A stretch of 64,000 nt of DNA from contig NC_091997.1 of the NCBI RefSeq assembly GCF_044704955.1, positions 85,746,001 to 85,810,000 on the forward strand, in the 5' to 3' direction. How positions within the stretch are numbered: the first letter of the stretch is position 1; every line of letters starts with the position of its first letter. The translations under genes and the position numbers were made by a program. A model generated the notes under the pieces. The model did no database searches. It was not told the origin of the DNA and saw only the letters and a program-made list of their open reading frames with translations. Positions 1 to 64,000 of the stretch are shown here, piece after piece. This DNA is from Pristiophorus japonicus (Eukaryota).

Positions 1-84
1 TATCATCCTTGTAAATCTTCTCTGAACCCTCTCCAGTGCTTCCATATCCTTTTTATAATATGGCGACCAGAACTGTACGCAGAA

Positions 85-642
85 CAGGTGCAGCGCCTAA
101 GACCCGAAACTCTCGGGACCGAGGCCATTCCGGATTCTGGGTTTTTCTGGACTTTCAATTTGCTTTCTGACATCACGAATCCGGAAACACCCACGCCCAG
201 GTTTGAGTATTTCCGGATTTCGGAACATCTGAAAGGGGGGCGGGGGGGGTGCGGCGGGGATGGATTCCCACCAAGAAGCTGTTCGGGCCGCCTGGCCCCA
301 CTGCCAAGGATGTTGTCGGGCGGGGCTCTGCCGGAAGGTTGTTGTCGGGTGGTCCCCGCCGAGGATGATATCGTCAGATGAGCCCCGCCGAGGAGATCAT
401 CATCGGGTAGGTTGGCGAGGAGACCCCGAGGTAAGGGCAGCGACGTTGAGGTGAGCGGGGCTGGGTGAGCTGTAGCGAGGCCCAAGGTTGGGCAGCAACG
501 GGGCCCCGAGGTGGGCAGGGTCATCGAGTCCAAATTTCCGGAACATTTTACGGATTCTGGACAACCCTACCACCAATCGTCCTGGAGTCTGGATTCCGGA
601 ACATTCCGGATTCTGGACTCCGGATTCTCAATGCTGCACCTG
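85..642. mobile_element. Non-autonomous DNA transposon (MITE, probably Tc1/mariner-pogo type) inserted in an old CR1 fragment; copy at 53719-54276
   Basis: Terminal inverted repeats CAGGTGCAGC (85-94) and GCTGCACCTG (633-642), TA on the right flank (AA on the left), many TCCGGA subterminal motifs. Confidence 0.65.
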
Positions 643-1443
643 TACTCTAAGGCCCTGGAATTGGTGGAAGCTAAGTTCTGCCCAAAGGACCGCTGAGATC
701 CTGACGGTACTTTGGCCGGAAGTTTCATGGAAAAATCTTGGAAAGACCGCCCGGCGGCAAAAATGGGACTTACGCCCTGAATCTGGGCGGCAGCGGGAGG
801 TAGTTCCCATTCTCGGCGGCAAATGCAATCCTCAGCTAAGTACGAGGGCGGAACTGATAAAATTAAACATTTTCACAAAATTAAAAAAACACTAGAAATC
901 CTTCAGCGGACCCCATCCACCCGAATCCCTGCAAAAGAAATAAAGAAAAGAACTGCACTTACCTTTTATTGCAGGTCTTCATACTTACCGTTGAGGTTAG
1001 ACCTGCCTTCACGCGGCGGGCTTGTCCCCTGCTGGAGCGGAGGACCGCCCGGACCAAACTGTCAGCATTTACAATCATTCTCTCTGAAACTGACCCGAAC
1101 TTCAGGATGTCGCGCATCTAAACGCGGAAATCCTGACGTTGCGGTCAGTCATTCAACACTCTGACACAGGCGACGCTGTGGATCCCCTACCACCGACCCC
1201 ACCCCGTATTGCCGGCAATCAGTGAAATCAGTGCAGCTTTCCCACGCTAATTTTGCTGTTAAACACTCCATGAAATGTTAAGCCTTGTTAGATTAAGTGT
1301 AACTGGGGTTTTGACCAACAGTGTATTGACTGCAAAAAAAAAATCACGATTCCTTAATTTCCTGTGAGAGGCTTTGTTTCACGTTGACTGTTTAATGAGC
1401 TTTCCTGTCTCTATCTCTATCCCATTCTGCCCTTTCCCCGCAG

Positions 1444-4175
1444 GATCCACTTATCTCTTCTTCCGAGGACCAGGAGATGTCACCACTCTGCAATGCAACG
1501 TGCCCACCGGTGCTGGGAATAATGTAACCTTGTGCAGCTCCAGTGATGCCGGGTCAGGAATGGGTGAAATAAAATGTCAGCACCCAAAGAACGAGAAGCC
1601 ATGTGATGAAAATATCGGTCCTCAGGGAAGAAAAGGATACAGTGAGCCAGAGTGTACAAAATGCAAATTACATGACGACCAAACAGAGTCTCTGACATTC
1701 GCTGTGAAGACGATTAACTCGATGGTGTTTACCTTCATGGCTCAGGATTCCACAGAAGGAGGGGCATTGGAGTGTCCGTCCTGGCTCACACTGTCACAGT
1801 CGGGATGTGAAAACCACGACTTGTTCTTTGTGATAACCCAGGATGGTAGGTGCACTGGGGCAATATCGCGGGAGGGAACGGGGCAGAATCGGGGGAGGGA
1901 TCGAGGAAGATATTCGGGAAGTATCGGGGGAGTGATCGGCAAGGTATTGCGAGAACATATAATGTAAGGTATTAGGTGAGACATTAGGGGAGATTTTTGG
2001 AGGCGTTGGGGAGATACTGGAGGAGGTTTTAGTGCGGATAGCTGTCATTGGGAAAATGTTAGAGCCTTTATTAAGATGAAAATACCGCGTATGCAGATAA
2101 AGAGTAAATAGTGAGAAGTAGCTAGCACGGGTTTCAAACTGTCCAGGAGGTAACAGACATGGTAAGTGGGGGAATGCAGTGGATGTAGTGTACATGACCT
2201 AGTGTATAAGACCTAGCTCTGCCAAGCCAGTGTGGCGGTTGGTGTGCAACCGCCAGCACACATTAAAACAATCGACGCACTGGAATCTTCCATCCTTCAC
2301 AGTGTAGTTCGGACCTGCAATATTAGGTCCTTCATTGAAACACCCGTGAACTTTTTGACGTGGAAGCAAGTCATCCTCGATTGGAGGGACTGCCTATGAT
2401 GATGAGTGTACATGGTCTTTAGGAAATTCTTTGATAAAGTACCACACTAGAGATTATTATATTAACAAATATTATTTTCAATCTTGTTTATATTTTCAGC
2501 TAATATATCTTCTATTGAAGAAAACTCCTTGTCGCTGACAGTGTCAGAGGGAGAGAATGTGACTTTACCCTGCCAGTTTCAGAATAGAAAACTACTCGCC
2601 TTCAATCTGTTTTGGTTCAGATCTGGAAACGTCAATAAGTGTCTGCACTCTGTTTCCATTGACTCTCAGGGGCCATATTCTAACCCACTCTGTTGTGTGG
2701 ATAGAGAGTCGTCACAAATAATCTCTAACCAAAGCTCACACAATCCTTTGGTTAGCCGCCAGTCTCACAACCTTACTATTCACTCAGCGGGCCTGGTGGA
2801 CACTGGGAGGTATCTCTGTGCTGTACACAGTCAGGATTCAGGGAAATCTGTCTGGAAGATTGCAGCAAACATCTCCCTTGTGACGGAGCCCAGTGCAGAA
2901 ATTTCAGACTCTGCCACCTCAAACTCCTCAGAGACCAGCAACATAACTTATACAAATACTCAAAGTAAGTGATGCAATCTAGAACATGATGTGAACATTT
3001 AATATCAATAATTCAAGCTGTGAGATTCCAGGTCCATTGTCCAGTTTGTACCCTTTAGAAGTTGCTTCGATTTTCTTCCTTTGCCATTGCACTATTCTAG
3101 ATTGTAACCAGAAAAGTATGTTCCTCAGCCCAGGTAAACAGTGTAATGAGCAGCGGGAAATCTTCAGACACTCCCACCTCAACATTTGGAATATCTTTAG
3201 TGACCAGCAGCATAACTCATAGTAAGTGATACAATCCAGAATATGATGTGAACCATTTAATATCAATAATTCAATATAAATAATATAAATAATTCTTTCA
3301 GGCAATGTCCCATATGTGAGATTCCAAATCAATTGTCTGGTTTTGTACCCATTAGACGTTGGTTCGATTTTCTTCCTTCGCAATTGCACTTTTCCAGATT
3401 GTAACCGGAAAAGTATCTTCCTCGGCCCAGGTAACCAGTGTGATCAGCTGTACATATAAGACGGCATTGCACAAACTGAACTTAATGTTGCTTCTCCTCT
3501 GCATTTCCAGACCCTGCCATCACTGTGAACGTAGCCATAGTGTGTCTGATTGTACTCATTTGCATTGTTGGGATAGTTTGCATTATTGGGGTAGTTTGCC
3601 GAAGGAAACGACAATCTGCCAAAGGTAAAGGTAAGCAAGAGCGTTAAAATGTTTGATCTAAATCTATAAAATTGTAAGAGCAGATTCCTTACATAGATTC
3701 TTACATTTATCTTTCCCATCTTACGGCATGTGTTGTGAAGGATCCTCAGCACCAGGACCCAGGTAGGGATGGGATTTGATCAGTATTTCGGCAGACTTTC
3801 TGTATAATTTTGCTCATTTAATGGAACATTTACAGGTTACTTTTCTTTGCTAACTGTAGGGCCGGTGATGTGCAGCTGACACAAGTGGCTGAATGTAAGT
3901 GACTAGAATTGCTGGCCAACTCTTCCGATCCTGGCCCTTTGAGAGTTGAAACTAAAAGCATGGTGTTCCCGCCCTTCTGTCCAGGTTTCCCGTACTCTGT
4001 GGTTCCCAGGAAGGATCAGAGCGATGACAACGAGCCTGTTGCGTATTCGGTGACAAGAGTTCCAACGCCGTCGAGCCAGCCAAGGCCTGGTGAAGGAATG
4101 GAGAGCACTGGCCCAAACATTGACTCTACAGAGCATGTGTACTGTTTGATCGAGGAGTCAATGGTCAAAGGGTAA
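1444..4175 (+). CDS. Copy A (leader exon outside window; terminal exons deleted). Exons 1444-1845, 2500-2964, 3101-3133 and/or 3398-3430, 3511-3630, 3741-3762, 3860-3894, 3985-4171 (read-through stop ends 4175)
   Basis: Same exon set, phases and splice sites as copy B; ORFs 1374-1967, 2484-2972 and 3909-4175 contain the D1, D2 and tail exons. Confidence 0.8.
2197..2404 (+). mobile_element. Short retroposon (SINE-like, RTE-type ends) in the D1-D2 intron of copies A and C only
   Basis: 10-bp TSD AGTGTACATG (2187-2196, 2405-2414), (ATG)n tail; empty site in copy B near 27714-27723. Confidence 0.75.
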
Positions 4176-4795
4176 GCAGAGTGACAGCTGTCACCCCTCG
4201 GCTACGGTCAACACTGACCACAACTTTGTTTTAGGATGGAGGGTTAGAAGATTGTTAATGTAATGAAGGTGAGGGGAGCCCATGCTGGCAAATGGGTTAC
4301 TTTTCAACTTTGGCCACACAGTATCACTTGGAGCACTCCAGATTAGGCACAGCGTAAAACTCCCTCTGGACTGTCCCAACAATGTTCCTCAACTCCAAGG
4401 TCAGGAGAGAGGTCAGACATCTTCACTTCTCACACCTCATGTCCTGTTTGAGTGGAAGGGCCAATTTAGAGGTAGTTTTGTACTGTGGCTCACATGAGCT
4501 GCAAACTGGATCGAGAGGACCAAATTAATATCATCAAGGACCCTGAGAGAAAATGTGAGAGAAAGAAAGAGACAGAGAAAGACAGAGACAGAGACAGACA
4601 GTGATAGATTCAGACAGAGACTGACCTGATATTGGAATAAAGGAGCACTATCAGAAAAACATCACTGTGCCCTTATGAAGTTATCTTTTTTTTTAAACTC
4701 TCTCAGAACAATATTTTGGCATATGTGACCATAATGATCAATTTCGTCCAAATATTTTACTGAATGATTGGTAGTTTTAGGCAAGGAATTGGATT

Positions 4796-7210
4796 AGAAA
4801 CATAGAAACATAGAAAATAGGTGCAGGAGCAGGCCATTCAGCCCTTCTAGCCTGCACCGCCATTCAATGAGTTCATGGCTGAACATGAAACTTCAGTACC
4901 CCCTTCCTGCTTTCTCGCCATAACCCTTGATCCCCCGAGTAGTAAGGACTTCATCTAACTCCCTTTTGAATATATTAAGTGAATTGGCCTCAACTACTTT
5001 CTGTGGTAGAGAATTCCACAGGTTCACCACTCTCTGAGTGAAGAAGTTTCTCCTCATCTCGGTCCTAAATGGCTTACCCCTTATCCTCAGACTGTGACCC
5101 CTGGTTCTGGACTTCCCCAACATTGGGAACATTCTTCCTGCATCTAACCTGTCTAAACCCGTCAGAATTTTAAACGTTTCCATGAGGTCCCCTCTCATTC
5201 TTCTGAACTCCAGTGAATACAAGCCCAGTTGATCCAGTCTTTCTTGATAGGTCAGTCCCGCCATCCCGGGAATCAGTCTGGTGAATCTTCGCTGCACTCC
5301 CTCAATAGCAAGAATGTCCTTCCTCAGGTTAAGAGACCAAAACTGTACACAATACTCCAGGTGTGGCCTCACCAAGGCTCTGTACAACTGTAGCAACACC
5401 TCCCTGCCCCTGTATTCAAATCCCCTCGCTATGAAAGGCCAACATTCCATTTGCTTTCTTAACCGCCTGCTGTACCTGCATGCCAACCTTCAATGACTGA
5501 TGTACCATGACACCCAGGTCTCGTTGCACCTTCCCTTTTCCGAATCTGTCACCATTCAGATAATAGTCTGTCTCTCTGTTTTTACCACCAAAGTGGATAA
5601 CCTCACATTTATCCACATTATACTTCATCTGCCATGCATTTGCCCACTCACCTAACCTATCCAAGTCACTCTGCAGCCTAATAGCATCCTCCTCGCAGCT
5701 CACACTGCCACCCAACTTAGTGTCATCCGCAAATTTGGAGATACTGCATTTAATCCCCTCGTCTAAATCATTAATGTACAATGTAAACAGCTGGGGCCCC
5801 AGCACAGAACCTTGCGGCACCCCACTAGTCACTGCCTGCCATTCTGAAAAGTACCCGTTTACTCCTACTCTTTGCTTCCTGTCTGACAACCAGTTCTCAA
5901 TCCACGTCAGCACACTACCCCCAATCCCATGTGCTTTAACTTTGCACATTAATCTCTTGTGTGGGACCTTGTTGAAAGCCTTCTGAAAGTCCAAATATAC
6001 CACATCAACTGGTTCTCCTTTGTCCACTTTACTGGAAACATCCTCAAAAAATTCCAGAAGATTTGTCAAGCATGATTTCCCTTTCACAAATCCATGCTGA
6101 CTTGGACCTATCATGTCACCATTTTCCAGATGCACTGCTATGACATCCTTAATAATTGATTCCATCATTTTACCCACAACTGAGGTCAGGCTGACCGGTC
6201 TATAATTCCCTGTTTTCTCTCTCCCTCCTTTTTTAAAAAGTGGGGTTACATTGGCTACCCTCCACTCCATAGGAACTGATCCAGAGTCAATGGAATGTTG
6301 GAAAATGACTGTCAATGCATCCGCTATTTCCAAGGCCACCTCCTTAAGTACTCTGGGATGCAGTCCATCAGGCCCTGGGGATTTATCGGCCTTCAATTCC
6401 ATCAATTTCCCCAACACAATTTCCCGACTAATAAAGATTTCCCTCAGTTCCCCCTCCTTACTAGACCCTCTGACCCCTTTTATATCCGGAAGGTTGTTTG
6501 TATCCTCCTTAGTGAATACCGAACCAAAGTACTTGTTCAATTGGTCTGCCATTTCTTTGTTCCCCGTTATGACTTCCCCTGATTCTGACTGCAGGGGACC
6601 TACGTTTGTCTTTACTAACCTTTTTCTCTTTACATACCTATAGAAACTTTTGCAATCCGCCTTAATGTTCCCTGCAAGCTTCTTCTCGTACTCCATTTTC
6701 CCTGCCCTAATCAAACCCTTTGTCCTCCTCTGCTGAGTTCTAAATTTCTCCCAGTCTCCGGGTTCGCTGCTATTTCTGACCAATTTGTATGCCACTTCCT
6801 TGGCTTTAATACTATCCCTGATTTCCCTAGATAGCCACGGTTGAGCCACCTTCCCTTTTTTATTTTTACGCCAGACAGGAATGTACAATTGTTGTAATTC
6901 ATCCATGCGGTCTCTAAATGTCTGCTATTGCCCATCCACAGTCAACCCCCTAAGTATCATTCGCCAATCTATCCTAGCCAATTCACGCCTCATACCTTCA
7001 AAGTTACCCTTCTTTAATTTCTGGACCATGGTCTCTGAATTAACTGTTTCATTCTCCATCCTAATGCAGAATTCCACCATATTATGGTCACTCTTCCCCA
7101 AGGGGCCTCGCACAATGAGATTGCTAATTAATCCTCTCTCATTACACAACACCCAGTCTAAGATGGCCTCCCCCCTAGTTGGTTCCTCGACATATTGGTC
7201 TAGAAAACCA
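4796..7210 (-). mobile_element. CR1-clade LINE, RT half of ORF2, cut by a deletion
   Basis: ORF 5416-6906 with [29 protein letters not shown]; (TTTCTATG)n 3' tail; frameshift near 5450. Confidence 0.95.
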
Positions 7211-10200
7211 CACGAGGCCCATGCTTGAGAGAAGGTCACTCTGTGACCAGTAACCTTTATTCACGAGCACTCAAGTGATGAAGGTGCGTGGAGCTTCCCC
7301 TTTTATACCTGAAAGTCCAAGTGAGGAGTGTCTCTCACAAGTTCACCACCTCGTGGTCATTGTTCTCACAGTGTACAACTAAGGTCAGTTTATACATGGG
7401 TTACAATGATGGTTGAATACATAACATCACCTCCCCCCCGAAAGTCTTATTGGGATCACAGGTTGAGTCTCTCTGGTGGTTTACGCTCCCTTGTAGAGTG
7501 CCTGAGTTGGGGCTCTGGTTGTTGGGCGCTGGCCTGAGTGTCTGCTGTTTGCGGTGCCTCAGGCCTGTCCGGACTGCCCACAGTGACTGGGCTCTCCTCC
7601 ACTTGGTTCCGGTGTTCGGTCACCTGTGGTGGAGTGAACTCTACATCGTGTTCTTCCTCTGCTACTTCTATGGGGTTGCTGAACCTCCTTTTTGTTTGAT
7701 CTACATGTTTGCGGCAGATTTGTCCATTGGTAAGTTTAACTATCAGAATCCTATTCCCCTCTTTGGCAATCACAATGCCTGTAAGCCATTTGGGCCCTGC
7801 AGCGTAGTTGAGGACAAAGACAGGGTCATGGACATCGATACCTAGCGCCCTCGCAGTCCTGTCATGGTAGTCACATTGTGACTGACGCCTGCTCTCGACA
7901 ATTTCTTTCATTGTGGGGTGTATAATGGATAACCTGGTTTTGAGCGTCCTTTTCATTAGCAGCTCTGCGGGTGGAACCCTTGTGAGCGAGTGTGGTCGGG
8001 ATCTGTAGGCAAACAGGAGGCGTGATAAGCGGCTTTGTAGGGAACTCCCTTGGATTCTGAGCATCCCCTGTTTGATTATCTGCACTGCTCATTACGCCTG
8101 GCCATTAGAGGCCGACTTGAACGGTGCCGTTCTGACATGGTTAATTCCATTGCCTGCCATGAAATCCTGGAATTCAGTACTTGTGAAGCACGGGCCATTG
8201 TCACTGACCAAGACATCTGGTAGACCATCGGTAGCGAACATTGCCCATAGACTTTCTACCGTGGCAGAGGATGTGCTTGAATTTAAAATGTCACACTTGA
8301 TCGATTTGGAGTAGGCGTCTACTACAACCAAAAACATTTTTCCCATGAAAAGAAATGCATAGTCCACATGGATGCGTGACCATGGCTTGGCAGGCCAGGA
8401 CAAGGGGCTAAGGGGGGCTTCCCTGGGCGCATTGCCCAGCTGGGCACACGTATTGCACCTGCGAACACAAAGTTCCAGGTCTGCATCTATCCCTGGCCAC
8501 CAAACGTGTGACCTTCACCAATTGCCTTCATCATGACAATGCCCGGGTGCTCATTGTGGAGTTCTCTGATGAACACATCTCTGCCCATCTGGGGCATGAC
8601 GACATGGCTTCCCCATAGTAGGCAATCGGCCTGAATCGAGAGTTCATCCCTGCGCCTGTGAAATGGTTTAAACTCCTCAGGGCATGCCCCGTACGTGGCT
8701 GCCCAGTTCCCATTCAGGACACATTTCTTGACGAAAGACAGTAGCGGGTCTCTATTTGTCCAGACCTTAATCTGACGGGCTGTCACTGGTGAGCCTTCAC
8801 TTTCGAAAGCTTCAACAGCCATGACCATCTCAGCAGCATGATCGGTAGCCCCCTCAGTAGTGGCTAGTGGGAGCCCGCTGAGTGCATCGGCACAGTTTTC
8901 AGTGCCCGTTCTGTGCCGAATTGTATAGTCATAGATGGCTAACGTGAGTGCCCACCTCTGTATGCGGGCCGATGCGTTTGCATTTATGGCCTTGTTGTCG
9001 GCCAAAAGGGACCTTAGGGGTTTGTGATCAGTCTCCAGCTCAAATTTCCTGCCAAACAGGTACTGGTGCATTTTCTTTACTGCGTATACACATGCAAGTG
9101 CCTCCTTTTCTACCATCCCGTAGCCCCTTTCTGCCTGGGACAGACTTCTGGAGGCATAAGCTACCGGCTGTAACTGACCCTTGGCATTAACATGCTGCAA
9201 CACACACCCGACCCCGTTGGACGACGCATCGCACGTTAAAACAAGTTTCTTACATGAGTCATATAGCGTTAACAGATTGTTGGAGCATAACAAATTGCGT
9301 GCTCTATCAAAAGCCCTTTCCTGGCTGTCCCCCCAGATCCATTCACGACCTTTGCATAGGAGCACATGTAGCGGCTCTAACCACGTGCTCAATTTGGGAA
9401 TAAAGTTACCAAAATAGTTCAGGAGCCCCAGGAACGAACGCAGCTCCGTCTTGTTACGGGATCTGGGTGCTCTCTGGATTGCTTCCGTCTTGGACGCAGT
9501 AGGTCTGATCCCATCTGCTGCTACTCTCATCCCCAGGAATTCTACCTCTGGAGCTAGGAAGACGCACTTCGCCTTTTTCAGTCGTAGCCCTACCCGGTCC
9601 AGTCAGTGTAGCACCTCCTCCAGGTTGCGGAGGTGTTCTTCAGTATCGCGACCCGTGATGAGGATGTCGTCTTGAAAAACCACGGTCCCTGGAATCGACT
9701 TGAGGAGCCTTTCCATATTTCGTTGATAGATCGCGGCGGCCAAACAAATCCCGAATGGTCATCTGCTGTACTCAAGCAACCCCTTGTGTGTCATGATGGT
9801 GGTCAGCTTCTTCGACTCACTCGCCAGCTCCTGGGTCATGTAAGCTGAGGTCAGGTCCAATTTTGAAAAAAGTTTGCCACTGGGTAGCGTCGCAAAGAGG
9901 TCCTCCGCTCTCGGTAGCGGCTACTGGTCTTGGAGTGACACCCGATTGATGGTGGCCTTGTAATCACCACATATCCTGAGCGACCCATCCGCCTTGAGCA
10001 CCGGCATAATCGGGCTCGCCCAGTCACTGAATTCGACTGGTGAGATGATGCCTTCCCTCAGCAGGCGGTCCAATTCGCCTTCTATCTTTTCCCGCATCAC
10101 GTACAGCATCGCTCTGGCCTTGTGGTGTACTGGCCTGGCATCCGGGTTTATGTGAATCACTAACTTGATCCCCATGAAAGTGCCAATGCCGGGTTGAAAT

Positions 10201-11907
10201 AATGAGTCAAATTTGTCCAGGACAAGTGAGAATGATACTCACTCCACAGAAGAAATTGCATTGACATCCCCCATTTCCAGTTAATGACAGCAAGCTAACT
10301 CCTCCCCAGTAGTGCGGGACTGTCCCTCGGGACAATCCAGAATGGCAACCTGTTCTCCGAATCTTTGTGGGTCACCCTAACTACCGTGGCACTGCCTAGC
10401 ACCGGAATTATCTCCTTTGTGTATGTCTGTAGCTGTGTGTCAATCGGCGATAATTTTGGCATCCTGGCCTTGGACGGCCACAACTTTTCGAACTGTTTGA
10501 TACTCATCAGGGACTGGCTGGCCCCTGTGTCTAGCTCCATTGATACTGGGATGCCATTGAGGAGCACGTTCATCATTATCGTGGAGTCCTGGTGTATGAA
10601 CTGTATATGTGCGCCACATGAACTCGCTGAGCTTCAGCTTCCAGCGATTTCCCCCAGTGTTCATTTGGCCTCGTAGGGCTTACATCGGGCCCGTCCTCCT
10701 CGTACATCAATCTGGCTGCAGGCTTCCTGCACATACGGGCCAAGTGACCGCTGACGTTGCAATTTCTGGCTGGGTGTGTGCCTCCACACCTCCAACATGA
10801 GCCGTTGTTGAAAACAAAAGGTCCATTACCAGTCCATCGTCTCTGACTGTGTCTGTAACTGTACTTAAGCACACCATTAACAGGTGTTGATGACCCCATT
10901 ACTGGCCGCATTGTCCCTTGCGATGGCGTGAATCGCCGTTCAGCTAGCCATTGTCTCTGATGAATTCCCCCTCTGGGTTCGACTACATGTTGGGGCATGT
11001 CCGATTGCCCTTGTCTGCCTGGAGAACTGTGTGCTGCTTTAACAATGTTGACTCCCTGTCCATTTGCTGCATTTGAGCCCAGATTTTTGTCAAACATCAT
11101 TCTGGTTTCTTCCTCCCCTGAGATAAAAGTCTGGGCCATCAAGGCCGCTGTTTCCAGGGTGAGGTCTTTGGTTTCAATCAGTTTCCTGAAAACCCCAGCG
11201 TGCCCGATGCACTCAATAAAAAAGTCTCGCAGCATCTCCACTCTGCATGTATCAGGGAACTTACATCGGCTCGCCAGTCGCCGGAGATCTGCCACAAAGT
11301 CTGGAACGCTTTGCCCTTCTCACCGCCGGTGCATGTAAAACCGGTGTCTCGCCATGTGCATGCTGCTCGCCAGTTGAAGGTGTTCCCCGATTAACTTACT
11401 GAGCTCTTCAAACGTCTTGTCCGCCGGCTTCTCTGGCGCTAGAAGATCCTTCATCAGGGAGTACGTCCTGGATCCACAAAAACCGTCAGGAGTTGAGCCC
11501 TGCGTTTGTCGGCCGATTCCTGTCCCAACCATTCCTTAGTGACGAAACTTTGCTGTAGTCTCTCAATAAAATCGTCCCAATCATCACCAACACATTACCT
11601 CTCGTCTGTGCTGCTAGTGGCCATGCTCACGTGGTTTAACTCCCAGTTTCCTGTCGCCAATGATACGTCCTTACTATACAGTATAAATGCACACGAGGAC
11701 CATGCTTGAGAGAAGGTCACTCTGTGACCAGTAACCTTTATTCACTAGCACTCAAGTGATGAAGGTGGGTGGAGCTTCCCCTTTTATACCTGAAAGTCCA
11801 GGTTAGGAGTGTCTCTCACAAGTTCACCACCTAGTGGTCATTGTTCTCACAGTGTACAACTTAGGTCAGTTTATACATGGATTACAAAGATGGTTGAATA
11901 TATGACA
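7209..11907 (-). mobile_element. Decayed Ty3/Gypsy LTR retrotransposon (family 1)
   Basis: LTRs 7209-7426 (clipped) and 11661-11907; PPT 7427-7439; PBS TGGCGAC beside the 5' LTR; gag CCHC-like, protease LDTGA, RT, RNase H (TCDAS, TDHKPL), integrase fragments with stops. Confidence 0.95.
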
Positions 11908-12225
11908 GAAACGAAGAAACTGGGAGAATGGAATGGAGCCTTTACAGGATGTGGGGTGGGAGGAGGTGTAGTCCAGGTAGCTGTGGGAGTCAGTGGGCTT
12001 ATTGTGAATGTTTGTCAATAGCCTATCTCCAGAAATGGAGACAGAGAAGTCAAGGAGGGTAAGGGAAGAGTCGGAGATGGACCATGTGAAGGTGAAGAAA
12101 GGGTAAAAATTGGATGCAAAGTAAATGACATTTTCTAGTTCAGGGAGAGAACAAGAAATAGCACCGGTACAGTCATCAATGTACCGGAAACAATGGTGAG
12201 GGAGGGGACCCGAGTACCCACAAAA
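11908..12225 (-). mobile_element. Penelope-like retroelement fragment flanking the Gypsy insertion
   Basis: Homologous to 44135-44450, which continues the fragment at 38920-39399 once the Gypsy is removed. Confidence 0.55.
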
Positions 12226-12564
12226 AGGAGTATTTTGTTTCCATGGAAACTAGAGCTTTCACTTATCTTACAGAACAAATGCTTCATGTATGGTGAGAGG
12301 CTGAGTGTAATTTTAGGCTAACTCGCCGGGGGCAGGAGAGTGGGGCGGGGGGTGGGGGGGCTCCTATGGTGTAATGCCATATTTACACCCTGCCCAAGAT
12401 TACTCTCCACAGATTTCAATGGAGGGTAAAATTGGGTGAGTTGTAAAACCATTGTAGCGCTCAATCCCATCACTTTCCCAGTGGGTGGGTTAATGTAAAG
12501 CCTCCTTCTATATTTCACTATTTTTCCTGCACTGGGTGTTGATCTAAGTGGGCAGTGGAATATG

Positions 12565-15010
12565 AAAAGGTTCACTAGGTTGATTCCGGAGATGAGGGGG
12601 TTGACTTATGAAGATAGGTTGAGTAGGTTGGGCCAATACTCACTGGAGTTCAGAACAATGAGAGGTGATCTTACATAGAAACATAGAAAATAGGTGCAGG
12701 AGTAAGCCATTCGGCTCTTCTAGCCTGCACCGCCATTCAATGAGTTCATGGCTGAACATGCAACTTCAGTACCCCCTTCCTGCTTTCTCGCCATACCCCT
12801 TGATCCCCCTAGTAGTAAGGATTTCATCTAACTCCCTTTTGAATATATTTAGTGAATTGGCCTCAACAGCTTTCTGTGGTAGACAATTCCACAGGTTCAC
12901 CACTCTCTGGGTGAAGAAGTTTCTCCTCATCTCGGTCCTAAATGGCTTACCCCTTATCCTTAGACTGTGACCCCTGGTTCTGGACTTCCCCAACATTGGG
13001 AACATTCTTCCTGCATCTAACTTGTTTAAACCCGTCAGAATTTTAAACGTTTCTATGAGGTCCCCTCTCATTCTTCTGAACTCCAGTGAATACAAGCCCA
13101 GTTGATCCACTCTTTCTTGATAGGTCAGTCCCACCATCCCGGGAATCAGTCTGGTGAATCTTTCCTGCACTCCCTCAATAGCAGAATGTCCTTCCTCAAG
13201 TTAGGAGACCAAAACTGTACACAATACTCCAGGTGTGGCCTCACCAAGGCCCTGTACAACTGTAGCAACACCTCCCTGCCCCTGTTCTCAAATTCCCTCA
13301 CTATGAAGGCCAACATGCCATTTGCTTTCTTAACCGCCTGCTGTACCTGCATGCCGACCTTCAATGACTTATGTACCATGACACCCAGGTCTCGTTGCAC
13401 CTCCCCTTTTCCTAATCTGTCACCATTCAGATAATAGTCTGTCTCTCTGTTTTTACCACCAAAGTGGATAACCTCACATTTATCCACATTATACTTCATC
13501 TGCCATGCATTTGCCCACTCACCTAACCTATCCAAGTCACTCTGCAGCCTCATAGCATCCTCCTCGCAGCTCACACTGCCACCCAACTTAGTGTCATCCG
13601 CAAATTTGGAGATACTACATTTAATCCCCTCGTCTAAATCATTAATGTACAATGTAAACAGCTGGGGCCCCAACACAGAACCTTGCGGTACCCCACTAGT
13701 CACTGCCTGCCATTCTGAAAAGTACCCATTTACTCCTACTCTTTGCTTCCTGTCTGACAACCAGTTCTCAATCCACGTCAGCACACTACCCCTAATCCCA
13801 TGTGCTTTAACTTTGCACATTAATCTCTTGTGTGGGACCTTGTCGAAAGCCTTCTGAAAGTCCAAATATACCACATCAACTGGTTCTCCCTTGTCCACTT
13901 TACTGGAAACATCCTCAAAAAATTCCAGAAGATTTGTCAAGCATGATTTCCCTTTCACAAATCCATGCTGACTTGGACCTATCATGTCACCTCTTTCCAA
14001 ATGCGCTGCTATGACATCCTTAATAATTGATTCCATCATTTTACCCACCACTGAGGTCAGGCTGACCGGTCTATAATTCCCTGTTTTCTCTCTCCCTCCT
14101 TTTTTAAAAAGTGGGGTTACATTGGCTACCCTCCACTCGATAGGAACTGATCCAGAGTCAATGGAATGTTGGAAAATGATTGTCAATGCATCCGCTATTT
14201 CCAAGGCCACCTCATTAAGTACTCTGGGATGCAGTCTATCAGGCCCTGGGGATTTATCGGCCTTCAATCCCATCAATTTCCACAACACAATTTCCCGACT
14301 AATAAAGATTTCCCTCAGTTCCTCCTCCTTACCAGACCCTCTGACCCCTTTTATATCCGCAAGGTTGTTTGTGTCCTCCTTAGTGAATACCGAACCAAAG
14401 TAATTGTTCAATTGGTCTGCCATTTCTTTGTTCCCCGTTATGACTTCCCCTGATTCTGACTGCAGGGGACCTACGTTTGTCTTTACTAACCTTTTTCTCT
14501 TTAGATATCTATAGAAACTTTTGCAATCCGCCTTAATGTTCCCTGCAAGCTTCTTCTCGTACTCCATTTTCCCTGCCCTAATCAAACCCTTTGTCCTCCT
14601 CTGCTGAGTTCTAAATTTCTCCCAGTCCCAGGTTCGCTGCTATTTCTTATTGAAACTTATAAGATAATGAGGGGGCTCGACAAGGTGGATGCAGAGAGGA
14701 TATTTCCACTCATAGGGGAAACTAAAACTAGAGAACATAGTCTTAGAATAAGCGGCCGCCCATTTAAAACTGAGATGAGGGTTGTAAATCTAAGTAACTC
14801 TCTGCCCCAGACAGCTGTGGAGGCTAGGTCATTGAATATATTTAAGGCGCAGATAGACAGATTTTTGAGCGATAAGGGAGTAAAGGGTTATGGGGAGCGG
14901 GCAGGGAAGTGGAGCTGAGTCCATGATCAGATCAGCCATGATATTAAATGGCGGAGCAGGCTCGAGGGGCCAAATGGCCGACTCCTGCTTCTATTTCTTA
15001 TGTTTTTATG
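12565..15010 (+). mobile_element. Older CR1 3' fragment (split by a younger CR1); uninterrupted at ~44805-45280
   Basis: RFTRLIPEMRG...[16 protein letters not shown]-terminal CR1 ORF2 sequence and 3' tail. Confidence 0.85.
12674..14644 (-). mobile_element. Young 5'-truncated CR1 LINE nested antisense in the older CR1
   Basis: ORF 13146-14585 RT; flanking TCTTA direct repeat (12669-12673, 14645-14649); absent at the homologous site ~44912. Confidence 0.93.
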
Positions 15011-15640
15011 ACACGACTGCCAAGTGTGTACTCACTATCACCGTGCTGCACAGTGGCATGCTCATAGAGTACACATTGTATTTCAGAGCCTCTCACTTCC
15101 CCAGTCCCTTCTGTGACTGGAGAGTTGAACAAACAGCCCAACCACTGTCCCCAGGCTCATTAATACAACATCAGTGCACACATATCATCTGAGTCATCCA
15201 TAAGTCTACTGCCCATTTCCTAACTTGCACCATGTCCCGTTCACCCATCAACCTGACCTACATTGGCTCCCGGTTAAGCAAAGCCTCGATTAAAAAATTC
15301 TCATCCTTGTTTTCAAATCCCTCAATGGCCTCGCCCCCTCCCTATCTCTGTAATCTCCTCCAGCCCCACAACCCCCAAGATATCTGCGGTCCTCTAATTC
15401 TAGCCTCTTGAGCATTCCCGACTTCAATCGCTCAGCTGCCAAGACCCAAAACTCTGGAATTCTCTCCATCAACCTCTCCGCCTCTCTAGCTCTCTTTCCT
15501 GCTTCAAGACTCTCCTCAAAACCTATCTCTTTCACCAAGCTTTTGGTCATCTGCCCTAATTTCTCCTTATGTGGCCTGGTGTCAAATGTTGTTTGTAACA
15601 CTCCTGTGAAGCGCCTTCTGACGTTTTTCTACATGAAAGG

Positions 15641-18600
15641 TGTTGTGTATCTGTAAAGCATGCACTCCCATGTTCCACCATCCCAGCATCCCTTGGGAAC
15701 ACTCTATATAAGCCGGCCCCTAAGGCTTGTTCCTCACTCTGGAGTGTCTGATTAAAGACTGAGGTCACTGTTACTTTAACCTCCCAGTGTGCAGCCTCAT
15801 AATAGGAACATAAGAACTGGTGACGAGAATACAAATCCAACGCAAAGATGCAACAAACTGTGGGCATCCTGGAGAAGTTCTCGGAGGGTGAGGACTGTGA
15901 AGCCTATGTTGAACGGCTAGACCAGTACTTTGTAGCCAACGAGCTGGACGGAGAAGGAAGCGCTGCAAAAAGGAGAGCGGTCCTCCTCATGGTCTGCGGG
16001 GCACCGACCTACAGCCTCATGAGGAATCTTCTGGCTCTGGTGCAACCCACAGATAAGTCGTATGAGGAGTTGTATACACTGGTTCGGGAGCATCTTAACT
16101 CGAGCGAGAGTGTGCTGATGGCGAGGTATCGGTTCTACACGTGCCAGCGATCTGAAGGTCAGGAAGTGGCGAGCTACGTCGCCAAGCTAAGGCAACTTGC
16201 AGGACAATGTGAGTTTGATGGCTACCTGGAGCAAATGCTCAGAGATCTTTTTGTACTGGGCATTGGCCACGAGACCATCCTATGAAAACTTTTGACTTAG
16301 AGACACCGACACTCAGTAAGGCCATTGCGATAGCACAGGCGTTTATGTCCACCAGTGATAACACCAAACAAATCTCTCAGTACACAAGTGCTAGCAATGT
16401 TCATAAATTAACTGCAACTGTGTTTGCGAGCAGAAATGTACAGGGCAGAACCCACGAGTCTGCAACTGCCAGCAGTCCTCAGGTGACCCAGATGACTCAG
16501 AGTCCCCAACAAAGGATGAATGCAAGGCAATTCACACCTTGTTGGCGTTGTGGTGGCTTCCATTCAGCCTATTCATGCCACTTCAAAGGGTATGTTTGCA
16601 AGAGCTATGGAACAATGGGGCACCTCCAATGAGCTTGCAAGCTCTGCAAAACCTGCTAACCACCACGTGGCAGAAGAAGATCAGTCCATGGTGGGTCAAA
16701 GCAATTTCGAGCCTCAGAGAGAGGAGGCAGGTGCTGAAGTACACGGGGTGCACACATTTTCAACATAATGCCCACCTATAATGCTAAACGTAAAATTGAA
16801 TGCCTTACCCGTAGCCATGGAACTGGACACTGGTGCTAGCCAATCTATCGTGAGCAAAAAGATGTTTCAGAGACTATGGTGCAACAAGGCATTCAGACCA
16901 GCCCTGAGCCCCATCTACATGAAACTGAGAACGTACACCAAAGAGCTTATCACTGTCCTGGGCAGCGCCATGGTCAAGGTCACCTACGAGGGCACGGTGC
17001 ACGCACTGCCACTCTGGATTGTCCCGGGCGATGGCCCCACACTGCTTGGAAGGAGCTAGCTGGGCAAAATCCGCTGGAACTGGAATGATATCCGAGCGCT
17101 ATCACATGTCAATGAGGCCTCATGTACCCAGGTTCTTAACAAATTTCCTTCCTTTTTTCAGCCAGGCATTGGAAACTTTTCCGGGGCGAAGGTGCGGATC
17201 CATTTGGTCCCAGAGGCAGGACCCATTCACCACAAGGCGCGAGCGGTACCTCACATGATGAGAGAGAGAGTGGAAATCGAGCTGGACAGGCTGCAATGCG
17301 AGGGCATCATCTCCCCAGTGGAATTCAGCGAGTGGGCCAGCCCGATTGTTCCAGTACTCAAAAGTGATGGCACGGTCAGGATTTGTGGCGATTATAAAGT
17401 AACTATTAATCGTTTCTCGCTACAGGACCAATATCCGCTACCTAAGGAAGACGACTTATTTGCGACACTGGCAGGAGGCAAGACGTTCACCAAGCTCAAC
17501 CTGACTTCAGCCTACATGACGCAGGAGCTGGAGGAGTCTTCGAAGGGCCTCATCTGCATCAACACTCACAAGGGACTGTTCATCGACAACAGATGCCCGT
17601 TTGGAATTTGGTTGGCTGCAGTGATTTTCCAGAGAAACATGGAGAGCCGACCCAAGTTGGTACCATAGACGGTGGTCTTTCAGGACGACGTATTGGTCAC
17701 GGGTTGGGACACCGCCAAGCACCTACAAAACCTGGAGGAGGTCCTCCAGCGACTGGATCGCATAGTGCTGCGGCTGAAGAGGTCGAAATGCGTCTTCATG
17801 GCAACAGAAGTGGAATTTTTGGGGAGAAAGATCACGGCGGACGGCATTCTGCCCACAGATGCCAAGACAGAGGCTATCAGGAACGCGCACAGGCCACAGA
17901 ACGTCATGGAGCTGCGGTCGTTCCTGGGACTCCTCAACTATTTTGGTAACTTCCTACTGGGGTTAAGCACTCTTTTAGAGCCCCTACATGTGTTGTTGCG
18001 CAAAGGTGAGAACTGGGTATGGGGAAAAAAACAAGTAATTGCTTTTGAGAAAGCCAGAAACATTTTATGCTCCAACAAGCTGCTTGTATTGTATAACCCG
18101 TGTAAAAGACTTGTGCTAGCATGTGACGCGTCGTCGTACGGAGTTGGGTGTGTATTACAACAAGCTAACGTTGCGGGGAAGTTGCAACCTGTCGCCTATG
18201 CTTCCAGGAGCTTGTCTAAGGCCGAGAGGGCCTACAGCATGATTGAGAAAGAGGCATTAGCGTGTGCGTTCGGAGTAAAGAAAATGCTTCAGTACCTGTT
18301 TGGCCTCAAATTTGAGCTGGAAACCGATCACAAGCCCCTCATATCCCTGTTCGCTGAAAACAAGGGGATAAATACTAATGCCTCAGCCCGCATACAAAGA
18401 TGGGCCCTTGTGCTATCAGCGTATAACTATACCATCTGCCACAGGCCAGGCAGCGAGAACTGTGCGGATGCTCTCAGTCGGCTACCATTGCCCACCACGC
18501 GGGGTGGAAATGGCGCAGCCTGCAAACTTGTTGATGGTGGCGCAGCCCGCAGACTTGTTGATGGTCATGGAAGCGTTTGATAAATGATAAATCACCTGTC

Positions 18601-19871
18601 ACAGCCCGCCAGATTAGGACTTGGACCAGCCAATATTCTCTCCTGTCCCTAGTAAAAAACTGTGTACTGCATGGGAGCTGGGCCAGCATCCCCGTTGAAA
18701 TGCAAGAGCCAATCAAGCCGTTCCAGTTGCGAAAGGACGAGCTGTCCATTCAGGCAGACTGGCTGTTGTGGGGTAACCGCGTAGTGCTACCAAAAAAGGG
18801 CAGGGAGACGTTCATCTCAGATCTCCACAGCACACATCTGGGTATAGTAATGATGAAAGCGATAGCCCCAGATCCCACATGTGGTGGCCCGGTATCGACT
18901 CTGACTTAGAGTCCTGTGTACGGCAATGCAGCGTGTGTGCTCAGTTGAGCACCGCACCCAGAGAGGCACCACTAAGTTTGTGGTCCTGGCCCTCCAGACC
19001 ATGGTCGAGGATCCATGTCAACTATGCGGGCCCGTTTCTCAGTAAAATGTTCCTGGTGGTGGTGGATGCTTTTTCAAAATGGATTGAATGTGAAATAATG
19101 TCGAGAAGCACCGCCACCGCCACCATTGAAAGCCTGAGGGCCATGTTTGCCACCCACGGCCTGCCTGACATATTGGTCAGTAACAACGGGCCATGTTTCA
19201 CCAGTGCCAAATTTAAAGAATTCATGAACCGCAATGGGATCAAACATGTCACCCTGTTTAAACCAGCCTGCAGTGGGCAGGCAGTGCGGGCAGTACAAAC
19301 CATCAAACAGAGCCTTAAACGAGTCACAGAAGACTCACTCCAAACCCGCCTGTCCCGAGCAGTGCTCAGCTACTGCACGAGACCCCACTCGTTCACAGGG
19401 GTGCCCCCGATTGAGCTACTCATGAAAAGGACACTTAAAACCAGACTCTCGCTGGTTCAGCTCAACCTGCATGATCAGGTAGAGAGCAGACGGCAGCAAC
19501 AAATATTAAACGATGGTCGCGCCACTGTGTCACGGGAAATTGATCTGAATGACCCTCTGTATGAGCGAAACTATGGACATGGTCCCAAGTGGATCGCGGG
19601 CACGGTGATAGCTAAAGAAGGGACTAGGGTGTTTGTAGTCAAACTAGACAATGGACAAATTTTCAGAAAGCACCTGGACCAAACGAGGCTGCGGTTCACA
19701 GGCTGCCCTGAACAACCCACAGCAGACACCACCTTTTTCGAGCCCACAACACACACCCACTGTCTATAAGCCGGCCCCGAAGGCCTGTTCCTCACTCTGG
19801 AGTGTCTGATTAAAGACTGAGGTCACTTTAACCTCCCTGTGTGAAGCCTCATCTGTGTTAGGAACACAATA
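15641..19871 (+). mobile_element. Decayed Ty3/Gypsy LTR retrotransposon (family 2)
   Basis: 5-bp TSD AAAGG both sides; 5' LTR ~15641-15816; PBS-like TGGTGACGAG; gag, LDTGA protease, RT (FQDD), RNase H, integrase (GPKW) fragments; 3' LTR partly deleted. Confidence 0.95.
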
Positions 19872-19879
19872 AAAGGTGT

Positions 19880-20024
19880 TATATAAATACAAGTCGTTTT
19901 TAGTGTGGTTGAGTTGTTAAAAGAGGAAGAAGATTTCCTCTTTCATCACTTCTCTGTTTCTCTCACTGACCAGAATGTGATGGTGAAAGAGGCACCCAGC
20001 TTCTGAACGAGCTAGGAATGTGAA
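19880..20024 (+). promoter_or_regulatory. Putative proximal promoter of copy B with TATA-like, RUNX, ETS/PU.1 and IRF-ETS motifs
   Basis: tatataaa ~19880, TGTGGTT 19904-19910, GAGGAA 19923-19928, TTCCTCTTTC 19935-19944 (reverse complement GAAAGAGGAA); retained in copy C (~48001-48145). Motif matches only. Confidence 0.45.
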
Positions 20025-20079
20025 ATGGCGCTTGGTGCTCTGTTTGTGGGTCTTTTCCTTCTGTTCCAACATGTTGTAG
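20025..20079 (+). CDS. Copy B exon 1: signal peptide [18 protein letters not shown](G)
   Basis: 55 nt hydrophobic leader, AAATGG start context, phase-1 donor G|gtaagg matching the phase-1 acceptor of D1; identical in copy C. Confidence 0.85.
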
Positions 20080-23000
20080 GTAAGGATCCATACTTTCAAC
20101 TAATCCTCAACATGTTTATCTGGAAATATCAGTTTCTATCTGTACCTGAACGCGGAAATATAAGGATTGAAGGATATCGATTGCCATCAGTGCTGCTTTC
20201 ACGCGGATGTTTAATGTACTCATATGACAGTTGTTGCTGAGGCATTTTAACACGGTTTAATCATGGGTGGTCAGTTTAAAATTGGCACTAAGAGAGTGAG
20301 GAGACAGATTAGGAGAACATTTTTTACACAGAGGTTTGTTTTGCCACAGGCAGTGGTTGACGCAGAGACATTTTCATCTTTTGAAGGAAAACTGGAAAAC
20401 ATTTGAAGCAGAGGAAGATTTGGGGCTGTGGAGAGAGCGAGGCAATGGGTTTGCTCTGGCAAAGAGCCAGCACTGGCACGATGGGCCCAATTGCCTCCTT
20501 CTGTGCTGCAAACGTCTTTGGTTCAACTCCTGTCTTAAAACAGTGCAGGGATGAAATACAAGAACACTGCTGATCCTATCCCAATTTCCCTTACTGCAGA
20601 ACCATATCTCACTCTAAGAATGAAATAGTGGAAGATTTAGAAGAGTTAGAAGGATTTGCTGATGGGCTTTAATGGAGAGAGGGGGTGGGAAGTCCGTGCA
20701 GAGCATAAATGCGGCATGGAGCAGTTGGGCCGAATGGCCTGTTTCTGTGCCGAACATTCCATGTAATTCTGTGTAAGATTTTGTGCTCAGACTCGATCAT
20801 TGGGAACTCTGAAGTAACAATTATATTTGATGACTCAGCCGAGCCTCACACCATTAAAGGGTGGAGACCACACTGGGCGGGGCCCACGACACCACTCGGA
20901 CCAGGGCTCGAAATCAACACCACTGGCAAAATGGAGCAGCTCAGAGCTTTCTGTACATTACAGACCGTCCATTCCGCGATTGTTCTGTAAGGAAAGGGGA
21001 ACCGACACTGTGATTGGAGGGGGTGGGAGGGTTCCCAATCGAGACTGTCTATCCAGACTGTGTAAGGGGTGGGGGATGGTGACTCTATCCAGACTGTGTA
21101 ATGGAGCATTTCTAACCTGACTCTGTGAAATTTTAGGAGTGGGGTGGGTAGAAACAGATTCCGTGTAATATGAGCAGTCTGCAGGCAGACTCTGTTCCTG
21201 AAATGATAATTGACGTCTCCCCGATCGGTCCAAATCAGCATGGATTTATGAAAGGGAAATCATGCTTGACAAATCTTCTAGAATTTTTTGAGGATGTAAC
21301 TAGTAGAGTGGACAAGGGAGAACCAGTGGATGTGGTGTATTTGGACTTTCAAAAGGCTTTTGACAAGGTCCCACACAAGAGATTAGTGTGCAAAATTAAG
21401 GCACATGGGATTGGGGTAATGTATTAACGTGGTAGAGAACTGGTTGGCAGCCAGGATCAAAGAGTGGGAATAAACGGGTACTTTTCAGAATGGCAGGCAA
21501 TGACTAGTGAGGTACCGCAAGGTTCAGTGCTGGGACCCCAGCTATTTACAATATATATTAATGATTTGGACGAAGGAAATGAATGTAATATCTCCAAGTT
21601 TGCAGATGACACAGTGTGAGCTGCGAGGAGGATGCTAAGAGGCTGCAGGGTGACTTGGACAGGTTAGGTGAGTGGGCAAATGCATGGCAGATGCAGTATA
21701 CCGTGGATAAGTGTGAGGTTATGCACTTTGGTGGCAAAAACAGGAAGGCAGATTATTATCTAAATGGTGACAGATTAGTAAAAGGGGAGGTGCAACGAGA
21801 CCTGAGTGTCATGGTACATCAGTCAATGAAAGTAGGCATGCAGGTTCAGCAGACAGTAAAGAAAGCAAATGGCATGTTGGCCTTCATAGCGAGAGGATTT
21901 GAGTATAGGAGCAGGGAGGTCTTGCTGCAGTTGTACAGGGCCTTAGTGAGACCACACCTTGAGTATTATGTGCAGTTTTGGTCTCCTAATCTGAGGAAGG
22001 ACATTCTTGCTATTGAGGGAGTGCAGCGAAGGTTCACCAGACTGATTCCCGGGATAGCAGGACTGGCATATGAAGAAAGACTGGATCGACTAGGCTTATA
22101 TTCACTGGAATTTAGAAGAATGAGAGGGGATCTCATGGAAGCATATAAAATTCTGACGGGATTGGACAGGTTAAATGCAGGAAGAATGTTCCCGATGTTG
22201 GGGAAGTCCAGAACCAGGGGTCACAGTCTAAGGATTAGGGGTAAGCCATCTAGGACTGAGATGAGGAGAATCTTTTTCACCCAGAGAATTGTGAATGTAT
22301 GGAATTCTCTACCACAGAAAGTTGTTGAGTCCAGTTCGTTGGTTATATTCAAAAGGGAGTTAGATGTGGCCATTGCGGCTAAAGGGATCAGGACGTATAG
22401 AGAGAAGGCAGGAGTGGGGTACTGAGGTTGAATGACCTACTCCTGCACTTATTTTCTATGTTTCTGTATTTCTATCCTCAGTCTAAACATGGCTGATGTC
22501 TGAGTTACAACCGAGTCTGACGGAGATGTGGTTTGGTGTTTGTTCGAGCTCTGGTGCAATAATGATCTATAGTATAGACACATCTGGGTCAGTGAGTGGA
22601 GAGTTTCTAGGTGCAGTCTGTCAGGGCCATTACAGGGGGGGATTGCGTGTATCAGATGCTCAAGTTGTAAACACAAATCCCTATCAGCCGCTCCATGATA
22701 CCCAACCAATCAGAGCTCTGCTAACTTCTCCATCGCAGCTTATCATCTTAACCAGCAGGAAATGAGCTTCTGAACACAATGCAAGCAGAAATTATCGTTC
22801 TGACAATCTAGATGTGCTGATCAGAAATCTGTTCATTACAAGAAAAAAAGAAAGTCTTGCATTTCTATAGCACCTTCTACAACCTCACAATGTCCCAAAG
22901 CTATTTAAAGCCAATGAAGTACTTCTGAAGTGCAATCTCTGTTGATATGTAGAAAATGCGACAGCCCATTTTCACACAGCTAGGTCCCACAAACAGTAAA

Positions 23001-26000
23001 GTCTCATGTAAAAAAAACACACCTCTGACAGTATAGCACTCCCTCAGCACTGCACTGGGTGGTCGGCCTAGATTTTGTGCTCAAGTCTCTGGAGTGGGAC
23101 TTGAACCCACAACCTTCTGACATCAGAAGCGACAGTGCTACCCACTGAACCACAGTTGACATCATGACAACAAGAACTGGAACTCATAGAGAGCGCTTAA
23201 AGTGGGGCAGGGCCTTGTGGTGTTTTGCAAATGTGGAAGTGCGGGGAAGGACGTGAGCTCGAGGTAGGAGAAGAGTGAGTGGAAGTGGCAAAAGGCTCGG
23301 TTGGAGAGGTAAGTTTTAAAGAACCTTTTGCAGATGCCAAAGATGTGCCAAGGTGGAGGGTGAGGGGTTAAGGGAGAGAATAGCAGAGTGTGGGGCATAA
23401 AGGCTGAGGGCTGAGCAAGTGGTGAAGGTTAAGGTTTCTTAAATCAATGCAGTGGGCCACAGAGGAGGCCAAAGTCAGATGAGGCCATGGAAGGATTGGT
23501 ATTTATTTTTTTAAACCTTGGATGTGGTCGTCACTGGAAATGTCAGCATTTAGTCTCTAGTTTTCCTTGAGAAGGTGGTAGTGACCCTTCCTCTTGAACC
23601 GTTAAGTCCGTGTGGTGAACACTTTCCACAATGCTGGTAGCGAGGGAGTTTCAGGATTTTCATCCAGCGACGATGAAGGAACAGCATTATACTTACAAGT
23701 CAGGATGGTGTGTCACTTGGAGAACTTGTAGGTGATCATGCTCCCAAGCGTCTGCTGCCCTCGTTCTTCTATGTGGTAGAAGTCGTGGGTTTAGGAGGTG
23801 CTGTCGAAGAAGTCTTGGCAAGTTACTGCAGAGCATCTTGTAGATGGTACACACTGCAGCCATGTTGCGCCGGTGGTGGAGGGAGTGAATGCTGAAGGTG
23901 GTGGATGGGGTGCCAAAATGTGATCCTGTTTATCCTGGATGGTGTGGAGTTTCTTGAGTGTTGTCGCAGCTGCACTCACCCAGGCAAGTGGAGAGTGTTG
24001 TAGGGCGCTTTCAAGGCAAAGGCACCTGCTGAATATATGTATGTATGTGTAAAATTGTAGCCAGATATAAAATGGCTGCCCGGGATTCCGCAAAGCCCGA
24101 GGGGAATTCAGCTAACCAGTTTGACTAACTTTCTGGGTAGCTGATGACACTGCATTTCCTTGTACAGGAACACTGGAAAGGGAGAGCTCAGCAGATGTCC
24201 CGAATCAACAAACCTCAGACAAGATGTCCTAGCAGAATATTGAACAAAGGGATTCCTGTAACTGTGTTAAGATAAGGAGGTTAGGCACAGAACCCAAGGA
24301 CAATAAAGATAAGGAGGTCTGAAGAATATCACGAGGGCATGAGTAAGTTCCAGCTAAACATGAGATGATCATGCAGGCCCCTGGTGTCTGGGGGACCAAT
24401 TCTATTGGCCCAGAGGAATCGATTTGTAATCTATAATCCTTATGATTGGATTGTGTCCAGCCGACATAGGCTGCGTAATTGTAATGAACTGGTATAAAAC
24501 ATATAAATACTGATGAATTTCTTTGTTCAGCAGTGAGTAGTGCCTGGAGTAACCCAGAGGTTTTCTCCCCGCCGACGTAATAAAAACCGTTTTGATGATG
24601 GAACCGACTCAGAGTGACGAGTGATTCTTCCAGGATTTCATTCGCGCTAACAGAGAGTATTCCATCACACTCCTGACTTGTGCCTTGTAGGTGATGGAGA
24701 GAGTTTGGGGAGTCAGGAGGTGAGACACTCACCGCAGAATACCCAGCCTCTGACCACAGTATTTATGTAGCTGGTCCAGTTTTATTTTTGACCGATGATG
24801 ACCCCTGACCATCCCTCCCTCAGATGTTGATGGTGGAGGATTTGATGATGTAATGCCGTTGAATGTCAGGAAATGGTTAGACCCTTTCTTGTTGGAGATT
24901 GTCATTGCCTGGGACTTGTTGTGAATGGAGCTGAACACTGTGCAATCATCAGCGAATATTCACACTTCTGACCTTATGATGGAGGGAGGGTCATTGATGA
25001 AGCAGTTGAAGATGGTTGGGCCCAGGACATTGCCTTGAGGAAGCGTCCTAGGAGGGTAAAGAGCAGTTTTTAACTCAATGCCTTAGGGGGAGGTCAGTGA
25101 GGACAGGAGGGGTTGGTGAGTAGGATGCCATACGGGACAGGATGAAACCGATGAAGAAAGGATTGTAGATATCCATGTTCATGGAGATGAAATTGTGGAG
25201 GAGAGTTCTAGTGGCACTGAGAATGAGATAGGAATGGAAGCAGCAATCTTTGGGAGGTGAGTCATGACATCTGGTGGAGGGCTAGATGTGGGTTTGAGGT
25301 ACAGCTCAGGGTCAAATAGGTATAGTGGAGCTGAAGGGAATGGCTTTGCTTTTTCTGGGGAAAGGCCTGGTCTGTCTCGAACCTGATGCCAGCTAAGAAA
25401 TCGGACAGTACAGCACTGAGGACATTGATGGAGAGGTGAAGTGAGGTATCGACTTGGCTACGTATGGAAGCTGACTCCTTGATAATGTTCCTGAGAAATA
25501 GCATGTATATGTGGAATATAGGAGAGGACCAAGGATGGAGCCTTGGGTGGACATGGGGCGACCATTGCACACGGGAGGAGAACAATTCCTGAGGATGTGA
25601 GAAAGATAGGAGTGGATGTATTTAACAGCAGTGCCACAAAGGTGGGCCATTGGAGAACCATTGGAGAAGGTTCACTGTGTCAAGGGCCTTTAAGCTGTTG
25701 AGGAAGATAAGGAAGGATAATACACTATGGTTGTAAACACACAGGATATTGTTGTTAATTTTGATAAGGATGCGCTTATTTGTACTGCAAAAATGGCCAA
25801 CATGTTCCACCTTTTGTTTCTGATTGGTCCCCTTGGAGAATAAGCCACACCCTGAAGTTTCACAGGAATGTGTAACTGGAACCACCTATCCCAAGGTCTC
25901 ACTGACTTTGCAAATTGTAACTCGATCCACTTTGACTTCCTGAAGTGACAGAGGTCAGAGCTCCAAAGAAGATAGCAAGGGCCAACCAAAGTACCTTGCC

Positions 26001-29000
26001 CCAGTCCAAGTACATCCCTCCCCCAGCCGAAGGGTCTTACCCTAGTCCAAGTGCATGCCTCCCCCAGCCGAAGTGCCTTACCCTAGTCCAAGTGCATGCC
26101 TCCCCCAGCCAAAGTGCCTTGTCCCAGCGCAAGTACATCCACCCCCTTCCGCCCCATCCTCCCACACCATAGATGGGGCAGGGATTGTGTACGGATTGGT
26201 AACAGGTTTATTGGCTGTGAAGTGAATAGTGACAGTGTGGTGACTTCTGGATATCATTCACTCCAACGATGTCCCTTGTAGGGGGTTGGAAGAACATGAT
26301 CTGTCTTCCTTCCAATCATGTCTCTCCCCACAACTGCTCTCTCTCCCCACAGTCTCTCTCTCTCTCTACCCCCAATCTCTCTCTCTCTCTCTCTTCCCTC
26401 AATTTCTCTCTCCTCCCAGTCTCGCTCACTTTCCCGCTCCCCCCAGCCCCTCTCACCACCACCGCCCCAGTCTCTTTCTCCCCCTCCCCCCAGTCTCACT
26501 CTGCCTCTCGCTATCGCCCCCCACCAGCTGCTCTCGGGCCCACGCTGGTCGGAGGGAGGGTGGGCGGGTTCGGTGCCTCAGGTCCTGCGTCACGGCACCA
26601 CATGGATGGAATGATTTAGGCGGGGAGGGGGCAGAGCTTGACAGGGGCGGGGCTTGTCACCTGTCAGTCAAAAAAGTGCAGTATAGTCATGGGGGGCGGG
26701 GCTTGACAGACGCCTGTCTGTCAAAAAAAGTACAGTACAAATAGTTACATCGTTTTGATAAGGCTAGTCTTGCTGATCAGTGTCATTCAAACCATACACA
26801 TTGTCAACAAGCGTTAATGAAACAATTTGGAAGCTGTAAATTGACATCAAGTGGATACGCTAATTTACAGACTGTGGCAAAGAATTCTATGAAAGGAACA
26901 ATAAACTGGCCTATTACCAAGCCATTGTGCAGAGCATAATTTCCTATGAGAGGCTTTGTTTCACGTTGACTGTTTAATGAGCTTTCCTGTCTCTATCTCT
27001 ATCCCATTCTGCCCTTTCCCCGCAGGATCCACTTATCTCTTCTTCCTAAGACCAGGAGATGTCACCACTCTGCAATGCAACGTGCCCACCGGTGCTGGGA
27101 ATAAAGTAACCTTGTGCAACTCCAGTGATCCCGGGTCAGAAATGGGTAAAATAAAATGTAAGAACGAAAAGCCATGTTATGAAAATATCGGTCCTCAGGG
27201 GAAAAAAGGACACAGTGAGCCAGAGTGTACAAAATGCAAATTAAATGACCATGAAACGGAGTCTCTGACATTCGCTGTGAAGACGATTAACTCGATGGTG
27301 TTTACCTGCATGGCTCAAGATTCCACAGAAGGAGGGGCATTGGAGTGTCCGTCCTGGCTCACACTGTCACAGCCGGGATGTGAAAACCACGACTTGTTCT
27401 TTGTGATAACCCAGGATGGTAGGTGCACTGGGGCAATATCGCGGGAGGGATCGGGGCAGGTATTGGGGGAGGGATTGTTGTGGGAACATTAGGGGTAATT
27501 TAAGGTAAGGTATTAGGCGAGATATTAGAGGAGATATTAGAGAGACGTTGGGGAGATATTAGAAGAGGTTTTCGGGCAGATAGCTGTCATTGCCTTCATT
27601 AAGATGAAATTACCTTGTGTGTAGATAAAGAGTAATAGTGAGAAGTAGCTGGCACGGGTTTCAAACTGTCCAGGAGGTAAGAGACATGGTAGGTGGGGGA
27701 ATGCGGTGGATGCAGTGTACATGGACATTAGGAAATCCTTCGACTAAGTATCACATTGGAGATTATTATATTAACAAATATTCTTTTCAATGTTGTTTAT
27801 AGATTCAACTGATATATTTTTGATTAAAGAAAATTTGTCGCTGACAGTGTCAGAGGGAGAGAATGTGACTTTACCCTGCCAGTTTGAGAATATAAAACCA
27901 CTCCCCTTCACTCTGTTTTGGTTCAGATCTGGAAACGTCAACAAGTGTCTGCACTCTGTTCACACTGAGGATCATGCTGCACATTCTAACACACGTTGCT
28001 GTGTGGATAGAGAGTCATCACAAAGAATCTCTACCCAAAGCTCACACAATCCTTTGGTTAGCCGCCAGTCTCACAACCTTACTATTCACTCAGCGGGCCT
28101 GGTGGACACTGGGAGGTATCTCTGTGCTGTACACAGTCAGGATTCAGGGAAACCTGTCTGGAAGATTGCAGCAAACATCTCCCTTGTGACAGAGCCCAGT
28201 GCAGAAACTTCAGACACTCCCACCTCAACATCTGGAATATCCTCAGAGAGCAGCAGCATAACTTGTACAAATACTCAAAGTAAGTGATGCAATCTAAAAC
28301 ATAATGTGAACCATTTAATATCAATAATTCAAGGTGTGAGATTCCAGGTCCATTGTCCAGTTTGTACCCTTTAGAAGTTACTTTGATTTCCTTCCTTTGC
28401 CATTGCACTATTCTAGATTGTAACCAGAAAAGTATGTTCCTCAGCCCAGGTAACCAGTGTAATGAGCAGCAGGAAATCTTCAGACACTCCCACCTCAACA
28501 TCTGGAATATCCTCAGTGACCGGAAGCATTACTCCTACAAACATACAAAGTAAGTGATACAATCTAGAATATGATGTAAACCATTTTATATCAATAATTC
28601 AATATAAATAATATAAGTAATTCTTTCACACAATGTCCCAGACTCCTCCATCACCTTCCCAGGGTATGTCCGGTCCCACCGGCAGGACAGACCCACCAGA
28701 GGTGGCGGCACAGTGGTATACAGTTGGGAGATAGTGGTCCTGGGAGTCATAGAAACATAGAAACATAGAAAATAGGTGCAGGAGTAGGCCATTCGGCCCT
28801 TCAAGCCTGCACCGCCATTCAATGAGTTCATGGCTGAACATGAAACTTCAGTACCCCATTCCTGCTTTCTCGCCATACCCCTTGATCCCCCGAGTAGTAA
28901 GGACTACATCTAACTCCTTTTTGAATATATTTAGTGAATTGGCCTCAACAACTTTCTGTGGTAGAGAATTCCACGGGTTCACCACTCTCTGGGTGAAGAA

Positions 29001-29706
29001 GTTTCTCCTCATCTCGGTCCTAAATGGCTTACCCCTTATCCTTAGACTGTGACCCTTGGTTCTGGACTTCCCCAACATTGGGAACATTCTTCCTGCATCT
29101 AACCTGTCTAAACCCATCAGAATTTTAAACGTTTCTATGAGATCCCCTCTCATTCTTCTGAACTCCTCAACATTGACTCCCTAACATCGTAAAGTCTCAT
29201 GGCATCAGGTCAAACATGGGCAAGGAAACCTCCTGCTGATTACCACCAACCGCCCTCCCTCAGTTGATAAATCAGTACTCCTCCATGTTGAACAGCACTT
29301 GGAAGAAGCACTGAGTGGTTCGGTAGCACCACTACTGACCGACCTAGCCTCGTCCTGAAGGACATCCTTGCCAGACTGGGCCTATGGCAGATGGTGAAAG
29401 AACCAACATGAGGGAAAAACATACATGACCACATCCTCACCAATCTACCTGTCACAGATGCATCTGTCCATGACAGTATTGGAAAGAGTGACCACTGCAC
29501 AGTCCTTGTGGAGACAAAGTCCCATCTTCACACTAAGGACACCCCTGCATCATGTTGTGTGGGTCTACCACTGTACTAAATGGGATCTCAGTGTCAGTAT
29601 TCTATGGACAAATACGTAAGCTGCTCCAAGATTAATGTGCTCATCTAAACTGCGATCTCTGAAAACCAGGGAGGTCCTGAGGGAGGGAGGGAAGGGGTCA
29701 GTAGGA

Positions 29707-29741
<35 letters not shown>

Positions 29742-32700
29742 AGGCCTGTGCAGCAGAGCCTAGTCTCCAATCATCTTGGGTCCCCTTGCCATTGGACCAA
29801 GACCCAGCTCTGTCAAGTCTGTGTGGTGGCTGGTGTGCAACGGCCACCCCATATTAAAAGGATTTATGGTGCATAGGCATCTTCCACCCTTTAAAATGAA
29901 GTTCGAGATCTGGCCCGCATTAGTCTCATCAGTCACCTTAGAACTCATTTTAGTGTGGAAGCAAGTCATGCTCAACTCCGGGGCACTGCCTAAGAAGAGA
30001 GAAGAAGAAATGGGATAGATTCAGAAAAGACCTTGCAGATAAAACTGGGCATTCATGAGGGCCATCATCAGCAGCAGAATTGTATTCCACAACAATCTGT
30101 GACCTCATGTCCCGGCATATCCCTCACTCTACCATTACAATTAAGCCAGGGGACCAACCCTGGTTCAATGAAGCGTGTAAAAGAGCATGCCAGGAGCAGC
30201 ACCAAGCACACCTAAAAATGAGGTGCCAACCTGCTGTAGCTACACTACATGCATGCTAAACAGCACATGCAGCATGCTATAGGCAGAGTGAAGCGATTCC
30301 ACAACCAACGGATCAGATCAAAGCTCTGCAGTCCTGCCACATGCAGTCATGAATGGTGGTGGACAATTAAACAACTAAGGGGAAGAGGCTCCATGAACAT
30401 CCCCATCCTCCATGATGGCAAAGCCAGCACGTGAGTGCAAAAGACAAGCAGAAGTGTTTGCAACCATCTTCAGCCAGAAGTGGTGTGCGGATGATTCATC
30501 TCGGCCTCCTCCGGAGGTCCCCAATATCACAGAAAACAGTCTTCAGCCAATTTGATTCACTCCATGTCATATCAAGAAATAGCTGACGCACTGGATACGG
30601 CAAAGTCTATGGGCCCCGACAGTATCCCGACTGCAGTGCTGAAGACTTTTGTCCCACAACTTACCCTGCCTCTATCCAAGCTGTTCCATTAAAGCTACAT
30701 CACTGGCGTCTACCCAACAAAGTGGAGAATTGCCCAGGTATGTATGTTCATGATTGCAGTCTTCTGTTCCATTTGCAACCCCTCAGATAATAAAGCAGTC
30801 CATGTCTGTATGCAGCAAGACCTGGACAACATTCAGACTTTGACTGATAAGTGGCAAGTAACATTTGCGCAACACAAGTGCCAGGGAATGACCATCTCCA
30901 ACAAGAGAGAGTCTAACCACCTTCACTTGATATTCAACGGCATTACCTTCACTGAATCCCCACCATCAACTTCCTAGGGGTCAGCATTGACCAGAAACTT
31001 AACTGGACCAGTCACATAATTGCTGTGGCTAGAAGAGCAGGTCAGAGGCTGGGTATTCTGTGGCGAGTGTCTCACCTCCTGACTCCCCAAAGTCTTTCCA
31101 CCATCTACAAGGCACAAGTCAGGAGTGTGATGGAATGATGAGTTGAGCTCCAACAATTTGATGCTCGACACCATCAGGATTAAGGAGCCTGCTTGATTTG
31201 CATTCCAACCACATGTTAAACGTTCACTCCCTCCACAACCAGCGTACCGTGGCTGCAGTGTGTACCATCCACGATGCACTGCAGCAACTCACCAAGGCTT
31301 CTTCGGCAGCACCTCCCAAACCCGTGACCTCCACCATGTAGAAGATCAAGGGCAGTAGAATGGATTGTGACTTGGAGAGGAACATCCTCATCTCCAAGTT
31401 CCCCTCAGTCACACACCATCCTGACTTGTAAATATATCACTGATCTTTTATCGTCGCTGGTCAAAATCTTGGAACTCCCTCTCTAACAGCACTGTGGGAG
31501 TACCTTCATCACGTGGACTGCAGCGGTTCAAGAAGGTGGCTCACCACCACCTTCTCACGGGCAATAAGAGATGGGCAATAAATTTTGGCCTTGTCAATGA
31601 TGCCCACATCCCATGACTGAATACAACAGAAATTAAGCGAGAGATTCAAGAGCAATTGTCCACTTTGTACCCATTAGACGTTGGTTCGATTTTCTTCCTT
31701 CGCAATTGCACTTTTCCAGATTGTAACAGAAAAGTATCTTCCTCGGCCCAGGTAACCAGTGTGATCAGCTGTACATATAAGACGGCATTGCACAAACTGA
31801 ACTTAATGTTGCTTCTCCTATGCATTTCCAGACCCTGCCATCACTGTGAACGTAGCCATAGTGTGTCTGATTGTACTCATTTGCATTGTTGGGATAGTTT
31901 GCATTATTGGGGTAGTTTGCCGAAGGAAACGACAATCTGTCAAAGGTAAAGGTAAGCAAGAGCGTTAAAATGTTTGATCTAAATCTATAAAATTGTAAGA
32001 GCAGATTCCTTACATAGATTCTTACATTTATCTTTCCCATCTTACGGCATGTGTTGTGAAGGATCCTCAGCACCAGGACCCAGGTAGGGATGGGATTTGA
32101 TCAGTATTTCGGCAGACTTTCTGTATAATTTTGCTCATTTAATGGAACATTTACAGGTTACTTTTCTTTGCTAACTGTAGGGCCGGTGATGTGCAGCTGA
32201 CACAAGTGGCTGAATGTAAGTGACTAGAATTGCTGGCCAGCTCTTCCGATCCTGGCCCTTTGAGAGTTGAAACTAAAAGCACACATGGTGTTCCCGCCCT
32301 TCTGTCCAGGTTTCCCGTACTCTGTGGTTCCCAGGAAGGATCAGAGCGATGACAACGAGCCTGTTGCGTACTCGGTGACAAGAGTTCCAACGCCGTCGAG
32401 CCAGCCAAGGCCTGGTGAAGGAATGGAGAGCACTGGCCCAAACATTGACTCTACAGAGCATGTGTACTGTTTGATCGAGGAGTCAATGGTCAAAGGGTAA
32501 GCAGAGTGACAGCTGTCACCCCTCGGCTACGGTCAACACTGACCACAACTTTGTTTTAGGATGGAGGGTTAGAAGATCGTTAATGTAATGAAGGTGAGGG
32601 GAGCCCATGCTGGCAAATGGGTTACTTTTCCACTTTGGCCACACAGTATCACTTGGAGCACTCCAGATTAGGCACAGCGTAAAACTCCCTCTGGACTGTC

Positions 32701-35526
32701 CCAACAATGTTCCTCAACTCCAAGGTCAGGAGAGAGGTCAGACATCTTCACTTCTCACACCTCATGTCCTGTTTGAGTGGAAGGGCCAATTTAGAGGTAG
32801 TTTTGTACTGTGGCTCACATGAGCTGCAAACTGGATCGAGATGACCAAATTAATTTCATCAAGGACCATGAGAGAAAATGTGAGAGAAAGAAAGAGACAG
32901 AGAAAGACAGAGACAGAGACAGACAGTGATAGGTTCAGACAGAGACTGCGACAGAGACAGACAGACAGTGATAGATTCAGATAGAGACTGACCTGATATT
33001 GGAATAAAGGAGCACTATCAGAAAAGCATCACAGTGCCCTTATGAAGTTATCTTTTTTTTTTAAACTCTCTCAGGACAATATTTTGGCATATGTGACCAT
33101 AGTGATCAATTTCGTCCAAATATTTTACTGAATGATTGGCAGTTTTAGGCAAGGAATTGGATTGAGGCTGAACACTCTTTGCAGAGAGGACAGCTTACAT
33201 AGCAGACTCAGAGAGATAAAGAGAGATATGGAGACAGTAACAGAGACACAGAGAGACAGAGAGAGACAGAGAGAGACAGACAGAGAGCAACACAAAGAGA
33301 GAAAGAGAAAGAGAGACAGTGTTTTGGATCGATAATAATAGACCCAGGTTCGGGATCTGGGTGAATGTTAAATAATAGATAAGACAAATGAAGTAAAGAA
33401 TTAAATACTGTTTACTGAGGGAAAAGAAATATTAATAAAAAAGTTTACGAAGAAAAGAGAAGTATGATAAGATGCAACAACGCTGACGGCCTTCGGCCTG
33501 TCGGGAACTCTGCAACGACGGCTGGTCTGGAGCCTTGGGGGTCCCGGCACCGCTCGCGAATCGCGGTCCAAGGTGAAGTTCGAAGAGCTAAGGGACAGTG
33601 CCGCTCCTTTATACTATTAAACAAAACATGGGTGCATGTGGCTTATGGCCAACTCCTAATCTGTAACACCCCAGCTGCTTGTCCACAAAGCATGAGATCT
33701 CGAGGCGCCGACAGTCTCATAATAAGCTGGTGTGCATCTCAAGATCGCTTCCCTCTCTCTCTCTCTATAGCAACAACAATCCACGAAGCATGGAGCAGAA
33801 ACACACTGTAAATGACTAAATATCATAATTAACTTTATGTGATTAACCCTCTACAATCGAGACGGAGATAGACAGTGAGACGGGGATCGAATAACAGACA
33901 GAGAGCGAGAAACAGAGACAGAGAGAGANNNNNNNNNNNNNNNNNNNNNNNNNNNNNNNNNNNNNNNNNNNNNNNNNNNNNNNNNNNNNNNNNNNNNNNN
34001 NNNNNNNNNNNNNNNNNNNNNNNNNNNNNNNNNNNNNNNNNNNNNNNNNNNNNNNNNNNNNNNNNNNNNNNNNNNNNNNNNNNNNNNNNNNNNNNNNNNN
34101 NNNNNNNNNNNNNNNNNNNNNNNNNNNNNNNNNNNNNNNNNNNNNNNNNNNNNNNNNNNNNNNNNNNNNNNNNNNNNNNNGACAGAGACAGGCAGAGAGA
34201 CAGCGAGAGAGAGAGAGAGAGAGAGAGAGTCAGCGAGACAGGAAGAGAGAGACAGAGACAGGCAGCGAGNNNNNNNNNNNNNNNNNNNNNNNNNNNNNNN
34301 NNNNNNNNNNNNNNNNNNNNNNNNNNNNNNNNNNNNNNNNNNNNNNNNNNNNNNNNNNNNNNNNNNNNNNNNNNNNNNNNNNNNNNNNNNNNNNNNNNNN
34401 NNNNNNNNNNNNNNNNNNNNNNNNNNNNNNNNNNNNNNNNNNNNNNNNNNNNNNNNNNNNNNNNNNNNNNNNNNNNNNNNNNNGCATAGAGAGAGACAGG
34501 GAGAGACGGTGATAGGCAGAGAGAGAGAGACAGAAAGAGAGAGACGGAGACAGATAGAAACAGCGAGAAAGAGAGAGAGACAGGCAAAGAGAGACAGAGA
34601 CACAGAGAGACTCAGAGCGAGAGAGAGAAAGAGGCAGGCAGAGCGAGACAGAGAGAGAGACAGGGAGAGAGACCGAGAGAGAGAGATAGATGGAGAGAAA
34701 GAGAAAGAAACAGAGAGAAAGAGAATCGGTGAGACAATCCGAGAGTCAGAGAGTGACAGACAGAGTAACAGACAGAGAGTGACAGACAGAGAATGACAGA
34801 CAGAGTAACAGACAGAGAGTGACAGACAGAGAGTGACAGACAGAGTGACAGACAGAGAGTGACAGACAGAGAGTGACAGTCAGAGAGTGACAGACAGAGA
34901 GTGACAGACAGAGAGTGACAGACAGAGTGACAGTCAGAGAGTGACAGTCAGAGAGTGACAGACAGAGAGTGACAGACAGAGAGTGACAGACAGAATCAGG
35001 GAAAATGAATGAGGGAATTTCAGGCTGGGTTAGACTGAAATCCAGGCCAGTGGGGAGAAAGTGACTGAATGTAGTTTCCACTTACAGCTGTTTAATATTG
35101 TTTGAATCATATGTTACTCATTTTTCACACATTTAATTTTCTGTTTTCCCAGTGATGACGGCAAAACTGAAATCCAGGCAGTAAAATGTAAGTCGTGGCA
35201 ATCTTTCAGTATCTTTCATTATCTGTCCCCACATGGAAGTGAAACCCTCTTAATTTCTAGGCAGTGACCGCACGGACCATGTACCGCAGGTTGAAACCTC
35301 TTTAGCCATTGAACTCAAACCAGACGGCCAATCGCAGCCCAAAGAGGACAGTAAGGAGGATCCCGTTGCTCTGTCTAATGAGCAGACTTATTCTTTGATA
35401 GGTTGCCCGGGGACAGGGAGCCCAGGAGACACGGAGACAAGGTCTTGGCTGGAGGAAGATGATCCACAACCTGGCCCGTTAGAGATGGAAGAAAATCCTA
35501 TTTATGCTAAAATAGAGGAAGCCTGA
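20025..35526 (+). CDS. Copy B, complete spliced gene: type I transmembrane two-Ig-domain receptor with multi-tyrosine tail (~540 aa). Exons 20025-20079, 27026-27418, 27803-28279, 28417-28449, 31832-31951 (or -31945), 32062-32083, 32181-32215, 32310-32496, 35153-35187, 35261-35526
   Basis: All introns are GT-AG and phases chain consistently (1,1,1,1,1,2,1,2,1). The sum is 1623 nt with no internal stop. Order is signal peptide, Ig-like, IgV, stalk, TM, tail. Stalk exon choice is uncertain. Confidence 0.8.
21223..22475 (+). mobile_element. 5'-truncated CR1 LINE in intron 1 of copy B
   Basis: ORFs 21170-21427 and 21616-22425 (RT and C-terminus); empty site in copy C near 49245. Confidence 0.92.
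22850..23160 (-). mobile_element. Shark-type tRNA-derived SINE (HE1-like), decayed
   Basis: Reverse of tRNA-like head (gggttcaagtcccactccagagacttgagc) and ctatagaaatgcaag tail; family name from recall. Confidence 0.6.
23510..25040 (-). mobile_element. Decayed LINE 3' fragment, same family as 28640-31630, interrupted by a solo LTR
   Basis: Reverse-complement similarity to 30760-31620. Confidence 0.7.
23996..24652 (+). mobile_element. Solo LTR (657 bp)
   Basis: TGT...ACA ends, 5-bp TSD GAGAG (23991-23995, 24653-24657), TATA (~24492) and AATAAA (~24578); host LINE is contiguous once removed. Confidence 0.8.
27026..27418 (+). CDS. Copy B D1 exon: Cys-rich atypical Ig-like domain (PGDVTTLQC...MVFTC)
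   Basis: Polypyrimidine tract + cag acceptor, donor G|gtaggt, 393 nt phase 1-1, open frame, 9 Cys. Confidence 0.8.
27803..28279 (+). CDS. Copy B D2 exon: V-set Ig domain plus Ser/Thr stalk
   Basis: [25 protein letters not shown]-set motifs; acceptor tttatag|, donor A|gtaagt; 477 nt phase 1-1. Confidence 0.9.
28640..31630 (+). mobile_element. Decayed LINE (endonuclease-RT remnants) in the stalk intron of copy B, with nested CR1 3' end (28749-29165, minus) and SINE-like insert (29587-30007)
   Basis: Absent in copies A and C; the nested insert is flanked by AAATGGGAT direct repeats and contains (GT)n and an (AAG)n tail. Confidence 0.75.
31832..31951 (+). CDS. Copy B TM exon (D)[39 protein letters not shown]
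   Basis: Acceptor catttccag|, ~23 hydrophobic residues then RRKR stop-transfer; tandem in-frame donors after 31945 and 31951. Confidence 0.88.
32062..32496 (+). CDS. Copy B proximal cytoplasmic exons: 22 nt (32062-32083), 35 nt (32181-32215), 187 nt (32310-32496); contain FPYSVV, VAYSVT, HVYCLI
   Basis: 22+35 nt microexons together keep frame ([20 protein letters not shown]); GT-AG boundaries, though the 22-nt exon has a weak AAG acceptor. Confidence 0.75.
33870..34995. repeat. GA-rich and (GACAGAGAGTGACA)-type microsatellite with N runs; homologous tract 63120-64000
   Basis: Directly visible low-complexity sequence. Confidence 0.95.
35153..35526 (+). CDS. Copy B terminal cytoplasmic exons: 35 nt (35153-35187) and 266 nt (35261-35526), ending EQTYSLIGC...[13 protein letters not shown]
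   Basis: Acceptors ttttcccag| and tttctag|, donor T|gtaagt; phases 2 and 1 match the upstream exon; not in the ORF track. Confidence 0.78.
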
Positions 35527-36549
35527 ATGTGATTGAGTAATGGGAGAAAGGCAACGGATAACTTGGTTAAACTCATTGTGGTACTAGATTTTAAAATATA
35601 TATTTTACACTGGGTATTGAACACTTTCCCACTGCAGACCCCCAGGGTGGGGGAGAATTCGACATTGTTGCACTGGATTTCTGGATGGATCATGGGTGCA
35701 AAAGAGGTCCAATTTAGGAGGCCAACCCACCATGCCCGAGTAGTGTCGGAAACATGTTTGATGCCATATTGGTTTGGGCCTGTAGAGGAGTCCCTGATGT
35801 AGGCGTTAGGCTCCTTTGAATATGCTAATAAGGGGCCTACCACTTGTTCCAGGATCCAAACCGGCCATTATCACATTGCTGTTTGTGGGACCTTGCTGTG
35901 TGCAAATTAGCTGCCACTTTTCCTAAATTACAACAGTGACTAAACTTCAAAAAATACTGAATTCGCTGTAAAGTGCTTTGCGATCTCCAGAGGTCATGAA
36001 AGGCGCTTGATAAATGCAAGTCTTTCAATTCATTCATTAATTTTGAGGGAAGGGAAACCACGCAGAATACAGGTGTACAACCGACGCTCGTTGAACACAA
36101 GTGCGTTTTCACAGATTGTAACATTGAAGCTGCTTGAAGCGCAGGATTGTGTGCGGAGATATCTTCTCCCAATGTTTCACAAATGATATAAAGCCGCTGG
36201 TGGCAGCTCCTTGCCTTTCCCGGTTTGTTCTGAGTTTTTGTGGCGACCGACACAGAACATGGAGACAGACTCAATGTGAGTTTCCACTCTCACCGACACC
36301 GGACGAGGGCGATGGGAACCCACGGTTGAAGAATATAACTGTAACACATTCGACGTGAAATTGGTCCTCGTCAGTTTCGACTTTGATGGAAATGAAATTC
36401 GGGCTCGGTGTGAAACGTGCGCTCGATTCGCGATGAGCTTCACACTGCTGGCGAAGAGCAACTTCACCCCCTTGGACTCTGCTTAGATAGAACAACGCAT
36501 CGCTGGTGTGTAATACGCAAAATGGAACTTGTGTGATTGGAAGTCATTC

Positions 36550-36555
36550 AATAAA
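36550..36555 (+). terminator. Candidate polyadenylation signal of copy B
   Basis: AATAAA ~1 kb after stop codon 35526. Confidence 0.45.
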
Positions 36556-38029
36556 CACTGTTTAAAAATTATAACTAAATGACGAGCTGTGTCATCTGTC
36601 CAGCAGGAATTTTATGGCTAACTAATTGAATGAATGAACTGATCTCAGTGAGGACACTGCATTTAGACTCAAGGGGAAGTGGGAGAAGGGAGGGGGAGTG
36701 GGGAGAGTGGGAGTGAGGAGGGTTTGAGGGGATTGGGAGGGATGTGTGAGTGGGCAGTGGGGAGTGGGAGGGAAGGGGGAGTGGGAGGGAGAGTGGGGAG
36801 TGAAGAGGGTGTGAGGGAAGGGGCAATGGAGAGTGGTAGGCTAGGGGGAGTGGGAGGGTGGAGTGGGGGGAGTGGGAGTGAGGAGGGTGTGGGGGGAGTG
36901 GGTTGGAGGGGGAGTGGAAGCAAATTTATGAGGACGCTGAGAGAAGTTCATGATTGTGTAAGAGAAAGTTTGGTATAAATTGTCAGCCCCCAGCAGATCA
37001 CTAAAGAGTATTTTTAAAAGCATAAAACATTTCAATGTTGAACAATACATGTCTATCAGTAAGACAAAACGACTTTCACGCGAGAGTCACCAATCCCACA
37101 CTCCTTGAGGGCAGCCATGCTCAAACGGGTCAGGGGTTAACTCTGTGACCCTCTGCTCCATTGTGTCTCCTTGAAGCAGAGCTCACTCTGACGGCAGGTT
37201 GGGGGGAGGGGGTGGGAGGGGACAGAGTCAGTGAATTAACCCTCATAACCCTGGCATTTGCCTCATTGTCCAGCCCTTGGCTTCAGCACGATCTCTGAAA
37301 CAATGGGTGCCATTTGCAATATGAGCACCACACGCAAGGACTGGTGTGTAGCAAATCCAAACGAACTCAGTACGGAAATGGAAGGAAGCGTGTGATGATT
37401 GGAAATTTTAATTGATGGGAGCAAGTCTAAAAGGCTCAGCTATTTACAGCTTGTTAGTAGAAGCGGGTGTGAGCAGAAATGCCAACCGCACTGTCGCATA
37501 AATCAAACAATGAACTCTTAAAAATCATGAGGTTTGCTCTACAAATCATGAGTTGCTATTTTTTTCCCTGACCCCTTGCTTACCTTTGATCCTGGACAGG
37601 AAGCGCAGTCCGCGACCTTTGCTCCCAGACAGGAAGCGCATTCGGCCGTCACTAACCGATTACTGACATAAGAAATAGGAGCAGGAGTGGGTGGATTGAT
37701 GGCCCCGCTGTCGGGTCACTCACGGGCCAGTCTCGCTCTCCTTATCACCGTTACTCCTCCCGCAGCAAAATTTTTACTTCAGGCACCAGGAGGTGATTTC
37801 TGTTCCCACTGCAAATCCGAATAGTTGGCTGAAGAAGATTAAAAACAATCTCCCACCCATTGGATACCTGAAGTCCACCCAACTCAAATTCATGAGCGAG
37901 CATCAAAAGGGCCTCTAGAACTCCCACCGGGATTGGTTGGGAACCATATTTCAAATCTGCAGGGCTATGGGAACAAATTGGATAGCTCTTTCAACCCACG
38001 GGCACAAGCACGATGGGCTGAATGGACTC

Positions 38030-38360
38030 TTTCACTGTCTGAGGTGCCGTCTTTCGGATGAGACGTGAAACTGAGGCCCTCTCAGGTGGACGCGAAAGAT
38101 CCCACTGCACTATTTCAAAGAAGAGCAGGGGAGTTCTCCCGATGTCCTAGCCAACACTTATTTCAATCAAAATAACTAAAGACAGAGGATCTGGTCATTA
38201 TCACATTGCTGTTTGTCAGACCTTGCTGCATGCAAATTGGCTTTCGTGTTCCGTACATTACAACAGTGACTACACTTAGAAAAGGTACTTCGTTGGCTGC
38301 AGAGCGGTTTGAGATGCCCTGAGGTCGGGCAAGGCGAGCTATAAATACAAGTCTGTCTGT
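38030..38360 (+). mobile_element. HE1-like SINE body and tail
   Basis: gaggtgccgtctttcggatgagacg...cattatcacattgctgtttg...ctataaatacaagtct; related fragment at ~35865-36030. Confidence 0.6.
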
Positions 38361-38666
38361 CTTTCTTTCTAGCTTTTTTCTTTTCTGTCTTCATCCTACT
38401 TCGTAGACCATGTACAAGTTGCTCTATCTTAGAAATCCCCTATTTCAATCTCTCAACCATTGGTGGCCGTGCCTTCAACTGCCAAGGCACTAAGCTCTGG
38501 AGTTCTCTCCTGTGGTCGGGATTACACCACAGGAAAACTTTCTGTCTATTATTGCTCGCTGACCCCCAAAGTAACCAAGGAACACACTTTGTTCCTGACC
38601 AATTACATTCTGTTTCAAAACTGAAAATGCTGGAAATCTCAGCGGGTCAGAGAGAAACAGAGTGCA

Positions 38667-38904
38667 GTGGGACCGAGAGTGGTGGCCGTGGGACCGAGAG
38701 CTGTGGCCATGGGACCGAGAGAGGTGGCCGTGGGACCGAGAGCGGTGGCCATGGGACCGAGAGAGGTGGCCATGGGACCGAGAGTGGTGGCCGTGGGACC
38801 GAGAGAGGTGGCCGTGGGACCGAGAGCGGTGGCCATGGGACCGAGAGAGGTGGCCGTGGGACCGAGAGTGGTGGCAGTGGGACCGAGAGTGGTGGCCGTG
38901 GGAC
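38667..38904. repeat. 21-bp minisatellite (GTGGGACCGAGAGTGGTGGCC variants, ~11 units)
   Basis: Direct tandem repeats without spacers. Confidence 0.95.
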
Positions 38905-38919
38905 TAAATTGCAAGCAGT

Positions 38920-39399
38920 ACAGGTAAATCGCTGTTTCACCTGGAAGGATTATTTGGGGCCTGGACTATGGGAAGGGAGGAGGTAAAAGGGCAGGTATTG
39001 CATCTCCTGCGCTTGCAGGGGAAGATGTTGTGGGAATGGGCGGGATGCTGGGGGTGATTGAGGAGTGGACCAGTATGTCCTGGAGGGAGCAGTCCCTTCG
39101 GAATGCTGAGAGGGGAGGGGAGGGGAAGATGTGATTGGTGGTGGGATCACGCTGGAGGTGGTGGAGGATGATCCATTAAACATGGAGGCTCGTGGGGTGA
39201 AAGGTGAGGACAAGGGGAAACCTGTCATGGTTCTGAGAGGGAGGGGAAGGGGTGAGGGCAGAAGAGCGAGAAATAGAACGGACACGGTTGAGAGCCATGG
39301 TAACCACAGTGGAGGGGAATCTTCTGTTGAGGAAAAAGGAAGACATGTCAGAGGCACTAGTGTCAAAGGTGGCGTCTTCAGAACAGATGTGACGGAAAG
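38920..39399 (-). mobile_element. Penelope-like element fragment
   Basis: Minus strand reads FPCKRRRCNTCPF, the Cys motif between RT and GIY-YIG domains of vertebrate Penelope elements. Confidence 0.6.
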
Positions 39400-42300
39400 T
39401 AATACGACCTTTCTATACAGTTTAAATGCACACGAGGCCCATGCTTGAGAGAAGGTCACTCTGTGACCAGTAACCTTTATTCACGAGCACTCAAGTGATG
39501 AAGGTGGGTGGAGCTTCCCCTTTTATACCTGAAAGTCCAAGTGAGGAGTGTCTCTCACAAGTTCACCACCTAGTGGTCATTGCTCTCACAGTGTACAACT
39601 AAGGTCAGTTTATACATGGGTTACAATGATGGTTGAATACATAACATCACCTCCCCCCCGAAAGTCTTATTGGGATCACAGGTTGAGTCTCTCTGGTGGT
39701 TTACGCTCCCTTGTAGAGCCCCTGAGTTGGGGCTCTGGTTGTTGGGCGCTGGCCTGAGTGTCAGCTGTTTGCGGTGCCTCAGGCCTGTCCGGACTGCCCA
39801 CAGTGACTGGGCTCTCCTCCACTTGGTTCCGGTGTTCGGTCACCTGTGGTGGAGTGAACTCGACATCGTGTTCTTCCTCTGCTTCTTCGATGGGGTTGCT
39901 GAACCTCCTTTTTGTTTGATCTACATGTTTGCGGCAGATTTATCCATTGGTAAGTTTAACTATCAGAATCCTATTCCCCTCTTTGGCAATCACAGTGCCT
40001 GTGAGCCATTTGGGCCCTGCAGCGTAGTTGAGGACAAAGACAGGGTCATTGACATCGATACCTCGCACCCTCGCATTCCTGTCATGGTAGTCACATTGTG
40101 ACTGACGCCTGCTCTCGACAATTTCTTTCATGGTGGGATGTATAAGAGATAACCTGGTTTTGAGCGTCCTTTTCATTAGCAGCTCTGCGGGTGGAACCCC
40201 TGTGGTCGGGATCTGTAGGCAAACAGGAGGCGTGATAAGCGGCTTTGTAGGGAACCCCCTTGGATTCTGAGCATTCCCTGTTTGATTATCTGCACTGCTC
40301 ATTACGCCTGCCCATTAGAGGCCGGCTTGAACGGTGCCGTTCTGACATGGTTAATTCCATTGCCTGCCATGAAGTCCTGGAATTCAGTGCTTGTGGTCAT
40401 GGTCACTGACCAAGACATCCGGTAGACCATGGGCGGCGAACATTGCCCGTAGACTTTCTACCGTGGCAGAGGATGTGCTTGAATTTAAAATGTCACACTC
40501 GATCCATTTGGAGTAGGCGCCTACTACAACCAAAAACATTTTTCCGATGAAAGGAACTGCATAGTCCACATGGATGTGTGACCATGGCTTGGTGGCCCAG
40601 GACCAGGGGCTAAGGACGGCTTCCCAGGCCCCTTTCCCAGCTGGGCACACATATTGTACCTGCGAACACAAAGTTCCAGGTCTGCATCTATCCCTGGCCA
40701 CCAAACGTGTGACCTGGCAATTGCCTTCATCATGACAATGCCCGGGTGCTCGTTGTGGAGTTCTCTGATGAACATCTCTCTGCCCATCTGGGGCATGACT
40801 ACTCGGTTTCCCCACAGTAGACAATCGGCCTGAATCGAGAGTTCATCCCTGCACCTGTGAAATGGTTTAAATTCCTCAGGGCATGCCCCGTACGTGGCTG
40901 CCCAGTCCCCATTCAGGACACATTTCTTGACTAAAGACAGTAGCGGGTCTCTATTTGTCCAGACCTTAATCTGACGGGCTGTCACAGGTGAGCCTTCGCT
41001 TTCGAAAGCTTCAACAGCCATGATCATCTCAGCAGCCTGCTCGGTAGCCCCCTCAGTGGTGGCTAGTGGGAGCCCGCTGAGTGCATCGGTGCAGTTTTCA
41101 GTGCCCGGTCTGTGCCGAATTGTATAGTCATAGGCGGCTAACGTGAGTGCCCACCTCTGTATGCGGGCCGATGCGTTTGCATTTATGGCCTTGTTGTCGG
41201 CCAAAAGGGACCTTAGGGGTTTGTGATCTGTCTCCAGCTCAAATTCCCTGCCAAACAAGTACTGGTGCATTTTCTTTACTGTGTATACACATGCAAGCGC
41301 CTCCTTTTCTACCATCCCGTAGCCCCTTTCTGCCTGGGACAGACTTCTGGAGGCATAAGCTACTGGCTGTAACTGACCCTTGGCATTAACATGCTGCAAC
41401 ACACACCCGACACCATAGGACGACGCATCGCATGTTAAAATAAGTTTCTTACATGAGTAATATAGCGTTAACAGATTGTTGGAGCATAACAAATTGCGTG
41501 CTCTATCAAAAGCCCTTTCCTGGCGGTCCCCCCAGACCCATTCGCGACCTTTGCGTACGAGCACGTGTATTGGCTCTAACAGCGTGCTCAATTTGGGAAG
41601 AAAGTTACCAAAATAGTTCAGGAGCCCCAGGAACGAACGCAGCTCCGTCTTGTTACGGGATCTGGGTGCTCTCTGGATCGCTTCCGTCTTGGACGCAGTA
41701 GGTCTGATCCCGTCTGATGCTACCCTCATCCCCAGGAATTCTACCTCTGGAGCTAGGAAGACGCACTTCGCCTTTTTCAGTCGCAGCCCTACCCGGTCCA
41801 GTCTGCATAGCACCTCCTCCAGGTTGCGGAGGTGTTCTTCAGTATCGCGACCCATGATGAGGATGTCGTCTTGAAAAACCACGGTCCCTGGAATCGACTT
41901 GAGGAGGCTTTCCATATTTCGTTGAAAGATCGCGGCGGCCGAACAAATCCCGAACGGACATCTGTTATACTTAAACAACCCCTTGTGTGTCGTGATGGTG
42001 GTCAGCTTCTTCGACTTACTCGCCAGCTCCTGGGTCATGTAAGCTGAGGTCAGGTCCAATTTTGAAAAAAGTTTGCCACCAGATAGCGTCGCAAAGAGGT
42101 CTTCCGCTCTCAGTAGCGGCTACTGGTCTTGGATTGACACCCGATTGATGGTGGCCTTGTAATCACCACATATCCTGACCGACCCATCCGCCTTGAGCAC
42201 TAGCACAATCGGGCTCGCCCAGTCACTGAATTCGACTGGCGAGATGATGCCTTCCCTCAGCAGGCGGTCCAATTCGCCTTCTATCTTTTCCCGCATCAAG

Positions 42301-44134
42301 TACGGCACCGCTCTGGCCTTGTGGTGTACTGGCCTGGCGTCCGGGTTTATATGAATCACTACCTTGGTCCCCATGAAAGTGCCAATGCCGGGTTGAAATA
42401 ATGAGTCAAATTTGTCCAGGACCTGTGAGCATGATACTCACTCCACAGAAGAAATTGCATTGACATCCCCCATTTCCAGTTATTGACAGCAAGCTAACTC
42501 CTCCCAAGTAGTGCGGGACCGTCCATCGGGACAATCCAGAGTGGCAACCTGTTCTCCAAATCTTTGTGGGTCACAACTACCGTGGCACTGCCTAGCACCG
42601 GAATGATCTCCTTTGTGTATGTCCGTAGCTGTGCGTCAATCGGCGATAATTTTGGCCTCCTAGCCTTGGACGCCCACAACTTTTTGAACTGTTTGATACT
42701 CATCAGGGACTAGCTGGCCCCCGTGTCTAGCTCCATTGATACTGCGATGCCATTGAGGAGCACTTTCATCATTATCGGTGGCATCCTGGTGTATGAACTG
42801 TATTTGTGCTCCACATGAACTCGCTGAACTTCAGCTTCCAGCGATTTCCCCCAGTGTTCATTTGGCCTCGTAGGGCTTACATCGGGCCCATCCTTCTCGT
42901 ACATCACCCTGGCTGCAGGCTTCCTGCACATACGGGCCAAGTGACCGCTGACGTTGCAATTTCTGCAGGTATATTGCTGATACCTGCAAACTCAAGCTGG
43001 GTGTGTGCCTCCACACCTCCAACATGAGCCGTTGTTAGAAACAAAAGGTCCATTACCAGTCCATCGTCTCTGACTGTGTCTGTAACTGTCCTTAAGCACA
43101 CCATTAACAGATGTTGATGGCCCCATTACTGGCCTCATTGTCCCTTGTGATGGCGTGAATCGCCGTTCAGCTAGCCATTGTCTCTGATAAATTCTGATAA
43201 ACAGGTTTCGACTACATGTTGGGGCATGTCTGATTGCCCTTGTCTGCCTGGAGAACTGTGTGCTGCGTTAACAATGTTAACTCCCTGTCCATTTGCTGCA
43301 TTTGAGCCCAGATTTTTGTCAAACATCATTCTGGTCTCTTCCTCCCCTGAGATAAAAGTCTGGGCCATCAAGGCCGCCGTTTCCAGGGTCAAGTCTTTGG
43401 TTTCAATCAGTTTCCTGAAAACCCCAGCGTGCCCGATGCACTCAATAAAAAAGTCTCGCAGCATCTCCGCTCTGCATGTATCAGGGAACTTACATCGGCT
43501 CGCCAGTCGCCGGAGATCTGCCACAAAGTCTGGAACGCTTTGCCCTTCTCGCCGCCGGTGCGTGTAAAACCGGTGTCTCGCCATGTGCATGCTGCTCGCC
43601 AGTTGAAGGTGTTCCCCGATTAACTTACTGAGCTCTTCAAACGTTTTGTCCGCCGGCTTCTCTGGCGCTAGAAGATCCTTCATCAGGCAATACGTCCTGG
43701 ATCCACAAACCGTCAGGAGTTGAGCCCTGCGTTTGTCGGCCGACTCCTGTCCCAACCATTCCTTAGTGACGAAACTTTGCTGTAGTCTCTCAATAAAATC
43801 GTCCCAATCATCACCAACACATTACCTCTTGTCTGTGCTGCTAGTGGCCATGCTCACGTGGTTTAAATCCCAGTTTCCCGTCGCCAATGATACGTCCTTA
43901 CTATACAGTATAAATGCAGACGAGGCCCATGCTTGAGAGAAGGTCACTCTGTGACCAGTAACCTTTATTCACTAGCACTCAAGTGATGAAGGTGGGCGGA
44001 GCATCCCCTTTTATACCTGAAAGTCCAGGTTAGGAGTGTCTCCCACAAGTTCACCACCTAGTGGTCATTGTTCTCACAGTGTACAACTTAGGTCAGTTTA
44101 TACATGGATTACAATGATGGTTGAATATGTGACA
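39400..44134 (-). mobile_element. Decayed Gypsy family 1, duplicate of 7209-11907
   Basis: LTRs 39400-39646 and 43888-44134; TSD GAAAG/GAAAC; 511-aa RT-RNase H ORF 40524-42059. Confidence 0.95.
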
Positions 44135-45910
44135 GAAACGAAGAAACTGGGAGAATGGAATGGAGCCTTTACAGGATGTGGGGTGGGAGGAGGTGTAGTC
44201 CAGGTAGCTGTGGGAGTCAGTGGGCTTATTGTGAATGTTTGTCAATAGCCTATCTCCAGAAATGGAGACAGAGAAGTCAAGGAGGGTAAGGGAAGAGTCG
44301 GAGATGGACCATGTGAAGGTGAAGGATGGGTAAAAATTGGATGCAAAGTAAATGACATTTTCTAGTTCAGGGAGAGAACAAGAAACAGCACCGGTACAGT
44401 CATCAATGTACCGGAAACAATGGTGAGGGAGGGGACCCGAGTACCCACAAAAAGGAGTATTTTGTTTGCATGGTTTCAGAAACTAGAGCTTTCACTTATC
44501 TTACAGAACAAATGCTTCATGTGTGGTGAGAGGCTGAGTGTAATTTTAGGCTAACTCGCCGGGGGCGGGGGAGCAGGGGGGGCTGGGGGGGCTCCTATGG
44601 TGTAATGCCATATTTACACCCTGCCCAAGATTACTCTCCACAGATTTCAATGGAGGGTAAAATTGGGTGAGTTGTAAAACCATTGTAGCGCTCGATCCCA
44701 TCACTTTCCCGGTGGGTGGGTTAATGGAAAGCCTCCTTCTATGTTTCAGAAAGTGTTTCACTATTTTTCCTGCACTGGGTGTTGATCTAAGTGGCCAGTG
44801 GAAAATGAAAAGGTTCACTAGGTTGATTCCGGAGATGAGGGGGTTCACTTATGAAGATAGGTTGAGCAGGTTGGACCTATACTCACTGGAGTTCAGAAGA
44901 ATGAGAGGTGATCTTATTGAAACTTATAAGATAATGAGGGGGCTCGACAAGGTGGATGCAGAGAGGATATTTCCACTCATAGGGGAAACTAAAACTAGGG
45001 AACATAGTCTTAGAATAAGCGGCCACCCATTTAAAACTGAGATGAGGGTTGTAAATCTAAGTAATTCTCTGCTCCAGACAGCTGTGGAGGCTAGGTCATT
45101 GAATATATTTAAGGCGCAGATAGACAGATTTTTGAGCGATAAGGGAGTAAAGGGTTTTGGGGAACGGGCAGGGAAGTGGAGCTGAGTCCATGATCAGATC
45201 AGCCATGATCTTATTAAATGGCGGAGCAGGCTCGAGGGGCCAAATGGCCGACTCCTGCTTCTATTTCTTATGTTCTTATGACACGACTGCCAAGTGTGTA
45301 CTCACTATCACTGTGCTGCACAGAGGCATGCTCATAGAGTACACATTGTATTTCAGAGCCTCTCACTTCCCCAGTCCCTTCTGTGACTGGAGAGTTGAAC
45401 GAACAGCCCAACCACTGTCCCCAGGCTCATTAATACAACATCAGTGCACACATATCATCTGAGTCATCCATAAGTCTACTGCCCATTTCCTAACTTGCAC
45501 CACGTCCCGTTCACCCATCAACCTGACCTACATTGGCTCCCGGTTAAGCAAAGCCTCGATTAAAAAATTCTCATCCTTGTTTTCAAATCCCTCAATGGCC
45601 TCGCCCCCTCCCTATCTCTGTAATCTCCTCCAGCCCCACAACCCCCAAAATATCTGCGGTCCTCTAATTCTAGCCTCTTGAGCATTCCCGACTTCAATCG
45701 CTCAGCTGCCAAGACCCAAAACTCTGGAATTCTCTCCATCAACCTCTCCGCCTCTCTAGCTCTCTTTCCTGCTTCAAGATGCTCCTCAAAACCTATCTCT
45801 TTCACCAAGCTTTTGGTCATCTGCCCTAATTTCTCCTTATGTGGCCTGGTGTCAAATGTTGTTTGTAACACTCCTGTGAAGCGCCTTCTGACGTTTTTCT
45901 ACATGAAAGG

Positions 45911-47992
45911 TGTTGTGTATCTGTAAAGCATGCACTCCCATGTTCCACCATCCCAGCATCCCTTGGGAACACTCTATATAAGCCGGCCCCTAAGGCTTGT
46001 TCCTCACTCTGGAGTGTCTGATTAAAGACTGAGGTCACTGTTACTTTAACCTCCCAGTGTGCAGCCTCATAATAGGAACATAATAACTGGTGACGAGAAT
46101 ACGAATCCAACGCAAAGATGCAACAAACTGTGGGCATCCTGGAGAAGTTCTCGGAGGGTGAGGACTGGGAAGCCTATGTCGAATGGCTAGACCAGTACTT
46201 TGTAGCCAACGAGCTGGACGGAGAAGGAAGCGCTGCAAAAAGGAGAGCGGTCCTCCTCATGGTCTGCGGGGCACCGACCTACAGCCTCATGAGGAATCTT
46301 CTGGCTCTGGTGAAACCCACAGATAAGTCGTATGAGGAGCTGTGTACACTGGTTTGGGAGCATCTTAACCTGAGCGAGAGCGTGCTGATGGCGAGGTATC
46401 GGTTCTATACGTGCCAGTGATCTGAAGGTCAGGAAGTGGCGAGCTACGTCGCCAAGCTAAGGCGACTTGCAGGACAATGTGAGTTTGATGGCTACCTGGA
46501 GCAAATGCTCAGAGACCTTTTTGTACTGGGCATTGGCCACGAGACCATCCTATGAAAACTTTTGACTTAGAGACACCGACCCTCAGTAAGGCCATTGCGA
46601 TAGCACAGATGTTTATGTCCACCAGTGATAACACCAAACAAATCTCTCAGCACACAAGTGCTAGCAATGTTCATAAATTAACTGCAACTGTGTTTGCGAG
46701 CAGAAATGTACAGGGCAGAACCCACGAATCTGCAACTGCCAGCAGGCCTCAGGTGACCCAGATGACTCAGAGTCCCCAAAAAAGGATGAATGCAAGGCAA
46801 TTCACACCTTGTTGGCGTTGTGGAGGCTTCCATTCAGCCTATTCATGCCACTTCAAAGGGTATGTTTGCAAGAGCTATGGAACAATGGGGCACCTCCAAT
46901 GAGCTTGCAAGCTCTGCAAAACCTGCTAACCACCACGTGGCAGAGGAAGATCAGTCCATGGTGGGTCAAAGCAATTTCGAGCCTCAGAGAGAGGAGGTAG
47001 ATGCTGAAGTACATGGGGTGCACACATTTTCAACAAAATGTCCACCTATAATGCTAAACGTAAAATTGAATGCCTTACCCGTAGCCATAGAACTGGACAG
47101 TGGTGCTAGCCAATCTATCGTGAGCAAAAAGATGTTTGAGAGACTGTGGCGCAACAAAGCATTCAGACCAGCCCTGAGCCCCATCCACATGAAACTGAGA
47201 ACGTACACCAAAGAGCTTATCACTGTCCTGGGCAGCGCCATGGTCAAGGTCACCTACGAGGGCACGGTGCACGAACTGCCACTCTGGATTGTCCCGGGCG
47301 ATGGCCCCACACTGCTTGGAAGGAGCTAGCTGGGCAAAATCCGCTGGAACTGGAATGATATCCGAGCGCTATCACATGTCAATGAGGCCTCATGTACCCA
47401 GGTTCTTAACAAATTTCCTTCCCTTTTTCAGCCAGGCATTGGAAACTTTTCCGGGGCGAAGGTGCGGATCGATTTGGTCCCAGAGGCAGGACCCATTCAC
47501 CACAAGGCGCGAGCGGTACCTCACATGATGAGAGAGAGAGTGGAAATCGAGCTGGACAGGCTGCAACGCGAGGGCATCATCTCCCCAGTGGAATTCAGCG
47601 AGTGGGCCAGCCCGATTGTTCCAGTACTCAAAAGTGATGGCACGGTCAGGATTTGCGCCAGCCCAGCGAGGGCACAGCCAACACACCAGAACAGACATTT
47701 GTACCAAGGCGGTCCACCAAGGAAAGAAAGGCTCCCAACCGCCTCACCTAGTAAATAGTTTTCACTTTGACTTTGGGTGGGGAGTGATGTTGTGTATCTG
47801 TAAAACATGCACTCCCATGTTCCACCACCACGGAGCTCATCCCCTGAAGTCCCAAGGGATCCCAGCATCCCTTGGGAGCACTGTCTATAAGCCGGCCCCG
47901 AAGGCCTGTTCCTCACTCTGGAGTGTCTGATTAAAGACTGAGATCACTTTAACCTCCCTGTGTGCAGCCTCATCTGTGTTAGGAACACAATA
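45911..47992 (+). mobile_element. Gypsy family 2 duplicate with internal pol deletion
   Basis: TSD AAAGG; 3' LTR 47788-47992 preceded by PPT; RT start (GTVRIC) is joined to the element's 3' end near 47655. Confidence 0.93.
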
Positions 47993-48145
47993 AAAGGTGT
48001 TATATAAATACAAGTCGTTTTTACTGTGGTTGAGTTGTTAAAAGAGGAAGAGGATTTCCTCTTTCATCACTTCTCTGTTTCTCTCACTGACCAGAATGTG
48101 ATGGTGAAAGAGGCACCCAGCTTCTGAACCAGCTAGGAATGTGAA

Positions 48146-51100
48146 ATGGCGCTTGGTGCTCTGTTTGTGGGTCTTTTCCTTCTGTTCCAACATGTTGTAG
48201 GTAAGGATCCATACTTTCAACTAATCTTCAACATGTTTATCTGGAAATATCAGTTTCTATCTGTACCTGAACGCAGAAATATAAGGATTGAAGGATATCG
48301 ATTGCCATCAGTGCTGCTTTCACGCGGATGTTTAATGTACTCATATGACAGTTGTTGCTGGGTCATTTTAACACGGTTTAATCATGGGTGGTCAGTTTAA
48401 AATTGGCACTAAGAGAGTGAGGAGACAGATTAGGAGAACATTTTTTACACAGAGGTTTGTTTTGCCACAGGGAGTGGTTGACGCAGAGACATTTTCATCT
48501 TTTGAAGGAAAACTGGAAAACATTTGAAGCAGAGGAAGATTTGGGGCTGTGGGGAGAGCGAGGCAATGGGTTTGCTCTGGCAAAGAGCCAGCACTGGCAC
48601 GATGGGCCCAATTGCCTCCTTCTGTGCTGCAAACGTCTTTGGTTCAACTCCTGTCTTAAAACAGTGCAGGGATGAAATACAAGAACAGTGCTGATCCTAT
48701 CCCAATTTCCCTTACAACAGAATCATATCTCACTCTAGGAATGAAATAGTGGAAGATTTAGAAGAGTTAGAAGGATTTGCTGATGGGCTTTAATGGAGAG
48801 AGGGGGTGGGAAGTCCGTGCAGAGCATAAATGCGGCATGGAGCAGTTGGGCCGAATGGCCTGTTTCTGTGCCGAACATTCCATGTAATTCTGTGTAAGAT
48901 TTTATGCTCAGACTCGATCATTGGGAACTCGAAAGTAACAATTATATTTGATGACTCAGCCGAGCCTCACACCATTAAAGGGTGGAGACCACACTAGGCG
49001 GGGCCCACGACACCACTCGGACCAGGGCTCGAAATCAGCACCACTGGCAAAATGGAGCAGCTCAGGGCTTTCTGTACATTACAGACCGTCCATTCCGCGA
49101 TTGTTCTGTAAGGAAATGGAAACCGACACTGTGTAAAGGGGGATTTGTAACCATACTCTGCAATTTGTTTCTAAACAGACTCTGTGTAATATGGGCGGTC
49201 TGCCGACAGATTCTGTTCCTCAAATGATAAGTGACGTCTGCCCCTAACCTCAGTCCAAACACGGCTGAGTTACAACCGAGTCTGACTGGGAGATGTGGTT
49301 TGGTGTTTATTCGAGCTCTGGCGTAATAGTGATCTATAGTACAGACACACCTGGGTCAGTGGGGCCAAGTTTCAGTTGAGTTGCTCCTGTTTTTTTGGAG
49401 CAACTAGTTTAGAATGGAATATCTTAGAAATTTGAATTCTCGGCATTTAGTTTGTTCCAGTTCTAGTCAGTTAGAACAGTTTCACTTTGGAACAGAATTT
49501 TTTTTTCAAAAGGGGGCGTGTCCGGCCATTACGCCTGTTTTTAAAGTTTAGGCAGTGAAAACTCACTCCAAACTAACTTAGAATGGAGTAATTGAAGATT
49601 TTTGTACGTTCGAAAAAACCTTGTCTACACTTTAGAAAATCAGGCGTAGGTTACAAATTCGGCGTAGGGAACGAGGGCGGGGGGGGAGACGGGGGGGGAA
49701 GGGAAGTCATTAAATTCTACAATCAATCCTTCAGCCATGAACTCATTGAATGGCAGTGCAGGCTAGAAGGGCCGAATGGCCTACTCCTGCACCTATTTCC
49801 TATGTTTCTATGTTAGTTATACTTATACAAATATTATACCAATAAATCCAACCTGAATAAAAATTTATAAGCAAAGAAAAGATTAAATAATCCATGTTCC
49901 GACCTGTGTGAAACAGCAGCAACCTTCAGGCAGGCCTTTCATGTTGGAGACAGGCAGGGGTGGTGTCAGTGTCTCGACGGCAGCCCCCACAGCAGCAACA
50001 AGCAGCCTTCGAGCTGAGCTGTGGTGCTTCAGGCAGGCCTACATTCCATTAGTGGCTGGCCGGCAGCCGAAGAATCAACACGCACGCAGCTTTCGAAGGG
50101 GGTTGAGGCCATTCGGCCACACGATAGGGGCGGCGTCAGTGGCTCGACGGCAGCCGAAGATACAGCAGCAGCTTTCGAGCTGTGAGGGGACTGAGGCCAT
50201 TTGGCCAGGGAGAGGCAGCCACATAGACAGTTTTATACTTAAATTTGCAGAATGGGTGCTGCATTGTCAACACCACGTATTATGCAATGGTTTGCCATCA
50301 ATTCACTGCATAGGAGAGAATTGATTAGAGCTCACTGCACCAGGAACATCGTAACCCGTAGGTTGCTGGGCAGGAGATCTTACCCACGTCAACAATATCG
50401 AGCCAGGCGCTCGTACCTGGACATGAGCGAGGCTGATTGTGTGAAAAGGCTGCGTTCACTGAGATCTGTGATATGGTGAGAGCAGATTTGCAGCCCAAAA
50501 GCAGACTGCCAACTGCCCTGTCTGTTGCAGTGAAGGTAACAGCTGCACTTTCTTTCTATGCCTCGGGATCGTTTCAGGCTACAACTGGAGATGTGTGTGC
50601 CATCTCTCAACGTGCAATACATGCCTGCATTTACCAGGTCACGGCTGCACTGTATGCGCGGAGGAATGACCATCAATTTCCCAATGACCGCACAAGCGAT
50701 CCATGAGAGGGCTGTGGGCTTCTTCAGGATTGCTGGCTTCCCAAAGGTACAGGGCTGCATTGATTGTACCCACATAGCCTTGCGAGCACCTGTGGAGGAT
50801 TCTGAGCAGTACCGAAATAGGAAAGGTTTCCACTCTATCAATGTGCAGCTCGTGTGTGACGACAAGCAGCGCATCATGTCAGTCGATGCGAGATACCCTG
50901 GCAGCACCCACGATGCGTTCATCCTACGCGACAGCGTTCTATCTGACATGTTTGAGCAGCAGCCAGAAGGGCAGAGCTGGCTACTGGGAGACAAAGGGTA
51001 CGGCCTGACCATCTGGCTCATGACACCCCTACGCATGATACGGACAGAAGCTGACCGTCAATACAACATGGCGCACATTGCGACACGCATCATCATTGAG

Positions 51101-54100
51101 AGATCCATTGGCATATTGAAACAGCGTTTCGGATGCCTGGACCATTCCGGAGGACAGTTGCTATACTCTCCTCAGATTGTCGGTCACTTCACTGTTGTGT
51201 GCTGCATGCTTCATAACTTAGCCATCATGAGGCAGCAGGAGCTGGTAATGGAACCAGAAGACCCACGTGAGGGTCCAGTACCTGATGATAGTATTATGGA
51301 AGAGCAGGATGAGGATGATGACGACGATCAGGAAAGCATGCAAGTGCCTGATGCCGGAGCACTAGGTCGGAGGAGGGCTGTCCATCGTGCTCCTTTAACG
51401 ATTGCTCGAGCCTTGTGCCAGCAGCTCATCCGTGAACGCTTCAACTACTGATGCCTGAGGGTTCTGTGACCACTTTTGCACATGGACATGTTTATTCTTT
51501 GCAGTTGTTCCGACGTTGTGTTGTGTTAATGGAACATTTAATGGAAGTTTTAATGAAAAAATATTTTATTGAAAAGTTAACGTCACTGTAATAAAATATT
51601 TGTTGTATCAAACTATACTTTTTAATATGACTCTTGAAGATCACTTAAAAACTTTATGGTCACTTATAAACTTGTAAAGTTACAAAAGTTACAAAACAAT
51701 CGCAATGTGAAAAATCTTACTCTTAAGATCACTTAAACTTCAAGATCACTTTTTAGATGCAAAATTAAATAAGTTACAGAATGTGAGAGCATTTACACTA
51801 AAAGATCACTTGAAAACCCTGAGATCACTTATAAATTGTAAAATTACAAAACTTACAAAACAATTTCAATTTGAAAAACGCTACTACAGCTACATCAAGA
51901 ACAAGAACAAAAGCAGCAAAGAAAGGCTGCATCCATGTCTCATCCATATCTCAGTGAATGTTCACTTCCTCATAGGGGTGTCATTTGATTGGCCGGGCTG
52001 TGTGCCCTTATTGCAGCAGCTACCTCAACCAGGCCCTCCCTGACGGCCTGTGCCGTCATTTGCATGCCCCCCCGACGGCCTGTGCTGTTGATTGCACTCT
52101 CTCGGACATTCCCTCCCTAAGTTCCCGTGTCATTACTGCTATTTCTCCTGTCAGGACCGTCAACTCTTCACCCACTGCACTGACGCCACCGATGAGTGAT
52201 CGGGTAAGCTCATTGGTCTCCATACCCAACGCCACAACCTGAGCCGCATCTGTTGCATGCTGCATCTCAGGAGAGCGTGTCTCCAATCTCCTTCTCCTCT
52301 GCCTGGGTCTGCCTCGTGGCACCACTACACTGGGAGGCGCGGGCACGGACAGTGGGACGCTCTGTGTTGCAAGCGGCACCACTACACAGGGAGGCGCGGG
52401 CTGGGACTGTGGGACGCTCTGTGTTCCAGACGGCAGAACTAGAGGGAGAGACTCGGGTTGAAATGCTGGGATGCTCTGTGTTGCAGACGGCAGAACTAGA
52501 GGGAGAGGCTCGGGTTGGAATGCTGGAATGCTCTGTGTTGCAGACGGCAGAACTAGAGGGAGAGGCTCGGGCTGGAACGGTAGGACGCTCTGTGTTGCAG
52601 ACGGCAGTACTAGAGAGAGAGGCTCGGGCTGGGATGGTGGGGCGCTCGGTGTTCCAGACAACAGCACTCGAGTGCGAGCCATGGGCTGGGATGTTGGACG
52701 AATGAGTATAAACTGCTCCATGATATCAGCAGCAGCACTGGGACCCGCAGCGTCGGAATCAAAACCATAGTAGATGGAGCCAGAACCTATGCGAGAGGGA
52801 GGAGCAGGCTCGGACGGTAGTGCACTGACTGTAGAAAGCTGCATTATACCAGCAGCACCACTGGGACCCGCAACATCGGAAGCAAAACCATGGAAGGTGG
52901 AACCAAGACCTATGCTAGGGGTTGAAACTCTGATGCCCCTTGATGGGGGCTCAAACATTAAATTGGAAGCTCTCCCCTGCAGACATTTCAGTCATCGCTG
53001 CCATCATCCAGTCTGGTTCATCCACATCTGGTTGATCTGTATCTTCAGGATCCTCAGGGTTGGCAGCAGCAGCACCACCTTCATCATCATCATCATCATC
53101 AACATCATCATCATCATCATGTTCTGCAAAATACATCAGAACAGTCAAATGTTTAACAGCAAGGGAGGGGGCCGGATGGGTGGCATGAGTACTCTCACAC
53201 ATAGCAGGTTAGGCAGCAGGTTGATTTAAAGGGCCACGATGCATTTTCAGGACTTACCCTCTTCCTCGTGTGCAGGCCCAGCTTGTGCTGTACTGATTGC
53301 TTTTCTCCATGTACCACTCATCATAGCAGCTACCCTCTGTTCCAAGGGTGTCAGTGGATGCAGATTGGGCATGCCTCCTCCTGTCCGAGTTGCCTCCCTT
53401 TTGTTGTGGGCCAATTTCTTCTGCAAAGAGTAAAATCTAACTTTTTACAGAGTGTGTCAGTCTGCAAGGTGGGACATACAGATCGCCAGGTTACATTGTC
53501 TCCGTATCCACTCTATCAAAATCTCTCATCGTTTTAAAGACCTCTGTTAGGTCACCCCTCAGCCCTCTTTTTTCATGATAAAAGAGACCTAGCCTTTTCA
53601 TCCTTTCCTCATGTGTATACCCTCGCATTTCTGATATCATCCTTGTAAATCTTCTCTGAACCCTCTCCAGTGCTTCCATATCCTTTTTATAATATGGCGA
53701 CCAGAACTGTACGCAGAACAGGTGCAGCGCCTAAGACCCGAAACTCTCGGGACCGAGGCCATTCCGGATTCTGGGTTTTTCTGGACTTTCAATTTGCTTT
53801 CTGACATCACGAATCCGGAAACACCCACGCCCAGGTTTGAGTATTTCCGGATTTCGGAACATCTGAAAGGGGGGCGGGGGGGGTGCGGCGGGGATGGATT
53901 CCCACCAAGAAGCTGTTCGGGCCGCCTGGCCCCACTGCCAAGGATGTTGTCGGGCGGGGCTCTGCCGGAAGGTTGTTGTCGGGTGGTCCCCGCCGAGGAT
54001 GATATCGTCAGATGAGCCCCGCCGAGGAGATCATCATCGGGTGGGTTGGCGAGGAGACCCCGAGGTAAGGGCAGCGACGTTGAGGTGAGCGGGGCTGGGT

Positions 54101-57100
54101 GAGCTGTAGCGAGGCCCAAGGTTGGGCAGCAACGGGGCCCCGAGGTGGGCAGGGTCATCGAGTCCAAATTTCCGGAACATTTTACGGATTCTGGACAACC
54201 CTACCACCAATCGTCCTGGAGTCTGGATTCCGGAACATTCCGGATTCTGGACTCCGGATTCTCAATGCTGCACCTGTACTCTAAGGCCCTGGAATTGGTG
54301 GAAGCTAAGTTCTGCCCAAAGGACCGCTGAGATCCTGACGGTACTTTGGCCGGAAGTTTCATGGAAAAATCTTGGAAAGACCGCCCGGCGGCAAAAATGG
54401 GACTTACGCCCTGAATCTGGGCGGCAGCGGGAGGTAGTTCCCATTCTCGGCGGCAAATGCAATCCTCAGCTAAGTACGAGGGCGGAACTGATAAAATTAA
54501 ACATTTTCACAAAATTAAAAAAACACTAGAAATCCTTCAGCGGACCCCATCCACCCGAATCCCTGCAAAAGAAATAAAGAAAAGAACTGCACTTACCTTT
54601 TATTGCAGGTCTTCATACTTACCGTTGAGGTTAGACCTGCCTTCACGCGGCGGGCTTGTCCCCTGCTGGAGCGGAGGACCGCCCGGACCAAACTGTCAGC
54701 ATTTACAATCATTCTCTCTGAAACTGACCCGAACTTCAGGATGTTGCGCATCTAAACGCGGAAATCCTGACGTTGCGGTCAGTCATTCAACACTCTGACA
54801 CAGGCGACGCTGTGGATCCCCTACCACCGACCCCACCCCGTATTGCCGGCAATCAGTGAAATCAGTGCAGCTTTCCCACGCTAATTTTGCTGTTAAACAC
54901 TCCATGAAATGTTAAGCCTTGTTAGATTAAGTGTAACTGGGGTTTTGACCAACAGTGTATTGACTGCAAAAAAAAAATCACGATTCCTTAATTTCCTGTG
55001 AGAGGCTTTGTTTCACGTTGACTGTTTAATGAGCTTTCCTGTCTCTATCTCTATCCCATTCTGCCCTTTCCCCGCAGGATCCACTTATCTCTTCTTCCGA
55101 GGACCAGGAGATGTCACCACTCTGCAATGCAACGTGCCCACCGGTGCTGGGAATAATGTAACCTTGTGCAGCTCCAGTGATGCCGGGTCAGGAATGGGTG
55201 AAATAAAATGTCAGCACCCAAAGAACGAGAAGCCATGTGATGAAAATATCGGTCCTCAGGGAAGAAAAGGATACAGTGAGCCAGAGTGTACAAAATGCAA
55301 ATTACATGACGACCAAACAGAGTCTCTGACATTCGCTGTGAAGACGATTAACTCGATGGTGTTTACCTTCATGGCTCAGGATTCCACAGAAGGAGGGGCA
55401 TTGGAGTGTCCGTCCTGGCTCACACTGTCACAGTCGGGATGTGAAAACCACGACTTGTTCTTTGTGATAACCCAGGATGGTAGGTGCACTGGGGCAATAT
55501 CGCGGGAGGGAACGGGGCAGAATCGGGGGAGGGATCGAGGAAGATATTCGGGAAGTATCGGGGGAGTGATCGGCAAGGTATTGCGAGAACATATAATGTA
55601 AGGTATTAGGTGAGACATTAGGGGAGATTTTTGGAGGCGTTGGGGAGATACTGGAGGAGGTTTTAGTGCGGATAGCTGTCATTGGGAAAATGTTAGAGCC
55701 TTTATTAAGATGAAAATACCGCGTATGCAGATAAAGAGTAAATAGTGAGAAGTAGCTGGCACGGGTTTCAAACTGTCCAGGAGGTAACAGACATGGTAAG
55801 TGGGGGAATGCAGTGGATGTAGTGTACATGACCTAGTGTATAAGACCTAGCTCTGCCAAGCCAGTGTGGCGGTTGGTGTGCAACCGCCAGCACACATTAA
55901 AATCGACGCACAGGAATCTTCCATCCTTCACAGTGTAGTTCGGACCTGCAATATTAGGTCCTTCATTGAAACACCCGTGAACTTTTTGACGTGGAAGCAA
56001 GTCATCCTCGATTGGAGGGACTGCCTATGATGATGAGTGTACATGGTCTTTAGGAAATTCTTTGATAAAGTACCACACTAGAGATTATTATATTAACAAA
56101 TATTCTTTTCAATCTTGTTTATATTTTCAGCTAATATATCTTCTATTGAAGAAAACTCCTTGTCGCTGACAGTGTCAGAAGGAGAGAATGTGACTTTACC
56201 CTGCCAGTTTCAGAATAGAAAACTACTCGCCTTCAATCTGTTTTGGTTCAGATCTGGAAACGTCAATAAGTGTCTGCACTCTGTTTCCATTGACTCTCAG
56301 GGGCCATATTCTAACCCACTCTGTTGTGTGGATAGAGAGTCGTCACAAATAATCTCTAACCAAAGCTCACACAATCCTTTGGTTAGCCGCCAGTCTCACA
56401 ACCTTACTATTCACTCAGCGGGCCTGGTGGACACTGGGAGGTATCTCTGTGCTGTACACAGTCAGGATTCAGGGAAATCTGTCTGGAAGATTGCAGCAAA
56501 CATCTCCCTTGTGACGGAGCCCAGTGCAGAAATTTCAGACTCTGCCACCTCAAACTCCTCAGAGACCAGCAACATAACTTATACAAATACTCAAAGTAAG
56601 TGATGCAATCTAGAACATGATGTGAACATTTAATATCAATAATTCAAGCTGTGAGATTCCAGGTCCATTGTCCAGTTTGTACCCTTTAGAAGTTGCTTCG
56701 ATTTTCTTCCTTTGCCATTGCACTATTCTAGATTGTAACCAGAAAAGTATGTTCCTCAGCCCAGGTAAACAGTGTAATGAGCAGCGGGAAATCTTCAGAC
56801 ACTCCCACCTCAACATTTGGAATATCTTTAGTGACCAGCAGCATAACTCATAGTAAGTGATACAATCCAGAATATGATGTGAACCATTTAATATCAATAA
56901 TTCAATATAAATAATATAAATAATTCTTTCAGGCAATGTCCCATATGTGAGATTCCAAATCAATTGTCTAGTTTTGTACCCATTAGACGTTGGTTCGATT
57001 TTCTTCCTTCGCAATTGCACTTTTCCAGATTGTAACCGGAAAAGTATCTTCCTCGGCCCAGGTAACCAGTGTGATCAGCTGTACATATAAGACGGCATTG

Positions 57101-57806
57101 CACAAACTGAACTTAATGTTGCTTCTCCTCTGCATTTCCAGACCCTGCCATCACTGTGAACGTAGCCATAGTGTGTCTGATTGTACTCATTTGCATTGTT
57201 GGGATAGTTTGCATTATTGGGGTAGTTTGCCGAAGGAAACGACAATCTGCCAAAGGTAAAGGTAAGCAAGAGCGTTAAAATGTTTGATCTAAATCTATAA
57301 AATTGTAAGAGCAGACTCCTTACATAGATTCTTACATTTATCTTTCCCATCTTACGGCATGTGTTGTGAAGGATCCTCAGCACCAGGACCCAGGTAGGGA
57401 TGGGATTTGATCAGTATTTCGGCAGACTTTCTGTATAATTTTGCTCATTTAATGGAACATTTACAGGTTACTTTTCTTTGCTAACTGTAGGGCCGGTGAT
57501 GTGCAGCTGACACAAGTGGCTGAATGTAAGTGACTAGAATTGCTGGCCAACTCTTCCGATCCTGGCCCTTTGAGAGTTGAAACTAAAAGCATGGTGTTCC
57601 CGCCCTTCTGTCCAGGTTTCCCGTACTCTGTGGTTCCCAGGAAGGATCAGAGCGATGACAACGAGCCTGTTGCGTATTCGGTGACAAGAGTTCCAACGCC
57701 GTCGAGCCAGCCAAGGCCTGGTGAAGGAATGGAGAGCACTGGCCCAAACATTGACTCTACAGAGCATGTGTACTGTTTGATCGAGGAGTCAATGGTCAAA
57801 GGGTAA
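48146..57806 (+). CDS. Copy C (terminal exons expected beyond 64000). Exons 48146-48200, 55078-55479, 56131-56595, 56732-56764 and/or 57029-57061, 57142-57261, 57372-57393, 57491-57525, 57616-57802
   Basis: Leader identical to copy B; D1, D2, TM and tail translations identical to copy A; downstream intron sequence (62424-64000) matches copy B 33164 onward. Confidence 0.82.
49361..53490 (+). mobile_element. PIF/Harbinger DNA transposon, decayed: DDE transposase 50252-51451 (+, frameshifted) and convergent partial second gene 52056-53430 (-)
   Basis: [45 protein letters not shown]1-like motifs; left end GGGGCCAAGTTTC; second gene acidic/Pro-rich with 60-bp repeats (52320-52660); right end not found. 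Confidence 0.88.
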
Positions 57807-58427
57807 GCAGAGTGACAGCTGTCACCCCTCGGCTACGGTCAACACTGACCACAACTTTGTTTTAGGATGGAGGGTTAGAAGATTGTTAATGTAATGAAGG
57901 TGAGGGGAGCCCATGCTGGCAAATGGGTTACTTTTCAACTTTGGCCACACAGTATCACTTGGAGCACTCCAGATTAGGCACAGCGTAAAACTCCCTCTGG
58001 ACTGTCCCAACAATGTTCCTCAACTCCAAGGTCAGGAGAGAGGTCAGACATCTTCACTTCTCACACCTCATGTCCTGTTTGAGTGGAAGGGCCAATTTAG
58101 AGGTAGTTTTGTACTGTGGCTCACATGAGCTGCAAACTGGATCGAGAGGACCAAATTAATATCATCAAGGGCCCTGAGAGAAAATGTGAGAGAAAGAAAG
58201 AGACAGAGAAAGACAGAGACAGAGACAGACAGTGATAGATTCAGACAGAGACTGACCTGATATTGGAATAAAGGAGCACTATCAGAAAAACATCACTGTG
58301 CCCTTATGAAGTTATCTTTTTTTTTTAAACTCTCTCAGAACAATATTTTGGCATATGTGACCATAATGATCAATTTCGTCCAAATATTTTACTGAATGAT
58401 TGGTAGTTTTAGGCAAGGAATTGGATT

Positions 58428-61400
58428 AGAAACATAGAAACATAGAAAATAGGTGCAGGAGCAGGCCATTCAGCCCTTCTAGCCTGCACCGCCATTCAAT
58501 GAGTTCATGGCTGAACATGAAACTTCAGTACCCCCTTCCTGCTTTCTCGCCATAACCCTTGATCCCCCGAGTAGTAAGGACTTCATCTAACTCCCTTTTG
58601 AATATATTAAGTGAATTGGCCTCAACTACTTTCTGTGGTAGAGAATTCCACAGGTTCACCACTCTCTGGGTGAAGAAGTTTCTCCTCATCTCGGTCCTAA
58701 ATGGCTTACCCCTTATCCTCAGACTGTGACCCCTGGTTCTGGACTTCCCCAACATTGGGAACATTCTTCCTGCATCTAACCTGTCTAAACCCGTCAGAAT
58801 TTTAAACGTTTCCATGAGGTCCCCTCTCATTCTTCTGAACTCCAGTGAATACAAGCCCAGTTGATCCAGTCTTTCTTGATAGGTCAGTCCCGCCATCCCG
58901 GGAATCAGTCTGGTGAATCTTCGCTGCACTCCCTCAATAGCAAGAATGTCCTTCCTCAGGTTAAGAGACCAAAACTGTACACAATACTCCAGGTGTGGCC
59001 TCACCAAGGCCCTGTACAACTGTAGCAACACCTCCCTGCCCCTGTATTCAAATCCCCTCGCTATGAAAGGCCAACATTCCATTTGCTTTCTTAACCGCCT
59101 GCTGTACCTGCATGCAAACCTTCAATGACTGATGTACCATGACACCCAGGTCTCGTTGCACCTTCCCTTTTCCGAATCTGTCACCATTCAGATAATAGTC
59201 TGTCTCTCTGTTTTTACCACCAAAGTGGATAACCTCACATTTATCCACATTATACTTCATCTGCCATGCATTTGCCCACTCACCTAACCTATCCAAGTCA
59301 CTCTGCAGCCTAATAGCATCCTCCTCGCAGCTCACACTGCCACCCAACTTAGTGTCATCCGCAAATTTGGAGATACTGCATTTAATCCCCTCGTCTAAAT
59401 CATTAATGTACAATGTAAACAGCTGGGGCCCCAGCACAGAACCTTGCGGCACCCCACTAGTCACTGCCTGCCATTCTGAAAAGTACCCGTTTACTCCTAC
59501 TCTTTGCTTCCTGTCTGACAACCAGTTCTCAATCCACGTCAGCACACTACCCCCAATCCCATGTGCTTTAACTTTGCACATTAATCTCTTGTGTGGGACC
59601 TTGTTGAAAGCCTTCTGAAAGTCCAAATATACCACATCAACTGGTTCTCCTTTGTCCACTTTACTGGAAACATCCTCAAAAAATTCCAGAAGATTTGTCA
59701 AGCATGATTTCCCTTTCACAAATCCATGCTGACTTGGACCTATCATGTCACCATTTTCCAGATGCACTGCTATGACATCCTTAATAATTGATTCCATCAT
59801 TTTACCCACAACTGAGGTCAGGCTGACCGGTCTATAATTCCCTGTTTTCTCTCTCCCTCCTTTTTTAAAAAGTGGGGTTACATTGGCTACCCTCCACTCC
59901 ATAGGAACTGATCCAGAGTCAATGGAATGTTGGAAAATGACTGTCAATGCATCCGCTATTTCCAAGGCCACCTCCTTAAGTACTCTGGGATGCAGTCCAT
60001 CAGGCCCTGGGGATTTATCGGCCTTCAATTCCATCAATTTCCCCAACACAATTTCCCGACTAATAAAGATTTCCCTCAGTTCCCCCTCCTTACTAGACCC
60101 TCTGACCCCTTTTATATCCGGAAGGTTGTTTGTATCCTCCTTAGTGAATACCGAACCAAAGTACTTGTTCAATTGGTCTGCCATTTCTTTGTTCCCCGTT
60201 ATGACTTCCCCTGATTCTGACTGCAGGGGACCTACGTTTGTCTTTACTAACCTTTTTCTCTTTACATACCTATAGAAACTTTTGCAATCCGCCTTAATGT
60301 TCCCTGCAAGCTTCTTCTCGTACTCCATTTTCCCTGCCCTAATCAAACCCTTTGTCCTCCTCTGCTGAGTTCTAAATTTCTCCCAGTCTCCGGGTTCGCT
60401 GCTATTTCTGACCAATTTGTATGCCACTTCCTTGGCTTTAATACTATCCCTGATTTCCCTAGATAGCCACGGTTGAGCCACCTTCCCTTTTTTATTTTTA
60501 CGCCAGACAGGAATGTACAATTGTTGTAATTCATCCATGCGGTCTCTAAATGTCTGCTATTGCCCATCCACAGTCAACCCCCTAAGTATCATTCGCCAAT
60601 CTATCCTAGCCAATTCACGCCTCATACCTTCAAAGTTACCCTTCTTTAATTTCTGGACCATGGTCTCTGAATTAACTGTTTCATTCTCCATCCTAATGCA
60701 GAATTCCACCATATTATGGTCACTCTTCCCCAAGGGGCCTCGCACAATGAGATTGCTAATTAATCCTCTCTCATTACACAACACCCAGTCTAAGATGGCC
60801 TCCCCCCTAGTTGGTTCCTCAACATATTGGTCTAGAAAACCATCCTTTATGCACTCCAGGAAATCCTCCTCCACCGTATTGCTTCCAGTTTGGCTAGCCC
60901 AATTTATGTGCATATTAAAGTCACCCATTATAATTGCTACACCTTTATTGCATGCTCCCCTAATTTCCTGTTTGATGCCCTCCCCAACATCCCTATTACT
61001 GTTTGGAGGTCTGTACACAACTCCTACTAACGTTTTTTGCCCTTTGGTGTTCTGCAGCTCTACCCATATAGATTCCACATCATCCAAGCTAATGTCTTTC
61101 CTAACTATTGCATTAATCTCCTCTTTAACCAGCAATGCTACCCCACCTCCTTTTCCTTTTATTCTATCCTTCCTGAATGTTGAATAACCCTGAATGTTGA
61201 GTTCCCAGCCCTGATCATCCTGGAGCCAGGTCTCCGTAATCCCAATCACATCATATTTGTTAACATCTATTTGCACAATTAATTCATCCACCTTATTGCG
61301 GATACTCCTTGCATTAAGACACAAAGCCTTCAGGCTTGTTTTTTTAACACCCTTTGCCCTTTTAGAATTTTGCTGTACAGTGGCCCTTTTTGTTCTTTGC

Positions 61401-62423
61401 CTTGGGTTTTTCTGCCCTCCACTTTTCCTCATCTCCTTTCTGTCTTTTGCTTTTGCCTCCTTTTTGTTTCCCTCTGTCTCCCTGCATTGGTTCCCATCCC
61501 CCTGCCATATTAGTTTAAATCCTCCCCAACAGCACTAGCAAACACTCCCCCTAGGACATTGGCTCCGGTCCTGCCCAGGTGCAGACCGTCCGGTTTGTAC
61601 TGGTCCCACCTCCCCCAGAACCGGTCCCAATGTCCCAGGAATTTGAATCCCTCCCTGCTGCACCACTGCTCAAGCCACGTATTCATCTGTGCTATCCTGC
61701 GATTCCTACTCTGACTATCACGTGGCACTGGTAGCAATCCCGAGATTACTACTTTTGAGGTCCTACTTTTTAATTTAGCTCCTAGCTCCTTAAATTCATT
61801 TCGTAGGACCTCATCCCTTTTTTTAACCTATGTCATTGGTACCAATGTGCACCACGACAACTGGCTGTTCTCCCTCCCATTTCAGAATGTCCTGCACCCG
61901 CTCCGAGACATCCTTGACCCTTGCACCAGGGAGGCAACATACCATCCTGGAGTCTCGGTCGCGGCCGCAGAAACGCCTATCTATTCCCCTCACCATTGAA
62001 TCCCCTATCACTATTGCTGTCCCGCTCTTTTTCTTGCCCTCCTGTGCAGCAGAGCCAGCCACAGTGCCATGAACTTGGCTGCTGCTGCCCTCCCCTGATG
62101 AGTCATTCCCCTCAACAGTACTCAAAACGGTGTATCTGTTTTGCAGGGGGATGACCGCAGGGGACCCCTGCACTACCTTCCTTGCACTACTCTTCCTGCT
62201 GGTCTTCCATTCCTTATCTGGCTGTGGACCCTTTCCCTGAGGTAAGACCAACTCACTACACGTGATACTCACGTCATTCTCAGCATCGTGGATGCTCCAG
62301 AGTGAATCCACCCTCAGCTCCAATTCCGTAACACGGACCGTCAGGAGCTTGAGGTGGACACACTTCCCGCACACGTAGTCGTCAGGGACACCGGAAGTGT
62401 CCCTGAGTTCCCACATGGTACAG
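58428..62423 (-). mobile_element. Near full-length CR1 LINE (~4.0 kb) in the penultimate-region intron of copy C: partial ORF1 (zinc finger and SGNH esterase) and ORF2 (APE endonuclease and RT)
   Basis: ORF1 CGKC and IVIGDSMVR...HIGTNDIG; ORF2 GITETW, VVYRPP, MGDFN, SDH; in-frame stop at 60557-60559 and frameshift near 59080; empty site in copy B at 33163/33164. Confidence 0.96.
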
Positions 62424-64000
62424 GAGGCTGAACACTCTTTGCAGAGAGGACAGCTTACATAGCAGACTCAGAGAGATAAAGAGAGATATGGAGACAGTAA
62501 CAGAGACACAGAGAGACAGAGAGAGACAGAGAGAGACAGACAGAGAGCAACACAAAGAGAGAAAGAGAAAGAGAGACAGTGTTTTGGATCGATAATAATA
62601 GATCCAGGTTCGGGATCTGGGTGAATGTTAAATAATAGACAAGACAAATGAAGTAAAGAATAAAATACCGTTTACTGAGGGAAAATAAATATTAATTAAA
62701 AAGTTTACGAAGAAAAGAGAAGTATGATAAGATGCAACAACGTTCATGGCCTTCGGCCTGTCGGGAACTCTGCAGCGAAGGCTGGTCAGGAGCCTTGGGG
62801 GTCCCGGCACCGCTCGCGAATCGCGGTCCAAGGTGAAGTTCGAAGAGCTAAGGGACAGTGCCGCTCCTTTATACTATTAAACAAAACATGGGTGCATGTG
62901 GCTTATGGCCAACTCCTAATCTGTAATGCCCCGGCTGCTTGTCCACAAAGCATGAGATCTCGAGGCGCCGACAGTCTCATAATAAGCTGGTGTGCATCTC
63001 AAGATCGCTTCCCTCTCTCTCTCTCTATAGCAACAACAATCCACGAAGCATGGAGCAGAAACACACTGTAAATGACTAAATATCATAATTAACTTTATGT
63101 GATTAACCCTATACAATAGAGATGGAGATAGACAGTGAGACGGGGATCGAATAACAGACAGAGAGCGAGAAACAGAGACAGAGAGAGANNNNNNNNNNNN
63201 NNNNNNNNNNNNNNNNNNNNNNNNNNNNNNNNNNNNNNNNNNNNNNNNNNNNNNNNNNNNNNNNNNNNNNNNNNNNNNNNNNNNNNNNNNNNNNNNNNNN
63301 NNNNNNNNNNNNNNNNNNNNNNNNNNNNNNNNNNNNNNNNNNNNNNNNNNNAGAGAGAGACGGAGGCAGGCAGAGAGAGANNNNNNNNNNNNNNNNNNNN
63401 NNNNNNNNNNNNNNNNNNNNNNNNNNNNNNNNNNNNNNNNNNNNNNNNNNNNNNNNNNNNNNNNNNNNNNNNNNNNNNNNNNNNNNNNNNNNNNNNNNNN
63501 NNNNNNNNNNNNNNNNNNNNNNNNNNNNNNNNNNNNNNNNNNNNNNNNNNNNNNNNNNNNNNNNNNNNNNNNNNNNNNNNNNNNNNNNNNNNNNNNNNNN
63601 NNNNNNNNNNNNNNNNNNNNNNNNNNNNNNNNNNNNNNNNNNNNNNNNNNNNNNNNNNNNNNNNNNNNNNNNNNNNNNNNNNCATAGAGAGAGACAGGGA
63701 GAGACGGTGATAGGCAGAGAGAGAGACAGAAAGAGAGAGACGGAGACAGATAGAAACAGCGAGAAAGAGAGATAGAGACAGGCAGAGAGAGACAGAGACA
63801 CAGAGAGACTCAGAGCGAGAGAGAGAAGGAGACAGGTAGAGAGAGACAGAGAGAGAGACAGGGAGAGAGACCGTGCGAGAGAGAGACAGATGGAGAGAAA
63901 AAGAAAGAAACAGAGTGAAAGAGAATTGGTGAGACAATCCGAGAGTCAGAGAGTGACAGACAGAGAGTGAGAGACAGAGAGTGACAGACAGAGTGACAGA

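What the first reader, a model, noticed from the sequence alone, without database searches (positions are those of the whole stretch)
20025..35526. Hidden tandem family of two-Ig-domain immune-type receptors with a long multi-tyrosine tail
Seen: ten exons over 15.5 kb join in phase into a stop-free ~540 aa type I membrane protein, and the unit occurs three times (A 1444-4175, B, C 48146-57806). Established: phase-1 Ig exons, short cytoplasmic exons with YxxI/V motifs and tandem clustering are typical of leukocyte receptor families (CD300/TREM, LILR, SIRP, fish NITR, skate MDIR). Inference: the pairing of a Cys-rich atypical D1 with a 5-Cys IgV and this tail fits none of those as I know them, so it may be an undescribed chondrichthyan regulatory receptor family.
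Basis: partly seen in the sequence, partly recalled or inferred. Interest (0 to 1): 0.9.

Follow-up and report, generated by a model that had tools for sequence, protein, structure and literature searches.

The report
Shark two-domain Ig receptor gene array
The stretch is a real, spliced gene of the Japanese sawshark for a cell-surface receptor with an unclassifiable cysteine-rich outer domain, one antibody-like V domain and a tyrosine-rich tail; public databases already predict it as "uncharacterized protein", and in my searches its unnamed family turned up only in sharks.

Summary
Ten exons (20025-35526, all AG/GT, phases fit) join into one 564-aa open frame. It is letter-for-letter UniRef "uncharacterized protein isoform X1" of Pristiophorus japonicus, so the gene is not hidden. 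The two assembly gaps lie in intron 8, inside an (AGAGAC)n repeat, not in coding sequence. A public run holds spliced contigs across five junctions, plus one that runs from the end of exon 8 into exon 9, across the gaps.

Three tandem units are present. Only B is complete in the window; A lacks exons 9-10, and C runs off the window end.

D2 is a V-set Ig domain. D1, with nine conserved Cys, has no Pfam or PDB match and AlphaFold does not fold it.

Searches with D1, with a full-length profile and with the tail found only shark proteins, all unnamed. Sharks also carry short-tailed relatives with Asp or Asn in the membrane span, which gives a paired-receptor layout.

The tail has four invariant Tyr motifs, including a C-terminal NPIY, and no consensus ITIM in this copy. 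An immune regulatory role is inferred, not shown.

This scan reported the same family twice before on adjacent DNA. One of those notes claimed a range "to echidna", which I could not reproduce.

The parts
20025..20079 (+). Exon 1 of copy B: start codon and signal peptide ([19 protein letters not shown]), ends in phase 1, donor GTAAGG
   Evidence: identical to residues 1-19 of P0034
27026..27418 (+). Exon 2: D1, 131 codons, phase 1-1, nine Cys conserved across sharks; fold unknown
   Evidence: no Pfam/PDB hit; AF2 pLDDT 30; phmmer finds only shark proteins
27803..28279 (+). Exon 3: D2, V-set Ig domain with five invariant Cys, plus the start of the Ser/Thr stalk; phase 1-1
   Evidence: Pfam V-set 8.6e-8, 32.8 bits against a cut-off of 26; AF2 beta-sandwich with pLDDT 60-86; Foldseek TCR V-alpha/PD-1 at E~1e-7; spliced joints 27418>27803 and 28279>28445 in run X7
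28445..28549 (+). Exon 4: second Ser/Thr-rich stalk exon, phase 1-1
   Evidence: joint 28279>28445
28640..31641 (.). About 3 kb of transposon-derived DNA inserted in intron 4 of copy B, absent from copies A and C
   Evidence: self-BLAST; very high repeat depth in all four runs
31832..31951 (+). Exon 5: transmembrane helix ([23 protein letters not shown]) and RRKRQ stop-transfer; a second in-phase donor lies at 31945
   Evidence: joint 31951>32062 in X7; AF2 helix
32062..32083 (+). Exon 6: 22-nt cytoplasmic micro-exon (GSSAPGPR)
   Evidence: joints on both sides in X7
32181..32215 (+). Exon 7: 35-nt cytoplasmic micro-exon ([11 protein letters not shown])
   Evidence: joints 32083>32181 and 32215>32310
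32310..32496 (+). Exon 8: cytoplasmic, carries Y1 (FPYSVV), Y2 (VAYSVT) and Y3 (HVYCLI)
   Evidence: joint 32215>32310 in X7 and X8; loose end behind 32496 equals the start of exon 9
33929..34483 (.). Two assembly gaps (33929-34180 and 34270-34483) inside intron 8, embedded in AGAGAC-type tandem repeats; not filled
35153..35187 (+). Exon 9: 35-nt cytoplasmic exon ([11 protein letters not shown])
   Evidence: X7 loose end
35261..35526 (+). Exon 10: Y4 (TYSLIG), acidic stretch, Y5 in [13 protein letters not shown], stop TGA; an internal alternative acceptor at 35402 removes Y4 in isoform P0040
1444..4171 (+). Copy A: D1 (1444-1845, F-strand Cys replaced by Phe), D2 (2500-2964), stalk, TM (3511-3630), micro-exons, exon 8 (3985-4171); no exons 9-10
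17163..17255 (+). Substitute last exon used by public isoform P0027 of the A-type copy (…MVKG-QALETFPGRR…), in transposon-rich flank
48146..57802 (+). Copy C: exon 1 (48146-48200) to exon 8 (57616-57802); 99.76% identical to copy A where both are present; last exons lie beyond the window end and its gaps

Best explanation
Copy B is an intact, transcribed member of a shark-specific multigene family of type I membrane receptors. Shown: a signal peptide, a 130-aa nine-Cys outer domain (D1) of unknown fold, a V-set Ig domain (D2) next to the membrane, a Ser/Thr-rich (probably O-glycosylated) stalk, one TM helix and a 191-aa acidic tail. Also shown: the tail has four Tyr motifs invariant across sharks, VAY(S/A)VT, TEHVYC(L/V)(I/L), YSxI and MEENPIY, plus a membrane-proximal YSVV that is a consensus ITIM in about half of the species. 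Also shown: the genes sit in a tandem array of ~28-kb units, and between paralogues the ectodomain exons and their introns differ by 6-17% with dN/dS about 1, while the TM/tail half is 98-100% identical. Also shown: sharks keep a second, short-tailed subtype with Asp or Asn in the TM. Inferred mechanism: the variable D1-D2 head binds a ligand, then Src-family kinases phosphorylate the tail. The phosphorylated NPIY docks PTB-domain adaptors (Dok/Shc type, as in CD200R and integrin beta tails), and the YxxI/V sites dock SH2 phosphatases or related effectors. The long form therefore acts as the regulatory, probably inhibitory, half of a paired receptor system, and the short form is its counterpart.
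For: Gene reality: the frame and splice sites fit; the model is identical to P0034; run X7 has spliced contigs at junctions 2-3, 3-4, 5-6, 6-7 and 7-8 and an exon 8>9 continuation. Domains: Pfam V-set; AF2 and Foldseek for D2; TM helix. Conservation of the Tyr motifs in 9-10 shark species from both shark superorders. Family range and lack of a name. Paired layout: the short-tail TM type shares 17-23 of 30 residues across species but only 8-14 of 30 with the same species' long type, while the whole-protein tree groups long and short forms by species, i.e. ectodomains are homogenised within species. Diversification: dN/dS is 0.82 in D1 and 1.2 in D2, with D2 changes clustered at residues 28-36 and 53-64. 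NPxY as a PTB-docking inhibitory motif: PMC8007030, PMC6827421 and PMC4479986.
Against: There are no tissue or cell-type expression data, so 'immune' rests on family-style features only. Copy B has no consensus ITIM, ITSM or ITAM. NPxY and YxxPhi are also sorting signals. The charged TM residue of the short forms is acidic, not the Lys/Arg that known DAP12/FcRgamma-coupled activating partners carry. Exons 8-10 are identical among paralogues, so the contig spanning the gaps may come from a sister copy. The dN/dS values rest on 20 and 40 substitutions.
Confidence: 0.55

Rival explanations
1. It is an endocytic or phagocytic uptake receptor. NPIY and the three or four YxxPhi motifs would serve as clathrin-adaptor sorting signals (as in the LDLR/LRP family) or as engulfment signals (as in Draper/MEGF10/PEAR1, which combine NPxY and YxxL), rather than as inhibitory docking sites.
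For: Regex on the tails finds NPxY plus YSVV, YCLI, YSLI and YAKI, and no consensus ITIM/ITSM/ITAM in this copy. PMC8007030 notes that NPxY motifs mostly mediate trafficking. The roles of these motifs in LDLR and Draper are from established knowledge.
Against: The paired long/short layout, the tandem expansion, fast ectodomain change and a predicted soluble isoform are typical of immune regulatory families. Y1 is a consensus ITIM in five of ten species. The invariant residues around each Tyr (TEHVYC, MEENPIY) go beyond what sorting motifs need.
Confidence: 0.2
2. It is a highly diverged shark branch of a known vertebrate family. The best candidate is CD200R-like: a two-domain receptor with an NPxY tail preceded by an acidic stretch and with paired activating relatives.
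For: The tail reads ...[19 protein letters not shown], i.e. an acidic run about 14-17 residues before the NPxY Tyr, loosely like the EEDE...NPLY arrangement described for CD200R. Language-model neighbours of D1 include a 'CD200 receptor 1-like' V-set cluster at 0.90. An earlier scan note (s1-874700) claimed relatives as far as echidna.
Against: The D1 phmmer search over 1.84 billion representatives, a full-length profile search and a tail-only search returned only shark proteins. The V-set domain is membrane-proximal here, whereas CD200R is V then C2 (recalled). The CD200R positions Y286, Y289 and K292 have no counterpart. An Atlas score of 0.90 is reached by 4-10% of shuffled proteins.
Confidence: 0.1
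3. It is an annotation or assembly artefact: a pseudogene stitched together across gaps, with the extra copies being assembly duplications.
For: There are two gaps in intron 8. Copies A and C are 99.76% identical over 7.2 kb, which could be a duplicated assembly of one locus.
Against: The frame is open through ten exons, spliced contigs exist in a public run, all junctions are conserved in other sharks, and copy B differs from A/C by 6-10% in D1 and D2.
Confidence: 0.03

Closest known systems
Paired IgSF immune receptor families (SIRP, CD200R/CD200RL, KIR/LILR, CEACAM1/3; teleost NITR and LITR)
   Same: Type I membrane proteins in tandem arrays. Long-tail members carry Tyr motifs and short-tail members carry a polar or charged TM residue. 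Ectodomains are kept alike within a species while TM/tail types are old. The ligand-facing loops diverge quickly.
   Different: No sequence relationship to any of them was found. The outer domain is unclassifiable. The charged TM residue of the short forms is Asp/Asn, not Lys/Arg. This copy has no consensus ITIM.
CD200 receptor 1
   Same: Two extracellular domains. An inhibitory-type tail that works through NPxY and a PTB adaptor rather than an ITIM, with an acidic run upstream of the NPxY. Has paired relatives.
   Different: The domain order differs (V-set next to the membrane here). Y286, Y289 and K292 are absent. No hit outside sharks appeared in three searches.
TCR V-alpha and PD-1 V domains (nearest solved structures to D2)
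   Same: V-set beta-sandwich; Foldseek E about 1e-7 and TM 0.65-0.76 normalised to the target; profile E 1e-4 to 1e-2.
   Different: Only 20-26% identity. D2 has three extra invariant Cys (C48, C65, C66 of the exon), an 82-residue B-F spacing and no J-like FGxG motif.
Skate MDIR / CD300 / TREM / pIgR-type V domains
   Same: Germline-encoded V-type domains in multigene immune-type receptor families of cartilaginous fish and other vertebrates.
   Different: As I recall it, that group is marked by a Cys directly after the C-strand Trp, paired with a C' Cys. D2 has Phe after the Trp and a different Cys set. No MDIR-like protein appeared among the hits.
Integrin beta-1 membrane-proximal NPIY; Draper/MEGF10/PEAR1 and LDLR NPxY tails
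   Same: The same short motif (E-N-P-I-Y), known to bind PTB/FERM-F3 domains (Dok1, talin) or sorting adaptors (PMC6827421, PMC4479986).
   Different: Motif-level resemblance only; the ectodomains are unrelated.

Membership tests
Immunoglobulin superfamily, V-set (Pfam PF07686) | Domain scores above the Pfam gathering threshold | tested here: met
   D2 exon: 32.8 bits against a cut-off of 26, E 8.6e-8; all 9 family members scanned match
Immunoglobulin superfamily, V-set (Pfam PF07686) | Two-sheet beta-sandwich with a B-F disulfide and C'/C'' strands | tested here: met
   AF2 model of D2 has pLDDT 60-86 and nine strands. Best Foldseek matches are TCR V-alpha and PD-1. Cys25 and Cys107 of the exon are invariant.
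Immunoglobulin superfamily (for D1) | Detectable Ig profile match or Ig fold | tested here: inconclusive
   No Pfam hit at E<=1. No PDB sequence hit at E<=10. hhalign against the D2 profile gives P 0.6. AF2 pLDDT is 30 alone and 20-27 in the full-length model. In favour: a phase 1-1 exon, B-like 'TLQC' and F-like 'VFTC' motifs 77 residues apart, and language-model neighbours that are V-set at 0.90-0.95.
NITR (teleost novel immune-type receptors) | N-terminal V domain ending in a J-like FGxGTxL motif (as I recall the definition) | tested here: not met
   Neither D1 nor D2 contains FGxG. The D2 G strand reads [14 protein letters not shown]. No teleost protein appears among the hits.
CD300 / TREM / pIgR / skate MDIR type V domains | Extra disulfide from a Cys directly after the C-strand Trp to a C' Cys (recalled definition) | tested here: not met
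   D2 reads [11 protein letters not shown], with no Cys after the Trp; its extra Cys are C48, C65 and C66
LILR / KIR / LITR type receptors | C2/I-type Ig domains of about 95 aa | tested here: not met
   D2 is V-set with an 82-residue B-F spacing
ITIM-bearing inhibitory receptors | At least one [SIVL]xYxx[IVL] in the tail | tested here: not met
   Regex on copy B finds none: FPYSVV, VAYSVT, HVYCLI, TYSLI, PIYAKI. Y1 is a consensus ITIM in Carcharodon, Heterodontus, Rhincodon, Stegostoma and Hemiscyllium.
ITAM / ITSM receptors | Yxx[LI]x6-12Yxx[LI], or TxYxx[VI] | tested here: not met
   None in any of the ten long tails
CD200R family | Tail NPxY with conserved upstream acidic stretch, P285, Y286, Y289 and K/R292 (PMC8007030) | tested here: inconclusive
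   The NPIY and an upstream EEDD run are present. The two upstream Tyr and the K/R at -5 are absent in copy B. No direct alignment with a CD200R sequence was possible.
CD200R family | V then C2 ectodomain, and sequence homology | tested here: not met
   The V-set domain is membrane-proximal. No CD200R-named protein appears among the hits of three searches.
Paired (long-tail / short-tail) receptor system | Sister genes with like ectodomains, one with a signalling tail and one with a short tail and a charged TM residue | tested here: met
   Short forms P0021, P0002, P0020, P0025 (Asp) and P0004 (Asn) against the long forms; species-wise grouping of ectodomains. The short type is not encoded in this window.

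The most novel reading that the evidence does not exclude
The family is a shark-only paired receptor system of reversed polarity. Its short-tailed members carry an acidic TM residue, so they would couple to a still unknown signalling partner with a basic TM residue, or would intercept basic-TM receptors. Its nine-Cys outer domain would be a new extracellular fold, perhaps tied to the V domain by an interdomain disulfide, since both domains have an odd number of conserved Cys.
Probability: 0.15. Interest if true: 0.75.

Novelty: new variant of a known kind. Interest (0 to 1): 0.45.

Why it matters
Sharks are the oldest living lineage with antibody/TCR/MHC immunity, yet few of their germline-encoded regulatory receptor families have been described. 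This family dates to before the split of the two shark superorders and is expanded in tandem. It has long and short partners, an outer domain without any recognisable relative, and a tail that relies on NPxY and non-canonical Tyr motifs.

If it is an immune receptor, it would be one more independent case of a lineage-specific paired receptor system. The Asp in the short forms' membrane span would also raise the question of which adaptor they use.

For genome annotation, it would give a name and a domain map to about two dozen "uncharacterized" or misnamed ("serine-rich adhesin for platelets-like", "GPI-anchored protein pfl2") shark proteins.

Tried and rejected
- D1 structure: AF2 on a 21-row alignment gave pLDDT 30. 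In the full-length model D1 stayed at 20-27. No fold search of D1 was therefore meaningful.
- D1 against D2 by profile-profile alignment: no relation.
- D1 against PDB sequences: zero hits at E<=10.
- Protein Atlas: V-set neighbours at 0.90-0.95, a lead only.
Orthologous loci, synteny and domain-only alignments by reference could therefore not be made.
- 'Family reaches echidna' (scan note s1-874700): not reproduced by the D1 phmmer search, the full-length profile or the tail-only search.
- CD28-family membership: the paper lists only single-V receptors and none of the motifs seen here. Rejected.
- Literature: no paper on this family or on its LOC identifiers.
- The runs guessed to be RNA (X1, X5) covered only the transposon part, apart from one orthologue-like D1-D2 joint in X5.
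- The exon 4>5 joint was not among the joints listed (22 were not shown). Junctions 1>2 and 9>10 lay outside the stretch laid.
- The joined ten-exon translation was not sent to any search tool. Searches went exon by exon by reference, or used public protein ids. The join was made only inside a script, to check the frame and compare with public proteins.
- The gaps were not filled.
Full report
**What the window is**

The window has 47.7% G+C, CpG observed/expected of 0.48 and four N runs. Its exons match predicted proteins of Pristiophorus japonicus (Japanese sawshark) at 100%.

A self-comparison shows a tandem duplication with units of about 28 kb:
- 1-7210 equals 53635-60842 at 99.76%.
- 7209-17385 equals 39429-47655 at 95-98%.
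- 19758-21012 equals 47879-49133 at 98%.

The DNA between and inside the genes is LINE reverse transcriptase/endonuclease, Ty3-like pol fragments and a Harbinger-type DDE transposase. No other host gene is in the window.

**The observation**

I rebuilt the model from the sequence and checked it in a script. Ten exons join with AG/GT at every junction: 20025-20079, 27026-27418, 27803-28279, 28445-28549, 31832-31951, 32062-32083, 32181-32215, 32310-32496, 35153-35187 and 35261-35526. The extracellular and TM exons are all phase 1-1. The sum is 1695 nt, giving 564 residues and one terminal stop.

The product has:
- a signal peptide;
- D1 with nine Cys;
- D2 with five Cys;
- five N-glycosylation sequons;
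- a stalk that is 54% Ser/Thr;
- one TM helix;
- a 191-residue acidic tail with five Tyr.

D1 and D2 were searched by reference, and full-length searches used public protein ids. The join was made only in scripts.

**The gaps**

Both gaps (33929-34180 and 34270-34483) lie in intron 8. They sit between AGAGAC-type tandem repeats that continue on either side. Copy C has gaps at the matching place.

Three lines of evidence link exon 8 to exons 9-10:
- Public models join them (P0034, P0001).
- Every long-tailed orthologue has the same continuous sequence.
- A contig of run X7 ends exon 8 at 32496 and runs on with the first 30 letters of exon 9.

One caveat applies. Exons 8-10 are identical among paralogues, so that contig cannot be assigned to copy B alone.

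**Transcription**

Run X7 (2024, kind not on record) holds GT..AG joints at these junctions:
- 27418>27803
- 28279>28445
- 31951>32062
- 32083>32181
- 32215>32310 (also in X8)

X7 also holds unspliced pieces. It shows no differing letter over the copy-B-specific part of D1. A contig of X5, from another organism, joins D1 to a D2 start typical of other sharks.

That test is therefore passed for five junctions, and for a sixth (exon 8>9) by the continuation contig. Junctions 1>2, 4>5 and 9>10 rest on the public models only.

**It is not hidden**

P0034 ("uncharacterized protein isoform X1", UniRef100_UPI00398F31E1) is identical to the model. Other public isoforms of the same gene:
- P0051 and P0015 skip the TM exon in frame, which predicts a soluble form.
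- P0001 and P0024 skip D2.
- P0040 uses an internal acceptor at 35402 that removes Y4.

**The copies**

Copy A (1444-4171) and copy C (48146-57802) are nearly identical to each other. Both differ from copy B as follows:

| Region | Nucleotide identity to B | Amino-acid changes | dN/dS |
|---|---|---|---|
| D1 | 93.8% | 15 of 130, including the F-strand-like Cys to Phe | 0.82 |
| D2 | 89.6% | 29 of 153, clustered at exon residues 28-36 and 53-64 | 1.2 |
| TM-to-exon-8 half | 98-100% | 1 | not meaningful |

The introns follow the same split: intron 2 is 83-93% identical and introns 5-7 are 98.6% identical. The contrast therefore reflects a mosaic history (gene conversion or unequal exchange of the 3' half), not only selection on the protein.

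Copy A has no exons 9-10. A public isoform (P0027) ends instead in a 93-nt exon at 17163-17255, in transposon-rich flank. Copy C's last exons lie beyond the window.

**Domains**

D2 is a V-set Ig domain:
- Pfam gives 32.8 bits against a cut-off of 26.
- AF2 gives a beta-sandwich at pLDDT 60-86.
- The best solved neighbours are TCR V-alpha, PD-1, sialoadhesin and CD96 V domains at E about 1e-7 and 20-26% identity. This is generic resemblance, not a family link.

D1 is unresolved:
- It has no Pfam or PDB match.
- It shows no profile relation to D2.
- AF2 gives no confident fold, alone or in context.
- Features that hint at an Ig-like domain are its phase 1-1 exon, the 'TLQC ... VFTC' pair 77 residues apart, and protein-language-model neighbours that are V-set clusters at 0.90-0.95. 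The tool itself rates those scores as a lead only.

All nine Cys of D1 and all five of D2 are conserved across sharks. Two odd numbers suggest an interdomain or interchain disulfide. This is inference.

**Range of the family**

Three searches returned only selachian sharks:
- A phmmer search with D1 against 1.84 billion representatives found five clusters.
- A full-length protein search and a nine-species profile found 23-24 proteins.
- A tail-only search found 12.

The species are Pristiophorus, Heptranchias, Heterodontus, Carcharodon, Cetorhinus, Scyliorhinus (two species), Mustelus, Rhincodon, Stegostoma, Chiloscyllium (two species) and Hemiscyllium. No skate, ray, chimaera or bony vertebrate appeared. 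All are "uncharacterized" or carry automatic misnomers.

The family is thus at least as old as the split between squalomorph and galeomorph sharks.

I could not reproduce that. Another note (s1-876467: about a dozen sharks, inhibitory half of a paired system) agrees with what I found. Both concern adjacent DNA, so the scan has seen this array before.

**Paired layout**

Across species there are two TM/tail types:
- Long type: TM ...IVC.VVLICIVGVICII, a tail of 160-190 residues with 5-8 Tyr, ending in NPIY.
- Short type: ...SCSxMR..LVLY.V.LIC[ILS][DN]G..CII, a tail of 18-39 residues with no Tyr. The TM residue is Asp in four species and Asn in one.

Short-type TMs share 17-23 of 30 residues between species, but only 8-14 of 30 with the long type of the same species. 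The whole-protein tree nevertheless groups long and short forms by species with strong support.

This combination of old TM/tail types and ectodomains homogenised within species is the pattern known from SIRP, KIR and CEACAM paired receptors (established knowledge). The short type is not encoded in this window.

**Tail**

Invariant across ten long forms:
- V-A-Y-(S/A)-V-T
- T-E-H-V-Y-C
- Y-S-x-I
- M-E-E-N-P-I-Y

Y1 is [LV]xYxxV, a consensus ITIM, in five species. It is FPYSVV here and is lost in Heptranchias. No ITSM or ITAM is present.

NPxY motifs dock PTB domains. In CD200R this motif, not an ITIM, carries inhibition through Dok2 (PMC8007030). In integrin beta tails the same E-N-P-I-Y binds talin or Dok1 (PMC6827421 and PMC4479986). 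The same motifs can also act as sorting signals, which gives the main rival reading.

**Verdict**

This is a real, expressed and already predicted gene. It belongs to an unnamed paired IgSF receptor family that my searches found only in sharks, with an unclassifiable outer domain.

The kind of system is familiar, but the architecture and the acidic TM partner are unusual. A regulatory immune function is likely but unproven.

Noticed in passing
not in this window; proteins P0021, P0002, P0020, P0025, P0004: Short-tailed members of the family carry Asp (four species) or Asn (Mustelus) in the C-terminal half of the TM helix. Known activating partners of paired receptors have Lys/Arg there. The partner of these short forms is unknown.
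   Followed up: partly
window 17163-17255 (also 47433-47525): The A-type copy, which lacks exons 9-10, is predicted (P0027) to splice exon 8 to a 93-nt terminal exon in transposon-rich flank. This gives a tail without Y4 and without NPIY.
   Followed up: partly
window 1-7210 and 53635-60842: Copies A and C are 99.76% identical over 7.2 kb, while both differ from B by 6-10% in D1 and D2. This is either a very recent duplication or conversion, or a duplicated assembly of one unit.
   Followed up: no
window 27419-27802 versus 31952-32309: Between paralogues, intron 2 is 83-93% identical while introns 5-7 are 98.6% identical. The contrast between the variable head and the constant tail is therefore also present in non-coding DNA, which points to a recombination mosaic.
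   Followed up: yes
window 31945 / 31951: Two in-phase GT donors lie 6 nt apart at the end of the TM exon. Copy B transcripts use 31951 (…SVKGK-G), while the A-type protein P0013 lacks the two extra residues.
   Followed up: partly
window 31832-31951 (TM exon) and public isoforms P0051/P0015: Skipping the 120-nt phase 1-1 TM exon keeps the frame. It predicts a secreted form in which the ectodomain is fused to the 'cytoplasmic' sequence.
   Followed up: no
window 50558-51451: An intact-looking 297-aa Harbinger/PIF-type DDE transposase ORF (DDE_Tnp_4, E 2.8e-36) lies in intron 1 of copy C and is absent from copy B.
   Followed up: no
protein P0002 (Heptranchias perlo, 683 aa): A public model with the D1-D2 pair repeated twice before a short-type TM. 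It is either a four-domain member or two neighbouring genes fused by the annotation pipeline. It is auto-named 'serine-rich adhesin for platelets-like'.
   Followed up: no

Follow-up and report, generated by a model that had tools for sequence, protein, structure and literature searches.

Paired leukocyte receptors of opposing function, among them PIR-A/PIR-B, NKG2A/C and KLRI, are known to have homogenised ligand-binding domains (PMC3210942; all papers are cited here for the portions of their text available to us). Tyrosine signalling in the tails of immune receptors is described by the ITIM consensus (S/I/V/L)xYxx(I/V/L) and also by the ITSM (PMC12151841). Few germline-encoded pairs of activating and inhibitory receptors have been described in sharks. 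The locus of Pristiophorus japonicus analysed here resembles the paired receptors in that its genes lie in tandem and that the ectodomains are closer within than between species (PMC3210942). Judged from its sequence, the array would work like a paired immune receptor, and nothing so far places it in a named family.

Organisation of the array

The window, that is the whole analysed stretch of 64,000 nucleotides (NC_091997.1, G000:C21, positions 85,746,001-85,810,000), contains three genes (A, B and C) of an array of 10 tandem genes extending over about 320 kb. Protein and DNA searches located all 10 V-domain copies within 85.55-85.85 Mb, in the order G1, four successive B,A pairs with a spacing of 67, 67 and 54 kb, and G10. 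The genes follow a common plan composed of a signal exon, a cysteine-rich domain 1 of 130 residues, a V domain, a Ser/Thr stalk and a membrane segment (Table 1). The V cores of the 10 copies differ pairwise by 0 to 27 of 357 bases, the four B copies differing from one another by at most one base, as do the four A copies, and two loop-2 types are found, a third type being absent. The loops of G10 are of the A type (distance to A 10 bases, to B 23). Since A and C share 99.76% of their bases over 7.2 kb, the window yields one independent A/B contrast and not two.

Table 1. Positions in the window of the exons and loops of genes A, B and C
Feature	Position	Strand	Basis or remark
Gene B signal-peptide exon	20025..20079	+	tblastn of P0005; ATG and GT donor read
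Gene B domain 1 exon, cysteine-rich, likely a degenerate Ig domain	27026..27418	+	aligned Ig-like positions
Gene B intron from domain 1 to V exon, neutral baseline	27419..27802	+	52/382 aligned bases differ from C
Gene B V-set exon and start of Ser/Thr stalk	27803..28279	+	Pfam V-set E 7.9e-8; fold Z up to 13.1
Loop 1, B form (BC loop, CDR1-equivalent)	27886..27912	+	peptide placement, predicted model
Loop 2, B form (C'-C'' region, CDR2-equivalent)	27961..27996	+	near the state of other sharks
Gene B second stalk exon	28445..28549	+	
Gene B membrane-segment exon, uncharged	31832..31951	+	spliced joint
Gene B three tail exons (PYSVV, VAYSVT, HVYCLI)	32062..32496	+	GT..AG joints
Gene B last two tail exons (TYSLI, EENPIY, then stop)	35153..35526	+	
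Gene A, whole span in window, to first tail exons	1444..4171	+	signal exon before window
Gene A domain 1	1444..1845	+	
Gene A V exon	2500..2964	+	shifted acceptor
Loops 1 and 2, A form (derived)	2580..2690	+	
Gene A membrane segment	3511..3630	+	
Gene C (A type)	48146..57802	+	last two exons just past window end
Gene C signal exon	48146..48200	+	
Gene C domain 1	55078..55479	+	
Gene C V exon	56131..56595	+	
Gene C membrane segment	57142..57261	+	
Gene C tail	to 57802	+	

Strands A to G and the stalk are encoded in one exon, which is spliced to the next exon. As the whole V domain is contained in this exon, the loops are not the CDRs of a rearranging receptor and are CDR-equivalent by position only; TCR and Ig, whose V segment stops short of strand G and is joined to a J segment, were rejected as candidates. 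In the A-type genes the V-exon acceptor AG has been lost (2490-2500) and an acceptor 6 bases downstream is used, as confirmed by a spliced contig. Among the rows listed, the GT..AG joints of the tail exons are present in runs X5-X8 (runs not recorded as RNA), and the V-to-membrane joint of G10 is present in X5, X6 and X8 and absent from the DNA run X9; A-type spliced sequence is also present in runs not recorded as RNA. Database isoforms P0021-P0024 skip the V exon and retain domain 1 only.

The tail of B and A comprises about 197 residues with five tyrosines, and G10 has a different membrane exon and a tail of 14 residues. Gene A of the window is without the last two tail exons (4171-7210), its repeat unit being 53.6 kb vs 67 kb, and the matching protein P0024 has a different C-terminus. 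In G1 (85,552,202-85,552,333, L027) the ectodomain and the membrane segment are intact and a stop directly follows the membrane segment, so that this gene could be a tail-less decoy or a pseudogene; its loop 1 is a mixture of B and A residues. An isolated fragment of domain 1 with 75% identity occurs on another contig (G000:C22:22,063,350-22,063,526; L021, L060), and the 30 kb examined there contain no match to the V exon.

PSMA4 is located about 40 kb downstream of the array, followed by an APH-family exon which we take to be HYKK. No nicotinic-receptor exon match adjoins the array, the nearest one listed being at 80.6 Mb. Scanning 80 of the 279 candidate ORFs in 200 kb of the upstream flank gave retroelement domains only; for the downstream and near flanks, 150 of 240 candidate ORFs were scanned. 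An integrase C-terminus and envelope ORFs resembling an endogenous retrovirus lie between the array and PSMA4 (L052:5908-7735). Inside the window, long repeats, probably LTR retroelements, occupy introns and spacers at 7209-12692, 14645-19684 and 39429-47655, and an integrase-like peptide is found near 19200 within long repeated elements.

Divergence and probable selection in the V domain

According to the original prediction, the divergence between A and B is concentrated in two loops of the V domain, and our data bear this out: over 119 codons, 15 of the 18 amino-acid differences fall in these loops, a proportion reached by none of 5000 position shuffles in which the best two windows were taken each time. 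Loop 1 (peptides of ten residues starting at 27886 in B and 2580 in A) indeed carries five base changes, all nonsynonymous, and loop 2 (12 residues, from 27961 and 2655, respectively) differs at 10 of 12 residues through 14 base changes; in C, the corresponding peptides start at 56211 and 56286. The expected near-identity of the framework was also recovered, with 3 replacement changes in 225 sites. The single residue said to separate the membrane segments and tails is found as SAK in A (3615) and C (57246) and SVK in B (31936), but two further tail exons add two more residues distinguishing B from the A type. In the predicted model (pLDDT about 50-70 for both loops), loop 1 corresponds to the BC loop and the start of strand C, and loop 2 to the C'-C'' region and the C''-D link. 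The start of the V exon has diverged as well (8/35 bases), and domain 1 shows 15 nonsynonymous changes and a 3-codon indel between B and the A type. The F-strand cysteine of domain 1 (27308) is replaced by phenylalanine in the A-type genes and in the short-tailed gene and is kept in B and G1.

Along the gene, B and C differ by 24/1255 bases (1.9%) around the signal exon and by 20/393 in domain 1. The intron after domain 1 stands at 52/382 (13.6%), loop 1 at 5/27, loop 2 at 14/36, strands D-G at 1/155 and the intron that comes next at 6/166. At synonymous sites, the 5' half of the V core (6/46) matches the intron after domain 1, whereas codons 67-117 show 0/36 (P 0.005); the 3' part has therefore been recently homogenised, and a baseline of about 0.13 applies to the loops. 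The membrane and tail exons differ by 2/365 bases and their introns by 6/661 (0.9%). Since the introns of the tail are as alike as its exons, the identity of the A and B tails reflects recent homogenisation and is not evidence of constraint. The claim of a conserved signalling module thus loses the A/B near-identity as an argument, but conservation of the motifs is seen across species.

The codon, site-model and run tests were performed with our own scripts, in place of codeml, MEME and GENECONV. In loop 2, 12 nonsynonymous differences in 27.5 sites are to be compared with 52/382 bases for the intron and 6/46 for the synonymous sites of this exon half, giving a dN/dS of about 4.4 (binomial P 1.5e-4; scan-corrected P 0.001-0.003). 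For loop 1, dN/dS is about 1.9 (P 0.15), within the neutral expectation; hence loop 2 exceeds the divergence of the flanking intron and loop 1 does not. When neutral evolution was simulated with a best-window scan at d of 0.09, 0.12, 0.15, 0.20 and 0.27, the loop-2 value was reached in 0, 1, 5, 30 and 231 of 1500 simulations, and the two-loop value in 0, 5, 29, 313 and 1080 of 1500, respectively. Replacement changes are in excess in the loops relative to the framework (P 0.011), and the local test inside the loops gave P 0.13 (17 N vs 2 S), which is not significant. Transversions account for 14/19 loop changes vs 21/52 in the intron (P 0.013). With B4, A3, G1 and G10 as the distinct types (4 of the 10 copies), comparison of M1a with M2a over 252 codons favoured a class with dN/dS >1 (2dL 8.9, P 0.012), also with the V domain only (2dL 7.5, P 0.023). 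Codons 42, 45 and 106 were flagged, of which two belong to loop 2 and the third to the FG loop. A number of loop-2 codons have changed at two bases, and multi-base mutations and recombination are known to inflate site tests; all three incompatible site patterns occur (13, 5 and 4).

The same data bear on a mosaicism without selection, in which loop 2 of A would have been copied from an older paralog or haplotype, now lost, the rest of the gene being homogenised later. Divergence is patchy along the gene (the values near the signal exon, in the next intron and in the tail introns given above), loop 2 has accumulated synonymous divergence (2/8.5), a tract at the highest simulated divergence gives the loop-2 value at the frequency stated above, and G1 combines B and A residues in loop 1, all of which are in agreement with such an origin. 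However, neither the 10 copies nor a scan of 430 kb yielded a donor for either loop-2 type, and none of the 17 other-shark sequences matches the A loop. An old neutral tract should moreover be rich in transitions like the intron, which the loops are not, and the run tests for conversion tracts were not significant (7044/10000 for B-A; the best, 354/10000, concerns one of six pairs and is not significant after six comparisons). We consider this origin of the loop unlikely.

Direction of change and a possible ligand switch

To polarise the differences, the V domains of other sharks served as reference (17 sequences, after omission of one identical duplicate domain). Of the 18 differences, 12 are derived in A, 3 are derived in B and 3 are unclear. 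A has changed E17, P25, H44, R65 and P108, each of which is present in 17/17 sequences, and its loop matches 0/17 of them (e.g., H44, 17/17, and E46, 16/17). The branch leading to A, G1 and G10 measures 0.14 and the branch leading to B 0.019. A second shark (organism B) has B-like letters at seven listed loop positions and shares the A residue at loop-1 position 25 (place 27904); when this position is counted as ancestral, the asymmetry becomes 11 to 4 and its P value goes from 0.035 to 0.12. These comparisons suggest that the change in A is mainly an episodic rebuild of a conserved surface, B mostly retaining the residues conserved in other sharks.

A weaker general variability of the loops is also present across sharks. 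Entropy in the 17 other-shark sequences is about 1.0 in the BC, C'C'' and FG loops vs 0.63 elsewhere, organism B has two loop-2 variants, and in five other pairs of long and short forms 10/30 differences fall in the two loops (P 0.03) and 15/30 when the FG loop is included (P 0.002). Such variability would be expected if selection were still diversifying the loops in all paralogs and species, as happens in an arms race between host and pathogen. Yet the B copies and the A copies are each nearly identical in the V core, the A/B differences occur mostly at positions conserved elsewhere, and in every Ig domain the loops are more variable than the strands, so that a protein-level excess alone is insufficient to show selection; we regard an arms race as somewhat less likely than the mosaic origin discussed above. 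The proposal of diversifying selection on the loops is consequently retained in part: the replacement excess of loop 2 over neutral divergence and the M2a class above 1 speak for selection, but loop 1 behaves neutrally and the pattern is mainly a burst in the A lineage, not an even diversification among paralogs.

A further explanation, the least probable in our judgement, is a relaxed constraint on a redundant A lineage combined with one clustered mutation event, without new function. It is in line with the loss of the domain 1 F-strand cysteine in A and the short-tailed copy, the shifted splice acceptor of A, the two tail exons lost by the window copy of A and the stop of G1. On the other hand, the few framework replacements indicate that constraint persists, the A type is spliced and its face recurs in four long genes, in the short one and in G1, and relaxation alone cannot exceed neutral divergence.

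The predicted signalling of the two forms was considered through their tails and membrane segments. EENPIY (NPxY) is present in 13/13 shark long forms, the HVYC(L/V)(I/L) motif is conserved across species in long forms, and their membrane segment is uncharged. None of the five tail tyrosines of this species lies in a strict ITIM or ITSM; one strict ITIM is found in 6/13 shark long forms and an ITSM in 0/13. In 7/7 short forms, C-x-x-x-R occurs at the start of the membrane segment, the arginine being near its outer end, a membrane aspartate is present in 4/7, and the tails are of 10-36 residues with 0-1 tyrosines. A short-tailed form of Heptranchias (P0001) has its two-domain ectodomain duplicated, giving four domains, and may be a gene-model fusion. 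In 6 sharks, the V domains of long and short forms cluster by species (support 95-100), a grouping which corresponds to the pattern of paired receptors; the long-tailed copies would be inhibitory.

Taken together, we lean, with some reserve, towards a paired-receptor array undergoing homogenisation, in which positive selection acted episodically on the C'-C'' face of the A lineage. Positive selection would have rebuilt the predicted ligand-binding face on the A lineage, and sequence exchange between neighbours would have kept the rest of the gene alike. Inhibition by the long-tailed copies would depend on phosphotyrosine motifs (the invariant NPxY and ITIM-like motifs), and the membrane arginine of the short-tailed copy would recruit an ITAM adaptor for activation. 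B could keep the ancestral ligand. A and the short-tailed copy share the new face, with which they could act in opposition on a new ligand; a protein of a pathogen or a self ligand that has changed is the most likely candidate. Speculatively, since the V domain is membrane-proximal and the linker preceding it has also diverged, the binding site could be at the hinge between the two domains. The array constitutes a natural experiment, in which ancestral and rebuilt ectodomains are borne by a nearly identical tail.

Distant relatives and comparison with known systems

Word-index searches returned only uncharacterised shark proteins (20, 22 and 28), the closest being 100% identical Pristiophorus japonicus entries. 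The family nevertheless extends beyond sharks, as a full HMM search gave 88 hits, 57 of them at E 1e-10 or better. The 30 HMM hits looked up come from sturgeon, gar, eels, salmonids and other teleosts, lungfish and, among tetrapods, newts, frogs, a caecilian, a turtle, lizards, a snake, an alligator, a kiwi and an echidna, with no placental mammal, ray or chimaera among these 30; all are uncharacterised or hypothetical except one labelled PD-L1, in an otherwise uncharacterised cluster. Of 53 distant relatives examined, 50 have the V-domain signature and 39 a membrane segment; among these 39, a charged residue was flagged in 2 (both at the edge), a strict ITIM is present in 7 and an NPxY in 0. 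Activating paralogs could be hidden by the 50% clustering. The V domain has a V-set fold that ties with many V-set domains, and the fold matches listed point to no particular family.

Domain 1 gave no Pfam hit and no PDB sequence hit at E 10, and its profile match to the V domain has a probability <1%. A deeper alignment places a B-strand cysteine, a C-strand tryptophan (in the distant relatives) and an F-strand cysteine at Ig-like positions; the predicted fold has a pLDDT <50 in both models, and the best ESM Atlas hits are unnamed, with V-set clusters at 0.90-0.91. No description of the receptor family was found in the literature searched (mostly open papers, main texts), the supplements of PMC11599192 listing shark Ig-family sequences; in the available portion of the fish-immunity review PMC6795676, neither the MDIRs nor a similar family is mentioned. 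Selection on the Ig loops of immune paralogs is a familiar pattern, and the point of interest is rather the undescribed family. Tentatively, the locus may represent a tyrosine-signalling Ig receptor of jawed vertebrates, present from sharks to monotremes, possibly lost in placental mammals, with an activating partner gained in sharks; one branch in this shark lineage could have switched ligand through the C'-C'' face, the activating copy mirroring the new face, in a history of host-pathogen decoys. We hold this wider scenario to be possible and less probable than the selection on the A lineage itself.

The NITRs have an N-terminal V domain with a J-like FGxG motif, followed by an I domain. They were rejected, the V domain being second here and its G strand reading WKIAANISL. 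In the CD300/TREM/pIgR/MDIR group, an extra cysteine stands in strand C beside the tryptophan. This group was also set aside, as strand C reads LFWF here and the extra cysteines are in C' and a CC pair, and no hit is named MDIR or CD300 among those whose names were seen. The skate MDIRs, which are related to CD300/TREM/pIgR, share with the array the existence of multigene activating and inhibitory Ig receptors in a cartilaginous fish (PMC3031540). The CD28/PD-1 receptors of sharks are similar by their V domain, stalk and tail with tyrosine motifs (PMC11599192, PMC12151841). This family was rejected because it has a single V domain (PMC11599192), whereas a domain of 130 residues precedes the V domain here; the shark genes also have other neighbours, PSMA4 and IREB2 being absent from the available portion of that paper. 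PD-1 is among the top fold matches of our V domain, with scores that tie with many V-set domains.

CD200R has its domains in the order V then C2 and, in the activating forms, a membrane lysine. In the array, by contrast, a cysteine-rich domain precedes the V domain and an arginine lies near the outer membrane end. The likeness to CD200R in ESM Atlas features is weak (0.92), and CD200R is absent from the sequence hits. The two systems are nevertheless alike in being paired, in having two Ig domains and in an inhibitory form that signals, for CD200R, via NPxY (PMC8007030, PMC3664923). The ruminant CEACAM32 genes, which belong to another family, present a similar picture of conversion in the leader exon and introns and not in the selected Ig-domain sequence; in the array, distinctness is confined to the 5' half of the V exon, the 3' half being homogenised (PMC7042247 for CEACAM32).

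Compared with PIR, NKG2 and KLRI, the array has no sequence kinship beyond the Ig fold, is devoid of a strict ITIM in this species, and its signalling is predicted only. It also differs from PIR by its many long-tailed copies and one short copy, the reverse being the case in PIR (PMC3210942). It is like the paired receptors in associating a form with an uncharged membrane segment and tyrosine motifs and a form with a membrane arginine and no such motifs (PMC3210942).
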